Source: Escherichia phage vB_EcoD_Teewinot | Strand: one strand, 5' to 3' | Length of the DNA stretch: 41,800 nucleotides | Sequence record: NC_073053.1 | Shown here: one piece after another, positions 1 to 41,800 of the stretch | How the letters are laid out: each line of letters opens with the position of its first letter | Position numbering within the stretch: the stretch's first letter is position 1 | The notes under the pieces: generated by a model | Told to the model about the DNA's origin: nothing | The model's database searches: none | What the model saw: the letters and a program-made list of their open reading frames with translations, nothing else | Position numbers and translations under genes: made by a program

Positions 1-31
1 CGGCAGCCAGTAATCCTCCCAGCCTGCCGAT

Positions 32-60
32 TTGGTGGGCTTTTTTGTGCCTGTTATAAT
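32..60 (+). promoter_or_regulatory. sigma70-like promoter upstream of the small terminase gene
   Basis: TTGGTG (32-37), 17-bp spacer, TATAAT (55-60), with TG at 52-53 (extended -10). The track ORF start at 32 is therefore probably an artefactual N-terminal extension. Confidence 0.4.
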
Positions 61-130
61 CCCACTTAGATGGCAGGGCCGTCTCCTATGTTGCCGATGG
101 TCGGCGCATATGAACAAAAGGGCTTATATC

Positions 131-682
131 ATGGCAGAAATCAAAGTTAAGGGCCGACGCGCCAAACTGGACGGACGAGTCGCAGTTACCCCGCGCCGTA
201 AACCAGGAGAGCAAACCGAGCACACCAATCTCGGACCTGAAATCGAGTACGGAAAGCGCCGCAAAGGCGGTAAATGCGGACGCCCTACGGACTACCGATC
301 CGTTTACTGTGACCAGCTTCGCCGCTATTTTGCCGACGCCGACGCCTGGCAGGTAAACTACTCCGATAAAGGCGCTGCGCAAGTAATCCCTCGCAACAAA
401 ATGCCAACCTTCGGTCGATTTGCCGCGGAAATCGGCGTGGGCGTAGCTTGCCTGTATCGCTGGGCGCGTGCGCATGAGGAGTTCGCCGAGGCGATGGCGG
501 ACGCTATGGAGTTGCAGAAAACTTTCCTGATGGAAGCCGGTGGTGTGACCATCGCGGCAGGCTTCGCTACATTCCTGCTTAAAGCGAACCACGGCGTCCG
601 CGACGATGTACCGCTGGATGACGACGAAGATGATAACGGCGACGTAGTTGTCGAACCTTCCGGCAAAGGCCAGGGTGAATAA
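131..682 (+). CDS. terS: terminase small subunit (putative)
   Basis: First gene of the structural block, ATG 131 (alternative ATG 109); stop overlaps the terL start at 682 (ATGA). Small protein with acidic C-terminus. Assigned by position and size, not by a recognised motif. Confidence 0.5.
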   Translation: MAEIKVKGRRAKLDGRVAVTPRRKPGEQTEHTNLGPEIEYGKRRKGGKCGRPTDYRSVYCDQLRRYFADADAWQVNYSDKGAAQVIPRNKMPTFGRFAAEIGVGVACLYRWARAHEEFAEAMADAMELQKTFLMEAGGVTIAAGFATFLLKANHGVRDDVPLDDDEDDNGDVVVEPSGKGQGE

Positions 683-2067
683 TGCGTAACTATGCGGCAG
701 AACACCGCGCCCTCGAACGGGCGATCGCAAAGCGAAATCGACCGCCGCGACCGACACGCGTTGCGCAGGCCGTCCGCCTGTATCAGCCTGATTGCTTGCC
801 GCACCAGGTTGAACTACTGCGCGACACAAAGACTAAAATCCTCGGCCTGTGTTCCGGCTTCGGCGGTGGAAAGTCGTGGGTCGCTGCGCGTAAGGTCATC
901 CAGCTTTTAACCCTGAACCCCGGTCATGACGGCATCGTTACAGAACCGACTATTCCCCTCCTGGTTAAGATCATGTATCCGGAACTGGAGAAGGCATTCG
1001 ACGAGGCAGGCTTCCGGTGGAAGTTCAATAAGCAGGACAAGATCTATAACGTGCTTGTGAAAGGCAAATGGACCCGCGTTATCTGTGAGTCGATGGAGAA
1101 CTACACCCGCCTTATCGGGGTTAACGCCGCGTGGATTGTTGCCGATGAATTCGATACCACGAAGCAAGACGTTGCGCTGGCGGCGTATCACAAATTGCTC
1201 GGTCGTCTGCGTGCAGGCTTTGTACGCCAGTTCGTCATAGTGTCCACCCCGGAAGGCTACCGGGCGATGTACCAGATTTTCGAGGTGGAGAAGGATAGCC
1301 AAAAGCGCCTGATCCGGGCGAAGACCACCGACAACCACCATTTACCGGCAGACTTTATCGACACGCTGCGCAGTCAGTACCCGGCTAACCTTATTGACGC
1401 GTACCTGAACGGCCTGTTTGTCAACCTTACATCGGGCGCGGTATACAAGATGTTTAATCGCGAGGAGAACGCCAGCACCGAAGAAGTACAACCGGAAGAC
1501 ACGCTGATTATCGGTATGGACTTTAACGTCACGAAAATGGCGGCGGTCGTGTATGTAAGACGGCAGCGTACCACCGAGAACAAGGAGTTCCGCGACGAGA
1601 TTCACGCCGTGGATGAATTCGTGGACCTGTTTGATACCCCGGCTATGATTGAAGCGATCGAGGAGCGCTACCCCGATCATTGCGCTGCCGGTCGTGTTGT
1701 CGTGTACCCGGATAGCAGCGGCAAATCCCGCAAAACGGTTAACGCTTCGTCGTCCGATATCGCGCAACTGGAAGATGCGGGCTTCGAGGTGGAATACGAC
1801 AGCGTTAACCCGCCTGTGAAAGACCGATTGATCGCGATGAATACGATGATGTGCAACTCGAAGGGCGTGCGCCAGTATTTTGTCAACCTGGATAAATGCC
1901 CTACACTAGCGAAATGTCTGGAACAGCAGGTTTACGACCTGAAGAAAGGCGAGCCGGATAAAACCGCCGGTGTGGACCACATGAACGATGCCGCGGGTTA
2001 TCCAATTGCGCACCTGTTCCCTGTGATTCGTCCAATCGCCGTTGTTCCTACCGTAGATTTCTACTAA
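682..2067 (+). CDS. terL: terminase large subunit
   Basis: 461 aa; P-loop-like GLCSGFGGGKSW followed by acidic IVADEFD (Walker A/B-like); position directly before the portal gene. Confidence 0.85.
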   Translation: MRNYAAEHRALERAIAKRNRPPRPTRVAQAVRLYQPDCLPHQVELLRDTKTKILGLCSGFGGGKSWVAARKVIQLLTLNPGHDGIVTEPTIPLLVKIMYPELEKAFDEAGFRWKFNKQDKIYNVLVKGKWTRVICESMENYTRLIGVNAAWIVADEFDTTKQDVALAAYHKLLGRLRAGFVRQFVIVSTPEGYRAMYQIFEVEKDSQKRLIRAKTTDNHHLPADFIDTLRSQYPANLIDAYLNGLFVNLTSGAVYKMFNREENASTEEVQPEDTLIIGMDFNVTKMAAVVYVRRQRTTENKEFRDEIHAVDEFVDLFDTPAMIEAIEERYPDHCAAGRVVVYPDSSGKSRKTVNASSSDIAQLEDAGFEVEYDSVNPPVKDRLIAMNTMMCNSKGVRQYFVNLDKCPTLAKCLEQQVYDLKKGEPDKTAGVDHMNDAAGYPIAHLFPVIRPIAVVPTVDFY

Positions 2068-2078
2068 GGAAACCGACC

Positions 2079-3599
2079 ATGACCGTTAACGTTGACAACC
2101 AGCACCCGCTCTATGCGCGCATCGCGCCAGAGTGGAAAATGATCCGTGACTGCGTAGCAGGGGAGCGCGCCGTGAAGGCGTGCGGCCCATTGTACCTGCC
2201 TCATCCCGCCAGTGGCGACAATACTGACCCGAAAGCACGGGCGCGGTATAAGGCGTACAAGCAACGCGCTGTATTCCTGAACGCCACCGCCCGCACACTT
2301 AACGCGCTGTTAGGCGTTGCCTTTGCTAAACCGGTAAGTCTGGACCTTTCCGGGGCGATGGCTGACCTGATTGACGACGTAGACGGCAGCGGTATGCCTC
2401 TGCCGCAACTCCTGCGCGGTGCTATGGCGGAAGTGCTGCAATCAGGACGTGCGGGCTTTATGGTGGACTACGACCGCCAGGCTAACTTTGATGAGCTGGG
2501 TAACGTAGTTCCGCAGACAGCCGCCGAGATGGCGTCACACCGCCCGCTTATACGCCTGTACACGGCAGAACAGATCATCAACTGGCGGCAGACCCACGGC
2601 GTCGATACGCTAATTGTGCTGAAGGAAACGGACGAAATCAGCACCGAAGACCCGGACGACTTCGCAAACCACGAAGTAACAATCTGGACCGAGCTTCGCA
2701 TGATTAATGGTGCGGCACACGCCCGCCGCTGGTACTACAACGCGGACACGTCCGAGGTGCAAATGGATTTGCCGCGTGGATTCACCCGCACCGACCTGGT
2801 GCCGCTGGTGGATGCCTCCGGTAATGCGCTTACACAACTTCCGTTTTGCTGGTGTGGTGCGGTGGACAACAACGCAACGCCTGACGCCGCTCCGCTGGCG
2901 GATATCGCGTCCATCAACATTAAGCACTACAACGCCGAAGCGGACGTCGCCGAGATTGCGCACATCGTGGGCCAACCTACCCTCGTTGCGACGGGCTTGA
3001 CCCAATCATGGGCTGACAAGAACCTGAAGGGCGGCATTGCCCTCGGTGCGACTAAGGGCGTTATCCTGGGCCAGAACATGGACGCTAAACTGATTCAGGC
3101 CGAGGAGCGCAACTTGTCTGTTGCGCTGTGTGAGCGTCGCGAATTGCAAATGGCTAAACTTGGCGCGGCCCTTGTCGAGAAGGGGACCGCACCTAAGACG
3201 GCAACCGAGGCGGCCTACGATGCGCAGACTGATAACAGTATCCTGTCGCTTATCGCCGGTAACGTTGAGACGGCTTTCAACCGTGCGCTGCAAATCGTCC
3301 AGCTATTCACGGGCGACACCGCCGACCAGCGTGTGACGCTGAATAAGTTCTACACCGAAATCACGGTTGATGCTCAGCTTATGACCGCGATGATGTCGGG
3401 GGTGCAGACTGGTACGGTCCGCCTGGCTGACTTCATCAAGTGGATGATGGCGCAGGGCGTCATAGACGACTCGCAAACCGTCGAGCAGGTGGAAGACGAA
3501 TTGCGAAATCAGAATCCATTGCCTCAAATGTCCCCTGATGCGGTAGAATCTACCGAAGAAGACCCGGACAAGGTAGCGGACAATGGCGAAGACAGTTAA
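2079..3599 (+). CDS. portal protein
   Basis: 506 aa ORF immediately after terL with acidic C-terminal tail; conserved gene order terminase-portal-head morphogenesis. Confidence 0.7.
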   Translation: MTVNVDNQHPLYARIAPEWKMIRDCVAGERAVKACGPLYLPHPASGDNTDPKARARYKAYKQRAVFLNATARTLNALLGVAFAKPVSLDLSGAMADLIDDVDGSGMPLPQLLRGAMAEVLQSGRAGFMVDYDRQANFDELGNVVPQTAAEMASHRPLIRLYTAEQIINWRQTHGVDTLIVLKETDEISTEDPDDFANHEVTIWTELRMINGAAHARRWYYNADTSEVQMDLPRGFTRTDLVPLVDASGNALTQLPFCWCGAVDNNATPDAAPLADIASINIKHYNAEADVAEIAHIVGQPTLVATGLTQSWADKNLKGGIALGATKGVILGQNMDAKLIQAEERNLSVALCERRELQMAKLGAALVEKGTAPKTATEAAYDAQTDNSILSLIAGNVETAFNRALQIVQLFTGDTADQRVTLNKFYTEITVDAQLMTAMMSGVQTGTVRLADFIKWMMAQGVIDDSQTVEQVEDELRNQNPLPQMSPDAVESTEEDPDKVADNGEDS

Positions 3600-4686
3600 T
3601 CAATATTTGGCGGATCGAATGATTCGCCGTCACATCTTCACCCAGCGCCTGAGCAATGATCAGGCGCGGAGGGTGCTGGCTATGTGGGAGAAGTTCCGGC
3701 CCACTTTACTTGGTAAGCTGACCGAGTTACTTGATGGCAAAAAGTCCATGAGCAACAAGGCACTTACCACACTGTTAACGCAACTCGACAAGACCGTCAA
3801 AACGGAACTGCGCGCCGAGTTTAAAGTGCTGGCGGAGAGCCTTCAGGAGTTCGCCGACACCGAGGCTGATTATCTCGCGGACACACTAACGGCAGCGATC
3901 CAGCCCGCTGTCGCCGTACCCGCTGTTGAAGTAGTTGGCGTTGTTACCGGCGCGCAGATTGCAGCGACGGCAATGAAAAACCCGTTCCAGGGTAATACTA
4001 TGATGCAATGGCCTGATTCCCTTTCCGAGTGGACCAGGACGCAGATCGGTAATCAGGTGCGCGCTGGCTTCATCCAGGGCAAGCCAACGATGGAAATTAT
4101 CGCGGACGTGAGGCGCGCGCTAGGCGGTCGTAGTGCGCAAGCCATCTCAAGCGTTGTTAAGTCCGCAGTAAACCACTATGCGGCGACTGCCCGCGAACTA
4201 ATGGTAAAAGCAAATGACGATATTCTCGAAGGTCGCCAATGGTTATCTACATTGGACACACATACTTCTCCCATGTGCCAGCTACGCGATCGCCTGTTTT
4301 ATCCGGTTGATGTTACTCCCGACACCAAAGGAAAGCGCGGCGGGAAAGTGGTGGCGGGGTCACAGTATGGCGCTGGCCCAGGCAAGCTGCATTATTGCTG
4401 CCGGTCAACGGAGACGTGGAAAGTCAAAGGCATGGAAGATTGGCCCAGTGGTAAGCGTCCGGCCCTGAAGGCTGACGCGGGTCGGTTGCTGAGTGAGCAG
4501 GTCGACGCGCAGACTGATTTCTTCTCCTGGGTGCAGCGCCAGCCGCGCCACATCCTGGAGGAATTATATGGGGTGCAGCGCGCGGACCAGATTATGCGCG
4601 GCGTGAAAGTGCCGAAGATGTTCACTGATACCGGCGAACTAATGACTGTTGCACAGCTTAAAAACCGGGGGTTATGGCGTGATTAA
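3583..4686 (+). CDS. head morphogenesis / minor head protein
   Basis: 367 aa ORF overlapping the portal stop; position typical of SPP1 gp7/Mu F-like head morphogenesis proteins. Confidence 0.55.
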   Translation: MAKTVNQYLADRMIRRHIFTQRLSNDQARRVLAMWEKFRPTLLGKLTELLDGKKSMSNKALTTLLTQLDKTVKTELRAEFKVLAESLQEFADTEADYLADTLTAAIQPAVAVPAVEVVGVVTGAQIAATAMKNPFQGNTMMQWPDSLSEWTRTQIGNQVRAGFIQGKPTMEIIADVRRALGGRSAQAISSVVKSAVNHYAATARELMVKANDDILEGRQWLSTLDTHTSPMCQLRDRLFYPVDVTPDTKGKRGGKVVAGSQYGAGPGKLHYCCRSTETWKVKGMEDWPSGKRPALKADAGRLLSEQVDAQTDFFSWVQRQPRHILEELYGVQRADQIMRGVKVPKMFTDTGELMTVAQLKNRGLWRD

Positions 4687-5008
4687 ATATGCAGCGATCG
4701 GGGTGGTTATCGGCCTGGCGGTTGGCTTCTGGCTGGGTGATTCCTACCGCGCTGGCGTTGTGGCGAGCGCGGCGCAAGAAGCGCAAGCGAAAGCCCGACG
4801 GCAGCAAACTAAGGTTGTCGAGGGGGCAGTGCAGGCAGAACAGGCCCGCGACGTAGAATACCGGACTATCACGAAAGAGGTTGTAAAATATGTTACGCGT
4901 CCTAACCGTCCTGATTGTAGTTTTGATGCTGAGCGCGTGCGGATCAAGCAACGTGCCGTTGATGCCGCTAACGGAGTCGGCACTGCGACCGCCGTGCAAG
5001 TTCGATAA
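4679..5008 (+). CDS. i-spanin (Rz-like), putative
   Basis: N-terminal TM helix (IKYAAIGVVIGLAVGFWLG) followed by A/Q/E/K/R-rich helical region. GTG 4679 preceded by GGGGGT; the track gives a TTG start at 4649. A lipoprotein ORF is embedded in the +1 frame over its 3' end. Confidence 0.5.
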   Translation: MIKYAAIGVVIGLAVGFWLGDSYRAGVVASAAQEAQAKARRQQTKVVEGAVQAEQARDVEYRTITKEVVKYVTRPNRPDCSFDAERVRIKQRAVDAANGVGTATAVQVR

Positions 5009-5120
5009 CCCGTCCGCGGACCCCGACGAAGATTTGATGATTGACGTGAAAAATATGGAATGCGGCGCGAAGCTAAGGGCGCAAGTGCTGGAGTTGCAGA
5101 AAATAATTCGGGGGCCGTGA
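4890..5120 (+). CDS. o-spanin (Rz1-like outer-membrane lipoprotein), putative
   Basis: Signal peptide with lipobox (VLMLSAC-GSS), proline-containing mature part with a Cys; embedded out of frame in the 3' end of the preceding TM protein gene; stop codon sits in the loop of a terminator. Confidence 0.55.
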   Translation: MLRVLTVLIVVLMLSACGSSNVPLMPLTESALRPPCKFDNPSADPDEDLMIDVKNMECGAKLRAQVLELQKIIRGP

Positions 5121-5134
5121 TGGCCCCTTTTGTT
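5111..5134 (+). terminator. rho-independent terminator
   Basis: GGGGCC-gtgat-GGCCCC followed by TTTTGTT. Confidence 0.6.
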
Positions 5135-5250
5135 AGCGTGGAATACCGCAGATTTCGAGAGTCCATCATGATTGATTTGGCTTCGGTCGCTATTTCGTGG
5201 TCGCGCAGGATGTTAGCCAGAATCTGGTTTTTAATGTCTTTCGTCAGTCT

Positions 5251-5311
5251 CATTAGTGTGTCCTCGTTGTTGGTGTGCAACCAATATATGCAACCAATAC
5301 GAGGATTGCAA
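5251..5311 (-). promoter_or_regulatory. leftward promoter-RBS-ATG cassette (duplicate of the cassette at 38308-38369)
   Basis: On the minus strand: -35 TTGCAA (5311-5306), 17-bp spacer, -10 TATATT (5288-5283), two ATTGGTTGCA copies, GAGGA RBS (5265-5261), ATG (5253-5251). The 28-nt stretch TATATTGGTTGCACACCAACAA(C)GAGGAC is shared with the promoter of the gene at 38367. Confidence 0.45.
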
Positions 5312-5318
5312 GCGAATT

Positions 5319-5346
5319 TTGCGATTATTTTTATCGCTGATAATAT
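5319..5346 (+). promoter_or_regulatory. sigma70-like promoter for the scaffold/capsid genes
   Basis: TTGCGA (5319-5324), 16-bp spacer, TAATAT (5341-5346). Confidence 0.3.
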
Positions 5347-5401
5347 TAGAAGCGTGAAGTCGAGCGGGTGGCCTGCTCTGCCACAATCCCAGGGGGATAG
5401 C

Positions 5402-6106
5402 ATGAAACTTACTAAAGCAGAATATGACGCGTTGCCGGAAGGTATGAAGGCGCTTTTTGTTGCCGATGGCGACGGGTATAAATCAACTTTCATGACCGCA
5501 GAAGAAGTACAGGCGGAAATCAAGGGTCTGAAAGAAAACAACGCGAAGCTGGTGAGCGAGAAGAAAGCAGAAGCCGAACGCCGCGCCGAAGCTGAGCGCC
5601 TTGCGAAAGAGAAAGAGGAAGCCGCCGCGCGCAAAAATGGCGACCTCGAAGCGATCGATAAGTCCTGGAAGGATAAGTTTGCGAAACACGAAGCAGATAC
5701 ATCGGGAAAAATCGAAGCCTACCGCAAGCAGATCCACGACCTAACCATCGGCAGCGCTGCCAAAGACCTGGCATCGAAGCTATTCGGTAAGAATGCGGGC
5801 ATCATGCAACGCCACGTAATGGACCGCCTGACGCTGGAAGACGGCGAAGATGGCAGCTTGAAAGTGCGTGTCTTGCAGGATGGCAAACCGTCCGCGCTGA
5901 CTATGGAAGAGCTTGAAAAAGAGTTCCGTAATAACGCCGATTTTGCATCCGTCCTGGCTGGCACGCCAGCCGGTGGCGCGCCTAGCAAACCGACGCAGGT
6001 TGTCGAAGATGTGAAGTCGAAAATCACTATGGGCCACAGCTTCGGTATCACTGACCTTACGAAACAGGCAGGTGAAATCATCGCTAAGATGGGCGACGAC
6101 GAGTAA
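5402..6106 (+). CDS. scaffolding protein (putative)
   Basis: ATG 5402 preceded by AGGGGGA; 234 aa, charged and helical (KEKEEAAARK-type coiled coil), immediately upstream of the major capsid gene. The track ORF start at 5060 is an upstream extension through the intergenic region. Confidence 0.6.
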   Translation: MKLTKAEYDALPEGMKALFVADGDGYKSTFMTAEEVQAEIKGLKENNAKLVSEKKAEAERRAEAERLAKEKEEAAARKNGDLEAIDKSWKDKFAKHEADTSGKIEAYRKQIHDLTIGSAAKDLASKLFGKNAGIMQRHVMDRLTLEDGEDGSLKVRVLQDGKPSALTMEELEKEFRNNADFASVLAGTPAGGAPSKPTQVVEDVKSKITMGHSFGITDLTKQAGEIIAKMGDDE

Positions 6107-6110
6107 GCAG

Positions 6111-6136
6111 ATTGCCCGCGAAAGCGGGCAATTTTG
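6111..6136 (+). terminator. terminator/attenuator between scaffold and capsid genes
   Basis: ATTGCCCGC-gaaa-GCGGGCAAT followed by TTTT. Confidence 0.45.
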
Positions 6137-6203
6137 CGAGCGCGTAAATCTAAGGTAACATTAACGTCACTGGGCGAATGCTCACAACTCAAAGGATTTC
6201 GAT

Positions 6204-7304
6204 ATGACTTTAACAGTGTTCCAGCGTAAACTCGTTACCGCGGTTACGCAAATGATCCCCGACAACCTGAACGTTTTCAACGCCGCCGCCAATGGCGCTG
6301 TTGTTCTCGGTACTGGTGAAGTGCTGAAGGATGTTATTGAGAAAATGTCCGTAGGCTTGATCGCCAACCTCGTTACCGACCGTAACGCCTACGCCCCTGT
6401 CGGTACTCCGGCAACCGCTAAAGTGCTGGCGCGTATGCTGACCAACTCCGTTAACCTATCCGCGAAAGTGGGTCCGGTAGCGATCACTAAGGCTATGATG
6501 GCTAAGATCGAAACCAACGTTAACAGCGTTGCGGCTGAGATTGCGGCGCAGGCCACTCAAGCGATTATGCTGCACTACCTGAAAGCGGGTATCGGTGCGG
6601 GTAAAGCGGCGATCGAAAGCAACGAAGCGGCAAAATACACCCAACCGGCGCGCGTTGACGGCGTTGGCGGTCGTACCTTCCCGACCCTGGCAGACTTCCC
6701 GCTGGCGGCTTCTAAGTTCGGCGATCAGGCGTCTTTGATTAAGTCCTGGTTTATGGACGGCGTTACCTGGGCAAACTTCATCGCGTACCAGGCACTCCCT
6801 TCCGCTGAACAGGTATTCGCAATTGGCGATCTCCAGGTAATGGGTGATGGCCTGGGCCGTCGTTTCATTATCTCCGATGCCGCTGCCGATGCTATGGGCA
6901 CGGGTAACATGCTGGGTCTGGTCCCTGGCGCGGTTGCCGTTACCACCAACGGCCTCGATATGCTGGCGCAGGAGAAAGGCGGTAACGAGAACATCGAACG
7001 CTGGTGGCAGGGTGAGTTCGACTTCAACGTGGCTGTTAAAGGCTACCGTCTGAAGGCGTCCGCTCGTACCCCGATCGAAGGTGTGCGCTCGTTCAAACTG
7101 GACGATATTACCACTTCCGCTAACTGGGAATTGGATCAGGGCCAGGTAGACAACGCACCGGCAACCGTTCAGGATGTTGGCGCGGTGGGTGATGTCGATA
7201 CTAAAGGTCGTCGTAAGACCCAGGCCGCACAGGCAGTGCCTACCCGTCACATCAAGGAAACCGCTGGCGTACTGGTTACGCTGACGGCGACCACAGCGTC
7301 TTAA
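6204..7304 (+). CDS. major capsid protein
   Basis: 366 aa ORF after the scaffold gene with AAGGA RBS, followed by a strong terminator; position and size typical of an HK97-fold capsid protein. Confidence 0.8.
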   Translation: MTLTVFQRKLVTAVTQMIPDNLNVFNAAANGAVVLGTGEVLKDVIEKMSVGLIANLVTDRNAYAPVGTPATAKVLARMLTNSVNLSAKVGPVAITKAMMAKIETNVNSVAAEIAAQATQAIMLHYLKAGIGAGKAAIESNEAAKYTQPARVDGVGGRTFPTLADFPLAASKFGDQASLIKSWFMDGVTWANFIAYQALPSAEQVFAIGDLQVMGDGLGRRFIISDAAADAMGTGNMLGLVPGAVAVTTNGLDMLAQEKGGNENIERWWQGEFDFNVAVKGYRLKASARTPIEGVRSFKLDDITTSANWELDQGQVDNAPATVQDVGAVGDVDTKGRRKTQAAQAVPTRHIKETAGVLVTLTATTAS

Positions 7305-7322
7305 TCGACGCACATCCCAAAT

Positions 7323-7349
7323 GGGCGGGCTTATGCCCGCCTTTTTTTA
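7323..7349 (+). terminator. rho-independent terminator after the capsid gene
   Basis: GGGCGGGC-ttat-GCCCGCC followed by TTTTTTT. Confidence 0.7.
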
Positions 7350-7363
7350 TAGGAGTGAATAAG

Positions 7364-7864
7364 ATGTATGGCGACCCGCAAACCTTTGTTGTTTATGCCG
7401 CTGCGCGAGGCGTTGAAATTACGCAGAGCGACGCAACGCGACACCTTACCATTGTTAATGACTTCCTTAACGGCATCGACTGGATCGGCGAACAAGCGGA
7501 CCCGACCGGAATTGACGCATGGCCCCGCGTCAACTACCCGTCAGACGGTAAGCCGGTGCAAAACACGCTTACTGAAGATTTGGCAGTAGTTCCCGCTGGG
7601 CAGATTGTAGACTTCGCGTCAATCCCTGTTGCCGTTGAGCAAGCCGTTTACCGGCTGGCTATGCTGGTGGCGGACGATGTTGATATTTCTCCGATCGGGG
7701 ACGGTAAGGAGACTATCCGCGAAACTGTAGGCCCGATCACGATGGAGTATGACCCCGCGACGATTGGTAGCGGGGTGTCGTTCCCGTGGTGGGATGGCTT
7801 GTTAGGCCACTGGGTTGATTCAGGCGGCAACGCCGCAGGCAATTTCGACGTATTCAGGGGGTAA
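7364..7864 (+). CDS. hypothetical head/connector protein
   Basis: ATG 7364 preceded by AGGAG (7351-7355); 166 aa; lies between capsid and tail genes. Confidence 0.5.
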   Translation: MYGDPQTFVVYAAARGVEITQSDATRHLTIVNDFLNGIDWIGEQADPTGIDAWPRVNYPSDGKPVQNTLTEDLAVVPAGQIVDFASIPVAVEQAVYRLAMLVADDVDISPIGDGKETIRETVGPITMEYDPATIGSGVSFPWWDGLLGHWVDSGGNAAGNFDVFRG

Positions 7865-7865
7865 T

Positions 7866-8084
7866 ATGAATCCTGCATTACTCGCGGCTATTATCGCCGC
7901 AAATACTAAACGCCGACAGGAACCGGAACCACCGGTACCAGCGCCAGAACCGGAACCACCGGTACCAGCGCCAGAACCGGAACCACCGGTACCAGCGCCA
8001 GAACCGGAACCACCGGTACCAGCGCCAGAACCGGAACCACCGGAACCAGCGCCAGAACCGGAACCACCGGTACAGGAGGGCTAA
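7866..8084 (+). CDS. small proline/glutamate repeat protein
   Basis: ATG 7866 preceded by AGGGGG; 72 aa, N-terminal hydrophobic segment followed by about five copies of PEPEPPVPA encoded by a 27-bp tandem DNA repeat. Confidence 0.5.
   Translation: MNPALLAAIIAANTKRRQEPEPPVPAPEPEPPVPAPEPEPPVPAPEPEPPVPAPEPEPPEPAPEPEPPVQEG
7920..8076 (+). repeat. 27-bp tandem repeat (about 5.8 copies) inside a coding region
   Basis: Unit GAACCGGAACCACCGGTACCAGCGCCA repeated head-to-tail from 7920; four exact copies, a fifth with one substitution, and a partial sixth. Confidence 0.85.
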
Positions 8085-8088
8085 GAAG

Positions 8089-8442
8089 ATGGCGGGCTTT
8101 AATTACGCAGGATTAAAGCGGAAAGTGAATCCGCTGATTAAAAAATTCGGCATGACCGTTACGGTTACGCGTCCGGGGTCGGTTGACCGTGTAGACGGCG
8201 AAGAAGTGGTCATCCCACCGACCTCGTTTGACGTCATCGGTCTTCGCGAGGAGTACAAGCCGAGCGAGATCGACGGAACGCGTATCGTTGCCGGTGATGT
8301 GAAGTTTTTATGTCGGGCGGTTGAGCAATTGCGGGTGGGCGACCTGGTTAACCTGAACGGTGCTGACTACCGTGTCGTCAATCCTAACCCACTGCAACCG
8401 GCTGGCACTACCATGCTGTTTCAACTACAGCTAAGGGGCTAA
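8089..8442 (+). CDS. hypothetical head-tail connector protein
   Basis: 117 aa ORF with AAGAAG upstream, in the connector region between head and tail genes. Confidence 0.45.
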   Translation: MAGFNYAGLKRKVNPLIKKFGMTVTVTRPGSVDRVDGEEVVIPPTSFDVIGLREEYKPSEIDGTRIVAGDVKFLCRAVEQLRVGDLVNLNGADYRVVNPNPLQPAGTTMLFQLQLRG

Positions 8443-8443
8443 C

Positions 8444-9037
8444 GTGGCTGAAGTCTACTCATTCGCCGCCACTATTGCTACGTGGGTGGACAAGACGAAG
8501 GAGAACAACGACAAGGCGGTGCGGGCGTACGGTATGCAAATACTCGGACGCCTGGTCGAGATCTCCCCAGTGGGCGACCCCCGCCGGTGGAAAATTAACA
8601 GGGCTTACGCGCTCGCCCGCCAGCACGCAAACAAGGTGAACGCCGCACAGCGTCGCAAGAATGGCGGCAAACTGAAGCGCGGGCAGAAAAAGCACGCCAG
8701 CGTGCTGGTATCATTCAAGACTAAAAACGGCAACGTCACGTTCCGCCAGCGTGGCTGGGCTGCGAAGAATTACACCGGCGGACGCTTCCGGGGAAACTGG
8801 CAGGTTACGTTCGACCGCCCGGCTGTTGGCGCTATTGACCGCGTGGACAAGGCCGGAACGGCAACATTAGCCGCTGGGCGTGAAGTGTTAGCGCACTATG
8901 ATTCGAGTGAATACGGGTCGATCTGGTTTACTAACAACGTGCCATACGCGCAGCGACTTGAGTATGGCTGGAGTAAACAAGCGCCAGCGGGGATTGTTCG
9001 CGTCGTAGCGGCAGAAATTAATTCGAAGGTGAAATAA
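8444..9037 (+). CDS. putative head-tail joining protein (HK97 gp10-like, from memory)
   Basis: GTG start after AAGGGGC; 197 aa; C-terminal NNVPYAQRLEYGW resembles the conserved end of HK97 gp10-family proteins as I recall it. Unverified. Confidence 0.4.
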   Translation: MAEVYSFAATIATWVDKTKENNDKAVRAYGMQILGRLVEISPVGDPRRWKINRAYALARQHANKVNAAQRRKNGGKLKRGQKKHASVLVSFKTKNGNVTFRQRGWAAKNYTGGRFRGNWQVTFDRPAVGAIDRVDKAGTATLAAGREVLAHYDSSEYGSIWFTNNVPYAQRLEYGWSKQAPAGIVRVVAAEINSKVK

Positions 9038-9459
9038 TGAGCAATACCGCAATCCGCAAAGCGCTTAACAGCGTGGTTGAAGAGTTATCGGCAAGCCTGA
9101 GCACAAGCCAGCGTCCGATTAGGGTTAACTGGGAGAACGTGAGCGGCGACCACGCAAACGGCAGCGGTGTCTACCTGGAACCGTACCTGCTTCCGGCCCC
9201 TACCCAGTTTGTGGGCTTCCAGCAGAAGGGCCGTATCTATGCCGGTGTGTATCAGGTTGCCGTGGTGTTTCCCGCAGGAACTGGAACACAGTACGCGAGC
9301 GAACTGGCGGACGCCATCGCTACGTCTGATAAGTGGCTGGAGGTGAAGATTTCCGGTGCGTCATTTCAGCTTCAGGACGCGCCATACACCAGTTCAGTGA
9401 TTGAAGACGTTGATCGCGCCCGCATCGTGGTTACAGTGCCCTATTCCTGTTGTGCCTGA
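9037..9459 (+). CDS. hypothetical tail-completion/connector protein
   Basis: 140 aa ORF, start overlaps the previous stop (ATGA); position just upstream of the major tail protein gene. Confidence 0.45.
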   Translation: MSNTAIRKALNSVVEELSASLSTSQRPIRVNWENVSGDHANGSGVYLEPYLLPAPTQFVGFQQKGRIYAGVYQVAVVFPAGTGTQYASELADAIATSDKWLEVKISGASFQLQDAPYTSSVIEDVDRARIVVTVPYSCCA

Positions 9460-9460
9460 T

Positions 9461-9489
9461 TTGGCGCTATTCTGCGCGTGCTGTATCAT
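9461..9489 (+). promoter_or_regulatory. sigma70-like promoter for the major tail protein gene
   Basis: TTGGCG (9461-9466), 17-bp spacer, TATCAT (9484-9489). Confidence 0.35.
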
Positions 9490-9520
9490 TAAACCGTATA
9501 TCTAAACAGGAGCGTTCATT

Positions 9521-10246
9521 ATGGGTTATCAACTCCCCAACGGGTCCAGCGTCCAGATTGGGTCCGTACTGGGCAACGGCATCGCTGTTACGGCAGCTAC
9601 CAACGCCGCCGCGTCGATCTCCGACCTTACGCAAGGTTGCGTAATTACCTGCGCGGAGTCTCACGGTCTGGTTGTTGGCGACGTTGTTATGTTCACTAAA
9701 ACCCCGTGGGTCCGTGCGCTGAACCGCGCGTTCATCGTTGGTAAAGTATCGGGGAACGACGTTACACTGGCGCGCTTCGACACCGAAGACGTCACAAAAT
9801 ACCCGACCGGCGCTTTCAGCGTAGGCACTCCGGGCGAAGTGGTGAAGGTGTCGAGCTTTATCGACTTCCCTTTCATTACTAACGTTGCCGTGTCTGGTGG
9901 CGACCAGCAGACGACTACATTCCAGCCGTTGCAGGTGAACACCGCAATCAGTCTGAACACCACGAAAAACCCGTTGGTTCAGACTTACACCTTCACCCAC
10001 GACGAAGAAGACCCGATCCGCCCAATCCTGGAAGACCTGGACGACACACAGAAAACCACTGTGATTAAGTTCACTAACCCGGCAGCGGCAAGCGGCAAAG
10101 GTGAGATCCGTATTTACCCGGCTAAGGTATCTTTCCAGAAGATTCCGTCCGCTGAAGTAAACAACGTGGAAACAGTACAAGCCACTCTGACCATGCAGTC
10201 TGATATGGTTATCTACCGTAAGGATCTTGTCGAGGCATTGTCTTGA
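9521..10246 (+). CDS. major tail protein (putative)
   Basis: 241 aa ORF with AGGAGCG RBS, followed by a strong terminator and then the G/GT chaperone and tape measure genes. Confidence 0.6.
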   Translation: MGYQLPNGSSVQIGSVLGNGIAVTAATNAAASISDLTQGCVITCAESHGLVVGDVVMFTKTPWVRALNRAFIVGKVSGNDVTLARFDTEDVTKYPTGAFSVGTPGEVVKVSSFIDFPFITNVAVSGGDQQTTTFQPLQVNTAISLNTTKNPLVQTYTFTHDEEDPIRPILEDLDDTQKTTVIKFTNPAAASGKGEIRIYPAKVSFQKIPSAEVNNVETVQATLTMQSDMVIYRKDLVEALS

Positions 10247-10276
10247 TTTGGTCGCTTAAATAGCGAGTGATAATAT

Positions 10277-10300
10277 GGGGCCAGCACGGCCCCTTTTTTA
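10277..10300 (+). terminator. rho-independent terminator after the major tail protein gene
   Basis: GGGGCC-agcac-GGCCCC followed by TTTTTTA. Confidence 0.7.
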
Positions 10301-10315
10301 TTGGAGAATACTACA

Positions 10316-10678
10316 ATGGCTAAAGCACCACTCTTTACACTTGACCCTAAGCCAACCTTTAAGCTGCCGATTGAGATCCCGCGCCCTGGCGAGAACGAAC
10401 CGGGCAAGATGACGTTTACCGTCCGCCACCGCCCGATCGACGAATTTTCGCAAACCATGCAGGAAACTGAACGAAAGCTATCGGAATATGACGACAATGA
10501 CCCGGACGGCTTTAACGTTATGGTCGAGGCCATCATGCACGTCGCAGAAGGCTGGAATCTGCCGGACGAATTTAACGCGGAGAACGTCCGCCGCCTGGTG
10601 GTCAACTATCCGCGCGCGTTTGGCGTGTTCCACACGTCGTACTATCTCGAACTGATGGGGTTGCGTGAAAAAAACTAA
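10316..10678 (+). CDS. tail assembly chaperone (G-like)
   Basis: ATG 10316 preceded by GGAGA; 120 aa, acidic; ends at TAA 10676-10678 directly after an A-run slippery site. Confidence 0.6.
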   Translation: MAKAPLFTLDPKPTFKLPIEIPRPGENEPGKMTFTVRHRPIDEFSQTMQETERKLSEYDDNDPDGFNVMVEAIMHVAEGWNLPDEFNAENVRRLVVNYPRAFGVFHTSYYLELMGLREKN

Positions 10679-10992
10679 TTGAGGCGGCGCGACGCTTTTA
10701 TGGCCCGCCGCCACCCTCCGAAGATTTAGCCGCAAGTTTATGGGGTGCGGCCCCCGAAGATGTTTGTCCGCCTGTTGCGCTATGGCCCGACAACGCGAAG
10801 GTAGTCGCAGTCTTCACAGATTGCTCCACGCAATGGCGCACCGGTTTTGGTGGCGCATACGGCATCGACTACGGCGTGCTGGAGTGGTTATTTAAGATGC
10901 ACGGTATCGAAAACGAGCAGCGCGCGTTTAAAGATATCAAGCTAATGGAGCGAATCGCGCTTGATGAGATGGCGCAGCAGAACCCCGCATAA
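10316..10992 (+). CDS. tail assembly chaperone GT-like fusion made by -1 programmed frameshift
   Basis: The -1 frame is open with no stop from 10675 to TAA 10990-10992 (hand-translated: LIEAARRFYGPPPPSEDLAASLWGAAPEDVCPPVALWPDNAKVVAVFTDCSTQWRTGFGGAYGIDYGVLEWLFKMHGIENEQRAFKDIKLMERIALDEMAQQNPA). It has no ATG of its own. Slippery heptamer A AAA AAC lies at 10669-10675. Confidence 0.55.
10669..10675 (+). promoter_or_regulatory. -1 ribosomal frameshift slippery heptamer (A AAA AAC)
   Basis: X XXY YYZ heptamer in the last codons of the G-like ORF; the downstream -1 frame is open for about 105 codons. Confidence 0.5.
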
Positions 10993-11135
10993 TGAAGCGG
11001 GACAGGCGGGACGTCCCGTTTTGTCCCGCCTCTGTAAAACTGCATATCTACTCACTTCCACTGCATAAACTCAAAACGGGACAAGCGGGACGTCCCGCTT
11101 TGTCCCGCCCTGTAAATGTGCATACCTATGCAGTT
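10993..11135. repeat. pair of 30-bp GGGAC palindromes with TGCATA-containing spacers
   Basis: Two near-identical imperfect palindromes CGGGACAAGCGGGACGTCCCGCTTTGTCCCGCC around 11003-11040 and 11084-11120, each centred on GGGACGTCCC, separated by CTGTAAA(N)TGCATA-type repeats. Confidence 0.7.
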
Positions 11136-11139
11136 TTAT

Positions 11140-11313
11140 TGCATAAAGTAAGCGGGACAAAAAGCGGGACAAACAAGGGGCGGGACAAAGCGGGACAGCA
11201 CCCCGTCCCCGCCAGTGCTGCCGCGGTTTTCAGCCGATCGGGACAGCGGGACAGCACCCCAGTCTTTCAGACTAGACGGGGGTCAATGGCCCCCCTCGTC
11301 TGAGACTGAATAA
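11140..11313. repeat. 174-bp GCGGGACA-array element, copy A
   Basis: Four tandem GCGGGACA units spaced about one helical turn apart, a variable centre, two more GGGACAG units, then a long imperfect hairpin (AGACGGGGG...CCCCCCTCGTCT). Near-identical copy at 37996-38169. Confidence 0.8.
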
Positions 11314-11331
11314 GGTTTGTTTTGAAATCGC

Positions 11332-11340
11332 TGATACAAT
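11332..11340 (+). promoter_or_regulatory. extended -10 promoter element upstream of the tape measure gene
   Basis: TGaTACAAT at 11332-11340; no good -35. Low confidence. Confidence 0.25.
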
Positions 11341-11376
11341 ATCCATCGGCAACTGCATAAAAAAGGGGACTGCATA

Positions 11377-14019
11377 ATGGCAGGTCAGGCAGCAGGCATC
11401 ACGCTAAAGGCTGATGTTGCACAAATCAGAACGGCAAATACTGTGCTGGACTCCTTCGCACAGAAATCCGAGAACACAGAAAACAAGGTTAAGAAATTAA
11501 ACGACACCCTCGGCAAATCCAAAAAGGTGACGAGTGACGCCGCGGGCGGAATGGAAAAGCTGGCAAACGAATCGCAGCGCGCCGCCGATGGCATGACGAA
11601 ACAGGAGCGACTCGCCAACAGGTTAGGCATGTCGACTAAAAACTTGGGCTTTGCCTCGCGTAACGCCGCATTCCAGTTACAGGATATCGCAGTTACGCTT
11701 GAGATGGGGATGCCGGTACACCGCGTTATGCTTCAGCAGTTACCGCAGCTAACTGGGGCGTTCGGTGGATTGGGTAACACTCTGCGTTATGTTGCTGGCT
11801 TCCTCGGTCCAGTTGGGATCGGCCTTGCTGCGGTAACGGCAACGTTAGGCGTGGGCGTAGCAATTACGTCCCGCGCAGAGAACCAGGTCGCAGCGCTTAA
11901 CAAGACGCTGGCGCTGTCAGGTAACATTTCCGGCCTAACGGCAAACCAGATCCTGGTGCTATCCGAGAACGCCGAGCGCATGGGCGGGTCGTTCCGCAAG
12001 ACGCGTGACACAATCCAGGCGCTGGCGGCGGCGGGTGTGAAAGCGGGGGCGGACTTCGGCCCGCTGGCGAAGGTTGTGAATGACTTCGCGAAGGCGTCTA
12101 ATCAGCCGATCCCTGACGTGGTTGAATCCATCTCAAAATTGTCGAACGACCCAGTGGGCGGACTGCGTGCGCTGGCGGATAAGTATCATGTCGTTACCGA
12201 GGCGCAGATCCAGCAGGTGCAATCGCTTGTAGATATGGGGCGTGAAACGGACGCGGTTGCTCTGGCTAACAAAACAGCCGCTGCGTCGTTCTCCAGCATG
12301 ACCGATGAGGTAAAGTCCAACATGGGTACGCTTGAGCGGTCGATGAACGTAGTTACATCGGCAGCTAAATCTATGTGGGATGCCATCCTGGATGTGGGCC
12401 GCGCGCAGTCCTCGAATGAGTCCGAGATGAAAGCGCGTGAGTCCTTGCAGCGCATGACCACGGCGTACTATGCCGAGATGAGGGCGGTAAACGCTGCCGG
12501 TGGGGTAATGACCGAAGCGCAGAAAGCGCGTATTAACATGCTTTACAGCGAACTGGTCGCCCAGGAAAAGGTAGTAGCGTCGCTCACCCTTCGCAACCGT
12601 GCCGAGCGAGACAGCGCCAGCGCCGCGGATGAAGCAGCAAAGGCGAACGAGGAGGCAAACCGCGCCGCCCGCGACCGCTCCGCGTTTGAGAAGGAGTACG
12701 CAACCAACGCGAAGCGGCGAGCCGACGAGATCGCCCGCCTAAATTTGCTGAATAAGCGCGGTGTTATTAACGAGAAAGAACTAGCCGAGGCGGTGAAGCA
12801 GGTCAACGAGCGTTACAAAGACCCCGCGCCGAAGAAAGCGGAGGCAGTTCGAGTCGATGCCGGGCTGAAAATGCTGGAAGTCGCGCGAAGCGAATTAGCC
12901 CAGCTTCGTGAGTCTGGAAAGCAGATCGAAGCCAACGCATCGACGCAGACCCGCACGCAACGCGCGCAAGCGTCCCTGAACAAGCTGATTGCCGATAATG
13001 AGCAGTTAATCACCGCGAGCAAGGAGCGCGCACTCACGGCAGCAGAAAAGCAGCAAACGGCGGCGTTCGAGGCGGTTAAATCGGTACGCGAGCAGATCGT
13101 CGAAGAAGCCAAATTGCTGGACGCGAAAGAGAAGCAGATCAAAGCACACGCCCAGGTCGATGCATTCATCAAGAACCAGAACGCCGAGCTAAAAGCCACC
13201 GCGGCGGGATATGCGCTTTCCACTCGCGAAGCGGCTAACCTGCGCGAAGAATTGCAGCTAATTGATCGCCTGAAGCGGGTGGGCGCTAACGATACCGATA
13301 TTGATCTGGCGGTGTCTAAGCTGCGCGAAGTGCAGGAAGCACAGACCGGTGCTAACGCCTCGCTATGGGATGGCTTCAGCCGCGGGCTTAAGGATAGTGT
13401 TGATGAAATGGGTAACGGCTATACGCAGATGACGTCACTCACAAAATTCACGTTCGGCGCTATGCAGGACACGATGAACGAGTTTTTCGAGACTGGCAAG
13501 CTGAACGCAAAAGATATGGTTAAGTCCATTCTGAGCGAATTAATAAAGCTGGCTACCTCGCAGGCGTTCAAGTCCATCGTTAGCGCTTTCGGCGGTGACG
13601 GCGGCAAAAACGGATTGTTCGGCGCTATTTTCTCCGGCCTCACTAAGAATGCGGACGGCGGAGCGTACGCAGGGGGCAACCTCGCGGCCTATTCGGGGCA
13701 AGTGGTAAGCCAGCCCACCTTTTTCAGTTATGGCGTCCAGGCGTTCGCTAAGGGCGCAGGATTGATGGGGGAGGCTGGCCCCGAGGCCATCATGCCGCTT
13801 AAGCGCGGGCCAGACGGTAAACTTGGCGTTGCCGCGGCAGGCGGTGTCGGGGGAATGATTGTAACGACCAACGTTAACATGGGGACCGGTAAGACGGATA
13901 CCAGTGTTAGCGGTCCAGACCCGCGCACCGCGCAGGCGTTCGGAAAGCAAATCACCGAGTCGGTCAAGGCCGAGATCGTGAAGGCGACGAAACCGGGTGG
14001 TGTACTTTACAAACGATGA
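11377..14019 (+). CDS. tail tape measure protein
   Basis: 880 aa, long helical A/Q/K/E-rich protein with glycine-rich C-terminal part, AAGGGGA RBS; located after the G/GT chaperone and before the tail tip genes. Confidence 0.85.
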   Translation: MAGQAAGITLKADVAQIRTANTVLDSFAQKSENTENKVKKLNDTLGKSKKVTSDAAGGMEKLANESQRAADGMTKQERLANRLGMSTKNLGFASRNAAFQLQDIAVTLEMGMPVHRVMLQQLPQLTGAFGGLGNTLRYVAGFLGPVGIGLAAVTATLGVGVAITSRAENQVAALNKTLALSGNISGLTANQILVLSENAERMGGSFRKTRDTIQALAAAGVKAGADFGPLAKVVNDFAKASNQPIPDVVESISKLSNDPVGGLRALADKYHVVTEAQIQQVQSLVDMGRETDAVALANKTAAASFSSMTDEVKSNMGTLERSMNVVTSAAKSMWDAILDVGRAQSSNESEMKARESLQRMTTAYYAEMRAVNAAGGVMTEAQKARINMLYSELVAQEKVVASLTLRNRAERDSASAADEAAKANEEANRAARDRSAFEKEYATNAKRRADEIARLNLLNKRGVINEKELAEAVKQVNERYKDPAPKKAEAVRVDAGLKMLEVARSELAQLRESGKQIEANASTQTRTQRAQASLNKLIADNEQLITASKERALTAAEKQQTAAFEAVKSVREQIVEEAKLLDAKEKQIKAHAQVDAFIKNQNAELKATAAGYALSTREAANLREELQLIDRLKRVGANDTDIDLAVSKLREVQEAQTGANASLWDGFSRGLKDSVDEMGNGYTQMTSLTKFTFGAMQDTMNEFFETGKLNAKDMVKSILSELIKLATSQAFKSIVSAFGGDGGKNGLFGAIFSGLTKNADGGAYAGGNLAAYSGQVVSQPTFFSYGVQAFAKGAGLMGEAGPEAIMPLKRGPDGKLGVAAAGGVGGMIVTTNVNMGTGKTDTSVSGPDPRTAQAFGKQITESVKAEIVKATKPGGVLYKR

Positions 14020-14028
14020 TAAAATGGC

Positions 14029-14054
14029 CCTCACTACAACGTGGGGGCTTTTTT
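14029..14054 (+). terminator. hairpin plus T-tract (attenuator-like) abutting the next start codon
   Basis: GGCCCTCAC-tacaac-GTGGGGGC (one mismatch) followed by TTTTTT, then ATG 14055 immediately; the only SD-like GGGGG is inside the stem. Confidence 0.35.
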
Positions 14055-14654
14055 ATGGCGCAAGGTACAATCACACTAACTAAGGGAAGTAAGACCATCA
14101 CAGGCGTGGGAACCGCGTTCTTGAGCGAGATCGGGAAGGTCCGCGTATTTACCCGCATCGACGGCAACGACTACACCGGAAAAATTGCGGCATTCAACTC
14201 TAACACCGTCATCACCCTGGCGGATAACTGGGCCGGACCGACAAAAGCCGGTGCAGCTTATGAGCTAATCGAAGCGCACGACCCGCGATCAAACGAATGG
14301 CCCTATTACTGGCACATGCAATTGCAAGGTGGCGGAGACGTGCAGTTGGCTTTCCGGTCCGAGGAATTGCAGTTTGGTAATGGCTACGGACAGAACATCG
14401 CGGACGGCCCGAACGCCGAAACGAAACAGTTCCCCGTGCAATTCGTCGGGCTGACTACGGACAAGTGGTGCAACCCTAAACTGGTTTACAACTTCCTTCG
14501 CGGGCACTTCGTCAAGCCGTTTGTCGTCACCGCGCCGGATGGCGAAACAGGTTTATTCGTGGTCGAGCGTTCGAGCTTGTCGTACACGGACAACGGACAC
14601 CTCACGGCAACCGTATCCGCCACCCTTAAGACTGCTATTGGATTCGTAAGATGA
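14055..14654 (+). CDS. minor tail protein (M position), fibre-like N-terminal domain
   Basis: 199 aa from ATG 14055 (MAQGTITLTKGSKTITGVGTAF...); the N-terminus is paralogous to that of the ORF at 21541. Confidence 0.5.
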   Translation: MAQGTITLTKGSKTITGVGTAFLSEIGKVRVFTRIDGNDYTGKIAAFNSNTVITLADNWAGPTKAGAAYELIEAHDPRSNEWPYYWHMQLQGGGDVQLAFRSEELQFGNGYGQNIADGPNAETKQFPVQFVGLTTDKWCNPKLVYNFLRGHFVKPFVVTAPDGETGLFVVERSSLSYTDNGHLTATVSATLKTAIGFVR

Positions 14655-15439
14655 ATAAACTTTATCGCGAGGCGACGCGCTTTGACCCATCGGGTCGCGT
14701 TCGCCTGATTCACATTGACGCGCAGGACGTGGAACCAGGCGACGGTGCGATCGGCGCGGGCCATCACTATTTCCACTACTGCTTTATTCCGCACACTGCC
14801 GAGGATATTGCTGCCGCCGGTGGTGACGAGGATAAGCTAAAACCTAAATCAATCTTCTTCGGCGGGCAGGAGTTCGAATTTTGGCCCTTCGATTTGTCCG
14901 GCCTTAACTTCTCCACATCGACGGCGGCAGAACCGCAACTAACAATCGTCGATATTGGCGGCATAATAACCCGGCTGTCGCTGAACCACGATCAGCTACT
15001 TGGCGCGAAGGTTGAGATCATTGATACGTTCGCGAAGTTCCTGGATAACGGGACAGATCCAGACCCGACGCAGAAACGAGTTCAGGAGTATTACATCGAC
15101 TCCCAGGTGGGCCGAAATCCGGGCAAGCAAATTACCTTCGCACTATCCTCGCCTGCGGATATGGAAGGGCAGGTCGTTCCCCGTCGCCAAATCATGAACA
15201 TGTGCGAATGGGCGCTCAACGGGAAGTACGCCAGCGGGGACGGGTGCACCTGGAACCTTGCGAAGCCTGGTATAAAGTATTATGACGAGCGAGGTAATGA
15301 AGTCATCGCGATGAACATGGACCGATGCGGCGGCTGTTTGTCAGACTGTTATCTTCGATTTGGGCAAGGGCTTGCGGACCCTAAAGCGGCGGTGCTGGAC
15401 TTCGGCGGCTTTCCGGGGTCCAGATTAATTAAGGGGTAG
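14651..15439 (+). CDS. minor tail protein L-like
   Basis: 262 aa; C-terminal cysteine cluster (C..C...CGGCLSDC), as in the Fe-S-binding C-terminus of lambda gpL; position after the M-position gene. Confidence 0.6.
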   Translation: MNKLYREATRFDPSGRVRLIHIDAQDVEPGDGAIGAGHHYFHYCFIPHTAEDIAAAGGDEDKLKPKSIFFGGQEFEFWPFDLSGLNFSTSTAAEPQLTIVDIGGIITRLSLNHDQLLGAKVEIIDTFAKFLDNGTDPDPTQKRVQEYYIDSQVGRNPGKQITFALSSPADMEGQVVPRRQIMNMCEWALNGKYASGDGCTWNLAKPGIKYYDERGNEVIAMNMDRCGGCLSDCYLRFGQGLADPKAAVLDFGGFPGSRLIKG

Positions 15440-15441
15440 TT

Positions 15442-16182
15442 ATGTTAACGAGAAAGGTTAAAAGCGATATCGCCGCACACGTTGCGGCGTGTCTGCCGGA
15501 AGAAGCCTGTGGGCTGGTCGTCATGGTGGGTCGTAAGCAAGTATTCGTACCATGTCAGAACGTATTCGAAGACCCGACCGGCGTGCGCTCCCGCAAAGAC
15601 GCTTTTACGATTAGTGATATGGCCTGGATGGATGCCGAGGATATGGGCGACGTCGTGCGCGTAGTCCACTCACACCCGGGTCAGCGCGAGTTAACCCCCT
15701 CACTGGGCGACGTTAACGGATGCAACGGCAGCGGCGTAGTGTGGACCATCACTAACGAATATGGCGACTTTATTGAGATTGACCCGGAAGACCCGCCGCT
15801 GGTAGGCCGCCGATTTGTTCTCGGAATTACGGATTGTTACGGCCTCGTCATGGACTGGCACAAAAAGCAGGGAGTAAATTTGCCAGACTTCCGCGTGCCG
15901 TATAACTGGTGGGAGACAGGCGAAAATCTGTATATGGATAACTGGTACGGCGCTGGATTCAGGGAATGCGAGGAGAATACGCCGGGGGCGATGGTCATCA
16001 TGCAGATTAGCGCGCCAGTGCCTAACCACGCCGGGATATTCCTTCCGGGCAACCAACTCCTACACCATATCTACGGCAGTCTGTCGAGCGTGATACCCTT
16101 CCGGTCAGGATTTTTCCGGGACAATGTGGTTAAATGGGTACGTCATAAAGACCTACCGGGGAATATAACAGAATGGCAATGA
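15442..16182 (+). CDS. tail assembly protein K-like (JAB/MPN plus NlpC/P60-type)
   Basis: 246 aa; VVHSHPGQRELTPSLGD resembles the JAMM metal-binding motif, offset by one residue; position between L-like and I-like genes. Confidence 0.65.
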   Translation: MLTRKVKSDIAAHVAACLPEEACGLVVMVGRKQVFVPCQNVFEDPTGVRSRKDAFTISDMAWMDAEDMGDVVRVVHSHPGQRELTPSLGDVNGCNGSGVVWTITNEYGDFIEIDPEDPPLVGRRFVLGITDCYGLVMDWHKKQGVNLPDFRVPYNWWETGENLYMDNWYGAGFRECEENTPGAMVIMQISAPVPNHAGIFLPGNQLLHHIYGSLSSVIPFRSGFFRDNVVKWVRHKDLPGNITEWQ

Positions 16183-16790
16183 CCACATTTAAATTATACG
16201 GCGTTTTAGGACGTCGATTCGGTAAAGTGCATAAGCTGGACTGCTTCACACCGGGCGAGGGTATCACCGGCCTGTGCGTGAAGTTACCCGGCTTACAGGA
16301 CTTTCTAATGTCGGCCCACCTGGACAATATGATGTTCAAGGTGCGCAAAGGCGACCACACGATGACCGGCTATGATGAGCTGGGCGAGTTCCACGGCAAC
16401 CGCGTAGTTACCATCGCGCCGGTTATGACGGGCGCAAAAAGCGGGTTGGGACAATTGCTGGCGGGTGTCGCGATCGTAGTGGCGTCGTTCTATACGGGCG
16501 GACTTGCTGCTGCCGCTTTCGGGGCTTCGGCTGCAACCGCTGCCGCTATCGGGACGGCGACGTTTTCGTTCGGGATGTCGATGGCGCTGGGTGGCGTTAT
16601 GCAATTGCTGTCGCCACAACCGAAAGGATTGCAGACAAGGCAGGACGTGGATAACAAAGCGTCGTACGCGTTCGGCGGGCCAGTGAATACAACAGCGCAA
16701 GGCACGGCGCTTGGTGTATTATGGGGCGAGCGTGAGATCGGCGGCGCTATTATTTCAGCCGGAATCGTAACCGAGGACTTGAACGAATGA
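16173..16790 (+). CDS. tail assembly protein I-like
   Basis: 205 aa with glycine/alanine-rich hydrophobic central segment, overlapping the K-like stop and the J-like start. Confidence 0.55.
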   Translation: MAMTTFKLYGVLGRRFGKVHKLDCFTPGEGITGLCVKLPGLQDFLMSAHLDNMMFKVRKGDHTMTGYDELGEFHGNRVVTIAPVMTGAKSGLGQLLAGVAIVVASFYTGGLAAAAFGASAATAAAIGTATFSFGMSMALGGVMQLLSPQPKGLQTRQDVDNKASYAFGGPVNTTAQGTALGVLWGEREIGGAIISAGIVTEDLNE

Positions 16791-19700
16791 CGATTATCTA
16801 CGACGTCACTGGGCATAAAGGCGGCGGCGGCAAACAGCACACCCCGCAGGAAACGCCGGATAGCCTGCATTCCCTGGCTAAAATCCGCATCTTGCTTGCG
16901 CTAGGGGAAGGGGAATTCGAAAGTATTACCAGCGCCAGCGAATTACGGCAGCGCGTATATCTGGACGGAACACCGATCCAGAACGCCGACCTATCGGAAA
17001 ACTTCCCCGGCGCGCGCGTGGAGTTCCGCCCCGGCACACAGCACCAGGATGTGATCCACGGATTTTCAGCGGTGGAAAGTGAGCAATCTGTCGGCGTAAA
17101 ACTGGAAAACGGTACGCCGTGGGTACGCCAGATTAACGATACCAGTCTGGACGCCGTTCGCATTCGCATCGGAATTCCGGCCCTGTACACTACCGAAGAT
17201 AATGGCGACCTGGTTGGCGGACGCATTGACTATAAGATCGTTGTGTATACGGATAACGCCGACCCGCGTGAGTTCAGATTCGCCGCCGTTGGTAAAACAA
17301 TATCGCTGTATGAGCGCGACCACCGCATCGAATTACCGCCGAACGTGAATACCGGCTGGCGCGTGGAGGTGCACCGCATAACGGCAGACTCCACATCGGC
17401 GAAAGTGGTTAATGATATCCGGGTGCAGTCCATCACTGAGATTATTGACGCCCGCCTGCGTTACCCGCTAACCGCGCTGTTGTTTGTGGAGTTCGACGCC
17501 AAAGCGTTCCAGAACATCCCGCGCGTGTCCATCAAGTGCAAAGGTCGCAAAGTTCTAATACCGAACAACTACGACCCGATCAATCATACCTATTCCGGGG
17601 ACTGGGACGGCACGTTTAAACGCGCATGGACGGATAACCCTGCGTGGCACTGGTACGATATTTGTATTACTGAGCGCTTCGGCCTCGGTCGGCGTATCAA
17701 ACCGCAAATGCTAAACCGATACGCGCTCTACCAGATTGCGCAGCGCTGCGATCAGTTGGTCAGCGACGGCAACGGTGGTCGAGAAATCCGCTTTAAGAAT
17801 GATATGTACATTCAGTCACAGACGGATGCCTGGACCGTGCTTAAGGATTTAGCCGCCATCTTCGCCGGAATGACCTGGTGGGGCAACCAGATGTTGAATA
17901 TCGTCAGTGACCAACCGGTCGCAGCAGTGTCGCACACTATCACCAACGCCTCGGTTATTGATGGGCGCTTCGACTACGCGTCCGGTAGCCAGAAAACTCG
18001 GTACTCCACGTTCGCAGTAGCATACGGCAACCCGAAGAACCACTATGAAGATGCTATCGCAACGGGGCAACGTGTCGAACTGGTACGCCGCCATAAGATT
18101 AACCGTCTCGATATTACGGCGATCGGCTGTACGCGTGAATCTGAAGCGCAGCGTCGCGGGCACTGGGCGCTAATTTCCAACCAGCTTGACCAGCAAGTTA
18201 GCTTTAAAGTTGGCATGGAAGGGTTATTCTTTATTCCCGGTAGCGTAGTCGCGATCGCGGATACAAACATTTCTGGCGGTTTTGAGACGCGCGGCGGTCG
18301 ACTGTTGTCGGACCCCGGAACTCGTACCGTGCTGAACACGGACAGCGAAATCACATTCCGCCCTGGCGATAAGTTCCTGGTACGCACCGATAGCGGTAAT
18401 GTGGAGACTCGCGAGATCGCCAGCGTCAACGGCAACAAGGTAACGCTAAAAACCGCACTGGACGCCAACCCTATTCCTGACCAGCCGTTTTGCGTTGATG
18501 GCGACGATATCCAGTTGCAGAAATTCCGCATCACCGACCTGGAGTATGACGACTCTACGAGCACTTTCTCGGTGCGCGGGATTGAGTACAACGATAGCAA
18601 GTATGATGCCGTTGATAATGGCGCGCGCCTTGATCCGGGTATCTTTACGCAAGTGCCTGACGGGGTAATGAAGGGGCCGGAATCCGTGACCATCACCCCG
18701 TCGCAGATTTCATCGCAAGGGCAGCTAATCACCAACGTGGATATTGTATTCCCTCCGGTGAAGGATGCCGTGGTGTATGAAATCCAGTGGAGGCGTACCA
18801 GCCTTCAGAATATGGAAATCCAGTGGGGTAACGACTGGGTGAATATCCCACGCACGGCGTCGAATGGGGCGCACATCCCTAACGTGTTCTCCGGTAACTA
18901 CCAGGCACGCGTCCGCGCGATCGGTATGGGCGAGATTTCATCTCCGTGGGTGTCGTCCGCCATCACGCCGGTGGAAGGTCGTCTCGGTGGGCTTAACGCA
19001 CCAATCATCACCAACGCTATTTCGGGCCTTCACCAGATCTTGTGGAAGTGGAACCACAACAACGCCGCTACTGATATCTCGTACACCGAGCTTGAAGTGC
19101 GCAAGACCGGTGAGACTGAATGGAAATTCCTTACCAACGTCCCATATCCGGGGGCGGAGTATGCGCAAACATCGCTGGAGTTCGGAATTTACCAGCAGTT
19201 GCGCGCCCGTGTAGCGGATAAAATCGGCAACCTGTCGGACTGGTCGGCCCCGTTTGAAGGGCAGGTGAGTGACAAAGTTGACGAGTACATGAAGGGGCTT
19301 GATAACGAGTTCTTGACTTCCGAGGATGGTAAACGCTTCCAGGAAGCAATCAACACGATCCCGCAGGGTATTTACGAGGCGATGCTCACCGACGCGCATC
19401 AATTGTTCAACGCCCGCGCCGAGTACAAGGGTATTTATGCGGAAATCTCGGTCGCGTATAACGTGGCGGCGGACGCCCACAAGGCGGTCTCTCAACTGGA
19501 GACGTTGATCGGCACGCGACTTGATGACGCGGAAGCTGCGATCCACACGTTGCAGACCGCGCAGAGCACACATGAACAAGCGTTCGCCCAGTACCAGCAA
19601 ACTGTTGCCGCTAAGTTCAGGGAACAGGAAGCCGCCATCCAGCAGGTACAAACGGCAACCGCAGACGTGGCGGGAGCGCTGGCGGAATATAAGACCCAGG

Positions 19701-20206
19701 TCGCTACACAGTTCGGTCAGCAGTCCGCCGCTATCGAGCAGAAGATGACGTCCTCGTTTAACCACTCTGGTGGTAGCGCCACGTATAGCCTTAAGGCTGG
19801 CGTGACATATAACGGGACTTATTATGATGCGGGTATGCAGCTTTCCGTTGTGACGTCTGGCAACGCGGTTAAATCGCGTATTGCGTTCAAGGCGGACCAG
19901 TTCTACATCATGCATCCGTCCAATGGGACGCTGTCGTCTGCGTTTATTGTGGACGGTGGCGCGGTGTATATCGACACGGCACGCATCAAGAACGCGTCCA
20001 TCAACTTCGCGCATATAACAGACACGCTGCAATCGAATAACTACGACGGCAGCACGCGCGGCTGGCGCTTAGGGAAAGATGGAACGTTTATCAACCTGGG
20101 CACCGGTAGCGGCGGCGGGATGAAACAGACGAACACAAGAATCAGCGTGAAGGACGGAAACGGCGTTCTCCGCGTGCAGATTGGTGAGCTTACTGGTAGC
20201 TGGTAG
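16787..20206 (+). CDS. central tail fibre / host specificity protein J-like
   Basis: 1139 aa, by far the largest ORF; follows the M/L/K/I-like genes in lambda order. C-terminal third is Q/A-rich helical then a probable receptor-binding region. Confidence 0.8.
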   Translation: MTIIYDVTGHKGGGGKQHTPQETPDSLHSLAKIRILLALGEGEFESITSASELRQRVYLDGTPIQNADLSENFPGARVEFRPGTQHQDVIHGFSAVESEQSVGVKLENGTPWVRQINDTSLDAVRIRIGIPALYTTEDNGDLVGGRIDYKIVVYTDNADPREFRFAAVGKTISLYERDHRIELPPNVNTGWRVEVHRITADSTSAKVVNDIRVQSITEIIDARLRYPLTALLFVEFDAKAFQNIPRVSIKCKGRKVLIPNNYDPINHTYSGDWDGTFKRAWTDNPAWHWYDICITERFGLGRRIKPQMLNRYALYQIAQRCDQLVSDGNGGREIRFKNDMYIQSQTDAWTVLKDLAAIFAGMTWWGNQMLNIVSDQPVAAVSHTITNASVIDGRFDYASGSQKTRYSTFAVAYGNPKNHYEDAIATGQRVELVRRHKINRLDITAIGCTRESEAQRRGHWALISNQLDQQVSFKVGMEGLFFIPGSVVAIADTNISGGFETRGGRLLSDPGTRTVLNTDSEITFRPGDKFLVRTDSGNVETREIASVNGNKVTLKTALDANPIPDQPFCVDGDDIQLQKFRITDLEYDDSTSTFSVRGIEYNDSKYDAVDNGARLDPGIFTQVPDGVMKGPESVTITPSQISSQGQLITNVDIVFPPVKDAVVYEIQWRRTSLQNMEIQWGNDWVNIPRTASNGAHIPNVFSGNYQARVRAIGMGEISSPWVSSAITPVEGRLGGLNAPIITNAISGLHQILWKWNHNNAATDISYTELEVRKTGETEWKFLTNVPYPGAEYAQTSLEFGIYQQLRARVADKIGNLSDWSAPFEGQVSDKVDEYMKGLDNEFLTSEDGKRFQEAINTIPQGIYEAMLTDAHQLFNARAEYKGIYAEISVAYNVAADAHKAVSQLETLIGTRLDDAEAAIHTLQTAQSTHEQAFAQYQQTVAAKFREQEAAIQQVQTATADVAGALAEYKTQVATQFGQQSAAIEQKMTSSFNHSGGSATYSLKAGVTYNGTYYDAGMQLSVVTSGNAVKSRIAFKADQFYIMHPSNGTLSSAFIVDGGAVYIDTARIKNASINFAHITDTLQSNNYDGSTRGWRLGKDGTFINLGTGSGGGMKQTNTRISVKDGNGVLRVQIGELTGSW

Positions 20207-20210
20207 TATA

Positions 20211-20229
20211 GGGGCTTCGGCCCCTTTTT
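20211..20229 (+). terminator. rho-independent terminator after the J-like gene
   Basis: GGGGC-ttcg-GCCCC followed by TTTTT. Confidence 0.7.
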
Positions 20230-20242
20230 AACGAGGTTATTT

Positions 20243-20545
20243 ATGGCATTCGGTATCGCAACGTGGGACGAGCAAGGACGCCCAAACAACTACGGCATTA
20301 AACCGGTAAGCGTGATCGGAAGGATTCATCTTGCGGAAGGACAAAAATCAGGCGCATGGTCATTCCCTGTACCGGCGGGGATGAAGGTCGGATACGTGGT
20401 CGCACTGGATAACGGCGCGGTCGGGCCAGGCCGCAGAATAACCGCCAGCGGGAACACTATCACGGTTTCCGCGGCAAGTGCGGTAGGTGGCGGGGTTTAC
20501 TCCGCATCTGAATGTGACGTTATTGTTTTTGTGGAGCGAGCATAA
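20243..20545 (+). CDS. hypothetical tail-associated protein
   Basis: 100 aa ORF with GAGG RBS after the J-gene terminator. Confidence 0.45.
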   Translation: MAFGIATWDEQGRPNNYGIKPVSVIGRIHLAEGQKSGAWSFPVPAGMKVGYVVALDNGAVGPGRRITASGNTITVSAASAVGGGVYSASECDVIVFVERA

Positions 20546-21219
20546 TGGCTAATTACGGCGCGTTGATTGACTTACCAAACGGCAACCCGTTTATCACACC
20601 AGAATCGACGCCGTTTTGTCTATTCCGCCGTGTGGTTGTTGGGTCTTCGGCTAACGGCACTATGCAGTCGGCGGCTGCCGATATTAATTTGGGTGGTGAC
20701 TACCCTGCAATAGCGTTTGTGAAAACTACGCACACCGCCCAGCCGACCGTCGTAGGGTCTTCTCGCGTTGGTAATGTGGTGAAGGTGAGCGCCAGCAATC
20801 CATTCGGGCAAGGCTTCACGATGACGGCTTACATCTTTGCCATATTCCCACAGACCCTTCCGCGGTGGGGCTTCGCTATTTGGGATAAGACGGGGAAGCT
20901 AGTGCTTACTAATGAGAGTCGCGTACTAAGCGATTTAGTTACCGTCGGATCGCCAGGCGCTAACGGGGGGATTAACATTGACCAGACGCTAAATGGCAGC
21001 TACGCCGTCGCTCCGGGCATATTGGGGTCTACGCTGATCCGGTTTTTTGTGCAGGGCCAGCCGCAAGTAATATCGATAACGGCGTACACGGGGGCCAGAT
21101 TTGATGGGTCGCGAACGCGTATATCGGCAGCGTCGGCGGGGAGAGCCACGGGGGGTGTGGTGGGGTATACTAACAACGGCAACGCGATTATGGCGATTAA
21201 CACGGCCAATTATGATTGA
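20545..21219 (+). CDS. hypothetical tail fibre accessory protein
   Basis: 224 aa ORF, start overlaps the previous stop (TAATG), glycine-rich; followed by a bidirectional terminator. Confidence 0.5.
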   Translation: MANYGALIDLPNGNPFITPESTPFCLFRRVVVGSSANGTMQSAAADINLGGDYPAIAFVKTTHTAQPTVVGSSRVGNVVKVSASNPFGQGFTMTAYIFAIFPQTLPRWGFAIWDKTGKLVLTNESRVLSDLVTVGSPGANGGINIDQTLNGSYAVAPGILGSTLIRFFVQGQPQVISITAYTGARFDGSRTRISAASAGRATGGVVGYTNNGNAIMAINTANYD

Positions 21220-21221
21220 AG

Positions 21222-21245
21222 AAAATCCCCTTTCGGGGATTATTC
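21222..21245. terminator. bidirectional terminator between convergent genes
   Basis: ATCCCC-tttc-GGGGAT flanked by an A-run on one side and T-rich sequence on the other; sits between the + gene ending 21219 and the - gene ending 21240. Confidence 0.55.
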
Positions 21246-21458
21246 GCAGGTGGTGTTTTTGAAATGGTCTACCGACACGTACTGGAAGCTAAACGGATAA
21301 CCCGCCCTTAGCATTTTATGCCCGGAGAAGTCCGCAACACCATACACAGGGACCACATAATCCATGCCGCTATTCTGGTATGTGGCGTCGCAGACTTTAG
21401 CGGGCATGTCGGCACAACCTGACAAAAGAACCGCACAAATCATAATTAAAGTTTTCAT
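21240..21458 (-). CDS. small lipoprotein (candidate Cor-like superinfection exclusion protein)
   Basis: 72 aa, signal peptide with lipobox (AVLLSG-C), GAGGA RBS, own promoter; only minus-strand gene inside the tail gene block. Confidence 0.55.
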   Translation of the reverse strand: MKTLIMICAVLLSGCADMPAKVCDATYQNSGMDYVVPVYGVADFSGHKMLRAGYPFSFQYVSVDHFKNTTCE

Positions 21459-21491
21459 GGTATCATCCTCTATATATTTGGTTGAGTTTTA

Positions 21492-21519
21492 GTATTACAC
21501 CGCTCAACCAGGATTGCAA
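21492..21519 (-). promoter_or_regulatory. sigma70-like promoter for the lipoprotein gene
   Basis: On the minus strand: ATTGGTTGCAA supplies -35 TTGCAA (21519-21514), 16-bp spacer, -10 TAATAC (21497-21492). Confidence 0.4.
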
Positions 21520-21540
21520 CCAATTTATGGGGATTTAGCT

Positions 21541-22281
21541 ATGGCAGCGGGTACGCTATCCGTAACGAACAATAGCACGGCGGTAGTAGGAGTCGGCACA
21601 ACGTTTACCGCGTTTAAAGCTGGCGACTTCTTAACGCTGGTGGTAGGACAAGTGCCTTACACAGTGGCGATCGCATCAATCGAAAGTAACACGGCGCTTA
21701 CGCTGGTGTTGCCGTTCGACGGCCCAACGGCAACCGGCCTTGCTTGGGATGGTGTTAAGCGCGATACCATGTCGCTGGCAACGATGGGCGTTACCGTACA
21801 GGCACAGAAAGCGTTGCGATTGATGATTGCAGATGAAAACAACTGGCGTGCGATCTTCGGCGACGCTGAAGAAATTACCGTGACGTTACCTAACGGGCAA
21901 GTCATGCAGGGTATGTCATGGGGCTATCTGTCGAAATTGCTTAAGAACGTAGATCTGGTTGAGATGCGCGACCTCGCAGCGCAAGCCGAAGCATCAAAAT
22001 TGGCAGCGCAGGGATTCCGCGATCAGGCTGAGGAGTGGGCCCGCCAGCGCTTCGGTATTATCGCCGAGGAAGCGGAGCTAATTGCGCCGCAGTACGTTAA
22101 ACACCACGAGTTCCCGATCGAGGATATTCTCGACGAAGACGGCAACAAGATCGGGGAGAAGATGACGGACCGCCCATCCATCGACGTTAACCCGATCGTA
22201 ATGGACTTGATGGGATGTGTTCAATATCTCAATAAGCAGGTGGAGGAGTTGAAGGCCGAGATCGCGGCGTTGAAGAAATAA
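21541..22281 (+). CDS. tail fibre-like protein with C-terminal coiled coil
   Basis: ATG 21541 (the track start at 21514 is a TTG inside the promoter motif); N-terminus MAAGTLSVTNNSTAVVGVGTTF... is paralogous to the ORF at 14055; C-terminus ends in a heptad-like EELKAEIAALKK. Confidence 0.5.
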   Translation: MAAGTLSVTNNSTAVVGVGTTFTAFKAGDFLTLVVGQVPYTVAIASIESNTALTLVLPFDGPTATGLAWDGVKRDTMSLATMGVTVQAQKALRLMIADENNWRAIFGDAEEITVTLPNGQVMQGMSWGYLSKLLKNVDLVEMRDLAAQAEASKLAAQGFRDQAEEWARQRFGIIAEEAELIAPQYVKHHEFPIEDILDEDGNKIGEKMTDRPSIDVNPIVMDLMGCVQYLNKQVEELKAEIAALKK

Positions 22282-22288
22282 ATAGAAG

Positions 22289-22310
22289 GGGCCATACGGC
22301 CCCTTTTTCT
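22289..22310. terminator. bidirectional terminator between convergent blocks
   Basis: GGGGCC-atac-GGCCCC with an A-run upstream and T-run downstream; separates the plus-strand late block from the minus-strand block. Confidence 0.6.
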
Positions 22311-22884
22311 AGTTTGAGTTTTCCCAGGCCATTTTGCGCCGCACCAACGGGCTTTCGTAATACTCCTTTCCCTCCACTTCCACTAAGGGCCAGTCATTAA
22401 CAATGACGTATGGTTCCGCGATATCTTCAATAACGCCGTGCGCGCTTTGTGGCCCGAACGATACGCCCACCAGGATAACACCGGCAACTCTACGGGTGAG
22501 ATACTCGCGAGCGCAACGTGCTTCCACCAATCCGCGACGGATGCCGCTGGTGGCCTTAACCTCGTAGGTCCAGACGGCATCGATCACATGCTCGCGGAAG
22601 TCGGGGCCGGATTTAACCTTGCGCTTACCGACCATGATGATATCGCCGCGGTCGATGGTATTGGCGCTGAACAAGCCGGTACGCATGAGCAAGCCTTGCG
22701 GGATACAACTGCGCCCGCCTGCGTGCCCTTCTAGGTACATGCCCGCAAACATTTCGCCCAGCACACCGACCAGTCGGCTTTGCTTGCACGAGTCGGACGT
22801 TAAGCGCCATTGATCAAACTCGATGCTTGCTATCATTGCCGCCAGGTGGAATTGTTTACCTGATATTTCATATTCGCCGTACAT
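22309..22884 (-). CDS. hypothetical protein, possible PD-(D/E)xK nuclease
   Basis: 191 aa; contains GPDFREHVIDAVWTYEVK, i.e. a literal PD...ExK arrangement. Function is inference only. Confidence 0.4.
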   Translation of the reverse strand: MYGEYEISGKQFHLAAMIASIEFDQWRLTSDSCKQSRLVGVLGEMFAGMYLEGHAGGRSCIPQGLLMRTGLFSANTIDRGDIIMVGKRKVKSGPDFREHVIDAVWTYEVKATSGIRRGLVEARCAREYLTRRVAGVILVGVSFGPQSAHGVIEDIAEPYVIVNDWPLVEVEGKEYYESPLVRRKMAWENSN

Positions 22885-22926
22885 CGTGTGGTCCTCATTG
22901 ATGCGGGCCGAAGCCCGCGATTAGAG

Positions 22927-23448
22927 TTATTTAAGTGCGCCCGTCACCAGTGTTTTTTCCATGTTACGGAAGTCTTCCGGCGTCATGAGGATTTTCGTTC
23001 CGTCCTCGCCAGTGAGCACTACCATCGGCTGGACGTCCTTGGATACGACGCCGAAATTGGCGGCTTTGACAGTCTTGCCCGCCGATGCCGAAGGATGCCA
23101 CGTTCCGCCGGTGGCGATGGGCCAACCTTTAAGGCTGTCGTATTGCGCTGCCGTTGTATCGACCTGAATCTCGTCGTGTACGGTCATGTACGACTCGCCC
23201 AGCAAGGCCGCATACGCTACCAGGTCGACGATATTGTCTTCCTGGTGCTTACGGTGCTGGCGAACCAGCTTCAGGCAGATCAAGAAGGTCCAGGCTTCTT
23301 GCTCGGTCAGGTCGCGCCCGGTAAGCGCGTTAAACACGTCAGCGATTTGTTTAGCGCTGCGTTCTTCTTTCGCGTTGTCATAGCCGTTTTCTTTCCCGCG
23401 CTGCTCCATAGTGGTGGCGGCGTTTTTGCAGTATTCGTATGCTTTCAT
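22927..23448 (-). CDS. hypothetical protein
   Basis: 173 aa from the ATG at 23448 (AAGGA RBS). The track start at 23472 lies in the loop of a GGGGC/GCCCC hairpin. N-terminal helical region with EQEAWTFLICLKLVR; not confidently recognised. Confidence 0.5.
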   Translation of the reverse strand: MKAYEYCKNAATTMEQRGKENGYDNAKEERSAKQIADVFNALTGRDLTEQEAWTFLICLKLVRQHRKHQEDNIVDLVAYAALLGESYMTVHDEIQVDTTAAQYDSLKGWPIATGGTWHPSASAGKTVKAANFGVVSKDVQPMVVLTGEDGTKILMTPEDFRNMEKTLVTGALK

Positions 23449-23496
23449 TATGTGGTCCTTTTTAGGGGCCATATCGCCCCGACGCGTTAACTATAG

Positions 23497-23518
23497 TGCA
23501 ACCAACCTATTGGTTGCA
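23497..23518. promoter_or_regulatory. perfect inverted repeat of the ATTGGTTGCA motif (operator-like)
   Basis: TGCAACCAA-ccta-TTGGTTGCA; the TAG stop of the HAD gene lies in the 4-bp spacer. Confidence 0.5.
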
Positions 23519-23977
23519 AGTAAATTTTGCAACATTTATTGCGTAAATTTTCGGTACCAGATCGCTGCACGCCCGACGAATTGCCGCGATGTTATTCTCG
23601 CAATCTTCAATGATGACCAGTTCCGACACGTCTGCATAGCAGACCATTTTGAATACAGCGCACGCCTTAAACTCCGGCGGCGGGGTGTCGTCCAGCATGT
23701 GGCGCATAAACAACCGGCCTACGGGGAATACTTCCAATTGCTCGACGGTAGTCTCCCAGCATTCTCGCTGCCGGTTTGTCAGATACGCGATCTCGAAGCC
23801 TTGCTCTTTGTACATGCGCAACAGCGGCAGCATATCCATGTTCAGGTCTTCGCGTACATGCGCTTTGTGCCACTTTGCCCAAAAGGTTGATTTCGTTTTT
23901 ATCCCCGGCACCAGGTCGGCACGCGCATCGCTTGAACCGTTAATAACGCCATCCAGATCGCAAATCAGTAATTTCAT
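23507..23977 (-). CDS. HAD-superfamily phosphatase (putative nucleotidase)
   Basis: 156 aa beginning MKLLICDLDGVI, the DxDG(T/V) nucleophile motif of HAD hydrolases. Confidence 0.6.
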   Translation of the reverse strand: MKLLICDLDGVINGSSDARADLVPGIKTKSTFWAKWHKAHVREDLNMDMLPLLRMYKEQGFEIAYLTNRQRECWETTVEQLEVFPVGRLFMRHMLDDTPPPEFKACAVFKMVCYADVSELVIIEDCENNIAAIRRACSDLVPKIYAINVAKFTCNQ

Positions 23978-24198
23978 TTCAACTCCTCGATCAGATTCAT
24001 ACGAACAACACGGGCAGAAAAAGCGTCACACACAAGATGACAACGGGCGGTCATTACAAGCCAGCCGGTGAGGTCAAGGCCCATGATGTATTCGGGGCGA
24101 GACGCGCGCACCACACGATTGCGTCGCGGGTCAATACAGTAGTATTTTTGCATTTGGTCTACTACCGCGGGGTCGCGGTCAACGATTAAGATATTCAA
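23974..24198 (-). CDS. hypothetical protein
   Basis: 74 aa ORF, start and stop overlap neighbouring genes (translational coupling). Confidence 0.4.
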   Translation of the reverse strand: MNILIVDRDPAVVDQMQKYYCIDPRRNRVVRASRPEYIMGLDLTGWLVMTARCHLVCDAFSARVVRMNLIEELK

Positions 24199-24664
24199 GG
24201 AGTTCTCCTTCGCTCATTATTTCAATTTGTGCGCTGCCGATGGGTGGCGCTTCGTCAAAGATTATCAATTGCTGGCACTTGTTATTGCGAGGCCCGACTT
24301 CGCCGGTGACGGCGTGAATGAATCTAATCCGCCAGTCCAGAAGAATTATCAGGTTTGCAGTCTTCCTGGCCAGCTTCGCCCACTTCGTCGACGTGTCCTG
24401 ATTCAGTAGCATGACAGTCCGGCGTCCGTGCGCTGCACACTCGACCCACGGCAGCGGATCGGAATACGGCGGATTGCACCACTTCCACCCTTTCAACTCT
24501 GACCAGTCCACATCAAGCGCGCTGTGCTCTGCCGTGAAGTAACGCGGTAGCAGATGGTTGGCGTAGCTTGCCGCCATATCGTAACGGAATCGGAACTTAC
24601 GGCGCAGCGGTTTAAATAAAGCTGGCGGCGTGCGCCAGCTATCTTTCTGCTCACTCTTCTGCAT
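24179..24664 (-). CDS. DNA N6-adenine methyltransferase (phage Dam-type)
   Basis: 161 aa with DSWRTPP near the N-terminus and WCNPPYS (NPPY catalytic motif). Confidence 0.7.
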   Translation of the reverse strand: MQKSEQKDSWRTPPALFKPLRRKFRFRYDMAASYANHLLPRYFTAEHSALDVDWSELKGWKWCNPPYSDPLPWVECAAHGRRTVMLLNQDTSTKWAKLARKTANLIILLDWRIRFIHAVTGEVGPRNNKCQQLIIFDEAPPIGSAQIEIMSEGELLEYLNR

Positions 24665-25094
24665 AGTCTGGATCTATCGCATACAGGGCGGTTTTCTTGC
24701 TGCTGGATAGCACGCGTTGGACTCTGGACATCTCCTCCTTACTGAGCTGTCGGCTATCGGAATAGTAGCTGCCGTTTGCACGCCACGCTATACGCACCAG
24801 TCCTTTCAGCGGTATCGAAGACTTGCGACCTTTGGGGCGCACGTACGCCTCGGCCCGTTTGCAATGCTCGCGCAAACCTTCTGCTGTGAGTCGATTTAGT
24901 GCGACGGTGCGCTGCATAATACCCATCAACTCATACAGCAGATCGAAGCGCTCCTCTAATTCCTTGCGCGCCTTCTCCTCGCCTTCATAGCTCGCCAGAT
25001 AGGTGTCTGCCAGCGCGCTAACACGTTCGGCCTGTTCGCGGGCTTCGAGGCATTGCGCGGCCCAGTAATTTTTCTCTTCTTGTAAAATTTTCAT
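24651..25094 (-). CDS. hypothetical protein
   Basis: 147 aa, helical charged N-terminal half; GGAG RBS. Confidence 0.45.
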   Translation of the reverse strand: MKILQEEKNYWAAQCLEAREQAERVSALADTYLASYEGEEKARKELEERFDLLYELMGIMQRTVALNRLTAEGLREHCKRAEAYVRPKGRKSSIPLKGLVRIAWRANGSYYSDSRQLSKEEMSRVQRVLSSSKKTALYAIDPDYAEE

Positions 25095-25337
25095 TTATTT
25101 AATCTCCGTAGTGCGGATTTCCTTGCGCGGAATAAATTTGCCGTCTTTCTCGACCCAGCAAGTTCCGAAACGCCATTGGGTATTACGGCCTGTTTGCTCG
25201 GCATATACGGTCTTGCATTCGTAGCGTTCCGTATAGTAAATAGCCGCGGTAGGTACGAAAATACAAACGGCAAACATGAGGGTGAGTATCACCCAAAATC
25301 GAAGGTCGCCGTCGTAGTCGAAAAATAATGATCTCAT
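25095..25337 (-). CDS. small membrane protein
   Basis: 80 aa with one clear TM helix (FWVILTLMFAVCIFVPTAAIYY). Confidence 0.45.
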   Translation of the reverse strand: MRSLFFDYDGDLRFWVILTLMFAVCIFVPTAAIYYTERYECKTVYAEQTGRNTQWRFGTCWVEKDGKFIPRKEIRTTEIK

Positions 25338-25351
25338 CGTGTTGTCTCCAG

Positions 25352-25383
25352 GTATTAAAAAGGGCGTCCAAACAGGACACCCT
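25352..25383 (-). terminator. minus-strand terminator
   Basis: On the minus strand AGGGTGTCC-tgttt-GGACGCCCT followed by TTTTAAT; the mismatch is a G-U wobble only in the minus-strand RNA. Confidence 0.5.
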
Positions 25384-25401
25384 TAATGTAATGCAACCAA
25401 T

Positions 25402-25725
25402 TTACGCATAAAAGTTTGGGTCGCGTGCAACGTCTACCAGGTAAAGGTTGCTTATGCGGTTGCCGTAGTGCCCTGGAGTGCGCTGGCGGCACACAACGGC
25501 GAAGCCTGGAGGGATTGTATTGCCCGTCTCAATAATCCATGCCACGCGTGCGCCAGACAGCGTCTTGCCGTTGCATTCGATGCGTGTCCCACCATCGGCA
25601 GTATTGATGTTGCCAATCTTGCATCCGGTGGACTTCAGACGGATGACTCCGGTTTTGCTGTCGTAGGTGAATAGCTGGTTAGTCATTGCGACCGAAAAAT
25701 CGATTGGTTCGTATGTAGCGTTCAT
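25402..25725 (-). CDS. HNH_3-like protein with degenerate catalytic motif
   Basis: 107 aa; ARVAWIIETGNTIPPGFAVVCRQRTPGHYGNRISNLYLV aligns by eye to the HRLVWE...G.IP.G..IDHINGD..DNR..NL pattern of HNH_3 homing endonucleases, but the DH of IDH is replaced by VC. Confidence 0.45.
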   Translation of the reverse strand: MNATYEPIDFSVAMTNQLFTYDSKTGVIRLKSTGCKIGNINTADGGTRIECNGKTLSGARVAWIIETGNTIPPGFAVVCRQRTPGHYGNRISNLYLVDVARDPNFYA

Positions 25726-25907
25726 TTTAAATTTTCCTCGTTAACCGCTATCGCGAAGCCGCGCGGAGTGAGCGACCGGATTAATTTTGTGCGGGCTGAT
25801 TTACCACCGAGGCGACTATACTGTTTCGAGTACCCTTTTTCAACGAAAACAGGTTTCTTCTCTGGCATACGGAAGCCGCTGCCGTCAAACAATGGCCAGA
25901 TTATCAT
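25722..25907 (-). CDS. hypothetical protein
   Basis: 61 aa ORF tightly packed between helicase and HNH-like gene with overlapping start/stop codons. Confidence 0.35.
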   Translation of the reverse strand: MIIWPLFDGSGFRMPEKKPVFVEKGYSKQYSRLGGKSARTKLIRSLTPRGFAIAVNEENLK

Positions 25908-27328
25908 TTGCGCGCCTTCTTAGCTTTCATGTATTCCATCAAGTCGTCCTGAATGTCTCGCTTACTGTCGCGACGCTCGGCGACCAATTCGTCCAGTGTC
26001 CCGCGAGCCTGGATAATGTAGACGAATACTGGTCGAGGGTGTCCGGCTTGCATCTGGCGAACCGGCCCGATACGTTCAACGATCTGCGAAAAGTGTTCAA
26101 AGTTCCAGGTGTCGGAGAAGATTGCCAGGTGATGACCGCCGTCCTGCAAGTTAAGGCCGTGGCCCGCCGATGCCGGGTGTGCAAACATGATGGGGATCTC
26201 GCCCCTGTTCCATGCTTCCATATCCTTATTGCCCTGCTTACCTTTACCCAACGCAACGCCGTGCGGGAATTTCTTCTTGAGACGTGCCAGATCATGCTTG
26301 TACTGGTAGGCAACGAGCAACGGTGCGCCGTTCAACTCCTCCACGATACTTTCCAGCGCGTCCAGTTTAGCGTCGTGAATTTTCACCCATTCGTCGGTGC
26401 GCTCGCCGTCTTCGTCGACCTTATACACGGCCCCGGAAGCAAGCTGAAGGCACTTAATAGTCTTCGAAGCAGCGTTCGCCGCCTCCACCGTTCCGCTTTC
26501 CAGTTCGGCAAATAGCTCCGCTTCGAATTGGTCATAAATCTTGCGGGCTTTTTTCGGCAGGTCCACAACAACCGGCGTATAGATTGGCTTGTCACACCCG
26601 AAGTATTCAGCCGCATCAACGGTTAGCGACACGTCGGACAGTCGTTGTTGTATTTCTTTCTCGGAGTTCTTAAGCGGGGCGTGCTGCATCGTGAAGCTGC
26701 CAGGCTTAACAGGCTTGCTAATAAACCAGCGGTCCGTGAACGCCTTATAGCTACTGCCGAGACGTTCGCCGCCGTCGACAAACCACGTCTGACCCCATAG
26801 GTCTTTCAGCCCGTTCGGTGCGGGTGTGCCAGTCAGGTTAATCCAGCGCTTGACGTGCTTATGTGCGATCGCTGCCAGCGCACGGGCGCGCTTACTTCCC
26901 TGCTTGCTTCTATAGCCTTTCAGCTTAGTCGATTCATCGGCAACAACGACCGTAAAGGGCCACTCGTCGCCGTAATAGTCGACCAGCCACTCAACCACAT
27001 CGTAGTTAACACAAACCACGTTAGCGTCGCTCTCAAGCGCCGCAATACGGTCCTTCTCCGGCCCGGTGCCGTCTACTACCAGCAAGGCTGGGAAGCGCCA
27101 TTTCTCCTGTTCCGGGGGCCATGTACCGGACGCAACGCGCAGCGGGGCCAGCACCAGTACGCGGTCATCCTGGTTGGACAGGATGCCAGTCTGGAACATT
27201 TTATTCAGCGCCCACATGGTCGCGCCGGTTTTACCCGACCCCATTGTCGCCCAAATATTGCAGCGCTTATGCTTGAGGATGAACGCGGTTATCAACTTCT
27301 GATATTCGCGACGTCGGAAACGTGCCAT
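25904..27328 (-). CDS. SNF2-family helicase
   Basis: Walker A TMGSGKTG, DExx box VVADESTK, C-terminal helicase domain. Start placed at ATG 27328 (MARFRRREYQ); the alternative ATG 27418 has no RBS. Confidence 0.75.
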   Translation of the reverse strand: MARFRRREYQKLITAFILKHKRCNIWATMGSGKTGATMWALNKMFQTGILSNQDDRVLVLAPLRVASGTWPPEQEKWRFPALLVVDGTGPEKDRIAALESDANVVCVNYDVVEWLVDYYGDEWPFTVVVADESTKLKGYRSKQGSKRARALAAIAHKHVKRWINLTGTPAPNGLKDLWGQTWFVDGGERLGSSYKAFTDRWFISKPVKPGSFTMQHAPLKNSEKEIQQRLSDVSLTVDAAEYFGCDKPIYTPVVVDLPKKARKIYDQFEAELFAELESGTVEAANAASKTIKCLQLASGAVYKVDEDGERTDEWVKIHDAKLDALESIVEELNGAPLLVAYQYKHDLARLKKKFPHGVALGKGKQGNKDMEAWNRGEIPIMFAHPASAGHGLNLQDGGHHLAIFSDTWNFEHFSQIVERIGPVRQMQAGHPRPVFVYIIQARGTLDELVAERRDSKRDIQDDLMEYMKAKKARK

Positions 27329-27514
27329 ATCTTTATTCCGCCTTTTTCCAGACTTCTGTTTCACTGTTCCAGTTCCTTTTTGTGGCGTCGTAGTTGGTGG
27401 CGTGTCCGATGTGCACACCGGTAGCCCGGTTTACATTCGCCCAGCTTGGTGAGTCGGTAGTGTTCTTTCATCGTCATGTCTCCCAAAAATGGCGGGACAA
27501 GCCCGCCGTATTAA

Positions 27515-27690
27515 TTATTTTTGTTCTGCACGGTAGCGGCGCTGCCGTTCGCGCTCTTTCTTATTGCGGCACGATTTGCACTCTGCCCGATACCCGTCTG
27601 GACTGCGCGCAGTCTTACCGGTGTATTTGTGGAACTGGGATAGCGGCTTTACACAGCCGCAATTACTACAACGTTTTTCTTCAATCATCT
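27515..27690 (-). CDS. small zinc-ribbon protein
   Basis: 58 aa from ATG 27690 (GAGGA RBS): CSNCGCVKPL...ECKSCRNKKERERQRRYR; the same module occurs twice in the N-terminus of the HNH protein at 28004-28606. Confidence 0.4.
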
Positions 27691-27728
27691 CTAAAATCCT
27701 CGATATGGCTAACCGGCACACTATACCG

Positions 27729-28007
27729 CTATGCGACCAATTCAGCAACCAATAAATCGCAGTCGGCTATGTTGTCGATAACGCGAACGTCCGCACCGCG
27801 GCGGGCCATTCGATCATGTTCACGTACTTGGTGCGGCTTCGGTTTTCCTCCGGGGCGCTTCACTTCGACGAACACTATTTTGCCGTTGATGATAATAATC
27901 AGGTCGGGAGCACCTGCGCGCCCCTCCCATGCCAGTTTTCTGCAGAATCCGCCGACCTCTTTAACCCGTTTCATAAGGTGACGCTGCACCTTGCCTTCTG
28001 GTGTCAT
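27729..28007 (-). CDS. VRR-NUC domain nuclease
   Basis: 92 aa from ATG 28007; DLIIIINGKIVFVEVKRPGGKPKPHQ is the characteristic D...E.K core with downstream Q; start overlaps the HNH stop (ATGA). Confidence 0.6.
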   Translation of the reverse strand: MTPEGKVQRHLMKRVKEVGGFCRKLAWEGRAGAPDLIIIINGKIVFVEVKRPGGKPKPHQVREHDRMARRGADVRVIDNIADCDLLVAELVA

Positions 28008-28606
28008 TGTCGGCTTTTCCTTACGGCAGCGATGGCAGGTCCGATAAACTTCTTCATTTCGTCCGGGGTAAACCGGTCTCCGCGGGCTATGTTGCACTCT
28101 ACGCAGCACGGCACGCAGTTATCTTTCGTATGGCCTACTGCGTTGTCGAGTCGGTCCGCGCCATTGTCGCCGGTGAATCCGCAGTATGCGCATGGTTGAG
28201 AAGTAAGGCGTAGCACGTCCTCGGTGGTTAGGTCGGTGTTTAACCCCTTCCTTTCGTCCGCCTTACGGTACTGAAAGAGCTTATAGTAAGCTCGGATCTC
28301 TGGTGTCCGGCGGTTGTACTCACGGCGGGACTTATTAGCGCACGACCGGCATTCTTTACGAATGTGTGACTGGCTTGCCAGGTTTCCGGGCCGGAAGTTT
28401 TCCGGCGTAAGCGGCTTACGTTCCCCGCACTGACGGCACGTTACGATCTCCCCGGTATACTCTCGCCATACTTCGCGCGGCGGCGCTCCTCTTTCCTTAT
28501 CTCGTCTCTCTTTCTTATACGCCGCCATGCATTTGGCGCACCACGACTGACCCTTGTTGAAAGCGGACTCATCTTTATCCGTATTACAACGCCCACAATG
28601 TTTCAT
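28004..28606 (-). CDS. HNH endonuclease with two N-terminal zinc-ribbon modules
   Basis: 200 aa from ATG 28606 (GGGGGGT RBS); C-terminal CAYCG...GHTKDNCVPCCVECNIARGD HNH motif; inserted between the polymerase and VRR-NUC genes. Confidence 0.65.
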   Translation of the reverse strand: MKHCGRCNTDKDESAFNKGQSWCAKCMAAYKKERRDKERGAPPREVWREYTGEIVTCRQCGERKPLTPENFRPGNLASQSHIRKECRSCANKSRREYNRRTPEIRAYYKLFQYRKADERKGLNTDLTTEDVLRLTSQPCAYCGFTGDNGADRLDNAVGHTKDNCVPCCVECNIARGDRFTPDEMKKFIGPAIAAVRKSRQ

Positions 28607-28673
28607 ATACCCCCCCGAAAAATAAAACGCCAGACAATATTGCCCGACGTTTCCGCTAAAAGCAACATTTCCG

Positions 28674-30965
28674 CTACTTGCGGTAGCGATACATACAATC
28701 ACCTTCTGCGGCAAGTGGGAAGCCTTTCGCCCAAATAGGCAGGTCGCACATCAGCGCGCAAAGCTCCTCTGTCGTGTAGTCGTCGGTGTCCGGCACTTCT
28801 GTGATCAATTCATCATGCACCGATAGAACGATTTCATATCCGGCGGCTTCAACGCCAGGCATGGACCACGCGAGAATATCGCGGCACAACGCCTGTACGA
28901 TGTTCTCCGTCAGTTTGCCGCCGTAGGTATACTGGAAGCCCCACTGGCGCGTCGTCTGATTCTCGCCCTGATATTTAATGCGTGTGCTGGTGCGCTTCTT
29001 GCCGGTGTCCTCGTCGATCTCGGTCGTGACCGACAGCGCGATGCCCGGGTAGCTCATGATGCGCCCGGACGGCAACTCAATTTTCAACCACCACCCCGCG
29101 GCGTTCGGATCGTCGCGCTCCTCGTCGAAGGTTGGGTCGTGCTTCGCCTTCGTGCGCACAATCTTGAGCGCTTTCCTACCGTCCGGGCGAACGTTAGCGC
29201 CAGCCCAGTATGCTTTGCCCGGATTGCGGATTGCACACAACACCGCGTCCTCAAGCTCGGCCCAAAAGGCGACCGTCTTCGGGTGAGCCTCGCGCCACAT
29301 GCGTTTGATTGCGTCACAAGTCAGCCATACGTTTTTCGGAAGTATGTATGTTGGGCGCTCGTCTTTCTTGCCTGGCTTCGGTGGGCGTTTCGCTTCGTTA
29401 ATACGAGCGTACTCATAACCGCGTTTAGCTGCCGCCCAAATGTGATCGGGGAATGTACCCTTCATCACGTCCGCCATAGCGTAAAGGTCGAGGCCCAGGT
29501 TTTTAGCGAACTGCAAGAACGCCGCGACGCCGCCACCATAGCCCAGTCCCAATTCACACGCCTTACCGATCTGGCGCAAGTCTTTGCGGTTGGCTTTAAT
29601 GTAGTCCGGGTCCAGGCCGAACATCTTACCGGCAGTCTCACAATAGATATCGCGACCGGCCCTAAACACCATTAGCGCGGTTTTCTCGCCCGCGATCCAG
29701 GCAAGTCCACGCCCTTCCACGTTGGAGTAGTCCGCTACGACAAACTTCTTGCCCTTAGCCGGGATAATGCACCCGCGAACGGTAGAGGCTGTTAGCTTAG
29801 ATATGTCATACGCCCAGTGCGCGGTCCCGCGTAACAGGGAATTGATGCCGTTGGTGAGCATGTGCGACCGGACCCAAAACGAGACGTCGCTTTCACCCTC
29901 GCGGCGTTTAATCTTCCCTTCGTGGTCGTCGCTGTACTCGCCACGTGCCAGGTTTTGAGGCTGGAAGCCTTTACCCGCCCAGCGCAGCGTGCGCTTTGCG
30001 CCACCATACTGAAGACACCCACGGCGGCGACCATCTGCGGATAAGCCGTTAACTAGCGGATTGTACTTAGTCGATGCCGTTGATGACGCACCGAGGCGCA
30101 TTTCGATAAGCGCTTTGCCTTCGTCGGGGAAGTCCGGGTCTTCAAGCAGGTCGTTAAGTGTGGATTTCTGCGCGTTGTGGATTGTGAACGCCGGGGCGAT
30201 ATCACGCAGGATTGGCAGGAAGTCATTGCCTGTCAGTTTACCACCAAATCGCTCCCAGGCTTCCTCCTTCAATTCTTCCTTATGCGCCTGCACCGCTTTG
30301 ATCGCGGCGTTCGCCAGGTCAACGTCCACATAGAAGCCGCGGTCGTTGATCAACTGGTCGATAAGCAGGATTTCATCTTCCTTCGGAGTATTACCCCAGT
30401 CCGGTATGCGCCAGTAGACCTCACGCATCGCGATAATATCCAGCGCGGCATATCGCAAAAATTTGGCCCATTCTTCAGGGTGAGTCTCGCGAGTGTAGCG
30501 GCGGATTTTGTAAGTCTTAGGGGTTGGCTTACAGAAGCGTTTGATCAGCGCCTTGCCAGCCTTATCCTTCGCGTGTTCTGCGTCAACGCCCAGCACCTGG
30601 CATTGCATGTCGAGACTACCGGGCAGCGCGTGGCGAAAGGCCATAATCATGGTGTCTTCGATCTGGCTTACCGGCAGGTCAATACCCCACTTCTCGCGAA
30701 TAACCAGGCGGTCAAACAGGAGGCCGTTAGCCATCACTATTTTTGCTTTCTTGCGGGAAACATGGCGGAGCGCCTTGCGCAGTTCACGCGGCATTGTGGG
30801 GGATTCAGTGCAATCCCATGTCTGCACGCGGCCCTCGTCGATGGCGTATGTGCAAATCATAATCTCGGTGGTTGGGTGCTCTGCGTAGGCGTACGCCCCA
30901 ACTTTCTTCAGGTCCACCCCGCTAAATGTCTCGGTGTCGAGAAACAGACGTTCGAAGTCTTTCAT
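28674..30965 (-). CDS. DNA polymerase, family A, with 3'-5' exonuclease domain
   Basis: 763 aa; N-terminal LFLDTETFSG (exo motif I-like), C-terminal SVHDELITEV (motif C) and K...YG region; GAGGATAAAG RBS. Confidence 0.85.
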   Translation of the reverse strand: MKDFERLFLDTETFSGVDLKKVGAYAYAEHPTTEIMICTYAIDEGRVQTWDCTESPTMPRELRKALRHVSRKKAKIVMANGLLFDRLVIREKWGIDLPVSQIEDTMIMAFRHALPGSLDMQCQVLGVDAEHAKDKAGKALIKRFCKPTPKTYKIRRYTRETHPEEWAKFLRYAALDIIAMREVYWRIPDWGNTPKEDEILLIDQLINDRGFYVDVDLANAAIKAVQAHKEELKEEAWERFGGKLTGNDFLPILRDIAPAFTIHNAQKSTLNDLLEDPDFPDEGKALIEMRLGASSTASTKYNPLVNGLSADGRRRGCLQYGGAKRTLRWAGKGFQPQNLARGEYSDDHEGKIKRREGESDVSFWVRSHMLTNGINSLLRGTAHWAYDISKLTASTVRGCIIPAKGKKFVVADYSNVEGRGLAWIAGEKTALMVFRAGRDIYCETAGKMFGLDPDYIKANRKDLRQIGKACELGLGYGGGVAAFLQFAKNLGLDLYAMADVMKGTFPDHIWAAAKRGYEYARINEAKRPPKPGKKDERPTYILPKNVWLTCDAIKRMWREAHPKTVAFWAELEDAVLCAIRNPGKAYWAGANVRPDGRKALKIVRTKAKHDPTFDEERDDPNAAGWWLKIELPSGRIMSYPGIALSVTTEIDEDTGKKRTSTRIKYQGENQTTRQWGFQYTYGGKLTENIVQALCRDILAWSMPGVEAAGYEIVLSVHDELITEVPDTDDYTTEELCALMCDLPIWAKGFPLAAEGDCMYRYRK

Positions 30966-31132
30966 TGCTTTATCCTCACTACGGCGTCAGCGCTGCCGAT
31001 CATGGAGAAGATGCCGTCTGACAGGGCGATCTCTTCGCCGTTGTTGCGAATCTCGGCAACTGTGAAATATTCCCCCAGTAGCTTGGACCATACTTGCATT
31101 CCGACTTTTACTTCGCTGGCTTTAATACGCAT
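30962..31132 (-). CDS. small hypothetical protein (absent from the ORF track)
   Basis: 56 aa (MRIKASEVKVGMQVWSKLLGEYFTVAEIRNNGEEIALSDGIFSMIGSADAVVRIKQ) with AGGA RBS; its stop overlaps the polymerase start (ATGA). Confidence 0.35.
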   Translation of the reverse strand: MRIKASEVKVGMQVWSKLLGEYFTVAEIRNNGEEIALSDGIFSMIGSADAVVRIKQ

Positions 31133-31144
31133 TTTTCATTGTCC

Positions 31145-31171
31145 TATTAAAAAGCCCGCATTAAGCGGGCT
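31145..31171 (-). terminator. minus-strand terminator after the SSB-like gene
   Basis: On the minus strand AGCCCGC-ttaat-GCGGGCT followed by TTTTAAT. Confidence 0.55.
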
Positions 31172-31190
31172 TGAATAGTGGGCTTTGCCC

Positions 31191-31973
31191 TTAACGGCGG
31201 CGACGTTTACGTGGCGCTTCGTCTTCGTCGTCGTCCTCATCTTCGTCATCGCGTGGCTTACGACGTTTGCGAGGTTTTTCATCTTCCTCATCGTCGTCGT
31301 CATCGCGGCGCTTGGATTTCTTGGACTTGCGCGGCTTGTCATCTTCATCATCGTCATCACGACGTTTTGACTTTTTGGACTTGCGCGGTGCTTCGTCTTC
31401 GTCGTCGTTGTCCAGGTCTTCATCGGAGCAAGAAGACCCGCCACCTCCGAAGGCTTCGCCGTCTTCACGGAATCGCAGACCCAGCAAGCCAGCCCCGAGA
31501 CCCTTGCCGTTGGTATTGTTCCATGCCCAAATATCAAGGGACACGTTGCAATAACAACCGGAGTAGATCTCCTGGCCTTCAATCTCGTCGCCGTCGATGG
31601 TCAGACCTTGTTCAGTCTGCTTCTCGCCGAGTGACGTTTGAATGATCGGCTGTTTGAACGATTTGGCGTTGATGTACAACATGCCTTCGAATTCTTCGGT
31701 TACTTCGTCGCGCTCGTCACCGTCGCGAACTGCGCATTCCTTAGAATCCTGGGCGTAGTGGCGGTCCATCCACTTATCAGCATTCTTCTCGGATTTCAGC
31801 TTGTCGGTGAGCACTGCGCGCGCTGCCGCTTCCACTTTGTCCACCTGCGGATCTTCTTTATCAAGGAGAATCACTGCACGGTATGCCGGTTTTTGTCCAT
31901 CCTGTTTAGGGGTATCACGTTCCCAAATTTTCAGGAAGCATACGCGCACATTTTTCAGGTTGACTTTAGCCAT
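31191..31973 (-). CDS. ssDNA-binding protein (T7 gp2.5-like/DUF2815-like, from memory) with charged repeat tail
   Basis: 260 aa from ATG 31973 (GAGGA RBS), beginning MAKVNLKNVRVCFLKIWE; the C-terminal third is a DDDEDDKPRKSKKSKRR-type repeat ending in RKRRRR; sits between polymerase and Cas4-like nuclease genes. Confidence 0.5.
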   Translation of the reverse strand: MAKVNLKNVRVCFLKIWERDTPKQDGQKPAYRAVILLDKEDPQVDKVEAAARAVLTDKLKSEKNADKWMDRHYAQDSKECAVRDGDERDEVTEEFEGMLYINAKSFKQPIIQTSLGEKQTEQGLTIDGDEIEGQEIYSGCYCNVSLDIWAWNNTNGKGLGAGLLGLRFREDGEAFGGGGSSCSDEDLDNDDEDEAPRKSKKSKRRDDDDEDDKPRKSKKSKRRDDDDDEEDEKPRKRRKPRDDEDEDDDEDEAPRKRRRR

Positions 31974-32063
31974 TTTCCAATTCCTCATTTTCACATGTAT
32001 CGGGGTTATTGTGAGCCACCCCGTCCGGCTTGGTTGCTAATTTACTTGGTTGCGCTTAAGCGG

Positions 32064-32306
32064 TCAAGCATTTTCATTAAAAAGATTTCTGGTAACGTAG
32101 TCGGTAGCGTTCTCGATCCAGCTTAATGGCGGGCGGTCGATATTCTTCGCCACCCAATCGGCGGCAGCTTTGCTATAACCGTCATCCCGCCAGCGGGTCG
32201 GATGCCGAATCATCCACGCCACCATTAACACGCCATGCACACAATGCAGGATAAAGCCCAGCGCGCCGATAACAAACATCAATAATATTGCGAATACTTT
32301 ATTCAT
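32064..32306 (-). CDS. small membrane protein
   Basis: 80 aa with two hydrophobic helices (FAILLMFVIGALGFILHCV and GVLMVAWMI). Confidence 0.45.
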   Translation of the reverse strand: MNKVFAILLMFVIGALGFILHCVHGVLMVAWMIRHPTRWRDDGYSKAAADWVAKNIDRPPLSWIENATDYVTRNLFNENA

Positions 32307-33729
32307 TGCTTAAGTCCTCGTCAGTAGCTACAGACCACGCAGGGCGCGGGTCGTCGATGGGTGCTAATACCGGTTTAGCCGGTGCGCGCGTTATTATATC
32401 ACACAACTTTGCCCACACTTTCGGCTTCTCGTCCTTCAGTACCTTCTCGGCATCAGTAGGGCTGAGTAATGTTTCTTTGTACATAACATCGCGCTTGATC
32501 CGGGCCTTCGTGAAGATTTCAATCACTTCGCTTTCGTCCGCCCACTTGCGGATCCCTTCCTTACCGGCAACCATTTTGAGGCCCAGCGATTCGCCTTCGC
32601 CAGCCATAACCGCCTTGAATACCGCGGACTCTATAGCCTTGATGTGCTGGCGCATTGCGTCTAAACCTTCATATGCCTTGCGCAGTTCTGCGGCGGTCAT
32701 AGCGCCTGGGGCCGCTTCTTTCTTACCACGCTTCGCACGTCGTGCCGCTTTGCGGGCTTCGCGGGTCATATTGCGATCGTGATTGGCGCATTCTTCCTCT
32801 GTCGCAATACTCACGTCGTCGCCCAGGTCTTCGTCTGTTGCCGTTGGTGGGGTCATCGTGTCGATTGCGGCCTTAGCGCGGGCGCTACACTGATCCGCAA
32901 ATCGGCACCACTGACACGCATCAACGCTCGGTCTGAAGTCGGCACGGGTGAGTCCCTTTTTGCCGCGGGCGTACGCTTCCAGGGCGGCGATAGCACGCTT
33001 GGACGCAAACTTCGCGAATATCTCCAGGGCTTCTACCGAAATATCCCACTCCGACGCCCCGCCGCAATACGGCTGGAAGATAACCAGGCGCACGGTCGTA
33101 ATGTCGTACATAGTTTTCAGCTTGCGCAGCAGGCCGAGCGCGTACAACATAAGCTGTTTGTTTTCTTTCGCCTCGACCTTATGTCGTCCCGTCTTCAGGT
33201 CGCCAACAATCAGCATGTACGTGCCGTCGGTCTTCTTCATGACCATAACCATATCGGCAGTACCGAACGTCTTAACCAGGTTGCCGTCGATCTCGAAGCC
33301 TGAGTGAAGGACGCGGGTCAGATCGGCGCGCATCTCAAGCTGAACAAACTCCGCCACTTCGAGGAGCGGTCGCCAGTGGTCGATGTACGCGTCGCACTGT
33401 TTCACCATGTCGTCGTTGACCAGTACGCCGCCTTTCGGTGCTTTCGGGTGGGCCTTTACTGGCCCCTTGCCTTCGTTCTCGACGTAGCACCCTTTATACG
33501 TCTTCGCGGTTATCAGCTTCTCACCGGCGATAATGCGGTTTAGCACGACCTCTGATACGGTGTGCATACTCGTACCGTTAATCGCCGCTTGCCCGGATTC
33601 GTTCGGGATATCTTTTTCCACCACCAGGGCGGCAGGGCAACCCATCCATTTTTTAGCACCGGACGGCCCGAGTAATGAGTGTTCCGTGTTGCTACCGGAT
33701 TGCGTTTTACGTTTTGGTTTAATCGCCAT
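32299..33729 (-). CDS. Cas4/RecB-like PD-(D/E)xK nuclease (DUF2800-like)
   Basis: 476 aa; central GDLKTG...K region and a C-terminal cysteine cluster (C-x2-C-x5-C in SVDACQWCRFADQCS) as in Fe-S-containing Cas4-like nucleases; conserved neighbourhood with SSB-like and polymerase genes. Confidence 0.6.
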   Translation of the reverse strand: MAIKPKRKTQSGSNTEHSLLGPSGAKKWMGCPAALVVEKDIPNESGQAAINGTSMHTVSEVVLNRIIAGEKLITAKTYKGCYVENEGKGPVKAHPKAPKGGVLVNDDMVKQCDAYIDHWRPLLEVAEFVQLEMRADLTRVLHSGFEIDGNLVKTFGTADMVMVMKKTDGTYMLIVGDLKTGRHKVEAKENKQLMLYALGLLRKLKTMYDITTVRLVIFQPYCGGASEWDISVEALEIFAKFASKRAIAALEAYARGKKGLTRADFRPSVDACQWCRFADQCSARAKAAIDTMTPPTATDEDLGDDVSIATEEECANHDRNMTREARKAARRAKRGKKEAAPGAMTAAELRKAYEGLDAMRQHIKAIESAVFKAVMAGEGESLGLKMVAGKEGIRKWADESEVIEIFTKARIKRDVMYKETLLSPTDAEKVLKDEKPKVWAKLCDIITRAPAKPVLAPIDDPRPAWSVATDEDLSNE

Positions 33730-33896
33730 TATTCCACCCGTGTAAACTTGACAATTACATATTTCACATTAGCCAGGCCCGCTTTTTCGACTCGGCGCTT
33801 AACTTCATTTTGCGCGTCCACAAAGCAATTGCTTGCGAACAATAAAAGAAGTGTGATCGTTTAATTCGTGGCAAGTTGCCATGACGAAGAATTTCA

Positions 33897-34148
33897 TTAT
33901 TTTGTCTCCCAGCGGTCGATTGTTTTTGCTTCGGATGCAACTGCGAAGCGAACATATTCCAGATTGGAATCCGCCCAAATATAAAAGTCGGGGTTAGTAA
34001 AGGTGGTGCGCTTAATTTGCGCGGGGGTGTTACGGCGTTTATCTATTACGGCAACGCGTGACTGAAAGCTGCCGATGCGTTCGAATAGCCAATAGTACGG
34101 GCGCTGGTCGCGGGAGTCCACCGCCTCGATTAGCGTGAAGCGTGCCAT
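33897..34148 (-). CDS. hypothetical protein
   Basis: 83 aa ORF with GAGGACGAG RBS immediately downstream of a terminator. Confidence 0.5.
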   Translation of the reverse strand: MARFTLIEAVDSRDQRPYYWLFERIGSFQSRVAVIDKRRNTPAQIKRTTFTNPDFYIWADSNLEYVRFAVASEAKTIDRWETK

Positions 34149-34159
34149 TGTCTCGTCCT

Positions 34160-34190
34160 CTAAAAATAGGCCCGCAGATTAGCGGGCCGG
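34160..34190 (-). terminator. minus-strand terminator after the acidic protein gene
   Basis: On the minus strand GGCCCGC-taatct-GCGGGCC followed by TATTTTTAG. Confidence 0.5.
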
Positions 34191-34196
34191 AATACA

Positions 34197-34640
34197 TTAA
34201 TCTTCCAGTTCGAAATAGGTTTCGACGATTTCTTTTAAATCTTTGTGGAAGTCTTCAACGTCGTCGTCTTCCAGCTTGGCGATGGATTTAATTTCGAACG
34301 CTTCCAGCAGATCATCAAATTCGTCGTTCGCGTCGTCATCGTCACCACCGGCAATAATCGCGGCATACTGTTTGATTTCGTCGCGCATCTCTGCCAGCGG
34401 ATCGGCATCTTTCTTACCTTTGCCTTTCGCCGGTGCTTTTTTAGACTTAGCCGGTTTTTCGTCGTCGTCATCTTCTACGACTTCTTTTTTAGCCGGTTTT
34501 TCGTCGTCATCTTCGACAACTTCTTTTTTGGCCTTAGACGGCTTCTTGTCTTCCTGCTTACCAACGGTTTCATAATGCTTAGCGATGGTTTCCAGTGCTA
34601 CTACTCCGCGAGTGATCAGGTTTACGATTTGCTCAAACAT
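34197..34640 (-). CDS. acidic repeat protein (candidate early anti-defence/DNA-mimic protein)
   Basis: 147 aa from ATG 34640 (GGAG RBS); runs of D/E (EDDDE, EDDDDE, GGDDDDANDEFDD, EDDDVED) and a duplicated KKEVVEDDD(D)EKPAK unit; first gene after the leftward promoter, with its own terminator. Confidence 0.6.
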   Translation of the reverse strand: MFEQIVNLITRGVVALETIAKHYETVGKQEDKKPSKAKKEVVEDDDEKPAKKEVVEDDDDEKPAKSKKAPAKGKGKKDADPLAEMRDEIKQYAAIIAGGDDDDANDEFDDLLEAFEIKSIAKLEDDDVEDFHKDLKEIVETYFELED

Positions 34641-34836
34641 GGTATATCTCCGATTGGTTAAGTTTAGGTGTCGGCAGTTAACTTCGTCGGTGGCCTTAAC
34701 ATATTGCCAGGTTACGCGTTCTCCCGTTCGGGTAGTGGACCTGGTTATATAATCACGGTTGGGAATCCTGACACTTCGATCCGGCCCCTGCGTTGCCCCT
34801 CTCCAGTTTGCGTCCTGCATCCTGTCGACGGAGTGA

Positions 34837-34866
34837 ATGATAGATTGGTTGCAGGATGGGTGTCAA
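34837..34866 (-). promoter_or_regulatory. leftward sigma70-like promoter with ATTGGTTGCA in the spacer
   Basis: On the minus strand TTGACA (34866-34861), 18-bp spacer containing the motif, TATCAT (34842-34837). Confidence 0.4.
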
Positions 34867-34877
34867 CAACTAATTTC

Positions 34878-34913
34878 AAAAAAAAAAGCGCCGAGGCAAA
34901 ATGCACCGGCGCT
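34878..34913 (-). terminator. strong minus-strand terminator inside the divergent control region
   Basis: On the minus strand AGCGCCG-13 nt loop-CGGCGCT followed by a T10 run. Confidence 0.55.
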
Positions 34914-34943
34914 AACCAATAAGAGACAATGAGACGGGAATTA

Positions 34944-34971
34944 TTATTACACGCGTGCGCGCCCGTTTCAA
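34944..34971 (-). promoter_or_regulatory. leftward promoter candidate for a short terminated transcript
   Basis: On the minus strand TTGAAA (34971-34966), 16-bp spacer, TAATAA (34949-34944); the terminator at 34878-34913 lies about 30-60 nt downstream. Confidence 0.3.
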
Positions 34972-34983
34972 TATCCAAAGGAC

Positions 34984-35012
34984 TTGACACCTTGTGGTTT
35001 TAGGTGTAGTTT
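34984..35012 (+). promoter_or_regulatory. rightward sigma70-like promoter for the HTH/primase operon
   Basis: TTGACA (34984-34989), 17-bp spacer, TAGTTT (35007-35012); followed by inverted repeat TTGGT-cattA-ACCAA (35015-35029) and AGGAGA RBS. Confidence 0.45.
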
Positions 35013-35043
35013 CATTGGTCATTAACCAACAGGAGACTGAATT

Positions 35044-35373
35044 ATGAATATCAAAGAAGCAATTGAAGTGTTATCTAATGCAATCCGCGGCGAAGCGGGT
35101 AAATCCTGGTATTACACAAATGCGGTGGATACTCTGTTATTTGAAGTGTCCAGATTATCGCGTGCTGAGAAGGAGCTTACCGCGAAGCTGGAATTGCTCA
35201 ACGGCACGGCAGCAAGCAAGCTGCAAAAGCACAATGAAGAAATGGAAGAATACAAAAAACAGGTTATCCGTTTGCGCGCCGAGGGCAAATCCTGGGCGAT
35301 GATTGCCGAGTTGACCGGAATTAATCAGAGCACAGTGCGCTCCTGGGTACGCAATAATAAAACTTCTAAGTAA
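35044..35373 (+). CDS. HTH DNA-binding regulator
   Basis: 109 aa; C-terminal GKSWAMIAELTGINQSTVRSWV is a typical helix-turn-helix; first gene of the rightward operon. Confidence 0.65.
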   Translation: MNIKEAIEVLSNAIRGEAGKSWYYTNAVDTLLFEVSRLSRAEKELTAKLELLNGTAASKLQKHNEEMEEYKKQVIRLRAEGKSWAMIAELTGINQSTVRSWVRNNKTSK

Positions 35374-35383
35374 GGCCACGGCA

Positions 35384-37648
35384 ATGAACTTAATTAAATT
35401 CGCTGTAACACGACCCGCTAAAAAAGGCGAAAAAGCCAGGGCGGAAAACTTCCAGATGACCACCGATGAGTTTTTCGAATTTATTAATGATGCGAAAGAA
35501 ATATCCTCGGTGCATATCAACAAGACGGAAGATAAAGCGGAGTATGCGCGCCGCAAGCGTAAGGCTGATGGTATTGTGGCTTATACCCGTGACGGCTTAC
35601 GCCGCAAGACCAGTGCCGTGGACCGCTCGATCCTGTTCTTCGATATCGACCGTACCGACACCCGCACCCTGCGCCGCTGCCGTAAGGCTTTCATCGACGC
35701 GGGGCTGGAGCACGTATTTCACACCACAACCGGCGACCGCCACCCGCTGAAAGGCGGCACGCGTTGCGCTCGATTCCTGGTACTCACGGACAAGCCTGTA
35801 CCGGCTGAAGACCTGGGCCGTGTCCAGTATGCGCTATTACACCAACTGGGTCTGTCAGATGTGGACTTCGACGATTGCACGAAAGACACAAACCGCCTGA
35901 TGTACCTGCCACACCAGCAGTCTGTCGTTAAGTGCCACTACGGCAAGCGCGCCCGCGTCCGTCGTCTGCTCCGCCTGGCTGACAAGCTGGGAGTCGAGAA
36001 AGAGGAAGTACGCCGCGAACTGACCCAGGGCGATGATGGTGTGGCGGACGGTATTCTGGATTGGTGCTTCCAGGCGGGATTCGAACCGCTGTCGTCTGGT
36101 CGTGGTTATGAAGTGCCATGCCCGAACGAACACCTGCACAGCGGCGAAGGGTCCACCGCTATCTTGGTTAAGGATGGCGAGATCCGTTTCAAGTGTATGC
36201 ACACCGGCAACGAGTGTTGCTCGGAGCTGAACAGACACCAGCACCTGGCGCTACGTCTTATCGGGATCCCGGACCACCTGAACGTCGAGCCACACAACAT
36301 GTCCCGTAAGCAAATCGCCGCCATCCTCCCCGGACTGGACGACGAGGAAGTGGAATCGTGCTATGAACATATCGTTGATGCGGTCGGAGACGGCGACGAG
36401 TACGGCGTGTGTACTGATGCAGACCTGGACAACGAGCCGGTCGCACTGTTCAGTAAGCACGACCCGATCATCGAAGGCCTGGTCAACTTCAAATCGACCT
36501 GGTATCTCGCCGGTGAGTCGAACATCGGTAAATCGTTCTACGTGCTGGGGCAAATGGGTGCGGTTGCCGCGGGGATTCCGTTCGGCGGTGCGAAGGTCGT
36601 CCAGTCCCATTGCTTCTATTTCGACGCGGAAGGTGGCGAAGCCTCCAACCAGCGTAAGGAAGCATTGCAGATCAAATACGAGCACGACCTCGACAAGCTG
36701 CACATTATCGATCTGCAATCACGCGGCTGGGATATCACCAGCAAATCCGGCTTGCGTGAAGTTATCAGCTTCATCAACCGCACCGCTAACGGCGAACCGG
36801 TTGGCCTGGTGGCGTTCGACTCACTCAACCAGACGGTTGCGCTGCGGTCCGCCGATGCTAAACCGTTCGACGAGAACAACGCCAGCGATATGGGTGAAGT
36901 GGTCAAAGCGCTGAAGGCCATCGCGGAAAATACAGGCGGCAGTGCTGGCGTCATCCACCACCCGGCGAAGGGTGCAAACGGCAGCAGATCCCCCCGCGGG
37001 TCCGGCGCGCTGCATGGTGCTGTAGATTCCGCGTTCTTCCTGGAGCAACCGGACGACAATCAGCCCGGACAACTTAACCTGTATCACGAGAAGGCACGTA
37101 ACGGCATCAAGCAAGCGCCGCGCGGCTTCGTCCTGCTCAAGTGCAAGGTTAAGGTGGATCTCCGCAAGTCCGAGGCGTTCGAGGCGCACCAGTCCACCAG
37201 CACCGGGCCAGACTTCGGCGACGTGGTTGCCGGATGGGACGTCAAGCCGATTGCCTCCACGCCACGCGACGAGACTCTCTACCTCGTACCGGTCGCCCTG
37301 GCACCGTTCGCTATAGAACAGGCGAAGGCGGCTGGCAAGGCCGCGGTTAAGGACGAGAATGCCGCAGGACCGCGCAACGAAAAAGAGAAAGTGCTTTATG
37401 CGGCACTGGAAAAACTGATGGAAGATAACCCGGACCATACCGGATTCAGCAAATCGGCAATTGTCCGCCAGGCGGGATTGGCAAAAGGTGGAACATCTAC
37501 GAAGGCAATAGACGATATGGTTGAGCGCGGAGTGTTAGGTTTTTATACCGATCCGCACACCGGGGCCATCTATGGGTCGTCGAATATAGTCATCAAAACG
37601 AATATACCCATCACGCTTTCTGCGACCGATGACGACCTGAAAGATTAA
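35384..37648 (+). CDS. primase-helicase (AEP-type primase domain plus P-loop ATPase)
   Basis: 754 aa; N-terminal SILFFDIDRTD (hhhDhD primase-polymerase motif) and DDCTKDTNRLMYLP, a Cys/His zinc-binding segment, then Walker A GESNIGKS. Confidence 0.7.
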   Translation: MNLIKFAVTRPAKKGEKARAENFQMTTDEFFEFINDAKEISSVHINKTEDKAEYARRKRKADGIVAYTRDGLRRKTSAVDRSILFFDIDRTDTRTLRRCRKAFIDAGLEHVFHTTTGDRHPLKGGTRCARFLVLTDKPVPAEDLGRVQYALLHQLGLSDVDFDDCTKDTNRLMYLPHQQSVVKCHYGKRARVRRLLRLADKLGVEKEEVRRELTQGDDGVADGILDWCFQAGFEPLSSGRGYEVPCPNEHLHSGEGSTAILVKDGEIRFKCMHTGNECCSELNRHQHLALRLIGIPDHLNVEPHNMSRKQIAAILPGLDDEEVESCYEHIVDAVGDGDEYGVCTDADLDNEPVALFSKHDPIIEGLVNFKSTWYLAGESNIGKSFYVLGQMGAVAAGIPFGGAKVVQSHCFYFDAEGGEASNQRKEALQIKYEHDLDKLHIIDLQSRGWDITSKSGLREVISFINRTANGEPVGLVAFDSLNQTVALRSADAKPFDENNASDMGEVVKALKAIAENTGGSAGVIHHPAKGANGSRSPRGSGALHGAVDSAFFLEQPDDNQPGQLNLYHEKARNGIKQAPRGFVLLKCKVKVDLRKSEAFEAHQSTSTGPDFGDVVAGWDVKPIASTPRDETLYLVPVALAPFAIEQAKAAGKAAVKDENAAGPRNEKEKVLYAALEKLMEDNPDHTGFSKSAIVRQAGLAKGGTSTKAIDDMVERGVLGFYTDPHTGAIYGSSNIVIKTNIPITLSATDDDLKD

Positions 37649-37960
37649 ATTTTGCGCGCATTGGGAATTCCCATATCGCTAAAGATTAAATTTTGCGCGC
37701 ATTGGTTGCCATTTTGGGAATTCCCATATCGCTAAAGATTAAATTTTGCGCGCATTGGTTGCCGATATGGGAATTCCCATATCGCTAAAGATTAAATTTT
37801 GCGCGCATTGGTTGCCATTTTGGGAATTCCCATATCGCTAAAGATTAAATTTTGCGCGTATTGGTTGCCATTTTGGGAATTCCCATATCGCTAAAGATTA
37901 AATTTTGCGCGTATTGGTTGCCATTTTGGGTGTTTTTAACTGGTCGTATTGGTTGCCGTG
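37640..37960. repeat. iteron array, about six tandem 53-bp repeats (candidate origin of replication)
   Basis: Unit AAAGATTAAATTTTGCGCGCATTGGTTGCCATTTTGGGAATTCCCATATCGCT at 37681, 37734, 37787, 37840, a 41-bp first copy at 37640 (12-bp deletion) and a degenerate sixth; each has the palindrome TGGGAATTCCCA, extended to GATATGGGAATTCCCATATC in the third copy. Starts in the last codons of the primase-helicase gene. Confidence 0.75.
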
Positions 37961-37995
37961 TAGGGTGATTATTATGAATAGTTATGCAATAAAAC

Positions 37996-38169
37996 TGCAT
38001 AAAGTAAGCGGGACAAAAAGCGGGACAAACAAGGGGCGGGACAAAGCGGGACAGCACCCCCGTCCCGCCCCGGATGGCGCGGCTTTCAGAGGAGCGGGAC
38101 AGCGGGACAGCACCCCAGTCTTTCAGACTAGACGGGGGTCAGTGGCCCCCCTCGTCTGAGACTGAATAA
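37996..38169. repeat. 174-bp GCGGGACA-array element, copy B
   Basis: Same length as copy A (11140-11313); identical over the first 60-odd bp and the last 70-odd bp except one A/G difference, with a diverged roughly 40-bp centre. Confidence 0.8.
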
Positions 38170-38307
38170 AATCCCAATACACGGCAGCATAGTGAAAATT
38201 GCGTCGAGGGTAGAACTCGGCAACCAATGCGGGTTGGATAATGGAGAGTGGGAAATGCAGCCACCGCGGATAGCGATCAACTTTTTCATGCGCATGATTA
38301 ATATTGG

Positions 38308-38336
38308 TTGCATTCGTGCCAGCACCCTGCTATATT
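38308..38336 (+). promoter_or_regulatory. sigma70-like promoter built from two ATTGGTTGCA copies
   Basis: TTGCAT (38308-38313, from motif copy 1), 17-bp spacer, TATATT (38331-38336), then motif copy 2 (38334-38343), GAGGA RBS and ATG 38367. Confidence 0.45.
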
Positions 38337-38366
38337 GGTTGCACACCAACAAGAGGACTGCACAAA

Positions 38367-38708
38367 ATGAAATTTCCAGTAACTATCACCGGCAACGACC
38401 ACGGCACTTACGAGAGTACCAAAATGAAAGCATTAATCTGGAATTACACAATGGCGATGGCAAAGCTGAACGAAGCGAAAGCGCTGAACGGCAACATCGA
38501 CCGCGCGGCACATATCGTAATACTGGCACAGCAGGCAATCATGTGCGCGCTCGACGGCATGGATGAACTGGCGAAGGCAATTCACGAATACGCGCAGGCA
38601 TTCTCCCGTGAGCGCCTGGCATATCGCTTCGGGATCGGCGAGACGGCAGTGACAAACGTCGCCCGGATTAAAGCCCAGCGCGAACTATTCGCCCAGCTTG
38701 CGAAATAA
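38367..38708 (+). CDS. hypothetical protein
   Basis: 113 aa from ATG 38367 (GAGGA RBS); the track start at 38304 lies inside the promoter. Confidence 0.55.
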   Translation: MKFPVTITGNDHGTYESTKMKALIWNYTMAMAKLNEAKALNGNIDRAAHIVILAQQAIMCALDGMDELAKAIHEYAQAFSRERLAYRFGIGETAVTNVARIKAQRELFAQLAK

Positions 38709-38717
38709 GGGGTCAAA

Positions 38718-38987
38718 ATGGGCCGTAGGCGAGCAAAACAGCTTTCGTGGCATATTCCCCTGCATTGCATACGAATATGGGCTCAGAATGCGACTGAGGG
38801 CGATTCTGTGTCCTGGAGCTATCGCGATGATGTGAAGCCGCTGACGCAGACTCGCTACTTGCACCAGTTCGCAGCGCAACACGATTTCAGGGTGCGGACT
38901 TCCTTGCGACCAATGGGAATACGTATTACATTACGCAAGAAGCCCGCCATTGAGCGGGTGGGCAAACACTGGAGACTGAGCAAATGA
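38718..38987 (+). CDS. hypothetical protein
   Basis: 89 aa, basic, AAGGGG RBS. Confidence 0.5.
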   Translation: MGRRRAKQLSWHIPLHCIRIWAQNATEGDSVSWSYRDDVKPLTQTRYLHQFAAQHDFRVRTSLRPMGIRITLRKKPAIERVGKHWRLSK

Positions 38988-39076
38988 CACCAATGCAAAG
39001 AGCGCTAATGGCGGGATTCTCGCAGAAGTTTATTTCGGTAGGCGACTATAAGACTGTTGAGGAGACTGAGCAATGA
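38984..39076 (+). CDS. small hypothetical protein (absent from the ORF track)
   Basis: 30 aa (MTPMQRALMAGFSQKFISVGDYKTVEETEQ); start overlaps the previous stop and its stop overlaps the next start, both in GGAGACTGAGCAA(A)TGA contexts. Confidence 0.3.
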   Translation: MTPMQRALMAGFSQKFISVGDYKTVEETEQ

Positions 39077-39318
39077 GATTACTATTCCGCCGCATACTGA
39101 CCTGGATTCCTAAGTCCGCTTGCACCACGCGGCAAGCGATCGGGTATTCCGCGCATCGAAGGGCACATTGCCGCAGTTCTTCGAAGTCCTCACACACGAT
39201 ATTGAGCGCGGCGATGTGTTGCGTGATATTCGCGACGGGCAGCTATGGATCGTGGAGCACCCCACCAGGTTGCGCATGTGGTGGCTATGGTATCGGCAAG
39301 TGGTCCATTTTCGATTAA
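39073..39318 (+). CDS. hypothetical protein (frame uncertain)
   Basis: 81 aa ORF with coupled ATG and GGAGA RBS. Composition is odd (Cys/Ser/Arg-rich); the overlapping frame at 39120-39332 reads more protein-like but has no ATG/GTG start and no RBS. Confidence 0.3.
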   Translation: MRLLFRRILTWIPKSACTTRQAIGYSAHRRAHCRSSSKSSHTILSAAMCCVIFATGSYGSWSTPPGCACGGYGIGKWSIFD

Positions 39319-39336
39319 ATACGCAAGCGTGATATA

Positions 39337-39371
39337 GTCCCAGTGAGCTAAAACTTACTGGGACTTTTTTA
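39337..39371 (+). terminator. terminator abutting the holin start codon
   Basis: AGTCCCAGT-12 nt loop-ACTGGGACT followed by TTTTTT, then ATG 39371 immediately. Confidence 0.55.
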
Positions 39372-39661
39372 TGGATAAGCTAAACGAGTGGTTATTCGCC
39401 CTTGCGTGTCTTGCTGGTGGCTTCGTGGGCGCACGCATTCACGGCGAGGCAACGAAAGGGCCGTTGAACTTCGTTTTATATGTCGTAGTTGGCTTCCTGT
39501 GCGCCATATTTGGTGCGCCAGCCATTGCCGAGTGGTCTGGTTTGTCTGGCGAGCGCACTGTCGCCGGTTTGGGCTTCGTAACTGCAATCTTCTGGATGCC
39601 AATAGCCGCCCGGATCAGGGAGACTATTGAGTCGTTCCGACTTCCGGGGGGCGCAAAATGA
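39371..39661 (+). CDS. holin (putative, three TM helices)
   Basis: 96 aa with three hydrophobic helices (WLFALACLAGGFVGA; LNFVLYVVVGFLCAIFGAPAI; VAGLGFVTAIFWMPIAA) and a charged C-terminus; two genes upstream of the endolysin. Confidence 0.55.
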   Translation: MDKLNEWLFALACLAGGFVGARIHGEATKGPLNFVLYVVVGFLCAIFGAPAIAEWSGLSGERTVAGLGFVTAIFWMPIAARIRETIESFRLPGGAK

Positions 39662-39903
39662 TTATCTCCGTCCTGTTGTTTGTTATCATAGGGGCTTCGT
39701 CCCTGTTTAACGTGTATGCGCCGTCCGTCCAGGATGGCATTTTAGGCCGGGTGTTATATCTGCTAACGGCGATGATCTGCGTTATCGGATTGTTGCAAAC
39801 AGGAGACGTATCTGACACCACCTGGACCGCGTTAATCTGGTTGTTTGCATTGCGCACGCTGCGTAATGCTGTTTTGAATGGGGTAAAACATGCGATTCAG
39901 TGA
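39658..39903 (+). CDS. second holin-like membrane protein (holin/antiholin partner?)
   Basis: 81 aa with two to three TM helices, GGGGGG RBS, overlapping start/stop codons with its neighbours. Confidence 0.5.
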   Translation: MIISVLLFVIIGASSLFNVYAPSVQDGILGRVLYLLTAMICVIGLLQTGDVSDTTWTALIWLFALRTLRNAVLNGVKHAIQ

Positions 39904-40381
39904 CAACGGTCTACGATTTACGGCAGCATGGGAGACTTTCAGCCCAGTGCCGTATTTCGCGACTAAGAAAGAGCAGGCCCGCGGCCTGTACACCTGGGGT
40001 TATGGTCATACCGGCACTAACCCGCCTCGAAGCATTACCCGCGCGGAAGCGCTGGAGCTACTCAAGCGCGATGTGGCGTATGCTGAGGACCGGGTGAACA
40101 AATACGCACATCCGAGCATTAACCAGGCGCAATTCGACGCGCTGGTGGACCTGGTGATCAATGCTGGTCCCGGTCCGATCGTACCGGACGACGTAGCCGG
40201 TGACTTCGATGATGCGGTGCGACTGGGTGACTGGGCGAAGGTCCGTGCTACTCTGCCGCAGTTCCGCAAGCAAGGTGGGGAGGTGCTTAAGGGTCTGGTC
40301 CGTCGAGCAATCGGCAGGCAAGCGCTATTCGATGGAAAGCAGTGGGACGTTGCCGAGAAAATCGGTCGTAACGCAGCATAA
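39890..40381 (+). CDS. endolysin, GH24 lysozyme type
   Basis: 163 aa; recalled P22-type lysozyme landmarks match: SDNGL near the N-terminus, catalytic E (WETF), YTWGYGHTG, INQAQFDALVDLVINAG, C-terminal RRAIGRQALF. Confidence 0.8.
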   Translation: MRFSDNGLRFTAAWETFSPVPYFATKKEQARGLYTWGYGHTGTNPPRSITRAEALELLKRDVAYAEDRVNKYAHPSINQAQFDALVDLVINAGPGPIVPDDVAGDFDDAVRLGDWAKVRATLPQFRKQGGEVLKGLVRRAIGRQALFDGKQWDVAEKIGRNAA

Positions 40382-40397
40382 TACGAGGTAACACAGT

Positions 40398-40565
40398 ATG
40401 CTAAAAAGTATTCTTGATCATAACGCCGACGCGCTCGCCGCGCTGGCTAAAACCGAAGACCCAGGCGCACGCGCCATTATCGCGGACACAATCAGTCATG
40501 CGGGTGTCTTTGATGCGAAGCTGCCGAGTCCGCCACCGCAGGAGGAATCTGGTCCTGCAGCGTAA
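40398..40565 (+). CDS. small hypothetical protein in the lysis cassette (absent from the ORF track)
   Basis: 55 aa (MLKSILDHNADALAALAKTEDPGARAIIADTISHAGVFDAKLPSPPPQEESGPAA) with GAGGTAA RBS, followed by a clean terminator. Confidence 0.45.
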   Translation: MLKSILDHNADALAALAKTEDPGARAIIADTISHAGVFDAKLPSPPPQEESGPAA

Positions 40566-40572
40566 ACAATCA

Positions 40573-40597
40573 AGCCCGGAATTATCCGGGCTTTTTA
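40573..40597 (+). terminator. rho-independent terminator
   Basis: AGCCCGGA-atta-TCCGGGCT followed by TTTTT. Confidence 0.65.
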
Positions 40598-40657
40598 TTG
40601 CTTGACTCGGGACCGTGGTATATTGTCCTCTGACCAATAACCAGGAAGTTAATTAAT

Positions 40658-41800
40658 ATGCACCCGCAAACTAAAATCACCGACGAGCAATTGATCGCCG
40701 AGTTGCAATCCGGCACTACCTCGAAAGATATTGCGAAGAAATACGGCCTTTCCCTCCGAAATGTCTACATGCGAAAAGCCCGCCTGTCGAAGAAAGGGAT
40801 TGGACACGGCAATGATGCCGTAATCCGTAAGCGCGTTGCCGATGGATTTGGCGTTAAGCGTGTATCCGCCCTGGTGCGCGGCAATGGCGAAGAGGTCATG
40901 TCGTGGGTTATCACTGAGCAGGACAAGGAGCGCCAGCTTGAGGCGATGCGCGCAGTGCTGGATGGCATGAACAGCGAAATCACACCGGCAGCACCAGTTA
41001 GCGCCCCGCCAGTACCGATCCAGGCGCTCGACTTGCTCAACCTGTACACCGTGTCAGACTTCCACCTGGGCATGTTGGCATGGGGCGAGGAGACTGGCGA
41101 AGACTGGGATATGGCGATCGCCGAAGACCTGTTCTACCGCTGGTTTGTCGAAGCCTTCGCACGCGCCCCGGACGCAGGCACTGCCGTAATTAATATCCTC
41201 GGTGATATGGCCCACTTTGATAGCCTCGATGCTGTCACTCCGGCAAGTGGTCACATACTGGACGCCGACACCCGCTACCAGAAACTGGTCCGATACATGA
41301 TTCGCATGGTGCGCAACGTCGTCGAACTGGCGCTGCAAAAACACCACAAAGTCAAACTGCTAATCGTCCAGGGAAATCATGACGAGTCGGGTATGATTTG
41401 GCTGGCTGAGATGTTCAATACTCTGTACGAGAACGAGCCGCGCGTCGATGTGGATACGTCCCCGGACGTCTACAAAATGGTGCAGCACGGTAAGACCACG
41501 CTATTCTTCCACCACGGGCACAAAGCGCGATTCGATGCTATCGAGCAGGTTATGATTTCTAAATTCAGACAGGCTTTCGGATCCAGTGAGTACAGCTACG
41601 CGCACGTAGGCCACTTGCACCACCAGAAGATTGTAGAATCCCGCAACATGATTGTTGAACAGCACCGGACGCTCGCAGCGAAAGACGCCTACGCCAGTCG
41701 TGGCGGTTGGATGTCCGGTCGCAGCGCAAACGTCATTACCTACAGCGCCAACTACGGCGAAGTAGCGCGCTTAACCATTAGCCCGGAAATGTTGAAGTAA
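40658..41800 (+). CDS. SbcD/Mre11-like metallophosphoesterase nuclease with N-terminal HTH
   Basis: 380 aa; N-terminal HTH-like TTSKDIAKKYGLSLRNVYMRKARL; phosphoesterase motifs VSDFHLG, ILGDMAHFD, VQGNHDE, HHGH, GHLHH. Complete ORF ending at the window edge. Confidence 0.6.
   Translation: MHPQTKITDEQLIAELQSGTTSKDIAKKYGLSLRNVYMRKARLSKKGIGHGNDAVIRKRVADGFGVKRVSALVRGNGEEVMSWVITEQDKERQLEAMRAVLDGMNSEITPAAPVSAPPVPIQALDLLNLYTVSDFHLGMLAWGEETGEDWDMAIAEDLFYRWFVEAFARAPDAGTAVINILGDMAHFDSLDAVTPASGHILDADTRYQKLVRYMIRMVRNVVELALQKHHKVKLLIVQGNHDESGMIWLAEMFNTLYENEPRVDVDTSPDVYKMVQHGKTTLFFHHGHKARFDAIEQVMISKFRQAFGSSEYSYAHVGHLHHQKIVESRNMIVEQHRTLAAKDAYASRGGWMSGRSANVITYSANYGEVARLTISPEMLK

Follow-up and report, generated by a model that had tools for sequence, protein, structure and literature searches.

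A conserved acidic protein of three-part architecture at the head of the nuclease, SSB and PolA module of Dhillonvirus and Guernseyvirinae phages, and its possible role as a hub of that module

Our analyses of a 41,800-nucleotide stretch of Escherichia phage vB_EcoD_Teewinot (NC_073053.1; the whole stretch is hereafter called the window) have characterized a minus-strand gene for a small acidic protein that is real, core and under strong purifying selection. More than 600 phages with sequenced genomes, of Dhillonvirus and Guernseyvirinae, carry the gene, to which no role is assigned; among them are the tractable models Bas14/TheodorHerzl and SECphi18 as well as numerous Salmonella and E. coli phages considered for therapy or biocontrol. 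Tentatively, and with rather less than even confidence, we interpret its product as an acidic hub or chaperone, probably oligomeric, acting with the SSB and the replisome of the phage. This reading is favoured because the gene holds a fixed position at the head of a nuclease/SSB/PolA module across lineages, because strong purifying selection is combined with a conserved helix suited to docking or oligomerisation and with a tether of tunable length, and because the protein is co-abundant with SSB and its linker and the SSB tail carry matched disordered blocks. The features of the window on which the account is based are as follows.

34640..34197, minus strand: coding sequence of the acidic protein (147 aa, MFEQ...ELED), with its ATG at 34640..34638 and its stop codon at 34199..34197
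34651..34648, minus strand: Shine-Dalgarno sequence GGAG, 7 nt 5' of the ATG and kept among relatives
34563..34640, minus strand: predicted N-terminal amphipathic helix, aa 1-26, the most conserved segment of the family
34407..34562, minus strand: predicted disordered linker, aa 27-78, a polyampholyte of K/E/D/P/A with a net charge of about 0 (+1), carrying a 39-bp tandem unit
34200..34406, minus strand: predicted acidic C-terminal three-helix bundle, aa 79-147, net charge -20 here
34866..34837, minus strand: sigma-70-like promoter TTGACA-18-TATCAT, matching at 11 of 12 positions and conserved in 19 Dhillonvirus loci
34831..34668, minus strand: structured leader RNA of 164 nt at the 5' end of the transcript, facultative in Dhillonvirus
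34188..34161, minus strand: intrinsic terminator, GGCCCGC-loop-GCGGGCC at 34188..34169, with a 7-bp all-GC stem followed by the T-run TATTTTT
33729..32299, minus strand: DUF2800 PD-(D/E)XK nuclease, the family's constant neighbour on the downstream side
31973..31191, minus strand: Enc34/gp2.5-type SSB, with a promoter-like site of its own at 32067..32039 and a tail of acidic-then-basic blocks

The first-pass annotation of the window had placed a gene at 34197-34640, and these coordinates proved exact, the open reading frame being accompanied by a ribosome-binding site, a full-length family match and low dN/dS values. Translation of 34640..34197 on the minus strand gives MFEQIVNLITRGVVALETIAKHYETVGKQEDKKPSKAKKEVVEDDDEKPAKKEVVEDDDDEKPAKSKKAPAKGKGKKDADPLAEMRDEIKQYAAIIAGGDDDDANDEFDDLLEAFEIKSIAKLEDDDVEDFHKDLKEIVETYFELED. 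Teewinot is a Dhillonvirus, and the region of the locus is 90-97% identical to many other genomes of this group, within which the N helix has a dN/dS of 0.074 and the C domain one of 0.035 (dS 0.24-0.53). The start codon supported here differs from that in the databases: a 207-aa open reading frame enclosing the coding sequence is annotated as 'hypothetical protein P9598_gp47' (100% identical), and several records carry a longer call of 207-239 aa that begins at the ATG at 34820. We have rejected the annotated 207-aa start because the extension lies inside a segment of non-coding structured RNA that some relatives lack, the segment with the ATG at 34820 being cleanly absent from 4 of the 19 aligned loci (viz. 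L007, L008, L009, and L017). The start GGAG-ATG-TTTGAGCAA is retained in all 19.

The protein matches phrog_3127, a PHROGs family without an assigned function, over its full length (E = 1.5e-44; residues 1-147 against profile positions 1-178). Its C domain was found in 166 records of Dhillonvirus-type phages, and the use of a distant homologue, gp52 of Shemara, as query retrieved 490 records, mostly from Salmonella and Escherichia phages of the Guernseyvirinae, in which the genera with a homologue are Jerseyvirus, Kagunavirus, and Cornellvirus. In an exhaustive profile search, 1.84 billion cluster representatives yielded 65 members only (31-245 aa, fragments included), all of the same layout and none of them with an informative domain fusion, and no plasmid homologue was present in 72,556 plasmids. 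Sequence and profile searches of Pfam, NCBIfam and PDB returned sub-threshold low-complexity noise only, and no fold link to any other solved protein was found. Foldseek searches of BFVD yielded family members only, including 'Gp46' of Edwardsiella phage eiAU and the '13.88 kDa late protein' of Salmonella phage MB78 (UniProt Q9T1Z8; E = 2.8e-4), a homologue whose entry is the origin of the RAST annotation '13.88 kDa late protein'. The word 'late' in this name clashes with the host-type promoter of the Teewinot gene.

Two AlphaFold2 runs, based on alignments of 24 and 74 sequences, agreed on the architecture of the protein. A helix is predicted at aa 2-24/26 (pLDDT about 53-68), aa 27-78 are predicted to be disordered (pLDDT about 40-45), and the C domain is predicted to form helices at 81-98, 102-114, and 125-143 (pLDDT about 82-91). 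The same division is seen in 71 full-length family members, where an N segment of about 30 aa with a net charge of about -1 is followed by a linker of 18-99 aa (mean net charge -1, 47% charged residues) and by a C domain of about 67 aa (median net charge -15, D+E 32%). Near-invariant positions of the family are L8, R11, V13, A15, E17, and A20 of the N helix together with R86. The hydrophobic moment of the N helix is 1.38, compared with 0.59 ± 0.30 in shuffled sequences (P = 0.009), and its heptad positions a, d, e and g are hydrophobic, a pattern that would fit a bundle-forming or docking helix. The predicted three-helix bundle is a generic fold and says nothing specific on function.

The 147-aa protein has 45 D+E and 25 K+R residues, a net charge of -20 and a pI of 4.44, and the sequence KKEVVEDDD occurs at aa 38 and again at aa 51, within a 39-bp tandem unit of 2.1 copies with 87% matches at 34447-34533 (Tandem Repeats Finder). 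The earlier description of a protein dominated by aspartate and glutamate with a duplicated unit thus holds for both the acidity and the duplication, with the correction that the two lie in different parts of the protein: the linker, which bears the repeat, has a net charge of +1 and the C domain one of -20. As the charge of the C domain is kept family-wide and the linker is charge-balanced, it is the folded C domain whose acidity has been conserved. Among 19 Dhillonviruses the repeat unit is present in 1-2 copies, usually as a longer form of 26 aa, and protein lengths are accordingly 142-180 aa; Teewinot has a trimmed variant.

The leftward promoter that the first-pass annotation had placed ahead of the gene is borne out by the host-type sequence TTGACA-18-TATCAT, which is the top sigma-70-like match across the 13.5 kb scanned (25000-38500), a region in which such matches are rarer than in shuffled controls. 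The gene had also been described as monocistronic with its own terminator. The terminator is present in all 19 of the aligned Dhillonvirus loci, in some of which its loop is inverted (CTAATCTG vs. CAGATTAG) with the stem intact, but the description as strictly monocistronic was not upheld, as the genes that follow have no promoter of their own. The downstream gene, which encodes an 83-aa protein (phrog_4965), has its ATG 13 nt past the terminator T-run, and in our scan no same-strand promoter-like site was found after the terminator until 32067..32039, just 5' of the SSB gene. Hence, the gene for the 83-aa protein and that for the DUF2800 nuclease would need terminator read-through. Judged from this arrangement of signals, the terminator most likely serves as a leaky attenuator that favours the acidic protein over the downstream genes.

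The leftward order of genes in Teewinot is acidic protein, terminator, 83-aa protein, a variable stretch, DUF2800 nuclease, an 80-aa protein, SSB, further genes, and PolA; a 109-aa helix-turn-helix protein and an AAA_25 helicase-primase are encoded divergently. The 109-aa neighbour is called 'Gam' or 'transposase' in some records, labels that we reject since it matches helix-turn-helix families only. In every lineage examined the acidic gene lies 0-4 small open reading frames upstream of the DUF2800 nuclease, and an Enc34/gp2.5-type SSB and PolA are usually next. Linkage to the nuclease module holds in Cornellvirus Shemara, Jerseyvirus SB3, Serratia phage Tsm2, Salmonella phage SE1 and five metagenomic contigs with distant members, and it persists though the opposite flank differs, being occupied by an AAA_25 helicase-primase, a UvrD helicase, or an N6/N4 methyltransferase. 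The linkage extends to Kagunavirus K1ind1, in which the acidic gene is present and no SSB is annotated between a nuclease-sized open reading frame and PolA. The DUF2800 protein of Bas14 is an active AdnA-like nuclease, is dispensable, and acts as the trigger of a type IX retron (bioRxiv 10.64898/2026.07.14.737667); part of the module is therefore non-essential. Escape mutations for Borvo and retron-Eco8 are placed in PolA and SSB in the main text of a preprint.

Published proteomic data indicate when and where the protein is found. In cells infected with Dhillonvirus EE09, four phage proteins only (viz. CDS29, CDS40, CDS56, and CDS61) were detected at 25 min, and the 24 proteins identified in cell-free lysates of the same phage do not include CDS56 (PMC10673088). 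By locus-tag mapping, CDS56 is the homologue of the Teewinot acidic protein, and CDS61 is the SSB, as identified from gene position and its mass of 30.7 kDa; these are the two replication-module proteins among the four. The presence of CDS56 in infected cells but not in lysates indicates that the acidic protein is abundant and not virion-associated. Virion association, which the first-pass annotation had named as evidence that would speak against its proposal, was accordingly not seen, CDS56 lying outside the lysate set (PMC10673088).

The linker also resembles the tail of the SSB. The C-terminal tails of the SSBs of these phages consist of acidic runs followed by K/R-P-rich runs, with DDDDEDDKPRKSKKSKRR repeated in Teewinot, and the linker shows the same block pattern (e.g., EDDDDEKPAKSKKA). 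Linkers and SSB tails from seven lineages were compared by Smith-Waterman scores, and row and column effects were removed before a permutation test. In the raw scores the cognate SSB tail ranked first in only 2 of the 7 lineages; in the double-centred scores the cognate residuals were positive in all 7 (permutation P = 0.0004). This result suggests that linker and SSB tail have evolved in concert, though low-complexity, lineage-specific composition could also explain it. DNA-level gene conversion between the two was considered and rejected, recent conversion being unlikely because the linker and SSB genes share only GAC/GAT-type repeats.

Going beyond architecture, expression and context, we infer the mechanistic steps that follow, including oligomerisation as well as which partner is bound and how it is affected. 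The protein would be an abundant cytoplasmic hub, or electrostatic chaperone, within the replication-recombination module of the phage. Its N-terminal amphipathic helix would oligomerise the protein or dock it onto a partner, the polyampholyte linker would provide a flexible tether of adjustable length, and the acidic three-helix head would bind basic surfaces in competition with nucleic acid, in a manner like that of a DNA mimic. Such surfaces could be offered by the gp2.5-type SSB, in the K/R-rich blocks of its tail, and by the DUF2800 nuclease or the polymerase, in their DNA-binding clefts, and the outcome may be that these partners are kept soluble, recruited, or regulated. The acidic protein might in this way supply in trans part of the function of the acidic C-terminal tail of T7 gp2.5, and the strong host-type promoter and the leaky terminator would together provide a high ratio of acidic protein to the downstream enzymes. 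The chaperone-like role that the first-pass annotation had mentioned as an alternative fits this context better than an anti-restriction role does.

Comparable arrangements are known, although each differs in some respect. The acidic tails of T7 gp2.5 and gp4 and the linker with acidic tip of E. coli SSB also place an acidic element on a flexible linker for electrostatic contacts in the replisome; in the present case, however, the acidic element is predicted to be a folded domain on a separate polypeptide, and most of the phage SSB tails terminate in basic residues, where known SSB tails have an acidic tip. PopZ and the ribosomal protein bL12 are hub proteins made of a helix, a disordered linker, and a small domain. 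They share with the Teewinot protein this three-part layout, its acidity and an implied multivalent tethering, but the analogy is one of architecture only, as neither protein, PopZ (DUF2497) included, gave a profile match. An extension of the hub reading, which appears distinctly unlikely, is that the acidic protein and SSB form an electrostatic multivalent replication/recombination condensate during ordinary siphophage infection, the acidic head being a trans-acting equivalent of the gp2.5 acidic tail, or, as a variant, that the protein is a tethered DNA mimic of a new class guarding recombination intermediates.

Several observations count against the hub reading itself. K1ind1 lacks an annotated SSB at the expected place, the DUF2800 nuclease of Bas14 is dispensable, the likeness of linker and tail is one of low-complexity sequence and may reflect lineage-specific composition, and a generic three-helix bundle offers no functional specificity. 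Abundance and early expression are, moreover, equally compatible with a decoy directed at the host. The strongest rival is a protector of the kind represented by lambda Gam and T7 gp5.9, as it explains the synteny equally well: the acidic head would mimic DNA and block RecBCD or another end-processing nuclease, so that linear phage DNA would be protected and the DUF2800 nuclease and the gp2.5-type annealing protein would be free for recombination. The gene orders gam-bet-exo of lambda and 5.9-6 of T7 are well known, and the order observed here, with the acidic gene first and then an exonuclease and an SSB/annealing protein, runs parallel to them. Lambda Gam and T7 gp5.9 are likewise acidic and helical, and their genes lie beside, and are transcribed ahead of, those for an exonuclease and an annealing protein. 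They have no homology to the Teewinot protein and no disordered tether, however, and the long tether and the strong conservation of the N helix set the protein apart from known RecBCD inhibitors. Our searches found no sequence or fold similarity to lambda Gam (PF06064), Mu Gam or T7 gp5.9, and neither a profile nor a fold match to Abc2. Consistent with a protector of this type are the small size and acidity of the protein, its host-type promoter, the resemblance of the nuclease to the end-resection nuclease AdnA, and the lack of a recognisable Gam nearby, the neighbour so labelled belonging elsewhere. RecBCD is a low-copy enzyme, and an inhibitor of it would therefore not need the SSB-like abundance of this protein; evidence of the retron-Ec48 type was not found in the literature searched. 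On balance, we consider inhibition of RecBCD or a similar nuclease rather unlikely.

The first-pass annotation had favoured an anti-restriction DNA mimic comparable to T7 Ocr, and the protein does share several traits with T7 Ocr (gp0.3) and ArdA, being likewise small, very acidic (net -20), preceded by host-RNA-polymerase promoter signals, abundant in infected cells and outside the virion. As a broad decoy of this kind it would occupy type I R-M, BREX, or other DNA-binding defences. The part of the proposal that concerns acidity, strong expression and a non-virion location has stood, but neither a sequence or fold link to Ocr/ArdA nor the character of an accessory gene was observed. The Ocr (PF08684) and ArdA (PF07275) profiles gave no match to the Teewinot protein at E <= 10 or to 35 family members at E <= 0.1. 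Structure prediction, which had been proposed as a way to look for a DNA-like charge pattern, points to a bundle of about 67 aa on a tether of roughly 50 aa with an N helix, whereas the Ocr dimer is elongated, folded throughout, and imitates bent B-form DNA; the predicted model thus differs from Ocr/ArdA in having no elongated, all-folded surface of B-DNA shape. The C domain may nevertheless carry a DNA-mimic-like surface. The gene is a conserved core member of the replication module and not a variable accessory, it is absent from plasmids, and the Ocr gene, in contrast, lies at the leading end of its genome; the T7-like argument that the gene is on the first DNA to enter does not follow from the observed gene order. 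Proteins of Dhillonvirus described as anti-defence factors or triggers are the products of other genes, viz. anti-Tmn (ORF35 of SM_S22), Ksap1 (a 74-aa protein encoded between methyltransferase and phosphatase genes), and the RAZR trigger, which is the portal. A general restriction decoy is thus very unlikely. Takeover of the host by sequestration of H-NS, HU, or Fis, or by filling of the RNA polymerase DNA channel as sigma-70 region 1.1 does, is likewise very unlikely. An acidic three-helix bundle may be compared with sigma-70 region 1.1 and AbbA, both of them helical, acidic mimics of DNA, and the abundance of the protein would suit an abundant target, but no fold match to sigma region 1.1, Arn, gp5.5, or AbbA was found and the tight synteny with nuclease, SSB and PolA would be left unexplained.

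Assignment of a role to this gene would fill a gap in a widespread DNA-metabolism module that comprises the DUF2800 nuclease, the gp2.5-type SSB and PolA. As a hub for SSB and the replisome, the protein would represent a new way of providing the function of an acidic tail in trans; as a tethered DNA mimic, it would represent a new architecture among anti-nuclease proteins.

The transcript of the gene begins with a structured RNA that is of interest in its own right. In Teewinot, this leader begins a few nt from the expected transcription start and ends 27 nt before the ATG. Its near-identical blocks GGAGAGGRGYAACGCAGGGGCYKGATCGWAGTGTCAGGATTCCCAACCGTGA, GAACGC, and AGGCYACCGACGAAG recur in three unrelated phage contexts (viz. 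Warwickvirus tunus, BUCT618-like phages, and a group of phage-like contigs of 39-52 kb), in each of which the element is located between a sigma-70-like -10 hexamer, on its 5' side, and a small unrelated gene. The leader RNA is not confined to the acidic gene. With a covariance model based on the Dhillonvirus copies, exactly one copy was detected per element-bearing locus, with 216.7 bits for Teewinot and 85-98 bits for the other types, and no match was obtained in Guernseyvirinae loci or in Dhillonviruses lacking the element. No family of Rfam 15 matched the leader even at E <= 10, and the element was absent from 5,426 complete E. coli genomes. A further 59 matches to the leader pattern in metagenomes and bacterial genomes were set aside as probable chance hits, the other conserved motifs being missing from them.

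The proposed helices of the leader are supported by covariation. RNAalifold on a MAFFT alignment mis-registered the variable stems, and an alignment guided by the covariance model was used instead. In this alignment 98.0% of cells form standard pairs, compared with 24-46% after a shift of the partners by 1-3 columns, and compensatory changes occur at 16 of 30 pairs, counts that are somewhat biased by the fitting of the alignment to the model. The covariation score is 0.437, against 0.128 ± 0.011 in shuffled alignments (reached by 0 of 500), and an independent anchor-based count recovered the same helices, one stem being supported by nine complementary strand pairs and the closing stem by at least six. 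The minimum free energy of the whole leader is unremarkable. Candidate roles are those of a put-like processive antiterminator, a 5' mRNA stabiliser, and a translational element; terminator-like hairpins lie 0.6-2.2 kb downstream of the leader in most contexts, an observation that does not discriminate for antitermination. The leader is a well-supported candidate for a new class of cis-acting phage RNA.

Our analyses have identified a structured RNA of 164 nucleotides (nt) at the 5' end of the transcript of the acidic gene, together with a conserved mini transcription unit directly upstream of its main promoter and a divergently encoded small protein. The locations of these features are as follows.

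34668-34831 (-): structured leader RNA
34878-34971 (-): conserved mini transcription unit
34971..34943 (-): promoter-like site of the mini unit, TTGAAA-17-AATAAT with a TG extension
34912..34888 (-): hairpin of the mini unit, GCGCCG...CGGCGC, followed by T10 at 34887..34878
35044-35373 (+): 109-aa protein at the divergent promoter region

The leader RNA occurs in four phage groups that are unrelated to one another, viz. Dhillonvirus, Warwickvirus tunus, the BUCT618-like phages and a group of phage-like contigs of 39-52 kb, and copies are located at L029:1476-1635, L030:1488-1650, L042:9072-9229 and L036:4902-5063, among other compared loci. Its position is constant, directly 3' of a sigma-70-like -10 hexamer and directly 5' of a small, unrelated gene. 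Standard pairing was observed in 98% of its cells and compensatory changes in 16 of its 30 pairs, counts that are somewhat biased by fit to the covariance model that guided the alignment, and covariation was 0.437 vs. 0.128 in shuffled alignments. A comparison with Rfam 15 gave no match at E <= 10, no copy was present in 5,426 Escherichia coli genomes, and about 4 of the 19 Dhillonviruses lack the RNA. Possible roles for this leader include a put-like antiterminator, an mRNA stabiliser and a translational element.

The leader also bears upon the annotation of the acidic gene, as the GenBank CDS P9598_gp47 (207 aa) begins at an ATG that falls within this non-coding RNA, and the start codons of several annotated homologues (207-239 aa) are similarly placed. 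The additional N-terminal stretch of the 207-aa call (34641-34820, -) was rejected on this basis, and the true start of the gene is the ATG at 34640.

Conservation in the region of the mini transcription unit exceeds that of the genes on either side, and in one relative (L017) its stem carries a compensatory change (CCCCG/CGGGG). This unit could specify an sRNA of 55-60 nt or, alternatively, serve as an insulating terminator. The homologues of the 109-aa protein are variously labelled "DNA recombination nuclease inhibitor gamma", "transposase" or "resolvase"; its only matches are to helix-turn-helix families of the HTH_23 and sigma-70 region 4 types, and the protein probably acts as a small regulator of transcription.

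Two further features belong to the gene for the Enc34/gp2.5-type SSB.

31191-31400 (-): C-terminal tail of the SSB
32039-32067 (-): promoter-like TTGACC-17-TAAATT directly upstream of the gene

The tail consists of about three copies of a blocky polyampholyte repeat (DDDDEDDKPRKSKKSKRR) and ends in RKRRRR; it differs in this from the tail of T7 gp2.5, which is purely acidic. The SSB tails of related phages show a similar acidic-then-basic order, and these tails resemble the acidic-protein linker of the same phage. A statement in a published note maps retron-Eco8 escape mutants of related phages to the SSB "promoter or coding sequence", with which the promoter-like site is in agreement.

In two relatives (L011 and L019), an ORF of about 41 aa (MDYEMRIMLDFIAENWAAFTAFCEERGDDPDEVYKQLGGED) is inserted downstream of the acidic gene, between its stop codon and the terminator (corresponding to about 34190-34200). 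This ORF is bordered by a duplicated GGAAGAYTAATAT junction and resembles a small insertion of the moron type. Conservation within the region is lowest (65-74% column identity) at 33729-33900, between the 83-aa gene and the DUF2800 nuclease; a 59-aa ORF is annotated there in Opt212 and bob, and the Teewinot version is broken by stop codons.

Follow-up and report, generated by a model that had tools for sequence, protein, structure and literature searches.

A divergent promoter hub in a Dhillonvirus with a predicted small RNA and a structured leader RNA

Divergent control region and its promoters

The window (the whole stretch of 41,800 nucleotides of Escherichia phage vB_EcoD_Teewinot that was analyzed) was assigned by similarity search to a Dhillonvirus, and all 173 records similar to it are phage genomes of 42 to 47 kb, plus one record of 88.6 kb. 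The locus lies between a leftward operon involved in replication and recombination and a rightward operon coding for an HTH protein and a primase-helicase (Table 1), a gene setting that agrees with the original prediction of a divergent early control region. The HTH protein, the first product of the rightward operon, has a homolog at the same position in HK578 (45% identity). The acidic protein coded by the first leftward gene matches PHROG 3127 (unknown function), and profile searches found in it neither a Pfam domain nor a DNA-binding domain. The intrinsic terminator after this gene, within the leftward operon, is found in relatives both with and without the leader RNA described below. We found no Dhillonvirus transcriptome, RNA study, or experimental map of early regulation in a literature search. 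We consider the locus to be, more likely than not, the main (central) divergent promoter hub of this Dhillonvirus.

Table 1 Features of the divergent promoter hub and its surroundings (positions in the window)
Feature	Position	Strand	Description and basis
Second leftward gene (83 aa), start	34145..34154	-	GAGACAAUGG; 10-bp seed match, alternative target
Intrinsic terminator after acidic gene	34169..34188	-	Scanner call
Remaining leader and acidic gene	34197..34669	-	ACCUAAACUUAACCAAUCGGAGAUAUACC and 147-aa gene
Acidic protein (147 aa), first leftward gene	ATG 34640-34638	-	ORF and SD read from sequence
Leader RNA, 160 nt	34670..34829 (34829->34670)	-	Begins at P1 promoter start site
Leader helix P1	34829-34822 with 34677-34670	-	
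Leader helix P2	about 34821-34805	-	Hairpin, GGA loop
Leader core strand	34804-34798	-	GGAGAGG
Leader helix P3	34784-34779 with 34772-34767	-	
Leader helix P4a	34751/34750 with 34697/34698, 34748-34746 with 34701-34703	-	
Leader helix P4b	34744-34739 with 34712-34707	-	
Leader helix P5	34735-34721	-	GNRA-type loop
Putative promoter P1	34837..34866 (34866->34837)	-	TTGACA-18-TATCAT; scanner 11/12
Terminator	Hairpin 34913-34887, then U10 34887-34878	-	Centroid -16.9 kcal/mol
Predicted small RNA, ~57 nt	34879..34935 (about G34935 to about 34879)	-	P2 and terminator
Putative promoter P2	34943..34971 (34971->34943)	-	TTGAAA-17-AATAAT with upstream TG (TG-n-AATAAT); scanner 10/12
Putative promoter PR, sigma70 type	34984..35012	+	TTGACA (34984-34989), 17-nt spacer, TAGTTT (35007-35012); read directly
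Operator-like inverted repeat	35015..35029		TTGGT-CATTA-ACCAA; over expected PR start site
HTH protein (109 aa, HTH C-terminal)	35044..35373	+	Pfam HTH_23 3e-7, Sigma70_r4_2 7e-7
Primase-helicase start region	35380..35387	+	GGCAAUGA; 8 bp to seed UCAUUGUC, one G-U included

Neither the leader region nor the 3.4 kb around the hub (positions 34200 to 37600) has a copy in 5,426 complete E. coli genomes, which indicates that the phage is strictly lytic (virulent), without a prophage state. The genus was isolated as small lytic siphoviruses (PMC11990801).

Three putative sigma70-type promoters were located, one rightward (PR) and two leftward (P2 and P1), all of them where they had originally been placed (P2 at positions 34944 to 34971). 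PR combines a perfect -35 hexamer (6/6) with a weak -10 hexamer (3/6), which is the reason why the promoter scanner missed it. Both of its hexamers are invariant in 15 distinct Dhillonvirus versions, with a freely varying spacer, and HK578 has an equivalent at the same place (TTGACA-17-TAGTAT). P2 stands back to back with PR, with 12 bp between the two -35 hexamers. Its hexamers and TG are invariant in the same 15 versions, and the 5 nt between the -10 hexamer and +1 vary freely among relatives; changes in its spacer are rare, a conservation that is unusually high for a spacer and may point to a role at the DNA level. In the divergent relative L016 a different promoter takes the place of P2 (TTGCGC-17-TATTAT). 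P1 begins 12 nt past the U-tract of the upstream terminator, and its -10 hexamer is limited to TATCAT, TAATAT, and TATTAT in the 15 versions. All six hexamers are kept, at the 16- to 18-bp spacing typical of sigma70 promoters, while spacers drift. A search by consensus found 3 promoter-like sites in 3 kb, compared with 2.8 ± 1.8 in shuffles, so consensus matches alone are no more than expected by chance, and it is the pattern of conservation that indicates that the promoters and the terminator are real. PR, P2, and P1 would then be active promoters, PR transcribing the HTH and primase-helicase genes rightward, and the hub likely contains these three promoters and uses the sigma70 RNA polymerase of the host. 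A weak DUF2693-FD match at positions 34819 to 34857 was dropped; the ATCCTG/CAGGAT repeat around the P1 -10 hexamer is not conserved in relatives.

The motif noticed originally in the P1 spacer is present as ATTGGTTGCA at positions 34844 to 34853, and its TTGGTTGC portion (34845 to 34852, as written on the plus strand) is invariant in relatives. The occurrence of this motif throughout the genome had not been part of the original prediction. TTGGTTGC (ATTGGTTGC) has 21 copies genome-wide, compared with 1.85 ± 1.47 expected, and these roughly 20 repeats are mostly intergenic and located at promoters, where the motif supplies the -35 element (38304, 21523, and 27752), lies in the spacer (P1 and 5297), or falls at +1 (PR, 5284, and 38335). 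The inverted repeat that was correctly described at the PR start site is also invariant in relatives, and its pattern, TTGGT-N5-ACCAA, occurs 3 times, with 0.05 occurrences expected; each copy (5270 to 5284, 35015 to 35029, and 38335 to 38349) belongs to a promoter/leader cassette and lies between a -10 element and an SD/ATG. Half-sites (TTGGTTA/TTGGTTGC) are found in the small-RNA gene (34914 to 34920), the P1 spacer, PR, and five 53-bp repeats after the primase gene. We infer that the TTGGT/TTGGTTGC sites are an operator set for a phage DNA-binding protein, most plausibly the adjacent 109-aa HTH protein, and since some sites of the set are arranged as inverted repeats over start sites, both repression and activation are suggested. 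As a short phage-specific motif repeated at promoters, TTGGTTGC resembles the T4 MotA box and, in phage TLS and T1-like phages, the 21-nt direct repeat aaATAGCACnnnTTGnTAAAA (PMC11447400), but its sequence differs from both, and some of its sites form the inverted repeats just described.

Predicted small RNA and its rival explanations

The strong terminator originally recognized downstream of P2 consists of an 8-bp outer stem and a 3-bp inner stem followed by U10. It works leftward only, because the same hairpin on the plus strand has no T-run, and with a loop of more than 8 nt it escaped a simple terminator scanner. The stem GCGCCG/CGGCGC is replaced by UCCCCG/CGGGGA in L086 and L118 and by AUCCCCAG/CUGGGGAU in L016, with U-tracts of 8 to 13 nt across the stem variants. 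The stem changes by compensation in two independent lineages, which points to selection acting on the folded strand. A GC-rich hairpin, an adjoining U-tract, and compensatory stem changes are together what is expected of an intrinsic terminator.

No leftward gene lies upstream of this terminator, and therefore P2 is the only evident source of transcripts for it. The transcript, originally expected to be roughly 30 to 60 nt long, would have about 57 nt. It begins with a pyrimidine-rich stretch of 22 nt with a CAU center (GUCUCAUUGUCUCUUAUUGGUU, positions 34935 to 34914), single-stranded in the predicted fold, which we call the seed; the GC hairpin and the U10 tail follow. In relatives these 22 nt, which lie between P2 and the hairpin, do not vary, and invariance sets in almost exactly at the predicted +1, right after the 5 variable nucleotides. 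A 10-nt core of the seed, CUCAUUGUCU, survives even in L016, whose promoter and terminator stem differ. Distant relatives (37 to 45% primase identity) have the same back-to-back promoters without the small-RNA module, which is consequently a discrete insertion. Searches of Rfam at E≤10 over the small RNA returned only weak terminator-type matches. Its own promoter, a size within 50 to 300 nt, a conserved single-stranded seed, a terminator hairpin, and a long U tail are the design of a bacterial small RNA, and P2 probably makes a conserved RNA of ~57 nt that would exist as such in infected cells. Its anatomy is, by analogy, probably that of a base-pairing and probably Hfq-binding small RNA. A short minus-strand RNA is hence the part of the original prediction best supported by the comparative data, namely, the invariant seed and the compensatory stem. 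The opposite strand has no gene at positions 34878 to 34935, so the RNA does not overlap an opposite-strand gene as a cis-antisense RNA would, and the sole short plus-strand ORF (34929 to 34988) is frameshifted by 1-nt indels in relatives.

A duplex-energy target scan of the whole window was dominated by GU-rich matches, with no translation start region near the top, and it was replaced by ungapped matches centered on the start codon, with all ATGs as the null. Per ATG, the null frequency is 0.076 for ≥8 bp, 0.037 for ≥9, 0.015 for ≥10, and <0.001 for ≥12. The seed matches the primase-helicase start over 8 bp in the window (p about 0.08), 9 bp in typical relatives, 10 bp in phage rolling, and 12 bp in both L086 and L016. 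The start of the HTH-like gene of CHD5UKE2 is matched over 10 bp, and in L078 the start-codon match is only 5 bp. Within the window, equal or better seed matches are found at several other start codons, among them that of the second leftward gene, whose match is conserved in Dhillonviruses and absent from L016. By eye, the SD regions of the first genes on either side can be matched to the seed's 3' half (UCUCUUAUUGGUUA; 14/15 and 13/14); this pairing was kept as a possibility only, as it is lost in relatives whose HTH leader differs. The best-supported candidate target would be the start of the primase-helicase gene (or the HTH gene) in the rightward operon. The small RNA may reduce early-gene translation by pairing over start codons or SD sequences, and with this target it would be a governor of the replication genes. 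The invariance of the seed might also be due to a target in the host.

The same elements could be explained without a functional small RNA if P2 did not work and the hairpin and U-tract were an insulator that keeps stray leftward antisense transcription from the rightward operon out of P1 and the leftward operon. We regard this as unlikely. It would fit the chance-level frequency of promoter-like matches in the region and the common presence of terminators between divergent or tandem units, but it does not account for the invariance of the 22 nt between P2 and the hairpin beside a varying discriminator, nor for that of the P2 hexamers and TG. In L016, too, a promoter, the 10-nt core, and a terminator persist despite the divergence of all three flanks, and the distant relatives do without any insulator.

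It is also quite improbable that conservation reflects a function of the DNA itself, with phage or host proteins binding to operators, to a region associated with an origin, or to an element sensitive to supercoiling, and that the small RNA is incidental. The half-sites shared by the small-RNA gene, the P1 spacer, PR, and the 53-bp repeats favor a DNA role, as does the P2 spacer, which is conserved beyond a spacer's needs and holds an alternating purine-pyrimidine tract. However, the hairpin stem changes by compensation, a sign of selection on the folded strand, and the core conserved in L016 is CUCAUUGUCU, not the TTGGTT site. DNA and RNA roles of these sequences are not mutually exclusive.

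The original prediction left a choice between a small RNA and an attenuator, that is, P2 and its terminator as a regulated device in which some factor switches read-through into the leftward operon. The tandem order of P2, terminator, and P1 on one strand and the structured RNA downstream are compatible with attenuation, yet neither the MFE nor the centroid structure contains an antiterminator pairing or an alternative hairpin, the 5' part is unpaired, and there is no leader peptide, the only short ORF being the plus-strand one broken by indels. The GC hairpin with U10 predicts efficient termination, and read-through is unnecessary because P1 (11/12) begins so shortly after the U-tract, independently of P2. 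We thus set the attenuator aside as very doubtful and retain the small RNA. Finally, a lambda-type bistable switch, in which repressors on shared operators choose between two programs, was suggested by the divergent promoters, the inverted repeat at one start site, and the adjacent HTH gene, but it is extremely improbable in a virulent phage with no prophage copy in the E. coli genomes, in which the HTH belongs to the rightward first gene, the leftward first gene is acidic and no repressor, and a single inverted repeat over the PR +1 and a single copy of the motif within the P1 spacer, separated by ~165 bp that include a transcription unit, do not make a tripartite operator.

Lambda OOP, P22 sar, and P1/P7 c4 are short regulatory RNAs of phages, each with a promoter and an intrinsic terminator of its own. 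The predicted small RNA falls within their type by its size (55 to 80 nt), its constitutive-looking promoter in a phage control region, its Rho-independent terminator, and the proposed reduction of early-gene expression by pairing near a translation start. OOP and sar overlap the gene they target, as cis-antisense RNAs, whereas here nothing is encoded opposite; the complementary start codons are 450 to 790 nt away, so pairing would be short and imperfect (8 to 12 bp). As the phage is virulent, the RNA cannot serve a choice between lysis and lysogeny, unlike those of the OOP/sar type. DicF and other Hfq-dependent trans-acting small RNAs of enterobacteria and their prophages represent a minimal "seed plus terminator" design, shared here in the 5' single-stranded seed, the A/U-rich stretch beside a GC hairpin, the long U tail, and the complementarity of the seed to SD and AUG regions. 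Unlike them, the small RNA is encoded by a lytic phage and belongs to no Rfam family, and its binding to Hfq is a prediction. A third comparison is CopA of plasmid R1, an antisense RNA that limits translation of the initiator/primase and controls replication. Both are short, constitutively made RNAs encoded beside replication genes and pairing with the start of a replication protein (as predicted here), but plasmid RNAs of the CopA type are fully complementary cis-antisense transcripts that form kissing loops, and here there is a short trans seed, whose putative link to primase-helicase comes from comparative complementarity.

Structured leader RNA downstream of P1

That P1 is the promoter of a structured RNA of 160 nt was another point absent from the original prediction. 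P1 would transcribe this leader from its first nucleotide, ahead of the leftward operon. The leader has six helices. Five of them were counted on the alignment, and 24 of the 30 pairs covary, with both partners changed. Pairing cells reach 96.5% in the curated alignment, compared with 67.9% in shuffles and 29 to 41% in slid controls; for helices P1 and P4b the register was chosen manually by complementarity, which makes these two lean towards the structure. Alternations between G-U and G-C fit the minus strand only. Between the covarying helices there are five invariant strands, and no pairing partner for them was found on the alignment. The GGA loop of helix P2 may contact UCC. RNAalifold on a plain MAFFT alignment misregistered the variable helices, proposing a UCAGG/CCGUGA hairpin and a GGGGCY/GGCYACC stem that we rejected; the variants of L068, KMI8, KA2-1, and L072 support helix P3 (CUUGAU/GUCAGG) over this proposal. 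A coding role was also rejected. The frame from the ATG at position 34820 is open into the acidic gene here, but none of the frames stays open across all lineages, and the changes compensate one another instead of being synonymous, both of which indicate that the leader is not coding.

A covariance model scores 137 bits at positions 34668 to 34815 and finds 36 copies (124 to 149 bits), with nothing else at E≤1. Among Dhillonviruses the leader is either present or absent, behaving as an indel, and T1-like (Drexlerviridae), Sortsnevirus, and Jilinvirus phages carry it as well. In at least 6 phage lineages it is always in sense orientation and directly 3' of a promoter, and the first genes downstream differ in every lineage. 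Rfam 15 gave no match at gathering thresholds over the whole window, nothing at E≤10 at the leader locus, and no match in the five other lineages. With no copy of the leader in the 5,426 E. coli genomes, host mimicry and a prophage origin were rejected. A three-block pattern scan of bacterial genomes returned 18 matches, of which 17 fail the covariance model and are chance; the remaining one is a phage-like scaffold of 42.7 kb binned in a Cereibacter MAG. A text match to ACCGACGAAG in the literature turned out to be an unrelated IscB guide sequence. From this distribution, the leader is more probably than otherwise an accessory module exchanged horizontally between phages, and it makes a good candidate for an RNA family not described before.

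Promoter-proximal leader RNAs acting in cis are known from the put antiterminator RNAs of HK022, EAR, and the aptamers of riboswitches. The leader is like them in being highly structured, in having invariant joining strands, and in standing where transcription of a long early phage operon begins. As in the put/EAR class, it does not depend on which gene lies downstream, and its position (promoter proximal, in cis, early operon) fits the put type in all leader lineages. The put RNAs are, by description, set apart as two-stem RNAs of about 70 nt, in contrast to the 160 nt found here, and unlike that class the leader has no consistent downstream terminator: none of the intrinsic type occurs within 1.1 to 2.5 kb in most leader lineages. 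The corresponding correlation test neither supports nor excludes a put-like antiterminator. A covarying conserved structure with invariant junction nucleotides is also what a riboswitch aptamer would show, but unlike riboswitches the leader has no expression platform (neither a terminator nor a conserved anti-SD was found after helix P1), no association of its downstream genes with one pathway or function was found across lineages, and no Rfam family matches it. As for its function, the leader would most likely act in cis, as a 5' domain that binds a protein or ligand and sets expression, stability, or elongation of the operon, although this is a guess.

Significance for Dhillonviruses and related phages

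Dhillonviruses and T1-like phages are among the coliphages isolated most often, and they include BASEL reference phages and therapy candidates. The reading that we favor, with fair though not high confidence, is a hub in which PR serves the HTH and primase-helicase genes, P2 the RNA of ~57 nt, and P1 the leader of 160 nt. More tentatively, and as a possibility that we would not put forward as the likely one, the leader could represent a new functional class of phage RNA that moves horizontally, as an accessory module, among virulent siphoviruses of enterobacteria that are unrelated to one another, and the small RNA a governor of primase-helicase translation, forming an RNA-based early circuit. 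As members of such a class, leaders might be sensors (riboswitch-like), elements that modify RNA polymerase or the ribosome, or antidefense decoys.

The hub can be tested directly: its predicted small RNA is discrete and its seed conserved, its operator family has a candidate HTH binder, and natural variants exist with and without the leader. Whatever the two RNAs do, annotating them would put right many GenBank records in which "hypothetical proteins" occupy their place. The leader is an RNA of lytic phages without an Rfam match, and a MAG scaffold of phage size is its only match among bacterial genomes; should the leader sense a ligand, alter the transcription machinery, or act against a host defense, it would be a new phage RNA tool.

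Layout and promoters of the divergent region

The 801 bp around the locus are 95-98.5% identical to many Dhillonvirus genomes (173 phage records match), the HK578-like small siphoviruses of E. coli. The locus is a 400-bp gap between the leftward replication/recombination operon and a rightward operon, as befits the divergent early control region originally predicted here. The rightward operon codes for a 109-aa protein carrying an HTH in its C-terminal part (HTH_23 and Sigma70_r4_2 matches) and a 754-aa primase-helicase. A domain search with the acidic 147-aa product of the first leftward gene found no known domain; this protein ranges from 138 to 180 aa across relatives, L016 included, and contains a tandem KKEVVEDDDEKPAK repeat. 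In GenBank, the HTH protein is labelled transposase, resolvase, or "DNA recombination nuclease inhibitor gamma," and hypothetical proteins are annotated in many records across the leader RNA or the gene for the small RNA described below. Records named Campylobacter phage A144 and Acinetobacter phage NJ01 (MG065648 and OQ221563) are ~89% and 94% identical to Dhillonviruses over this intergenic region.

Features of the window discussed in the text
Feature	Coordinates	Strand	Details
Structural genes	up to ~21 kb	plus
Replication/recombination operon	~34.6 kb down to 22.3 kb	minus
Rightward operon	from 35044	plus
First leftward gene	34197-34640 (ATG 34640-34638)	minus	GGAG Shine-Dalgarno (SD) ahead
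PR, rightward promoter	34984-35012	plus	TTGACA-17-TAGTTT; -10 only 3/6
P2 promoter	34971 to 34943	minus	TTGAAA-17-AATAAT with TG; scanner, 10/12
P2 promoter spacer	34949-34965		CGGGCGCGCACGCGTG(T)
P1 promoter	34866 to 34837	minus	TTGACA-18-TATCAT; scanner, 11/12
Terminator hairpin	34913-34887	minus	then ten U
Predicted small RNA, ~57 nt	~G34935 to U-tract near 34879	minus	GUCUCAUUGUCUCUUAUUGGUUA, hairpin, U10
Leader RNA	34829 (P1 start site) to 34670	minus
Conserved leader block, ~150 bp	34672-34816
TATAAT antisense to leader	34747-34752	plus	in UUAUAUAA junction
TTGGTTGC as -35-like TTGCAN	38304, 21523, 27752		38304 copy 17 nt ahead of TATATT
Promoter with TTGGTTGC in spacer	5311-5282
Gene within structural module, ~169 aa, with its cassette	4744-5311 (ATG 5253)	minus	TTGCAA-17-TATATT, TTGGTTGCACACCAAC, GAGGAC-ATG
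Third cassette	38304-38370
Five tandem 53-bp repeats	37661-37930 (and 37949-37956)		each with ATTGGTTGCC and palindrome GGGAATTCCC
GCGGGACA-type short repeats	38006-38115, 11216-11260		AAGCGGGACAAA x3.8 at 38006-38053; CGGGACAGCGGGACAGCACCCC at ~38090-38115 and ~11235-11260
UAACCAA-N2-3-GGAGA	34642-34669, 35020-35040
Seed match at start of second leftward gene (83 aa)	34154-34145		10 bp

Both leftward promoters were called by a promoter scanner, while PR was read in the sequence and received no call; together with the terminator, the promoters originally predicted are thus present. Promoter-like matches in 3 kb were not above chance (3 versus 2.8 +/- 1.8 in shuffles), so consensus matches prove nothing alone; the argument is built on comparison with relatives. 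All promoter hexamers are kept in 15 distinct versions of the region, with the P1 promoter -10 varying only among TATCAT, TAATAT, and TATTAT and free variation in the PR spacer and in the 5 nt between the P2 promoter -10 and the predicted +1. The P2 promoter spacer, a GC-rich, almost perfect alternating purine-pyrimidine tract, is far more conserved than that of PR. Lying between the back-to-back promoters, it may act as a protein site or as an element that is Z-DNA-prone or sensitive to supercoiling. Fold prediction leaves the rest of a 73-nt test sequence unpaired around the terminator hairpin, which lacks a T-run on the plus strand and so would terminate leftward transcription only. Its stem reads UCCCCG/CGGGGA in L086/LM40P1 and AUCCCCAG/CUGGGGAU in the more distant L016, both by compensatory replacement.

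The motif TTGGTTGC occurs 21 times (1.85 +/- 1.47 expected), mostly in intergenic positions at promoters, where it serves as a -35-like element or lies within the spacer, as in the P1 promoter; five copies fall in the 53-bp array just past the primase-helicase gene. The 53-bp repeats resemble iterons or a replication origin, or else an array that would titrate a TTGGTTGC-binding factor. The inverted repeat at PR, TTGGT-N5-ACCAA, has three copies (0.05 expected), each between a -10 element and ACA(R)GAGGA/GGAGA-ATG, a shared placement that marks the three promoter/operator/leader cassettes as homologous. One of them precedes a minus-strand gene amid the plus-strand structural module, which is therefore probably coregulated with the early genes. 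The pattern fits a phage DNA-binding regulator acting as a repressor at +1 or within the spacer and perhaps as an activator at the -35 position. The obvious candidate would be the neighboring HTH protein, which has a 45% identical homolog at the same position in HK578. An analogous promoter-associated repeat of 21 nt occurs in T1-like phages (PMC11447400), and in JK16 and KMI8 it lies upstream of the leader RNA. A lambda-style switch, as had been proposed, is not supported: among 5,426 complete E. coli genomes, none contains a copy of the leader region or of the 3.4 kb around the locus, and the genus is isolated as small lytic siphoviruses (PMC11990801), which leaves no lysogenic state for such a switch to control.

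A predicted small RNA and its candidate targets

The terminator has only plus-strand genes to its right, so the P2 promoter is its sole evident source of transcripts, predicting an RNA of ~57 nt. Among relatives, invariance starts almost exactly at the predicted RNA start, with a variable discriminator just upstream. In L016 the promoter (TTGCGC-17-TATTAT), the 3' half, and the stem all differ, and a 10-nt core, CUCAUUGUCU, is retained. In relatives whose primase is only 37-45% identical, the back-to-back PR and P1 promoters recur ~60 nt apart and the small-RNA module is missing; by this comparison, the module is a discrete insertion specific to Dhillonviruses. The predicted RNA is also built like the base-pairing RNAs of enterobacteria, in which the pyrimidine-rich 5' part is unstructured and is accompanied by a stretch rich in A/U, a GC hairpin, and a long U tail. 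These four lines of evidence favor a discrete functional RNA. A short RNA is the best-supported of the readings originally offered, and it probably exists as a discrete species. The attenuator offered alongside it is disfavored, as the 5' part has no alternative fold and the P1 promoter starts 12 nt past the U-tract. A cis-antisense RNA was rejected, with nothing encoded opposite and the sole short plus-strand ORF frame-shifted in relatives.

The single-stranded 22-nt 5' part (34935-34914; the seed) carries a central CAU, and we searched for ungapped complementarity, allowing G-U, centered on start codons. At the primase-helicase start, the match is 8 bp in the window (GGCAAUGA), 9 bp in typical relatives, 10 bp in phage rolling, 12 bp in L086 (GAGACGAUGAGA), a perfect 12 bp in L016 with its own diverged seed (GACAAUGAGCAA), and 5 bp in L078; at the start of the HTH-like first gene, it is 10 bp in CHD5UKE2 (HK578-like) and 8 bp in HK578. 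With the window's 1,135 ATGs as the null, matches of at least 8, 9, 10, and 12 bp have chance probabilities of 0.076, 0.037, 0.015, and <0.001. The comparative signal points to the genes that open the rightward replication operon, but is not decisive. The window's own match there is weak, equal or better ones occur at other real gene starts, such as the second leftward gene, and a duplex-energy scan for targets singled none out. Specific regulation of the primase-helicase/HTH operon is a tentative proposal, and the target may be in the host. By eye, the 3' half of the seed shows complementarity at 13/14 and 14/15 positions to a motif just ahead of the start codons of both divergent first genes (UAACCAA-N2-3-GGAGA), a match lost in relatives with the HTH leader ACUGAGGG.

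A structured leader RNA shared among phages

The P1 promoter would feed a 160-nt leader RNA, whose helices are also named P1 to P5. We aligned 28 distinct sequences with curated registers, removing the variable hairpin P2 and setting helices P1 and P4b by complementarity. Pairing holds in 96.5% of cells (67.9 +/- 1.3% in shuffles), with both-sided changes in 24/30 pairs, and falls to 29-41% when partners are slid by 1-3 columns; G-C/G-U alternations are compatible with the minus strand only. Closing helix P1 (5-8 bp) is GUCGACAG/CUGCCGAC in the window and elsewhere GGGCGGCG/CGCCGCCC, GACGGGC/GCCCGUC, AGGCAG/CUGCCU, or GAGGCG/CGCCUU. Hairpin P2 has a variable stem and always an (A)GGA loop (GCGGCAA-GGA-UUGCUGC in JK16, AGCUAUA-AGGA-UAUAGCU in L068). 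Helix P3 (CUUGAU/GUCAGG, loop CGWAGU) shows independent double changes in L068, KMI8, and KA2-1, P4a and P4b form a long irregular arm (P4b with >9 different sequences), and P5 is capped by a GNRA-type loop. No pairing partners were found for the invariant interhelix strands GGAGAGGRGYRACGCWGGGG, AUUCCYAACCGUGA, CACU, AGAACGC, and GGCYACCGACGARG; the GGA loop may contact UCC. A perfect TATAAT antisense to the leader, in a Dhillonvirus-specific junction, is probably incidental, since other lineages carry GGCC there.

A covariance model built on this alignment found 36 copies (124-149 bits) and, in 600 kb, no further match at E<=1; those 600 kb took in chance pattern matches, element-less Dhillonviruses, L016, and distant relatives; as it omits hairpin P2, matches begin inside the element (34815 in the window). 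The block is present in most Dhillonviruses and missing from L004, L006, L010, and L015, with paired changes at one position (CCAGG/CCUGG to CCCGG/CCGGG or CCUGG/CCAGG). Searching with it returned 170 phage records, ~135 of them Dhillonviruses, the others including Drexlerviridae (PHB17, JK16, tunus, JLBYU07, KMI8), Sortsnevirus (sortkaff, IME279), Jilinvirus (PT1), and HeidiAbel_Bas97, Arya, and KA2-1. In every case it occupies an intergenic gap, sense to the flanking genes and directly after a sigma70-like promoter; the first gene after it differs between phages, and several have a primase or helicase gene upstream. Metagenome, viral-contig, and bacterial-genome scans added no further lineage, all true matches being on phage-sized contigs. 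A sortkaff-type leader is also carried by a 42.7-kb scaffold (QFQS01000013.1) that was binned as a MAG of Cereibacter sphaeroides and is probably a coliphage genome. The leader has no Rfam match and no reading frame open in all lineages. Distant relatives have CGUCAAC-CGACAC at this place and the window has the element between CGUCGAC and CGACAC, consistent with insertion into an ancestral leader. In phage Sponge (locus 930-985), a ~25-30 bp duplication across the leader end and P1 promoter region repeats both CTCTCCAGTTTGCG and ATAGATTGGTTG, marking this junction as rearrangement-prone.

Possible roles of the leader

The leader always lies at a predicted transcription start, in no case does a terminator of its own come after it, and an SD stands within 15-45 nt downstream, which argues for a cis-acting 5' domain. 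On a rough split, we tentatively place protein- or ligand-binding regulation of translation or stability first, consider some other role rather doubtful, and regard both an elongation/antitermination element and a processed trans-acting RNA or decoy as unlikely. A put-like effect on RNA polymerase fits the position, but the terminator after the first gene is present with or without the leader, and in most lineages no intrinsic terminator lies nearby. A classical riboswitch is disfavored, since the leader has no expression platform and precedes unrelated genes. Presence and absence within one genus and transfer between families suggest an accessory, host-dependent benefit, and an anti-defense role is possible.

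From its predicted functions, the region is a hub of divergent early promoters with a family of operators, in which a Dhillonvirus-specific small RNA may govern replication-gene translation and one putative promoter feeds a structured RNA that is undescribed and horizontally shared.

Follow-up and report, generated by a model that had tools for sequence, protein, structure and literature searches.

The window, i.e. the whole stretch of DNA analysed here (NC_073053.1, 41,800 nt, Escherichia phage vB_EcoD_Teewinot), is a near-complete Dhillonvirus genome of a HK578/SO-1-like coliphage. The locus of interest comprises the replication operon and the DNA following it, with these features:

35044–35373, plus strand: small helix-turn-helix (HTH) gene, 109 aa, which opens the replication operon.
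35384–37648, plus strand: replication gene, 754 aa, with an AEP primase-polymerase, a zinc-binding motif, a RepA-like helicase and a C-terminal winged helix.
37379–37594, plus strand: part of the replication gene encoding the C-terminal winged helix (about aa 666–737).
37640–37922, plus strand: six 53-bp units in tandem, of which unit 1 has a 12-nt deletion and unit 6 consists of the first 30 nt only.
37698–37957, plus strand: six direct copies of the 13-bp candidate initiator site CGYATTGGTTGCC, at 37698, 37751, 37804, 37857, 37910 and 37945.
37763–37784, no strand: the sole full 22-bp palindrome CGATATGGGAATTCCCATATCG, in unit 3; the other four palindromes keep the central 12 bp only.
37958–38005, no strand: AT-rich stretch (from the AT profile) with the conserved GAATAGTTATGCA and the inverted repeat TTATGCA-N7-TGCATAA.
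37993–38169, plus strand: GC-rich module with six GCGGGACA repeats (38008–38109) and two strong hairpins, duplicated at 11137–11313.
38219–38231, minus strand: opposed copy of the candidate initiator site, CGCATTGGTTGCC, a 15-nt perfect complement to the unit-3 copy.
38301–38369, plus strand: two promoter-type copies, ATATTGGTTGCA, with TTGCAT-17 nt-TATATT before the next gene (ATG at 38367).

The product of the small first gene matches Pfam HTH_23 and Sigma70_r4_2 (E about 1e-7). Within the replication protein, which is assigned to PHROG 3228 ('replicative helicase-primase'), residues 357–531 match Pfam AAA_25 (E 1.1e-19), and a model of the N-terminal 350 aa (pLDDT 85) found its best PDB match in the AEP domain of the cyanophage S-2L PrimPol (E 5.9e-5); D87 and D89 are invariant and a Cys/His cluster is also present. 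A PDB sequence search with the whole protein returned marginal matches only (RSF1010 RepA, E 0.46), and its exact sequence was absent from the contig collection searched. The AEP PrimPol fold, the AAA_25/RepA-like helicase domain and the C-terminal winged helix bear out the name primase-helicase, which a first-pass annotation had given to this gene, and the union of primase, helicase and C-terminal winged helix in one chain is the P4 alpha-type domain composition.

Tandem Repeats Finder placed the array at 37661–37930 (period 53, 5.1 copies, 96% matches, score 505) and a repeat search returned six in-register copies with an exact 53-nt spacing, in agreement with the six head-to-tail 53-bp repeats of the first-pass annotation. 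Delimited manually, the units occupy 37640–37680 (41 bp), 37681–37733, 37734–37786, 37787–37839, 37840–37892 and 37893–37922. Unit 1 begins with AAA GAT TAA, the final two codons and the stop codon (37646–37648) of the open reading frame 35384–37648, and its length of 41 bp reflects the 12-nt loss, which also takes out its ATTGGTTGCC site; both the start of the array in the last codons of the primase-helicase gene and the deletion in the first copy had thus been described correctly. The palindromes assigned to each copy do exist, but TGGGAATTCCCA is present five times and not six (37662, 37715, 37768, 37821 and 37874, with none in unit 6), and the longer one in unit 3 measures 22 bp and not 20 bp. 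Each unit contains the AT-rich AAAGATTAAATTTT, GCGCGT is confined to units 5 and 6, and no ORF of at least 40 aa crosses the array. It is impossible that such an array arose by chance. The element said to follow it is indeed found there as the GCGGGACA repeats, whereas the assumed decay of the last copy is a misreading, as ATTTTGGGTGTTTTTAACTGGTCGTATTGGTTGCC is the unique right flank and occurs in every relative including those without the repeat.

For the span of the array place we surveyed 60 of the 155 matching GenBank records, taken evenly down the ranking. The span is 265–274 nt in 31 of them and 211–218 nt in 25, none being longer than 274 nt, compared to 471 nt in the window. The GenBank relatives, about 155 in number, have 0, 1 or 2 units at this place, and the four structural states found across the genus including the window (0, 1, 2 and 6 units) were compared base by base. 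The palindrome is absent in about four out of ten sampled relatives; 1-unit and 0-unit relatives lack it, and in 2-unit relatives one palindrome of the 22-bp type sits between both units. Genomes with one and with two units were interspersed in a clustering based on the flanking gene, so copy number is homoplastic, and the junctions of the array lie at TGGG and TGG microhomologies. The junction specific for the expansion was found neither in GenBank phages nor in IMG/VR or the JGI metagenomes. In its 96%-identical head-to-tail copies, polymorphic copy number and microhomology junctions the array resembles variable-number tandem repeats made by slippage or unequal recombination, and it differs from plain ones in that its unit includes a conserved, probably functional candidate protein-binding site.

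Judged from these comparisons, the array stems from a recent tandem amplification that is found in this genome only. As an event it is of an ordinary kind and must not be taken as a conserved iteron array, since the relatives have 0–2 units. The palindrome and the GCGCGC core are both missing from viable relatives and therefore do not belong to the core of an origin. The idea of ongoing slippage fared better and is supported by the 0/1/2/6 copy states, their interspersion on the tree and the microhomology junctions. As the sequences show, the amplification started from an ancestral module with one or two copies of a segment of ~31 bp (last gene codons, AAAGATTAAATTTT, GCGCGC and then ATTGGTTGCC); a 53-bp segment flanked by the TGGG microhomology was duplicated again several times, and one copy later lost 12 nt between TGG repeats. 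Another array of this genome, 27 bp x 5.7 at 7920–8073, is expanded as well and is shorter in relatives.

An artefact of assembly or sequencing is an extremely unlikely source of the extra copies. The junction is indeed present in no other record or contig, and the short-read metagenome contigs of the 98%-identical relative P0001, which shows the 2-unit state, end in or just past the array region. However, assemblers usually collapse repeats instead of expanding them, the differences between the copies are ordered (deletion in unit 1, full palindrome in unit 3 only, GCGCGT in units 5 and 6 only) and the second array in this genome is expanded as well.

The repeat that is probably functional is CGYATTGGTTGCC, a site of 13 bp which the first-pass annotation had not singled out. 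Its direct copies start 50 nt past the stop codon, the first five being 53 nt apart and the last pair 35 bp apart. The last direct copy (37945–37957) is kept in all 20 dhillonvirus loci that we compared base by base, and EP23 has a single direct copy. The opposed copy follows ~270 bp downstream of the direct ones, and HK578 and SO-1 carry an inverted TTGGTTGC at the corresponding place. With six direct and one opposed copies within 37698–38231, the site forms a clustered short repeat beside the initiator gene, as in iteron origins. The motif ATTGGTTGC occurs 16 times in the genome versus 0.54 expected, 9 of these occurrences being located within 37701–38342. Directly behind the last site the DNA is 68–70% AT (37958–38005) versus a genome average of about 46%; GAATAG(T/G)TATGCA follows the last site also in the relatives L009 and L011 (Salmonella phage FSL SP-031), and L033 has GAATAACTATGCA as the counterpart of this element. 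Three elements are conserved throughout the genus, namely the last direct site, the opposed site and the AT-rich GAATAGTTATGCA element. Sites for DnaA and IHF matching their consensus were not found in 37500–38500.

The two copies of the GC-rich module are about 93% identical over about 190 bp and lie inside the annotations 'region A' and 'region B' of the SO-1 record GQ502199. Its GCGGGACA repeat was rejected as initiator site because L033, with a near-identical recognition helix, has GGTGTGGCA repeats instead and because the module is also present far from the replication genes. The EcoRI-site cluster was rejected as a restriction decoy, GAATTC being present 10 times versus 8.3 expected and not avoided elsewhere in the genome.

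We also compared eight more distant relatives from four tiers of protein identity (about 68–70%, 48–49%, 46% and 44%). All eight show the primase-helicase gene followed by 290–650 bp of non-coding DNA, and seven have a recognisable small HTH gene upstream, which is of the sigma-70 region 4 type or of the HTH_3 type and thus comes from families that are not homologous; the small genes upstream in L032 show no Pfam match. An unbiased 8-mer count revealed motif clusters that extend from the stop codon onward and are specific to each lineage, with analogous clusters in the eight relatives. In the HK578, L031 and L012 lineages the motif is arranged in two opposed groups:

Dhillonvirus, L009 and L033: TTGGTTGCC.
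L031: GTTGGCCGC, with 6 of 7 copies in the locus after the replication gene.
L012: GTTGGCAGC, 5 of 5.
L011: TGTTGGCTG.
L032: TGTGCGGAA, 4 of 4.

Most of these motifs have the frame TTGG-NN-GC with a lineage-specific middle; the motif of one lineage is unrelated. One common motif goes along with the recognition-helix starts GGT-STKA, GGS-STKP and GGT-NTTA, which are near-identical, and differing motifs with the differing starts SAH-YGKT, GGK-RRPA, GGD-RYKI and SGGR-YSDA. Across the few independent lineages that enter this comparison, the motifs largely follow the recognition helix of the winged helix. The match is imperfect because L010 differs in its helix (SGN-YKKV) yet carries TTGGTTGC in 3 of 4 copies at corresponding places, beside a TTGCGAGT cluster. 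That TTGG-NN-GC is kept where the small HTH proteins are non-homologous points to the one homologous DNA-binding domain that all these lineages have in common.

The reading we favour, in which we have about even confidence, is that the array lies in a conserved control region whose 13-bp CGYATTGGTTGCC is read by the winged helix, and that this is the likely initiator-loading region. The ~600 bp past the replication gene are the best candidate for the replication origin of this phage, and the origin-like layout next to an initiator gene noticed in the first-pass annotation holds in this form, with clustered lineage-specific sites in two opposed groups and an AT-rich stretch in non-coding DNA, in relatives down to 44% protein identity. 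In the mechanism that we propose the C-terminal winged helix of the primase-helicase would read the site, of which the direct copies at the stop codon and the opposed copy bracket the AT-rich stretch and the GC-rich hairpin module. After loading at this place, the initiator would form oligomers through its RepA-like helicase domain and melt the AT-rich DNA, and its AEP domain would do the priming. The expansion would lift the number of left-hand sites from the usual 2–3 (1 in EP23) to 6, and as 53 bp correspond to about 5.05 helical turns these sites would be on the same face of the helix. Since viable relatives have 0–2 units, the phage can dispense with the extra units and with the palindrome, both of which are probably neutral or at most modulatory. 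A literature search returned neither origin mapping nor site binding for any dhillonvirus. Cumulative GC skew, which had been suggested as a check, has turning points at about 21–22 kb and at its minimum near 35 kb, at a strand switch and not at the array locus; it is uninformative for the origin because the turning points coincide with switches of the gene strand.

One could also imagine the array as a variable-number tandem repeat devoid of function, located in a spacer that tolerates changes in length; the short sites would then be incidental and the origin would be elsewhere, for example in the divergent promoter region at 34.8–35.0 kb or in the duplicated GC-rich module. The units and the palindrome missing from viable relatives, the homoplastic copy number, the second expanded array and the skew minimum near 35 kb all agree with this, but we think it rather unlikely. 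Against it stand the genus-wide retention of the opposed site, the last direct site and the AT-rich GAATAGTTATGCA element, the persistence of the layout at 44–70% protein identity and a motif clustering far above chance. Such a spacer would account for the expansion and not for the conserved core.

A different function of the same sites could be the control of transcription, with ATTGGTTGC being a phage promoter or operator motif (recognised by a phage regulator, or by host RNA polymerase that acts together with a phage factor) and the array being a multiplied site cluster in the 3' part of the replication operon that acts as a regulator sink, roadblock or decoy. A role in transcription, as the site of a transcription factor or as a promoter class, has to be considered because the 9-bp core is also found at promoter-like sites genome-wide. 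Outside the array region the motif is nearly always intergenic, promoter-like and oriented with the downstream genes, in the window as well as in SO-1, and TTGCA[AT] is located 17 nt upstream of TATATT or TATAGT at several sites. The promoter-type arrangement in front of the next gene occurs again upstream of a minus-strand gene (5277–5298) and in SO-1, in the divergent region a near-consensus leftward promoter (34837–34866) has one copy of the motif between its -35 and -10 hexamers, and L010 retains TTGGTTGCA despite its different recognition helix. ATTGGTTGCA may be a marker of transcription starts; the distinction between C-type (GCC) and A-type (GCA) sites is a tendency and not a rule, SO-1 having two GCC copies elsewhere in its genome. 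However, the array copies lack a -10-like hexamer within workable reach, and a consensus promoter scan of 37600–38300 found none. Furthermore, the clustered motif occurs only after the replication gene in L012 and L032 (6 of 7 copies in L031) and not in the divergent promoter region, within loci of 7.7–8.3 kb in length, and the TTGG-NN-GC frame is kept across lineages with non-homologous small regulators. On balance we regard transcription control as an unlikely explanation. Both functions might even be one recognition system, in which the winged helix or a factor shared with RNA polymerase reads ATTGGTTGC at the origin and at ~10 promoters. We consider this quite improbable; if true, replication initiation would be coupled to the transcription programme, as with DnaA, and the change from 2–3 to 6 origin-side sites would be an adaptive re-titration, for example of replication timing or for evading OLD-like defences that sense initiation.

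It would also be conceivable, even if very improbable, that the array acts as RNA, i.e. as a terminator or as a structured element in the 3' untranslated part of the replication mRNA. No terminator separates it from the stop codon immediately before it, the 22-bp palindrome might fold into a 9-bp hairpin, and as single-stranded DNA the region folds better than shuffled sequence (z = -4.2), although good folding is expected of any tandem repeat bearing a palindrome and this value is not diagnostic. No terminator-like site is present in the array or region B (37640–38370) and no T-run follows the palindrome, which is moreover missing in the 1-unit and 0-unit relatives, and Rfam gave no credible match, the best E-values being 0.53 and 0.75 and far below the gathering scores.

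Coming back to the initiator-loading region, its closest known counterpart is 'region B' of SO-1 (GQ502199, repeat_region 40178–40657), which corresponds to the same non-coding stretch immediately downstream of the helicase-primase gene and is annotated as 'direct, inverted and palindromic repeat sequences; sequence similarity with region A'. It shares with the window the ATTGGTTGCC sites, the GCGGGACA module and the opposed site, but has one unit and no palindrome compared to six units and five palindromes. The iteron origins of theta plasmids and phage lambda are similar in having several short sites in helical phase, by or in the initiator gene and with an AT-rich neighbour. Classical iterons are about 17–22 bp long with a spacing of about 22 bp, and their number is conserved and needed, whereas the sites in the window have 13 bp, are 53 or 35 bp apart and vary from 1 to 6 among viable phages. 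A further difference is that the candidate initiator of the window is itself helicase and primase.

This is the case in P4 alpha, which like the window protein has primase, helicase and C-terminal winged helix in one polypeptide. The P4 repeats, at ori and crr, occur in both orientations, and the helicase of P4 alpha belongs to superfamily 3. P4 alpha binds its short origin repeats via the C-terminal winged helix, but its primase is a bacterial-type Toprim primase (PMC4234260), in contrast to the AEP primase and RepA/AAA_25 helicase of the window protein. The window protein is therefore not a member of this family and is only predicted, by analogy, to work like P4 alpha. Regarding gene order, pRN1 is similar, as a small DNA-binding gene precedes a gene for an AEP primase-helicase-winged-helix protein and the origin is directly downstream of the latter (orf904 in the orf56/orf904 operon; PMC4234260). 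However, pRN1 is an archaeal plasmid with a superfamily 3 helicase and a stem-loop origin of ~100 nt without iterons, compared to the short repeats downstream in the window.

Dhillonviruses rank among the coliphages that are isolated most frequently; their genomes number more than 150 and the BASEL collection includes members of the group. For this group the candidate origin can now be narrowed to ~600 bp, one 13-bp site and the winged helix of the primase-helicase as its probable reader. HK578 mutants that escape the OLD defence carry changes in the helicase-primase and in the promoter of its operon (bioRxiv 10.64898/2026.07.10.737580), so the place where the primase-helicase is loaded also matters for work on OLD. 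The natural series with 0, 1, 2 and 6 units would be a ready allelic series for relating site number to initiation.

The replication gene of vB_EcoD_Teewinot (35384–37648, plus strand, 754 aa) encodes a primase-helicase, as the first-pass annotation had proposed: residues 357–531 match the Pfam AAA_25 (RepA-type) ATPase (E 1.1e-19), PHROGs assigns the entire protein as 'replicative helicase-primase' and the N-terminal model is AEP-like. The top PDB match of this AlphaFold model (350 residues, pLDDT 85) is the AEP domain of the cyanophage S-2L PrimPol (E 5.9e-5), followed by LigD polymerase and Prim-PolC. The protein also has an invariant DxD pair and an invariant Cys/His cluster. In the model of the last 165 residues, fragment residues 77–148 form three helices with a two-strand wing (10-residue block-mean pLDDT 75–89). 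Upstream of the gene lies one for a 109-aa protein whose HTH resembles sigma-70 region 4. The features following the gene are listed here.

Features after the replication gene
37640–37922: array of 53-bp tandem units
37640–37680: array unit 1, 12 nt missing, opens with AAA GAT TAA
37958–38005: AT-rich stretch (68–70% AT) between direct and opposed sites
37993–38169: GC-rich module between direct and opposed sites, with GCGGGACA six times and a pair of strong hairpins
38219–38231: opposed candidate site, perfect copy

Tandem Repeats Finder (37661–37930, period 53, 5.1 copies, 96% matches, score 505) and a repeat search giving six in-register copies spaced exactly 53 nt apart agree with the earlier description of about six head-to-tail 53-bp repeats that start in the last codons of the replication gene, the AAA GAT TAA of unit 1 being the final two codons and the stop of the ORF. 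Unit 1 indeed lacks 12 nt, units 2–5 are complete 53-mers when written out, and unit 6 consists of the first 30 nt only, followed by unique sequence. GCGCGC is found in units 1–4 and GCGCGT in units 5–6, and no ORF of at least 40 aa crosses the array. Three details had to be corrected: the 12-bp palindrome, described for each of the six copies, was counted five times, the palindrome of unit 3 measures 22 bp and not 20, and the supposedly decayed last copy, ATTTTGGGTGTTTTTAACTGGTCGTATTGGTTGCC, is the unique right flank, which is kept in all structural states of the locus (0, 1, 2 and that of the window).

Over the query regions tested the DNA is ~84–95% identical to ~155–180 Dhillonvirus phages in GenBank, including HK578, SO-1, SSL-2009a, EP23 and several BASEL phages, and the gene order from the terminase genes through gp58 is that of Sodalis phage SO-1. 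By this identity and gene order the window is an almost complete genome of a virulent siphovirus of E. coli, in a genus that has been sampled heavily. At least 12 six-base palindromes are wholly missing from it (AAGCTT, ACTAGT, AGTACT, CAGCTG, CCATGG, CCTAGG, CGGCCG, CTCGAG, GAGCTC, GCATGC, GCCGGC and GCTAGC; 8–17 copies expected for each). This is strong avoidance of restriction sites, from which GAATTC is exempt (n = 10, five inside the 53-bp array).

Using 37540–38010 as query, 155 GenBank phages matched and 60 records were sampled evenly down the ranking. The locus spans 471 nt in the window versus at most 274 nt in these records (265–274 nt in 31, 211–218 nt in 25). A base-by-base alignment of 20 dhillonvirus loci gave discrete structural states.

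Structural states of the locus
State 0 (EP23): no units, no palindrome, one ATTGGTTGCC copy
State 1 (HK578, SO-1, SSL-2009a, EK99P-1): one unit, no palindrome, two ATTGGTTGCC copies
State 2 (Opt212, Bas15, Bas84, Gluttony, slur05): two units, one 22-bp palindrome between them, three ATTGGTTGCC copies
Window state (vB_EcoD_Teewinot only): six units, five palindromes, six ATTGGTTGCC copies

The closest relative, Opt212 (97% identical over the final 700 nt of the gene), has two units, and the expansion-only junction GCCATTTTGGGAATTCCCAT was not found in IMG/VR, JGI metagenomes or GenBank phages. The array is private to this genome, a tandem amplification of a dispensable unit and not a conserved iteron array. 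Two short-read metagenome contigs from Logan (L013 and L014), carrying a 98% identical replication protein (P0001), break off within or just past the repeat region, one of them 19 nt past the stop codon, the other within the GC-rich module, and therefore copy-number variation is under-sampled here in public assemblies.

The 53-mer that is repeated extends from AATTCCC, the palindrome's right half, to ...GCCATTTTGGG and has TGGG at both borders; most junctions therefore retain no more of the palindrome than its central 12 bp. The position of the full palindrome in the middle of the array calls for several events. The 12-nt loss in unit 1 falls between two TGG repeats and takes out its ATTGGTTGCC. 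With genomes clustered on the flanking gene, one-unit and two-unit states are intermixed and thus point to recurrent gain, loss or exchange in the genus, making the 'ongoing slippage' of the first-pass annotation a fair description. Cultured phage isolates carry zero, one or two units, so the unit is dispensable, and so are the palindrome and the GCGCGC core, neither of which is a core element.

A second tandem array (7920–8073, 27 bp x 5.7, 98% identity) lies within a small ORF (7815–8084, 89 aa), where it encodes (PEPEPPVPA)n; the genes on either side correspond to gp10 and gp11 of SO-1. A 401-nt query over it spans ~245–335 nt in relatives, mostly ~280, so that this array is also expanded in the window, which suggests a lineage that simply tolerates amplifications of this kind or gives rise to them. 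Tandem Repeats Finder also reported 31283–31408 (54 bp x 2.3) and 34447–34533 (39 bp x 2.1, inside ORF 34197–34820), both in the leftward early region.

The window has 16 copies of the motif ATTGGTTGC versus 0.54 expected, and nine of them fall in 37701–38342; those within and right after the array read CG[CT]ATTGGTTGCC. The last direct site is kept in 20/20 dhillonvirus loci aligned, and the opposed site was found in HK578 and SO-1, the two genomes checked. With the expansion, six candidate initiator sites stand on one helix face (53 bp, ~5.05 turns), where relatives have one to three. Reading iterons beside an initiator gene as an origin layout was partly right: the gene product would be a self-contained initiator and the region after the gene is the best origin candidate, but the array is private and does not represent conserved iterons.

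The GC-rich module of ~190 bp is present twice (11137–11313 and 37993–38169, ~93% identity), one copy separating the tail-chaperone genes from the tape-measure gene and the other following the replication region, and its copies fall inside 'region A' and 'region B' of SO-1. It comprises GCGGGACA x 6 and two hairpins, GGGGCGGGAC...GTCCCGCCCC and the long CAGTCTTTCAGACTAGACGGGGG...CCCCCCTCGTCTGAGACTG; distant relatives swap the short repeat (GGTGTGGCA in contig L033, GGGGAGA in Salmonella phage FSL SP-031), and the long hairpin is kept in contigs L009 and L033. Since late-gene blocks follow both copies, a role in transcription control or antitermination is possible. The 7-nt loop between TATGCA/TGCATA inverted repeats occurs in both orientations (ATAAAAC or GTTTTAT), differing between the module copies (11128–11150 vs 37982–38004) and between dhillonvirus phages. 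The pattern resembles the trace of a small inversion mediated by a hairpin and would suggest that the hairpin or cruciform forms in vivo. Directly after the last site stands the element GAATAG(T/G)TATGCA (window 37972–37984, L009 5293–5305, L011 5333–5346, L033 5291–5303, there as GAATAACTATGCA). Being common to Dhillonvirus, two 68–70% relatives and FSL SP-031 (44% protein identity), it is unusually deeply conserved for non-coding phage DNA.

Homologues of the protein fall into identity tiers of 80–98%, 67–70% and 43–49%, and eight lower-tier contigs were compared (L009–L012, L031–L033, FSL SP-031 among them). In 8/8 the primase-helicase gene is followed by 290–650 bp of gene-free DNA, and in 7/8 a recognisable small HTH gene lies upstream, past a divergent promoter region; the small upstream genes of L032 have no Pfam match. 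An unbiased 8-mer count, starting 80 nt ahead of the stop codon and reaching the next gene, revealed a clustered lineage-specific motif after the replication gene, in two opposed groups in HK578, L031 and L012. Recognition-helix starts were read from an alignment of the winged-helix region.

Recognition-helix start and clustered motif by lineage
Window (Dhillonvirus): GGT-STKA; TTGGTTGCC (shared with L009 and L033), also at promoters elsewhere
L033: GGS-STKP; TTGGTTGCC
L009: GGT-NTTA; TTGGTTGCC
L031: SAH-YGKT; GTTGGCCGC, 6 in region / 7 in locus
L012: GGK-RRPA; GTTGGCAGC, 5 in region / 5 in locus
L011 (FSL SP-031): GGD-RYKI; TGTTGGCTG, 3 copies
L032: SGGR-YSDA; TGTGCGGAA, 4 in region / 4 in locus

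Most lineage motifs share the frame TTGG-NN-GC and vary in the middle. This frame is kept even though the small HTH proteins are non-homologous between lineages (sigma-70 region 4 vs HTH_3 type), and since the motif also largely tracks the helix, the winged helix of the primase-helicase is favoured as reader of the candidate site. Support is moderate because independent lineages are few and L010 is an exception, with the helix start SGN-YKKV yet TTGGTTGC at the corresponding places and, in addition, densely clustered TTGCGAGT. A TTGCGA cluster occurs in L031 too. Two 15-bp units, ATTGGTTGCCATTGA, right after the stop codon of L033 and a duplicated 16-bp unit in L009 make small tandem duplication of the site a recurring theme. 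The GC-rich repeat was rejected as a helix-tracking motif, as L033 has GGTGTGGCA in place of GCGGGACA.

A serious rival to this reading is a transcriptional role of the candidate sites, as the same 9-bp core stands at ~10 intergenic promoter-like places in the window and SO-1, oriented with the downstream genes. These promoter-type copies are mostly ATTGGTTGCA, in several of them TTGCA[AT], as a -35-like hexamer, lies 17 nt upstream of TATATT or TATAGT (38303–38345 before the next gene, 5277–5298 before a minus-strand gene), and one copy falls within a near-consensus leftward promoter of the divergent region, between its two hexamers. The array copies lack any -10-like hexamer at a usable distance. 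The split between GCC (array-type) and GCA (promoter-type) is only a tendency, SO-1 having two GCC copies elsewhere. We consider it improbable that the site serves both replication and transcription. The ATTGGTTGCA motif itself, found at 5277–5298(-), 21516(-), 23497–23518, 25393(-), 27745(-), 34844, 38303 and 38334, and at the same places in SO-1, could represent either a class of phage-specific promoters or the operator of a regulator; one occurrence forms the perfect inverted repeat TGCAACCAACCTATTGGTTGCA.

In function, phage P4 alpha and plasmid pRN1 come closest. The P4 alpha helicase belongs to superfamily 3, as does that of pRN1, whereas the helicase described here is RepA-like, and P4 alpha has a Toprim primase in contrast to the AEP type; the protein belongs to neither family. 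Classical iterons are spaced by ~22 bp and conserved in number, whereas the spacing here is 53 or 35 bp and site number is not conserved. P4 alpha combines primase, helicase and a C-terminal winged helix binding origin repeats, and in pRN1 a small repressor gene precedes the gene for an AEP primase-helicase-winged-helix protein with the origin directly downstream (PMC4234260). The locus was already noticed in the GenBank record of SO-1, where it is labelled 'region B' and described as having repeats that resemble 'region A' and a 'possible ...' function. Escape mutants of HK578 against the OLD defence lie in the helicase-primase and its operon promoter, and OLD has been argued to sense replication initiation (bioRxiv 10.64898/2026.07.10.737580). 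A literature search found no origin mapping for any dhillonvirus; the element itself is of a known kind.

Follow-up and report, generated by a model that had tools for sequence, protein, structure and literature searches.

What is the task of an element of 174 bp that Escherichia phage vB_EcoD_Teewinot carries twice, once within its tail operon and once downstream of its helicase-primase gene? The stretch of DNA analyzed here, 41,800 nucleotides of sequence record NC_073053.1 (the window), is that of a Dhillonvirus, i.e. of an HK578/SO-1-like E. coli siphophage. Dhillonviruses belong to the E. coli siphophages met most often in collections such as BASEL and among therapy candidates, and their replication origin is so far undefined in the searchable literature. 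In the literature searched on Dhillonvirus, HK578, GCGGGACA and the 16-3 origin we did not find a description of the element. A preliminary description of this DNA had suggested that the downstream copy (copy B) is part of the replication origin and the other one (copy A) a second binding locus, with recombination or packaging signals as a further option for both.

Anatomy and conservation of the two copies

Both copies reside on the plus strand, copy A at 11140-11313, with the tail chaperone genes on one side and the tape-measure gene on the other, and copy B at 37996-38169, with a spacing of 26,856 bp. They had been described as equally long with matching flanks and a diverged centre, and pairwise alignment agrees in full: 161 of the 174 bases match without gaps, element positions 1-65 are free of differences, 12 of the 13 mismatches fall into positions 66-99, which define a centre of 34 nt, and the remaining one is located in the hairpin loop. 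In a repeat search the homologous stretch grows to 195 nt (11119-11313 versus 37975-38169, 89%), and MAFFT concurs.

The element comprises an AT-rich stretch and four GCGGGACA words in direct orientation, followed by an inverted word that completes a head-to-head dyad, the centre, two more words and a double hairpin. In copy B, where a TGCATAAA box precedes the word array, the direct words start at 38008, 38020, 38036 and 38046 (38008-38053, plus strand) and the fourth forms the dyad with an inverted CGGGAC word on the minus strand (38062-38067). This inverted word overlaps the locus-specific centre (38061-38094, plus strand), which is followed on the same strand by two abutting GCGGGACA words (38094-38109, starts at 38094 and 38102) and by a double hairpin of 49 nt with a CAGTCTTTCAGACTAGACGGGGG-loop-CCCCCCTCGTCTGAGACTG arrangement (38116-38164). 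The plus-strand array of copy A (11152-11253) features GCGGGACA at 11152, 11164, 11180, 11190 and 11246 and a CGGGAC core at 11239, and its double hairpin (11260-11308, plus strand) differs from that of copy B in one loop base. Upstream of the arrays, A+T content reaches 75% over 44 nt directly 5' of the words of copy B (37964-38007) and 69% over 42 nt at copy A (11110-11151), compared with 46% for the whole window. The stretch at copy B encloses a TTATGCA-N7-TGCATAA dyad (37982-38002), that at copy A contains TGCATA half-sites. GCGGGACA is present 16 times in the window versus 1.78 expected occurrences, a number reached by none of 100 shuffles; six reside in each element on the plus strand, another two in palindromes a little 5' of copy A, and the last two stand alone at other sites. 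Clusters of the core CGGGAC are confined to the two loci, with 14 at 10998-11252 and seven at 38009-38108.

Locus A comprises more than copy A. It occupies a non-coding gap of 385 bp that separates the chaperone stop (10992) from the tape-measure start (11377) and also contains two four-word palindromes, P1 and P2, amounting to three dyads and 14 words in all. P1 (10995-11030) begins 3 nt past the chaperone stop codon, joins two direct and two inverted words (GCGGGACAGGCGGGAC followed by GTCCCGTTTTGTCCCGC) and retains this architecture in 14 genomes. P2 (11074-11109) is a second head-to-head dyad of four words.

A lack of conservation among relatives had been named as refuting the earlier view, and the element proved to be present in each of 157 related phage records, at 338 places and almost always twice per record. 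In 28 aligned copies from 15-16 genomes there is no variation in the words with the CGGGAC core of the direct ones, in the TGCATAAA box or in the hairpin stems, while the hairpin loop does vary; in some relatives (alignment variants L002, L004_A, L005 and L036) the dyad is even a contiguous palindrome, GCGGGACGTCCCGC. The centre is locus-specific, with identities of 0.88 among A copies, 0.76 among B copies and 0.60 between A and B. As this holds across the genus, the duplication is old and both copies are under selection. The flanks of A and B are identical in this genome, as expected if the second copy had arisen by a recent duplication without function or in the course of assembly. With both copies in 157 records and locus-specific centres conserved among orthologues, the probability of this explanation is negligible, and the earlier view of a functional element holds. 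Two other candidates were discarded. Coding potential is contradicted by irregular word spacing (12, 16, 10 and 8 nt) and by 1-nt insertions and deletions in relatives that break any frame, and for a partition centromere no annotated partition gene was noticed in the related Dhillonvirus genomes inspected.

Within a genome the 5' flanks of the two copies are more alike (0.916) than between genomes (0.855), which shows that copies A and B exchange sequence. This observation and the direct orientation of the repeats would suit sites at which a recombinase or terminase acts, or at which DNA is deleted or inverted in a programmed way. Packaging is, however, predicted to be of the headful type (PhageTerm, phage Opt-212) and genomes are oriented from terS (PMC9022532), a gene with which the window begins and from which the elements are 11 kb and 38 kb away. 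Among the annotated genes of four related Dhillonvirus genomes no site-specific recombinase was noticed, deletion between the copies would lose essential tail and replication genes, and the same arrangement recurs in 157 records. Furthermore, the arrays that we found in other phages accompany replication genes and not terminase genes. The option of recombination or packaging signals is thus very improbable.

Word arrays at replication genes of other phages

We scanned viral contigs for paired GCGGGACA words and termed an array dense when it contained at least six core words in 400 bp. Dense CGGGACA arrays occur at no fewer than 43 non-Dhillonvirus loci and 35 of the 43 are situated at replication genes among the matches listed; the scan selected on the word itself, such that these and the following proportions are not population estimates. 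The array directly adjoins the 3' end of a gene for a primase-helicase at 22 of the loci listed, 17 of them with a Prim-Pol/AAA_25 primase-helicase homologous to that of the window, four with a Toprim-type and one with a D5-like enzyme. In 21 of these 22 listed cases the array starts between -221 and +49 nt from the stop codon. At 13 further listed loci it resides within a gene for a replication initiator or DnaD-like (lambda-O-like) protein of 225-329 aa, just past the part encoding the N-terminal wHTH. Words occur in both orientations (dyads) in these non-Dhillonvirus phages and also inside coding sequence. A control scan with GGGGGAGA pairs yielded dense arrays in only 13 of 120 loci, several of which are simple tandem repeats. 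One control locus (L219) stems from a Guernseyvirinae-like relative and has its array directly after the helicase gene.

The window itself encodes a replicative helicase-primase of 754 aa (35384-37648, plus strand) that has a primase-like N-terminus, matches Pfam AAA_25 with residues 357-531 and PHROG family phrog_3228 ('replicative helicase-primase') and shares its helicase core with the proteins from 15 unrelated array-bearing loci. The array of copy B begins 360 nt past the stop codon of this gene, and the distance is shorter in relatives that lack the expansion of a 53-bp repeat treated below.

As judged from sequence comparison, the array word co-varies with the helicase while its position is kept. 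The protein p101 of Rhizobium phage 16-3 shares 69% identity with the helicase from locus L012 of the scan and is followed by 15 copies of CGTGACA (56245-56611), whereas L012 has CGGGACA. The helicase-primase of Salmonella phage SE1 is 45% identical over its full length to that of the window and an element of the same architecture, made of GGGGGAGA, is found in the same position; the C-terminal region is the least conserved part of this alignment. SE1 and 16-3 each have a single locus and manage without a second copy, which counts against a replication role of the Dhillonvirus element. Kagunavirus G AB-2017 lacks an array 3' of the helicase gene and instead has clustered CGAAACGA and CTCACTC words upstream of the operon (29259-29531), so that the rule of a downstream array is not universal.

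Which protein reads the words? The helicase-primase is the candidate binder, probably through its C-terminal region (about residues 650-754), the sequence pattern and predicted helix-helix-helix-strand-strand order of which are compatible with a wHTH; the AlphaFold model of residues 601-754, computed from a single sequence, is unusable, with a pLDDT of 38. Pfam gave no match for the C-terminus even at E <= 10, a PDB sequence search with the helicase gave none either, and a set of 5.8 billion proteins returned one fragment only as a homologue of the C-terminus. An HMM of the C-terminal domain common to 17 array-associated helicases did not match any of the window's open reading frames, an HMM of the initiator N-terminal wHTH remained without a match, and hhalign did not significantly relate the C-terminal domain of the array-associated helicases to the initiator wHTH. 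That the C-terminus of the Dhillonvirus helicase resembles neither that shared domain nor any Pfam family counts against the element as an origin. In HK578, the helicase-primase gp46 is treated as a replication-initiation gene and mutants escaping OLD map to gp46 and the gp45-gp46 promoter, which the authors regard as replication-initiation genes (bioRxiv 10.64898/2026.07.10.737580). An alternative candidate is a 109-aa HTH protein (Pfam HTH_23/Sigma70_r4_2) encoded in the helicase-primase operon (35044-35373, plus strand). It has no homologue at the matching place in Salmonella phage SE1 and therefore stays a candidate.

Hairpins, transcription signals and the neighboring repeat

The element looks like a small transcription unit in its layout: the full words, six per element, all point in the direction of transcription, the -10-like TGCATAAA box lies before them and the hairpin at the end, which argues against an origin. 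As DNA, the hairpin folds better than shuffled sequences, with z = -3.3 for copy B and z = -4.4 for copy A. The 3' hairpin consists of 20 pairs that are 98% paired; 14 of them never vary and the apical pair is the only one that changes on both sides, in four sequences. The check for compensatory changes proposed in the preliminary description is thus uninformative, because the stems are invariant. A central helix is specific to copy B, with 72% of cells paired. Neither hairpin is followed by the U/T run of a rho-independent terminator (GAATAAAAT follows in B and GAATAAGG in A), and a terminator scan did not detect an intrinsic plus-strand terminator at copy A or copy B. In a promoter scan no sigma-70-type promoter appeared near copy B, and at locus A it found just a weak ATGAGA-18-CATAAT site. 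GC skew reflects the direction in which the genes run and points to no origin.

It is conceivable that the element is a transcription-control module without any role in replication. Its words would then bind a phage transcription factor, the hairpin would act as a terminator or attenuator, and early and later units would be split at two operon boundaries, one that follows the helicase operon and one that separates the chaperone from the tape-measure gene. Both copies indeed sit between transcription units and their hairpins are stable. In the annotations of HK578 and CS16, P1 and the central hairpin of copy B carry predicted terminators, and promoter-like ATTGGTTGC sites are present 3' of copy B. 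Locus A is flanked on one side by P1, a terminator in the HK578 annotation, and on the other by a conserved extended -10-like motif, TGATACAAT (11332-11340, plus strand), which lies downstream of copy A, 37 nt 5' of the tape-measure start codon, and is invariant in 14 genomes. Nevertheless, we regard transcription control as unlikely, given the missing U-run and the outcome of the terminator scan. It also leaves unexplained why arrays occur at the 3' ends of primase-helicase genes or inside initiator genes and why the word changes with the helicase, and the word associated with promoters in this genome is a different one, ATTGGTTGC.

The latter word is contained in each of the six copies of the 53-bp tandem repeat (37608-37983, plus strand), a flanking feature outside the 174-bp element. 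Its core word TTGGTTGC occurs in one to three copies at the same place in all 13 relatives checked, such that the expansion is specific to this genome, and is also found at about eight other promoter-like intergenic sites of the genome. The earlier statement that copy B lies beside iterons is therefore only partly right. A 53-bp repeat does adjoin copy B, but it represents an expansion, peculiar to this window, of a promoter-like word that recurs throughout the genome, and is not evidence for an origin.

Instead of DNA, the functional entity could be a structured RNA made from both loci, i.e. a small RNA reaching from the TGCATAAA box to the hairpin, a cis-acting RNA of the nut/put kind or a protein sponge made of repeated words that contain GGA. 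The -10-like box, about 160 conserved nucleotides and a terminal hairpin would fit this possibility, as would the location of all six full words on the transcribed strand and an RNA fold of the element that is more stable than that of shuffled sequences (z = -2.8). The nutL/nutR sites of lambda and putL/putR of HK022 are two conserved structured copies in two transcription units and act as RNA just downstream of early promoters, and the two copies 3' of two transcription start regions resemble these pairs. On the other hand, Rfam was without a match at the gathering threshold for the whole window or at E <= 1 for the element, neither a sigma-70-type promoter near copy B nor a U-tail was found, covariation is essentially nil in the invariant stems, and the central hairpin is not kept in copy A. 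Unlike nut and put, the words of other phages are found in either orientation and also inside genes, pointing at recognition of DNA. We consider an RNA function improbable, even more so than transcription control.

A probable role in replication and its known counterparts

On balance, the comparisons speak for each element being an origin-type iteron array for the phage's own replication initiator, with copy B as the origin and locus A as a second site; we hold this explanation to be probable, and within it the element most likely works as DNA and not as a coding or RNA element. The earlier proposal of an origin at copy B and a second binding locus at copy A thus stands as the best explanation on other grounds than originally given, namely the arrays at initiator genes and the co-variation of word and helicase, and without support from the neighboring iterons. 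Copy B would be the origin or the origin core, at which the helicase-primase would assemble, melt the adjoining AT-rich DNA and prime synthesis. The initiator would probably read the words through its winged-helix-like C-terminal region, or else the 109-aa HTH protein would do so. Dyads in both orientations fit with recognition of double-stranded DNA and with head-to-head helicase loading. More speculatively, the hairpin may be a single-strand priming signal, a stop for transcription arriving from upstream, or a combination of the two. Copy A is distant from every replication gene, which counts against a role in replication. Locus A might be viewed in two ways, as a second origin or as a tightly bound site that stalls forks; stalling would promote the switch to concatemer synthesis, as proposed for oriR of SPP1.

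A more far-reaching joint reading, which we put forward tentatively and hold to be doubtful, combines a two-site replication program of Dhillonvirus with a common (G)CGGGACA origin vocabulary. An AEP-primase/RepA-type helicase may load at the GCGGGAC dyads of copy B and prime from the double hairpin, while locus A may either be a further origin or hold up forks in a programmed way and so switch replication to concatemer synthesis. Words of the (G)CGGGACA type may be used by at least three unrelated initiator architectures, i.e. Prim-Pol/AAA_25 helicases, Toprim/D5-type primase-helicases and lambda-O/DnaD-like organizers, whose DNA-binding domains are without detectable mutual homology.

If the replication role is correct, the origin and a second cis site are narrowed down to word arrays of about 50 bp that can be mutated or cloned, and the odd 385-bp non-coding gap in the tail operon is accounted for. 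Dhillonviruses would then offer a Gram-negative counterpart of SPP1 oriL/oriR for studies of the theta-to-concatemer switch. The rule that arrays adjoin primase-helicase genes on their 3' side, with a word co-varying with the helicase, could help to annotate origins in many uncultured phages. Iteron dyads and hairpins would become candidate DNA structures for origin-sensing phage defences such as OLD; hairpins of lambda iterons are discussed in bioRxiv 10.64898/2026.07.10.737580.

With iteron-type origins the Dhillonvirus element shares the cluster of repeated words, the co-variation of the word, the AT-rich flank and, for copy B and not copy A, the location 3' of the putative initiator gene. 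The lambda origin lies in gene O and lambda iterons are 19-bp palindromes. This placement is resembled by the 13 CGGGACA arrays inside initiator genes of other phages among the matches listed, and is not the Dhillonvirus layout. In satellite phage P4, ori and crr are both used in replication, about 4.5 kb apart, and crr is a tandem duplication. Work on crr is reportedly that of Flensburg and Calendar from 1987 and of Ziegelin and colleagues from 1993. P4 resembles the Dhillonvirus case in its octamer iterons, a fused primase-helicase and two iteron loci per genome; in P4 the iterons are bound by the C-terminal winged helix of this enzyme, a part that the Dhillonvirus C-terminus may play. The wH domain of P4 alpha binds the origin repeats (cited in PMC4234260); alpha combines a Toprim primase with an SF3 helicase, and P4 and the Dhillonvirus element lack sequence similarity.

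The origin of plasmid pRN1 is a stem-loop just 3' of the primase-helicase gene (PMC4234260). Its ORF904 and Bordetella phage BIP-1 combine an AEP primase-helicase with a C-terminal DNA-binding domain, an origin directly 3' of the gene, a required stem-loop and a small DNA-binding protein encoded in the same operon (PMC4234260), an arrangement that the window would parallel, whereas the pRN1 origin is without iterons and the helicase belongs to SF3. In SaPIs, Rep/PriRep bind 6-12 iterons directly downstream of rep via a C-terminal winged helix (PMC9371898). Short iterons in opposed orientations 3' of the helicase reading frame, AT-rich DNA and a specificity that varies among relatives are common to both systems (PMC9371898). 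SaPI Rep is, however, an SF3-type helicase acting on 5-6-nt iterons around a central AT-rich region, while Dhillonvirus features an AAA_25 (RecA/RepA-like) core, 8-nt words, AT-rich DNA on one side, an invariant hairpin and two loci.

As regards a dual origin, Dhillonvirus has two distant loci of like organization, one after the helicase-primase gene and the other between the chaperone and tape-measure genes. SPP1 likewise possesses two similarly organized origins, one in the initiator gene and the other interrupting the late genes between transcription signals, and the second site has been proposed to stall forks and to trigger the theta-to-concatemer switch (PMC6316719). Like the phage studied here, for which headful packaging is predicted, SPP1 (roughly 44 kb) is a virulent headful siphovirus with two loci of direct repeats and AT-rich DNA (PMC6316719), and in both phages one locus lies at replication genes and the other, flanked by transcription signals, breaks the series of late structural genes. 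In SPP1 a DnaD-like protein of its own, gp38, is the initiator, for which binding is demonstrated and which works with a loader and a DnaB-type helicase, whereas the Dhillonvirus candidate is a fused primase-helicase. Moreover, oriL is located inside gene 38 and the Dhillonvirus array downstream of the gene, and the sequences are unrelated.

Two copies of the element and their conservation

Copy A (11140-11313) and copy B (37996-38169) are both 174 bp long, lie in direct orientation at a distance of 26,856 bp and are identical at 161 of 174 positions in an ungapped alignment. Nucleotides 1-65 are the same in both, 12 of the 13 mismatches fall into positions 66-99 and the remaining one is located in a hairpin loop. 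The equal length, the direct arrangement 26.8 kb apart and the diverged centre reported in the preliminary description are thus all reproduced, and so are its identical flanks apart from the single loop position. The repeated word GCGGGACA is present 16 times in the window compared with 1.78 expected copies, a number reached in none of 100 shuffles, and the CGGGAC core clusters only at 10998-11252 (14 copies) and at 38009-38108 (7 copies). DNA immediately upstream of the arrays is AT-rich (A+T 75% at copy B and 69% at copy A; window 46%). Alignment of 28 copies from 15-16 genomes revealed a TGCATAAA box that never varies and four (G)CGGGACA words in direct orientation, whose starts are 12, 16 and 10 nt apart. 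An inverted GTCCC(G/C) word and the fourth direct word together make up a head-to-head dyad. In some relatives this dyad is a contiguous palindrome, GCGGGACGTCCCGC. Next come a centre of about 34 nt, two further words and a double hairpin of 49 nt, CAGTCTTTCAGACTAGACGGGGG-loop-CCCCCCTCGTCTGAGACTG; in the 28 aligned copies its loop varies and its stems never do.

For the region around the element, 157 phage records with an identity of 80-95% were found. Almost all are Escherichia or Shigella phages of the genus Dhillonvirus, including HK578, SO-1, the BASEL phages PaulFeyerabend and KarlBarth and others. All 157 contain the element (338 places, almost always two per record), so that neither absence from relatives nor an assembly artefact comes into question. 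In their flanks, A and B resemble each other (0.86-0.88) as closely as orthologues do (0.86-0.91), and the centres are locus-specific (A-A 0.88, B-B 0.76, A-B 0.60), from which we infer that the duplication is older than the genus and that each copy has been maintained. An inert duplicate, already rejected in the preliminary description, is hardly conceivable given such centres and the presence of the element in every record. The 5' flanks of A and B resemble each other more within a genome (0.916; 100% in the window) than 5' flanks do between genomes (0.855), which at the sequence level indicates some exchange between the copies. That both copies serve as recombination or packaging signals, one of two earlier proposals, is very improbable in our view; headful packaging is predicted for this phage group (PMC9022532). 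The other proposal, copy B as origin and copy A as second binding locus, is the best supported. Both copies are likely origin-type arrays of putative initiator-binding words, with copy B acting as an origin beside the helicase-primase gene, while locus A, which comprises copy A and the palindromes P1 and P2 between the tail chaperone and tape-measure genes, would be a second origin or a fork barrier inside the tail operon.

Genetic surroundings of the two loci

Gene order in the window is that of annotated relatives. Terminase, head and tail genes (about 30-22,300, + strand) are followed by a block of - strand genes for DNA metabolism (22,300-34,800) and by + strand genes for a 109-aa HTH protein (35044-35373), a 754-aa helicase-primase (35384-37648), small proteins and lysis. 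At 7893-8100, a 27-bp unit with a sub-period of 9 bp (GAACCGGAACCACCGGTACCAGCGCCA) is repeated in tandem almost perfectly and would encode a Pro/Glu-rich linker within a head-region gene or at its end. Low-complexity GA(C/T)GA-type repeats in - strand genes (31207-31425 and 34441-34530) would be translated into acidic stretches; the 207-aa protein encoded at 34197-34820 yields only a weak, low-complexity match resembling BUD22. Two similar terminator-like hairpins, ATAGGGGCTTCGGCCCCTTTT and ATAGGGGCTTCGTCCCTGTTT, reside after the host-specificity gene (20201-20228) and within the small-gene cluster (39681-39708).

The "iterons" of the preliminary description are six copies of a 53-bp tandem repeat (37608-37983) that does adjoin copy B and carries the word ATTGGTTGC. 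Seventeen exact copies of this word occur in the window, about 8 sites lying neither in the tandem repeat nor in the DNA flanking copy B; sites outside the repeat are found at 5277, 5290, 21516, 23509, 25393, 27745, 34844, 38220, 38303 and 38334. Several read as ATTGG plus a -35-like TTGCnn, 16-17 nt and a -10-like hexamer (e.g., 27753, 21524 and 38303). In 13 relatives checked, one to three copies precede copy B, and fixed-position sites around it are located on the upstream side at -47 and -82, on the downstream side at +59, +150 and +181. Because of these low numbers in relatives and the promoter-like sites throughout the genome, the 53-bp repeat is a local six-fold expansion of one promoter-associated site and therefore no independent evidence for an origin. 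ATTGGTTGC may be an early/middle promoter motif or a regulator site, the regulator perhaps being the 109-aa HTH protein, and transcription into the element could matter for function. Salmonella phage vB_SenS_SE1 has an analogous second word, ATGTTGGC, that flanks its element and occurs at other genome sites. A near-identical promoter/5'-UTR cassette of about 28 nt, TATATTGGTTGCACACCAACAA(C)GAGGAC, is found ahead of two different genes, one on each strand (5262-5298, -, and 38329-38362, +).

As DNA, the double hairpin at the 3' end folds stably, with z = -3.3 in copy B and -4.4 in copy A, and it is also stable inside the RNA fold of the element. For compensatory changes, which the preliminary description had suggested looking for in related phages, the stems are too invariant to be informative: 14 of 20 pairs never vary and the apical pair alone has changes on both sides, in 4 sequences. 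A structured RNA is an improbable reading of the element. A transcription-control module is somewhat less improbable but still unlikely; no U-run follows the hairpin and scans call no + strand terminator there. Conceivable roles of the hairpin are weak termination, a signal for single-strand priming or a combination of the two.

Locus A extends beyond the 174-bp element. Between the chaperone stop (10992) and copy A, the 36-nt palindromes P1 (10995-11030) and P2 (11074-11109) each contain four words, two direct and then two inverted, and this architecture is kept in 14 of 14 genomes examined, even with a differing palindrome centre. The arrangement of pentanucleotides in SV40 site II serves double-hexamer assembly, and the head-to-head palindromes of four words are reminiscent of it. 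Downstream of copy A, an extended -10-like TGATACAAT (11332-11340), 37 nt upstream of the tape-measure start codon, is invariant in 14 Dhillonvirus genomes, suggesting that the tape-measure and distal tail genes may have their own promoter. A second word, TGCATAA, has six of its nine window copies at the two loci (11062, 11140, 11354, 11371 and 37982-38002, the last a TTATGCA-N7-TGCATAA dyad just upstream of copy B), and two direct copies straddle the tape-measure RBS and start codon. These sites look like an operator for some dimeric protein.

Word arrays and replication proteins in other phages

A scan of IMG/VR for two GCGGGACA words at most 8 nt apart returned at least 120 loci, about 26 of those listed being from Dhillonvirus. 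Among the matches listed, dense arrays occur in 43 of 94 non-Dhillonvirus matches versus 13 of 120 for the control word GGGGGAGA; at least 43 unrelated loci hold at least six and up to 21 core words per 400 bp (e.g., viral loci L011, L012, L015, L019, L029, L059, L062, L075, L079, L087, L095 and L116), with CGGGACA/TGTCCCG in both orientations and a G+C content of 57-67% (nine of the loci). Neighbouring ORFs were clustered and then annotated, which yielded four groups. In 17 listed loci the array adjoins a gene for a 600-830-aa Prim-Pol/AAA_25 primase-helicase with a helicase core homologous to that of the window's protein (23-29% identity), in four it follows a Toprim-type and in one a D5-like primase-helicase. 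In 13 it resides inside a 225-329-aa replication initiation/DnaD-like gene (phrog_270, phrog_2514), immediately behind the N-terminal wHTH, as lambda ori does in gene O. Array starts lie -221 to +49 nt from the stop codon in 21 of 22 listed primase-helicase loci, and 35 of the 43 listed arrays occupy sites where phage origins are known to sit. Two of the other listed loci, L055 and L086, are coding tandem repeats and irrelevant here.

Rhizobium phage 16-3 encodes a primase/helicase, p101, that is 69% identical to the L012 helicase. The array directly behind its gene has the same architecture, embedded intrinsic terminator hairpin included. Here, the word is CGTGACA/TGTCACG (15 copies at 56245-56611, L127 4245-4611), and elsewhere in the 60-kb genome CGTGACA appears only as scattered singles. 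This array is probably the phage 16-3 origin, undescribed so far. The helicase-primase of SE1 (Guernseyvirinae) is 45% identical to that of the window over its full length, and in the positional homologue of copy B (L129 3885-4110) AT-rich DNA is followed by three GGGGGAGA words, a partial word that is C-rich and inverted, a centre, one further word and a stem-loop; GGGGGAGA clusters nowhere else in the SE1 genome. Position and architecture thus stay the same and the word differs along with the protein, as expected of cognate iterons. In a more distant relative, Kagunavirus G AB-2017 (L130 29259-29531), clustered CGAAACGA (four copies) and CTCACTC (five copies) lie upstream of the HTH/helicase operon and not downstream of the helicase gene; the putative origin position therefore varies across Guernseyvirinae.

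The candidate we incline to as binder of the words is the helicase C-terminus. The protein has AAA_25 at aa 357-531 and an N-terminus matching primase PHROGs. Sequence and predicted secondary structure of the C-terminus (VLYAALEKL...FSKSAIVRQAG...TSTKAIDDMVERGVL) fit a winged helix; it has no Pfam match, the helicase has no PDB match and the AlphaFold model is unusable (pLDDT 38). In the alignment with SE1, the helicase core is visibly better conserved than this wHTH-like stretch. A C-terminal domain, WRxxFY...KKKAFxRA, is common to the 17 unrelated array-associated helicases and was not detectable in any ORF of the window. The co-operonic HTH protein, resembling HTH_23 and sigma-70 region 4, is a possible though weaker candidate, with no counterpart found at the corresponding place in SE1, and something else may take the role with smaller probability still.

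Comparison with known replication origins

Our literature search retrieved no description of the element, whose two copies provide origin candidates that can be tested in a very common genus of coliphages. In addition to its origin, phage P4 depends on a second iteron locus, crr. The winged helix of P4 alpha binds origin repeats, according to work cited in PMC4234260. In SaPI Rep and PriRep helicases, a C-terminal winged helix binds 6-12 iterons that directly follow rep and flank AT-rich DNA in opposite orientations (PMC9371898). The hairpin of the element can be compared with the origin of pRN1, a stem-loop just downstream of the primase-helicase gene; RSF1010 ssiA and ssiB are described in the same publication (PMC4234260). 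HK578 mutants escaping the OLD defence map to the helicase-primase gene gp46 and the gp45-gp46 promoter, read by the authors as replication-initiation genes with no origin defined (bioRxiv 10.64898/2026.07.10.737580). SPP1, a 44-kb virulent headful siphovirus, possesses two similarly organised origins, oriL in the initiator gene and oriR in a segment interrupting the late genes between transcription signals; according to a proposal described there, gp38 bound at oriR halts replication forks and so sets off concatemer formation (PMC6316719). The two-locus layout of the element parallels that of SPP1 oriL and oriR.

Follow-up and report, generated by a model that had tools for sequence, protein, structure and literature searches.

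The operators OR and OL of phage lambda, read by Cro and CI, place a repeated word on the -35, spacer and +1 regions of divergent early promoters, an arrangement that in the phage described here would likewise give an autoregulated early shut-off. The iteron plasmids and phage P1 RepA (as well as pSC101 and R6K) combine direct repeats beside the replication gene with promoter sites that include an inverted pair. The MotA-box promoters of T4 and the Mor/C promoters of Mu have a good -10, a poor -35 and a phage-specific word in the -35 region, a likeness that would point to an early-to-middle switch. The type I repeats of the P4 alpha system, at ori and crr, are short words clustered near a primase-helicase gene in both orientations, and the primary origin of phage T7 replicates via transcriptional activation. 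Stc1-like modules (PF12898) occur in HNH/EndoVII-type proteins of phages and bacteria; we are aware of no phage regulator built on this zinc-ribbon type. Here we describe a short word that recurs in a genome of the Dhillonviruses, common E. coli phages of which the BASEL collection, studies of defence systems and therapy work all make use. Our literature search found no description of this word, of promoters, transcriptomes or transcript starts in Dhillonviruses or phage eiAU, or of a Dhillonvirus origin.

The window, by which we mean the entire 41,800-nucleotide stretch analysed, is a nearly complete Dhillonvirus genome, with 90-93% identity to many Escherichia phages of that genus in the region 34000-39000. 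Its genes were mapped by placing the annotated proteins of phage GeorgBuechner/Bas16 on it by tblastn (Table 1), and on this map 6.9% of the window is non-coding. The replisome is T7-like, with PolA, a gp2.5-like SSB and a primase-helicase. The GeorgBuechner annotation has no entry for MotA, AsiA or Mor, and Rfam gave zero matches across the window.

The first-pass annotation had described a 10-mer recurring at intergenic sites, and a genome scan against dinucleotide shuffles bears this out. There are 8 exact copies of ATTGGTTGCA (0.08 expected) and 19 with at most one mismatch (2.86 expected), a count to which 0 of 100 shuffles came; ATTGGTTGC is the commonest 9-mer of the window, with 16 copies. 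The intergenic placement holds as well: 7 of the 8 exact matches (binomial P = 6e-8; the eighth overlaps a stop codon) and 15 of the 19 near matches (P = 1e-14) are non-coding. All listed sites are present with shifts of at most 1-2 nt (5276, 5289, 21515, 23497/23509, 25392, 34844, 38219, 38303, 38334), and the supposed degenerate copy at 34651 is weak (ATTGGTTAAG, three mismatches). To these the scan adds two sites within coding sequences: a tandem pair at 27732/27744, in the 3' end of one, and the copy at 38905, inside another. Copies are spaced by 9, 12, 13, 15-17, 31-32 or 53 nt, with no helical phasing, and most sites are single words or direct repeats; dyad symmetry is rare, limited to the 9-bp inverted pair at 23497-23518 and to short +1 dyads of the form ATTGGT-N5-ACCAAC. 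On balance, sequence comparison suggests that (A/G)TTGGTTGCA is probably recognised by a sequence-specific DNA-binding factor that the phage encodes. The word is embedded in sigma-70-type promoter cores and in the origin, and a small zinc-ribbon protein, Zn39, is the best candidate for its reader.

Table 1. Gene blocks, candidate proteins, predicted promoters and other word-bearing sites of the window
Feature	Coordinates	Strand or direction	Remarks
Structural block	~131 to 21219	rightward	GeorgBuechner tblastn map
Early/replication block	34820 down to 22309	leftward	PD-(D/E)XK nuclease, SSB, PolA, VRR-NUC, SNF2 helicase, methyltransferases, others
Third block	from 35044	rightward	109-aa HTH protein, helicase-primase, then small genes, lysis genes, terminase
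Predicted promoter of truncated Nmad5-like gene (starts 5253)	5276..5311	-	-35 TTGCAA 5306-5311, -10 TATATT 5283-5288; core 5283-5311
Predicted promoter of Cor-like gene (starts 21458)	21492..21524	-	word 21515-21524 gives -35 TTGCAA, 16-nt spacer, -10 TAATAC; core 21519-21492
Predicted promoter of DUF6378 gene	23490..23519	-	-35 TTGCAA from reversed copy 23509-23518, 18-nt spacer with GTTGGTTGCA 23497-23506, -10 TATAGT
Remnant promoter 5' of gene starting 25337	25392..25401	-	one copy and predicted -10 TACATT, then hairpin and T-run
Degenerate HNH_3-like protein, 107 aa	25402..25725	-	secondary candidate reader; eiAU gp17
Zn39, 57-aa CxxC...CxxC zinc-ribbon protein	27515..27688	-	MIEEKRCSNCGC...CKSCRN, then basic C-terminal helix; candidate reader
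Predicted promoter of zinc-ribbon gene	27720..27753	-	ATTGGTTGCT 27744-27753 (-35 TTGCTG), ATTGGTCGCA 27732-27741 in 17-nt spacer, -10 TATAGT 27720-27725; core 27748-27720
Predicted early promoter P_L	34837..34866	-	TTGACA-18-TATCAT; word 34844-34853, reversed relative to transcription, fills spacer beside -10
Predicted early promoter P_R	34984..35012	+	TTGACA-17-TAGTTT
HTH protein (HTH_23 / sigma-70 region-4-like)	35044..35373	+	Pfam
754-aa helicase-primase	35384-37648	+	GeorgBuechner tblastn map
Origin-like array	37649..37970	+	five 53-bp repeats and a partial one, directly 3' of helicase-primase gene
Isolated ATTGGTTGCC copy	38219..38228	-	no promoter around
Predicted promoter of gene starting 38367	38303..38343	+	copy 1 38303-38312, -35 TTGCAT 38308-38313, 17-nt spacer, -10 TATATT 38331-38336; core 38308-38336
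ATTGGTCGCA copy in coding sequence	38905..38914	-	antisense; exact copy in GeorgBuechner (L001 40002)

The word overlaps predicted sigma-70-type promoters in three registers: on the -35, in the spacer beside the -10, and across the -10/+1. All -35 and -10 assignments are consensus-based, and on this footing seven promoters with 16-18 nt spacing are predicted (the six in Table 1 that carry a word in their core, and P_R), several of which match the -35 consensus at just 3-4 of 6 positions. At the delayed-early and stand-alone-gene promoters the last six bases of the word double as a weak -35, TTGCAx. This agrees with the earlier proposal that TTGCA(A/T) serves as a -35, since at 38303, 21515 and 27744 TTGCAx sits 16-17 nt 5' of a good -10. 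The copies at 5289, 23497, 27732 and, in reverse orientation, 34844 take the spacer register, and TATATTGGTTGCA at 5276 and 38334 the -10/+1 register. In the promoter of the Nmad5-like gene, copy 1 (5289-5298) thus lies in the spacer and copy 2 (5276-5285) is overlapped by the -10; in that of the gene starting at 38367, copy 2 (38334-38343) overlaps the -10 and stretches across the start region. These last two promoters have ~30 nt in common, including the leader ACACCAACAA(C)GAGGAC, and are hence paralogous. Word copies also lie on P_L and P_R, whose -35 is the consensus TTGACA: P_L is the best sigma-70 match of the window (11 of 12 positions in a promoter scan, which independently picked P_L, 23519-23490 and 5311-5283), and a degenerate dyad, ATTGGTcattaACCAAC (35014-35030), follows P_R just 5' of the ribosome-binding site of the HTH gene. 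The promoter of the zinc-ribbon gene sits within the 3' end of the VRR-NUC gene. Two sites read differently from their first description. The pair at 23497-23518 had been taken for a perfect inverted pair and a pure palindrome: its 9-bp arms are indeed perfect, with a 4-nt spacer between them and GTTGGTTGCA as the left arm, and the site is a predicted promoter, TTGCAA-18-TATAGT, reading leftward. The site first listed at 25391 (25392 in the scan), said to have no usable -10, does have a predicted one, TACATT; relatives carry a tandem pair with TACATT/TATATT there (L001 26548/26531; L148 10324/10340), and the window has lost the -35 copy via a 17-bp deletion.

The origin-like array is detected by Tandem Repeats Finder as a period of 53 with 5.1 copies and 96% matches (37661-37930), each repeat carrying ATTGGTTGCC and an GGGAATTCCC palindrome, and is followed by an AT-rich stretch at ~37960-38005. 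Direct repeats beside a replication gene and an AT-rich region occur together here, as in an iteron-type origin. The word form in the repeats ends in C. It had been noted that a degenerate copy sits in every iteron, which is so for five full repeats and one partial repeat (37701, 37754, 37807, 37860, 37913, 37948); the truncated first unit has ATTGG only. Repeat number varies among relatives: those of the deeper lineages have 3-4 ATTGGTTGCC at the same place, starting within the final codons of the helicase-primase gene, and eiAU has at least 8 copies after that gene. In GenBank, the matching stretch of phage jat carries a 'repeat_region' feature that presumably represents the 53-bp repeats. 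Word-less relatives of the L017, L022 and L026 types also have repeats 3' of the helicase-primase gene, and these do not recur at the promoters of those loci.

Alignments of seven non-coding regions, each with 7-17 distinct Dhillonvirus sequences, set the word apart from its surroundings: word columns have a mean identity of 0.988, with 90% of columns at least 95% conserved, against 0.871 and 60% for the remaining non-coding columns. Across 16 loci both copies and the -10 of 38303-38343 are invariant as the 17-nt spacer drifts; P_R keeps its hexamers with a varying spacer, and P_L conserves its hexamers and its word-filled spacer alike. P_L, P_R and the block between them are nearly invariant as a whole. 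The copy at 38219 is an invariant island, GGCAACCAATGC, amid variable flanks. The promoter sites of the DUF6378 and Cor-like genes likewise show a footprint in the alignments. A -35 role alone could explain the conservation of TTGCA at about half of the sites; the conserved spacer, +1, 38219 and origin copies are, in both orientations, at positions that RNA polymerase does not read. The earlier suggestion that the word acts both as promoter element and as binding site is in this respect supported.

Deeper lineages were recovered via the helicase-primase, PolA and two small-protein scans. Word-bearing among them are L148, L249/L239, L334, L335 and L336, with flanks that cannot be aligned to those of the window; helicase-primase identity is 66-68% in L249 and L334-L336, and L148 has just a fragment of the gene. 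In each, ATTGGTTGC is the top 9-mer, and it recurs at syntenic sites: as a 12-nt tandem pair 5' of the zinc-ribbon gene, as one or two reversed copies (overlapping when two) filling the P_L spacer, as a full reversed copy in the 5' leader of the HTH gene (L148, L249, L334-L336), and as 13-17-nt tandem pairs 5' of stand-alone genes. The DUF6378 promoter site of L148 is a direct 17-nt tandem and its Cor-like promoter is also a tandem version; L239 keeps the layout of the Nmad5-like gene promoter with a 15-nt spacing. The layout at the zinc-ribbon gene is kept in every motif-bearing lineage. Edwardsiella phage eiAU-183, with its helicase-primase 45% and its PolA 63% identical, carries (G)TTGGTTGCA; in eiAU (L027), TTGCAT-17-TATAGTTGGTTGCA at 18148/18116 matches the 32-nt architecture of 38303-38343, and a 12-nt tandem with TATAGT lies at 42946/42934. 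The word is missing from about 59 other relatives that have the polymerase, and in most cases the helicase-primase too, in common with the window; they have 0-4 TTGGTTGC per 22 kb and GGTTGCA at background, and these comprise Jersey-like phages (PolA 61-67%), which infect Salmonella and Enterobacter, the L017 type and more distant ones. Viral-contig scans for paired words returned mostly coding repeats and chance matches, L239 and an unrelated repeat cluster (L048) being the only informative loci.

Phyletic profiling of all early proteins singled out two that are confined to motif-bearing lineages, namely the HNH_3-like protein and Zn39. The former co-occurs with the word with one discordant locus each way, was not detected in L337/L338 (see below), and was set aside as a reader. 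A Zn39 HMM finds its target in 18 of 18 motif-dense loci covering the region (E < 1e-29) and in 0 of 59 motif-poor ones (best E = 0.28), figures that are not phylogenetically independent and amount effectively to the Dhillonvirus clade plus eiAU versus the rest. The eiAU homolog is an unannotated ORF. Zn39 is 65-71% identical across lineages, with invariant CxxC pairs, at which level most other small early proteins (33-58% or undetected) fall short and the large replication enzymes are conserved about as well. In the AlphaFold2 prediction (pLDDT 76), the zinc ribbon has short strands and residues 38-56 form a C-terminal helix. Pfam gave nothing at threshold, and Foldseek gave nothing significant, with the tandem zinc finger of Stc1 among the weak matches; neither sequence nor fold searches of the PDB were informative for Zn39, the 35044 HTH or the helicase-primase. 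Zn39 has no characterised DNA-binding homolog. In PHROG it matches zinc modules from the 'Lar-like', EndoVII and HNH families of endonucleases. A full HMMER (phmmer) scan collected 914 cluster representatives, the best of which have 2-9 tandem copies of the module, while some others are free-standing proteins of 54-82 aa. Among those with arrays, several have a match to Pfam Stc1 (PF12898). Such arrays of 2-9 modules in hundreds of proteins are as expected of a nucleic-acid-reading unit.

The sole more distant Zn39 homolog retrievable with its context, P0033 (65-67% identical), lies on contigs L337, L338 and L339. L337 and L338 were found only through this protein and then served as a prospective test of the link between word and protein. 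Their backbone is of another kind, with a PolA 26% identical, a DUF5906 primase and a Cro-type HTH, and with no 35044-type HTH, AAA_25 helicase-primase or HNH-like protein. These contigs contain 0-1 TTGGTTGC; their top 10-mer is instead TCTGGTTGCA, and CTGGTTGC is enriched about tenfold (7 vs 0.66 expected and 8 vs 0.77), as against 1 vs 1.4 expected in the window. The L337 type has a one-base variant of the word, CTGGTTGCA, in the same tandem, inverted and own-promoter layouts. Its Zn39 gene is preceded by tttaCTGGTTGCTgctCTGGTTGCGagcaggTACACT, the window counterpart being tttATTGGTTGCTgaATTGGTCGCAtagcggTATAGT, and followed by a 17-nt tandem pair with TAGTAT and a hairpin, and an inverted pair with TAGAGT stands 5' of its Nmad5 gene; the comparison covers sites outside any origin cluster. 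A concerted one-base change at all sites argues for a common reader, and its travelling with a diverged Zn39 is the pattern that a co-evolving reader and word would produce. L338 resembles the Dhillonviruses at the DNA level only inside the Zn39 gene, raising the possibility that this gene and its promoter move together. The Zn39 gene could also hitch-hike with the word instead of reading it, since it lies directly behind a motif promoter, and the phyletic pattern of protein and word rests on few independent events, namely the Dhillonvirus clade, eiAU and the L337 type.

Other readers of the word have to be weighed against Zn39. The first-pass annotation had named the HTH protein at 35044, and the word could be the operator through which it autoregulates P_R and represses other promoters. 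Its gene is well placed for this, as the first of the rightward early operon beside the divergent P_L and P_R, and with a word copy in its own 5' leader in the deeper lineages; it matches Pfam HTH_23 and Sigma70_r4_2, its C-terminal half hardly varies within the Dhillonvirus clade (the recognition helix not at all), with a variable N-terminus, and it occurs in every motif-bearing lineage except eiAU, its one discordant locus. In eiAU, which has the word with its architectures, neither tblastn nor a six-frame HMM search finds a homolog, and at the gene position stands a Cro-type HTH common to all word-less relatives; eiAU gp54 was considered as a counterpart and dropped (a weak HTH_7 match, no alignment). 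Hence, by parsimony, the word predates the 35044 gene, which looks like a later replacement at that position. As the L337-type phages, too, carry a variant word without this protein, this HTH regulator does not accompany the operators wherever they occur, and although it might read the word within Dhillonvirus, we regard it as unlikely to be the reader. Most likely a phage-encoded regulator docks on the word, and for that role Zn39 is the better fit. Less probable still is that the word is the iteron of a replication initiator, the C-terminal winged helix of the helicase-primase, whose promoter copies would give replication-coupled control. The arrays directly follow this gene, beginning inside it, in all motif-bearing lineages, and its C-terminus resembles a winged helix by reading of the alignment. 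However, sliding-window identity shows no segment that tracks the word or in which the window is closer to eiAU than to the word-less relatives: the C-terminal ~100 aa (~650-754), the least similar part of the protein, are 7-20% identical with eiAU versus 12-33% with L017. The L337 type, moreover, has its variant word with an unrelated primase. We therefore consider this reading a poor prospect.

It is also conceivable, if rather improbable, that there is no dedicated binder and that the word is a duplicated promoter cassette read by host sigma-70 RNA polymerase, with the origin copies giving transcriptional activation of replication. TTGCAx as -35 at many sites, the paralogous pair of promoters at 5276 and 38334 and the T7-like replisome would suit this, but spacer, reversed, 38219 and origin copies are conserved although no suitably spaced, usable -10 accompanies them, the ATTGG half does not vary within a genome and in another phage has changed at all sites together to TCTGG, and the Jersey-like relatives do without the word on E. 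coli-related hosts. The same relatives, with the same genome plan, tell against recognition by a host (enterobacterial) DNA-binding protein, as does a one-base switch that tracks a phage protein; that the word is common to E. coli and Edwardsiella phages with different candidate HTH proteins leaves this idea only a slim chance. We know of no E. coli regulator with such a site, and to our knowledge its spacing fits neither sigma-54 or NtrC-like readings nor CytR, PdhR or RutR boxes. The faintest chance of all attaches to an RNA signal, in which the reverse word, ACCAAY, situated shortly 5' of the ribosome-binding site, would be either the pairing partner of a small RNA that contains AUUGGUUAG (34936 to 34878, minus strand) or the target of a translational regulator. 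In at least six genes, the eiAU homolog of hyp48 among them, the ribosome-binding site has ACCAA(C/T) directly in front of it, and a conserved promoter-terminator unit predicts an RNA of ~60 nt with a 25-nt single-stranded 5' part. Yet most copies lie 5' of the inferred starts or in the origin and are untranscribed in the right sense, Rfam has no match, and the pairings extend to just 5-8 bp. A 5'-terminal RNA hairpin (TTGGT...ACCAA) was rejected because its 5' half is upstream of the inferred start and so untranscribed.

If the word is indeed read by a phage-encoded factor such as Zn39, P_L and P_R would fire first, and the reader would be supplied at first by read-through from P_L and later by its own tandem-motif promoter. 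Once accumulated, it would occupy the spacer and +1 copies and shut off P_L and P_R, repress, or possibly activate, the promoters with a weak -35, and occupy the origin copies, marking the origin; an early transcription switch would thereby be coupled to replication. It is possible, if doubtful, that a single-module Stc1-like protein related to the DNA-contact modules of HNH/EndoVII-type endonucleases has been domesticated as a global reader of a 9-10-bp word built into early promoters, stand-alone-gene promoters and the origin in several otherwise unrelated siphovirus lineages, with protein and word co-evolving (TTGGTTGCA versus CTGGTTGCA) and perhaps moving as a portable regulon.

The word furnishes a map of the genome, with seven predicted promoters, including two strong early ones with control sites, and a putative origin, together with a short list of candidate readers. 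If Zn39 reads it, a widespread uncharacterised zinc module (>900 cluster representatives) would acquire a function, and the two lineage types would offer a natural pair of protein and word specificities one base apart, of use in recognition studies and for orthogonal phage promoters.

Early promoters laden with operators and origins of the repeat type are already well known; the new details are the shared word itself, the range of unrelated backbones over which it is spread, and a zinc-ribbon protein as candidate reader. As in lambda, the word overlaps core promoters. Where lambda has 17-bp dyads, most sites here consist of one asymmetric word, set in direct, inverted or overlapping order; its copies extend to the origin and to stand-alone-gene promoters of a virulent phage, and its candidate reader is not a HTH repressor. 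Compared with the iteron plasmids and P1 RepA, a 10-bp word is set in a 53-bp unit with a separate palindrome and lies on many promoters, and the helicase-primase bears no sequence signal of reading it; initiator and repeats do not co-vary in the sequence comparison. In P4, alpha reads its repeats via its own C-terminal domain; the corresponding domain here shows no co-variation with the word. The MotA box of T4 replaces the -35 at a fixed ~12 nt from the -10, in contrast to the variable distance seen here, with second copies in the spacer or at +1. Finally, Zn39 looks like one CxxC...CxxC module of the Stc1-like kind, of which its relatives have 2-9, and it differs from them in standing alone with a basic helix, with no nuclease domain and below the Pfam threshold.

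A second dispersed signal pervades the window: the 8-mer ACGGCA(A/G)C, of which there are 48 copies against 4.65 expected. Copies occur in each of the three reading frames; 35 are in sense and 10 in antisense orientation, and they lie mostly on the lagging-strand template because the genes are co-oriented with the forks departing the origin. In virtually all the PolA/helicase-primase relatives, including the Jersey-like phages, the most frequent k-mers are the kindred 9-mers AACGGCAAC and CACGGCAGC, and words of this type also occur in the relatives' loci L017-L024 and L252-L309. The 8-mer looks like a feature of the whole family, one for which we found no earlier description as such, and could serve as a primase or helicase-loading signal.

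Features of the window and of related phage contigs, with coordinates in the window unless another contig is named
Feature	Coordinates	Strand	Remarks
Word-less extended -10 promoter	52-60		TGTTATAAT, 5' of terS
Word-less extended -10 promoter	40616-40624		TGGTATATT, 5' of the 380-aa gene at 40658
Tandem-motif promoter, terminator-like hairpin and T-run directly 3'	25338-25401; L337 10193-10271		
ACCAA(C/T/A) leaders	5254-5275, 34641-34662, 35024-35043, 38344-38366, 40633-40657, 21459-21485		
ACGGCA(A/G)C, example copies	1560, 9158, 16945, 20046, 36978, 38181		
Nmad5-like gene, truncated	4744-5253	minus	homology confined to first 38 aa
ORF of ~0.7 kb	28004-28714	minus	between VRR-NUC and PolA genes
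Probable small RNA or attenuator	34878-34971	minus	promoter TTGAAA-17-(TG)AATAAT at 34971-34943
GCGGGACA repeats, two paralogous clusters	10997-11253; 38008-38109		16 copies in total: 13 direct, 3 inverted
53-bp origin repeats	37649-37970		
Zn39 homolog and HNH_3/HNH neighbourhoods	L338 2228-2749 and 5302-5787; L027 (eiAU) 17150-17674		
Origin-like cluster	L048 2754-3174		IMGVR_UViG_3300038463_000167, unrelated viral contig

The tandem-motif promoter at 25338-25401 and its counterpart in L337, a distant phage contig, share a compact layout in which the inferred transcription start lies inside the 5' arm of the terminator-like hairpin. Read-through transcripts would end at this hairpin, and transcripts begun at the promoter itself could not build it in full. 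Two further predicted promoters, of the extended -10 type, are devoid of the recurrent 10-mer ("the word") and each lies directly downstream of a terminator; these may drive the late genes. Another short element, ACCAA(C/T/A), is the reverse of the 5' half of the word and is found 0-4 nt 5' of the ribosome-binding site in at least six genes of the window. The hyp48 homolog of Edwardsiella phage eiAU shares this leader element (CTAACCAACTGAGGA), which may either form the latter half of a dyad at +1 or act as a signal for translation.

Between the early promoters, a block nearly invariant across 16 genomes probably specifies a small RNA or attenuator. From its sequence, we predict an RNA with a single-stranded 5' part of ~25 nt containing AUUGGUUAG, followed by a GC-rich hairpin and ten consecutive Us. 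The block is annotated as a 36-aa ORF in the Dhillonvirus relative GeorgBuechner and has no match in Rfam. Of two further minus-strand ORFs, the truncated Nmad5-like one runs, past its homologous part, antisense into the spanin genes, and the one between the VRR-NUC and PolA genes has no counterpart among the relatives examined. The gene for Zn39, the zinc-ribbon candidate reader of the word, is the only one with DNA-level similarity (84-95%) between the distant contig L338 and the Dhillonviruses, and its homologs in the L338-type phage and eiAU adjoin HNH_3 or HNH endonuclease genes—together, these hint at a gene that is itself mobile or a homing target.

At the origin, every 53-bp repeat contains a perfect GGGAATTCCC palindrome, suggesting a second, dimeric binder, possibly the C-terminal domain of the helicase-primase. 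The number of repeats varies among phages: the window has 5-6, GeorgBuechner 2-3. Immediately 3' of the repeats and the AT-rich stretch is one cluster of GCGGGACA repeats, the other being placed between the tail chaperone and tape-measure genes. Despite their annotation in GeorgBuechner as the small proteins "hyp18" and "hyp52", both look like protein-binding arrays. In the deeper word-bearing lineage L239, the same slot is occupied by CGGGAC repeats adjoining copies of the word. The origin-like cluster of L048 has 12 copies of TTGGTTGC in ~450 bp, mostly as cTAATTGGTTGCAtcc, with a core that it shares with the word.

Follow-up and report, generated by a model that had tools for sequence, protein, structure and literature searches.

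In Escherichia phage vB_EcoD_Teewinot (NC_073053.1) two genes, one for the holin and one for the first tail-tip protein, begin directly after a hairpin and T-run of the kind that ends transcription units, which raises the question of how polymerases and ribosomes gain access to these two genes. The original prediction for this DNA was that the hairpins couple partial termination to structure-gated initiation of translation, as a control on the dosage or timing of holin and tail-tip synthesis. We analyzed both sites within the window, the whole stretch of 41,800 nt, together with the corresponding regions of related phages. The answer that we favor, and on which our confidence is evenly divided, is that both elements would be true intrinsic terminators, that the stem would also occlude the SD on read-through RNA and that translation of the tail-tip gene would be coupled to that of the tape-measure gene.

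Genome context and start codons

Comparison of the holin-lysin region with phage records gave 205 matches at 60-95% identity, mostly to Escherichia Dhillonvirus, and these matches identify the window as a Dhillonvirus genome (HK578/SSL-2009a-like siphophages). A literature search found no promoter, terminator, transcriptome or reporter study of any Dhillonvirus. The holin protein is 100% identical to the holin of phage Dru_SM5, and the annotation of that phage, mapped onto the window, provided 49 usable gene starts. The genome is very compact, about 10% of it being intergenic. The structural and tail genes lie on the + strand from 131 to about 21200, with a clear promoter (TTGGTG-17-TATAAT with TG) at 32-60, and the replication genes occupy the minus strand between about 22300 and 34640. 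Further on, the + strand carries another block of genes (35044-41800), which encodes an HTH protein, the helicase-primase, small ORFs, the lysis cassette and an exonuclease. Within this block the primase operon occupies 35044-39318 on the + strand, and the lysis cassette is closed by a terminator at 40573, after which a promoter-like sequence, TGGTATATT, is found at 40616-40624.

The holin gene (39371-39661, + strand, ATG 39371-39373) encodes a protein of 96 aa that matches phrog_2359. It is followed by a second holin gene (39658-39903) and then by the endolysin gene (39890-40381). The M-D-K..E..W N-terminus of the first holin is conserved in the Kagunavirus homologues of 46% identity, and later start codons were rejected on the grounds of this N-terminal conservation. 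Upstream lies the ORF 39073-39318 (+ strand, TAA stop 39316-39318). Homology to most relatives starts only at about 39278, inside this ORF, which places a mosaic boundary there. Another ORF, 39120-39332 (TGA 39330), was discarded as a coupling partner of the holin gene, given that annotation and substitution pattern favor ORF 39073-39318.

The first tail-tip gene (14055-14654, + strand, ATG 14055-14057) encodes a minor tail protein that aligns over positions 1-199 of the 199 of phrog_9922 and has a lambda M-like domain at residues 86-192, where it matches PF05939. It follows the tape-measure gene (11377-14019, + strand; TGA stop 14017-14019, then TAA), the product of which matches PF06791 and PF09718. 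Both starts, 39371 and 14055, are also used by deposited annotations, and the phrog_9922 profile likewise begins at ATG 14055, which argues against a start at 14016. The latter, an in-frame ATG that overlaps the tape-measure stop (ATGA), was dropped as a tail-tip start; its frame is unconserved among relatives because the lengths of the loop (6 or 7 nt) and of the T-run (5 or 6) vary.

Terminator-like hairpins run into the holin and tail-tip start codons

The holin-proximal terminator hairpin, AGTCCCAGTGAG-CTAAAA-CTTACTGGGACT, occupies 39336-39365 on the + strand and has a 12-bp stem and a 6-nt loop. The tail-tip-proximal hairpin, GGCCCTCAC-TACAAC-GTGGGGGCT, occupies 14026-14049 on the same strand, with a 9-bp stem and a 6-nt loop. 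Each is supported by sequence, fold and conservation. A hairpin with a T-run leading directly into the ATG is present at both sites, as had been predicted; the coordinates given for the holin site were right and the second stem begins at 14026, 3 nt before the 14029 originally given. When the two regions were folded, the holin hairpin had an energy of -19.8 kcal/mol (z -7.7) and the tail-tip hairpin one of -16.0 kcal/mol (z -4.5), and in neither case was any of 200 shuffled sequences as stable. Both hairpins were also folded with 40-200 nt of upstream sequence and as nascent RNA with its 3' end at the T-run, and in all of these contexts their pair probabilities were 0.85-1.0.

Both elements have the features of intrinsic terminators, namely a GC-rich stem, a 6-nt loop and T6 directly after the stem, and both lie on the sense strand directly after the ends of ORFs. 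Each ranked second in its own terminator scan. The loose scan pattern matched 30 times versus 23 ± 5.3 in shuffled sequence and 36 times versus 25.3 ± 5.2, about 1.3-2 sd above the mean. As these counts are near the shuffle mean, the case rests on the strength and conservation of the hairpins and not on the count.

The 3' arms contain the only SD-like purines. At the holin site these are GGGA at 39360-39363 (+ strand), the sole match to the anti-SD in the -20 to -1 region of ATG 39371 and, at -3.9 kcal/mol, among the weakest of the genome. At the tail-tip site the element is GGGGG at 14043-14047 (+ strand), which pairs with the anti-SD at -8.4 kcal/mol and is again the sole match in -20 to -1, here of ATG 14055. 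This part of the prediction was therefore correct at both sites. The T6 run at 39365-39370 (+ strand) is at once the U-tract and the entire spacer between GGGA and ATG, and the T6 run at 14049-14054 (+ strand) likewise doubles as U-tract and SD-to-ATG spacer. The gaps are 52 nt between ORF 39073-39318 and the holin ORF and 35 nt between the tape-measure and tail-tip ORFs, and hence the 3' arm gives the only SD-like purines and the U-run becomes the SD-to-AUG spacer. At both sites the SD is thus inside a stable helix, with the AUG outside the core stem.

The sites differ in the distance from the upstream stop codon to the stem, which is 7 nt for the tape-measure stop and 17 nt for the stop of ORF 39073-39318. 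An upstream stop within about 15 nt, from which a ribosome would cover the 5' arm, is found at the tail-tip site and not at the holin site. The holin hairpin is also the first + strand terminator past the primase operon, and the terminator scan of the + strand found no other between that operon and the holin gene. Its T-run touches the holin ATG with no space for a promoter between the two, so that a conventional promoter for the lysis cassette would not fit downstream of the terminator.

Contrast with other starts and terminators of the genome

The genome has about 19 sense-strand terminators. At least six of the others, those at 7323, 10277 and 20210 on the + strand and at 34188, 31171 and 25383 on the minus strand, show a T-run, a few bases, a separate clean SD (AGGAG, GGAG, GAGG etc.) and an ATG 13-19 nt after the T-run. 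A spacing of zero between T-run and ATG occurs in the genome only at the holin and tail-tip sites. Opening of the -18 to +12 region required 25.6 kcal/mol at one of these two sites (rank 1 of the 49 starts) and 19.5 kcal/mol at the other (rank 3), versus a median of about 8 kcal/mol. Rank 2 belongs to the second holin start; in that gene a GGGGGG is located in a structure into which the end of the first holin ORF folds. Given such extreme opening energies, it is physically reasonable that the stem gates translation.

Conservation among Dhillonvirus relatives

Dhillonvirus loci were drawn from IMG/VR, metagenomes and GenBank, and about 30 of them retain the hairpin of the holin site and, directly before the ATG, a run of T6-T7 or AT6. 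Variation at the holin site is located in the loop and the region upstream of the hairpin. The stem is invariant in the relatives except for phage welsh, in which one unpaired C-to-A change leaves a fold of -12.7 kcal/mol. In the lineage that shares 71% holin identity the hairpin contains a bulge, one U-A pair has become U.G, and both the loop and the N-terminal coding sequence are different, with T6 still standing directly before the ATG.

For the tail-tip site 16 sequences (12 distinct) were compared. The hairpins of all relatives fold at -13.5 to -17.3 kcal/mol with loops that vary in both sequence and length. Changes in the 5' arm are solely C/U, opposite G, and in one relative a G-to-A change in the 3' arm converts U.G to U-A, keeping the pairing and changing GGGGG to GAGGG. 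The T-run has degraded to ATTTTCT in L021 and to ATCTTCT in L022, two of the 16 sequences, and both retain the stem and a distance of 7-8 nt between the G-run and the ATG. Across the alignment 98% of stem cells are paired, with four one-sided compatible changes. Two-sided covariation was not seen in the tail-tip stem among these 16 sequences, and the score was not significant, as 386 of 500 shuffles reached or exceeded it. With no covariation and with an invariant holin stem, the sequences may have been conserved for another reason. We conclude from the alignments that the arrangement is kept across the genus with changes compatible with pairing, selection for pairing being statistically unproven.

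A Kagunavirus holin leader buries a strong SD

Scans of IMG/VR and metagenomes for more divergent relatives returned two clades only, Dhillonvirus at 71-98% identity and Kagunavirus at 44-50%, with no intermediates. The leader of the Kagunavirus holin gene, which encodes the homologue of 46% identity, consists of AUCCUCCAG, a 22-nt loop, CUGGAGGAU, UCAUC and a UUG start, and folds at -14.7 kcal/mol. The arms of this hairpin, ATCCUCCAG and CUGGAGGAU, bury the strong consensus GGAGGA at the same place, with no T-run, and the hairpin is conserved in about 40 IMG/VR loci. Judged by its sequence, it is a pure SD-sequestering translational element and not a terminator. Control of holin translation by a hairpin thus looks like a theme common to Dhillonvirus and Kagunavirus, and the Kagunavirus hairpin supports the translational half of the original prediction. 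In the Kagunavirus genome K1ind2 the tape-measure gene shares its last base (16992) with the start of the following gene, the usual coupled layout.

How the two elements may work

In the reading that we favor, both terminators would punctuate the + strand transcription units, the one at 39336 by ending the primase (early-middle) operon just before the lysis cassette and the one at 14026 from its place after the tape-measure gene. Any read-through RNA carrying the whole hairpin would present a closed ribosome-binding site.

From their spacing the two sites are probably not working alike. At the tail-tip junction a ribosome that finishes the tape-measure ORF would sit over part of the 5' arm. 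With that arm covered, termination would decrease, the GGGGG would be exposed and translation of the tail-tip gene would be coupled to that of the tape-measure gene. Termination at lambda tR2 in vivo is almost fully repressed when stop codon and hairpin are 8-9 bp apart and is maximal beyond 30 bp, and at spacings like 17 nt the outcome depends on sequence, with termination efficiencies of 0.12 to 0.8 (PMC4824070). Given these values and the 7-nt stop spacing, the tape-measure ribosome should suppress termination and uncover the GGGGG. Structure-gated initiation, as originally proposed for both genes, is reasonable in view of the opening energies and the Kagunavirus hairpin; at the tail-tip gene the stem probably acts in translational coupling rather than as a brake.

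The holin gene presents a different case, as its upstream stop is 17 nt away and no ribosome-driven opening of the stem is expected there. The stem would stay closed, with slow synthesis from the few read-through RNAs, perhaps aided by 30S/S1 at the U-run, and the lysis proteins would be held low during activity of the upstream operon. The 39336 element would thereby insulate the lysis genes twice, since most polymerases would stop and the read-through RNAs would have a closed RBS. Should the stem both terminate and close the RBS, the lysis cassette would be shielded from the replication operon in two ways by a stretch of only about 35 nt, a compact lysis-timing device in a virulent phage without a known late regulator. 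At the tape-measure junction the corresponding consequence would be that output of tail-tip protein is tied to tape-measure translation. For the annotation of the 150 or more sequenced Dhillonviruses, and for phage engineering, the elements would mark the ends of transcription units, with the caution that the holin and first tail-tip genes have no independent RBS.

Alternative explanations

Two features that the original prediction had not considered, a U-run that could be an S1-type enhancer and an extended -10-like element 5' of each hairpin, bear on other readings of the two sites. The first belongs to a reading in which the hairpins are plain terminators, their adjacency to the ATG is incidental compaction and ribosomes are recruited by the U-run (through S1) and the AUG, so that the stem is neutral or even helpful. 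We doubt this explanation. It fits a very compact genome with about 10% intergenic DNA, and the GGGA of the holin site is a poor SD in any case. It also has a precedent in E. coli rnd, the U-rich leader of which is reported to bind 30S subunits and to enhance translation (Zhang and Deutscher 1992). By analogy, the U-run of the phage elements may be an S1-type translational enhancer that partly replaces the SD. Since U-rich leaders can stimulate translation, the sign of the net translational effect is uncertain and could be neutral or positive. However, a stem that ends at -7 overlaps the 30S footprint, and the GGGGG or GAGGG of the tail-tip site is a good SD that stays at a constant 7-8 nt from the ATG despite decay of the T-run. 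Moreover, the Kagunavirus leader, in which GGAGGA is buried without a T-run, is hard to read except as translational control.

The second feature suggests an embedded promoter of the type known from T4 gene e. Against the reading that we favor, a strong terminator together with an RBS closed by -20 kcal/mol may give too little holin and endolysin, and a possible shortfall of these proteins argues for another source of translatable mRNA. In the embedded-promoter reading the extended -10-like sequence at the foot of each hairpin would be a sigma-70 promoter with no need for a -35 element. At the holin site the putative element is TGATATAGT (39330-39338, + strand), at the 5' foot of the hairpin, with a predicted start at about 39345, inside the 5' arm. 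At the tail-tip site it is TGATAAAAT (14017-14025, + strand), partly made of the TGA-TAA stops, with a predicted start at about 14032-14033, at the end of the 5' arm. RNAs that start at about 39345 or 14033 would lack the 5' arm and hence would neither terminate nor have a closed SD, whereas RNAs initiated upstream would be both terminated and translationally silent. We consider this reading unlikely, and the evidence is mixed. Both 9-mers have five of six hexamer matches and are in the right place, with no -35 element, and TGATATAGT is unchanged in every relative, the lineage of 71% holin identity among them. No other location for a promoter is available to the lysis cassette. Leaders beginning at the predicted starts, 7 nt past the hexamers, lack structure: their MFE is about -4.7 kcal/mol, and 163-196 of 200 shuffles are at least as stable.

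The same pattern recurs in the genome. TGnTAnnnT ends at the foot of four of the 19 sense terminators (10268, 14017, 20201 and 39330) versus about 0.07 expected, a nominal P of 1e-5 to 1e-6 for a test that was chosen after the data had been inspected. The two further elements are TGATAATAT at 10268 and TGGTAGTAT at 20201. Each has a TTGGTS hexamer 17 nt upstream (at 10248 and 20181), the layout of the promoter at 32-60. Among relatives the free "n" and the spacer of the 10268 site vary while TG and TAAnAT are kept, and the -35-like hexamer reads TTGGTC except in a single relative with TTGGGC, so that TTGG is kept throughout. Against this, the holin and tail-tip sites have no usable -35 element, and two of the four motifs are composed of stop codons (TGA-TAA and TGG-TAG). 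It is normal for terminator stems to be preceded by A/T-rich "A-tracts" that pair with the U-run, and the true significance of the motif is therefore far below the nominal P. Matches resembling TGnTATAAT show no excess over the window as a whole (23 versus 20.7 expected), and no TGnTAnnnT was found at terminator feet in the Kagunavirus control genome K1ind2. A promoter upstream of a terminator would also be exposed to occlusion by incoming polymerases, and elsewhere in the genome the order is the opposite, terminator and then promoter (21-60 and 40573-40624).

A wider form of the embedded-promoter reading is that the four sites (10268, 14017, 20201 and 39330) are Dhillonvirus promoter-terminator "reset" modules, each with a sigma-70 extended -10 promoter fused to the 5' foot of the hairpin. 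Polymerases from upstream would be stopped and their read-through RNAs closed, whereas RNAs from the embedded starts would have short leaders open to translation. We think this scheme quite unlikely. If it were true, the holin gene would have the early/late switch of T4 gene e in a form driven by the host polymerase.

Finally, the hairpins might be part of regulated attenuators or of leaders resembling riboswitches, with an antiterminator, leader peptide or ligand choosing between termination and read-through. This reading has in its favor a position directly upstream of the holin gene, the timing of which matters; it was dismissed as very improbable because no Rfam family reached gathering score anywhere in the window and no alternative fold was found: the hairpin pair probability is at least 0.85 in all contexts with no competing structure, the upstream segments that compete best for the arms pair weakly with them (-7.8 to -12.4 kcal/mol) and lie over 90 nt away, and just 17 nt (holin) and 7 nt (tail-tip) of untranslated RNA precede the stems.

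Comparison with known systems

The two elements, which we read as terminators that also close the RBS, resemble the Rho-independent terminators of phage late operons, such as those that follow the major capsid and major tail genes, in having a GC-rich stem, a short loop and a U-run in sense orientation immediately past the end of an ORF. The genome itself provides textbook cases (7323 and 10277), and in distant relatives, too, a terminator follows the major tail gene. They differ in that at the holin and tail-tip sites the U-run abuts the start codon and the terminator constitutes the whole ribosome-binding region.

In phage lambda the "sdi" stem-loop at the translation start of the holin gene S influences initiation and hence the timing of lysis. 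It chooses between the S107 and S105 start codons, and the terminator tR' is a separate element well upstream. The present holin gene, in contrast, has a single start and no dual-start motif. The E. coli rnd leader reportedly contains, close before the start codon, a stem like that of a terminator and then U8, and the U-run is said to be needed for translation. However, that is the stimulatory 5' leader of a monocistronic mRNA, whereas the phage elements lie between ORFs and have their SD-like purines in the stem. The Kagunavirus leader precedes a homologous holin gene at the same position and also has its SD in a 3' arm that pairs with an anti-SD-like 5' arm; it differs in its 22-nt loop, its GGAGGA and UUG start and its lack of a U-run.

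A parallel to a lysis gene closed on read-in RNA is phage T4, where hairpins sequester the RBS of gene e (lysozyme), soc, 49 and I-TevI and where lysozyme synthesis from read-in RNAs with a buried SD is 100-fold lower (PMC3014915). Common to both phages is a hairpin that hides the SD of a lysis gene on RNAs read in from an earlier unit. The T4 hairpin, however, is not a terminator and is relieved by mapped late promoters inside its 5' strand, whereas the Dhillonvirus stem would also terminate and its internal promoter is a suspicion from sequence. Compared with the measured interference of ribosomes with terminators (PMC4824070), the 7-nt stop spacing of the tail-tip site falls within the nearly fully repressed range, whereas the 17-nt spacing of the holin site falls in the sequence-dependent range. 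The arrangement that prompted this analysis is real and conserved. Each of its components is a known mechanism, and the finding leaves current concepts unchanged; the full overlap of terminator, SD-bearing stem and spacer is a neat compact variant of them.

Promoter-like sequences at terminators

Four of the 19 terminators carry an extended -10-like 9-mer, TGnTAnnnT, the 3' end of which falls exactly at the 5' foot of the + strand hairpin (10268-10276, 14017-14025, 20201-20209 and 39330-39338). The nominal probability of this placement is about 1e-5 in a test that was picked post hoc. At two of the four feet TTGGTS is also present, 17 nt upstream. These 9-mers may be embedded promoters; alternatively, they may be A-tracts combined with stop codons.

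Three other places have the opposite order, a hairpin and T-run followed by a promoter-like sequence. At 21-60 the latter is TGTTATAAT (52-60), ahead of the small terminase gene; at 40573-40624 it is TGGTATATT (40616-40624), ahead of the exonuclease gene. The third lies on the minus strand (34913-34837) and has TTGACA-18-TATCAT as its second element. The order at all three is terminator first and promoter-like sequence second.

At the junction of the tape-measure and tail-tip genes an invariant ATG (14016-14018) overlaps the tape-measure stop codon as ATGA. Here this ATG shares the reading frame of the tail-tip gene, but it is out of frame in relatives whose loop is 7 nt long or whose T-run is T5. 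Ribosome restart at 14016 would result in translation through the hairpin.

Repeated motifs

The motif GCAACCAAT/ATTGGTTGC is present in 17 exact copies in the window, examples being those at 5277, 5290, 21516, 23509, 25393, 27745, 34844, 37701-37948, 38220, 38303 and 38334. When up to one mismatch was allowed we found 29 copies versus 11.5 expected, a strong excess given that none of 100 shuffles reached 29. The copies are concentrated between genes and in promoter regions, and the motif probably serves a phage DNA-binding protein as its operator or iteron. Directly after the helicase-primase gene a 53-bp unit is repeated in tandem (37661-37930; 5.1 copies, 96% identity). Every unit contains ATTGGTTGC plus a GGGAATTCCC palindrome, and the array is a candidate for an origin or a regulatory element. 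A further motif, GCGGGACA, occurs 16 times versus 1.8 expected, with most occurrences in two clusters (8 and 6 copies) at 10997-11253 and 38008-38109, one ahead of the tape-measure gene and the other beyond the 53-bp array.

Other genes and database records

The gene at 35044-35373, the first of the + strand early operon, encodes a small helix-turn-helix (HTH) protein of 109 residues deposited as 'resolvase/transposase'. Both Sigma70_r4_2, at 29.2 bits against a cut-off of 25.7, and HTH_23 match this protein, a candidate phage transcription regulator. Within the small ORF at 7866-8080, a 27-bp unit is repeated in tandem (5.7 copies, 98% identity) and encodes (EPEPPVPAP)n; the counterpart of this gene in Dru_SM5 is far shorter.

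Two GenBank records, MG065648.1 ('Campylobacter phage A144') and OQ221563.1 ('Acinetobacter phage NJ01'), are nearly identical to Dhillonviruses of E. coli, with 96.5% identity in the tail-tip protein and 87.8% in DNA, which suggests host mislabelling or contamination in these records.

Holin genes and the Kagunavirus leader

A mosaic boundary lies at about 39278, upstream of which the window sequence lacks homology to most relatives. One conserved block runs from the final 40 nt of the upstream ORF through the intergenic region and the hairpin to the holin gene. The second holin gene begins at ATG 39658, and its GGGGGG SD is buried in a -30.8 kcal/mol structure (region 39600-39660) formed by the 3' end of the first holin ORF. 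Opening this start costs 19.9 kcal/mol, which ranks second among the 49 gene starts and suggests translational coupling of the two holin genes.

In the Kagunavirus holin leader (phage K1ind2, locus L034, 1426-1500; about 40 loci among L053-L092) the SD is sequestered by a hairpin, AUCCUCCAG/CUGGAGGAU, whose 22-nt loop is conserved in sequence, and the start codon is UUG. A small AGGAUAAUUCCU hairpin lies immediately upstream, and the upstream AGGAU might instead pair with the AUCCU arm.
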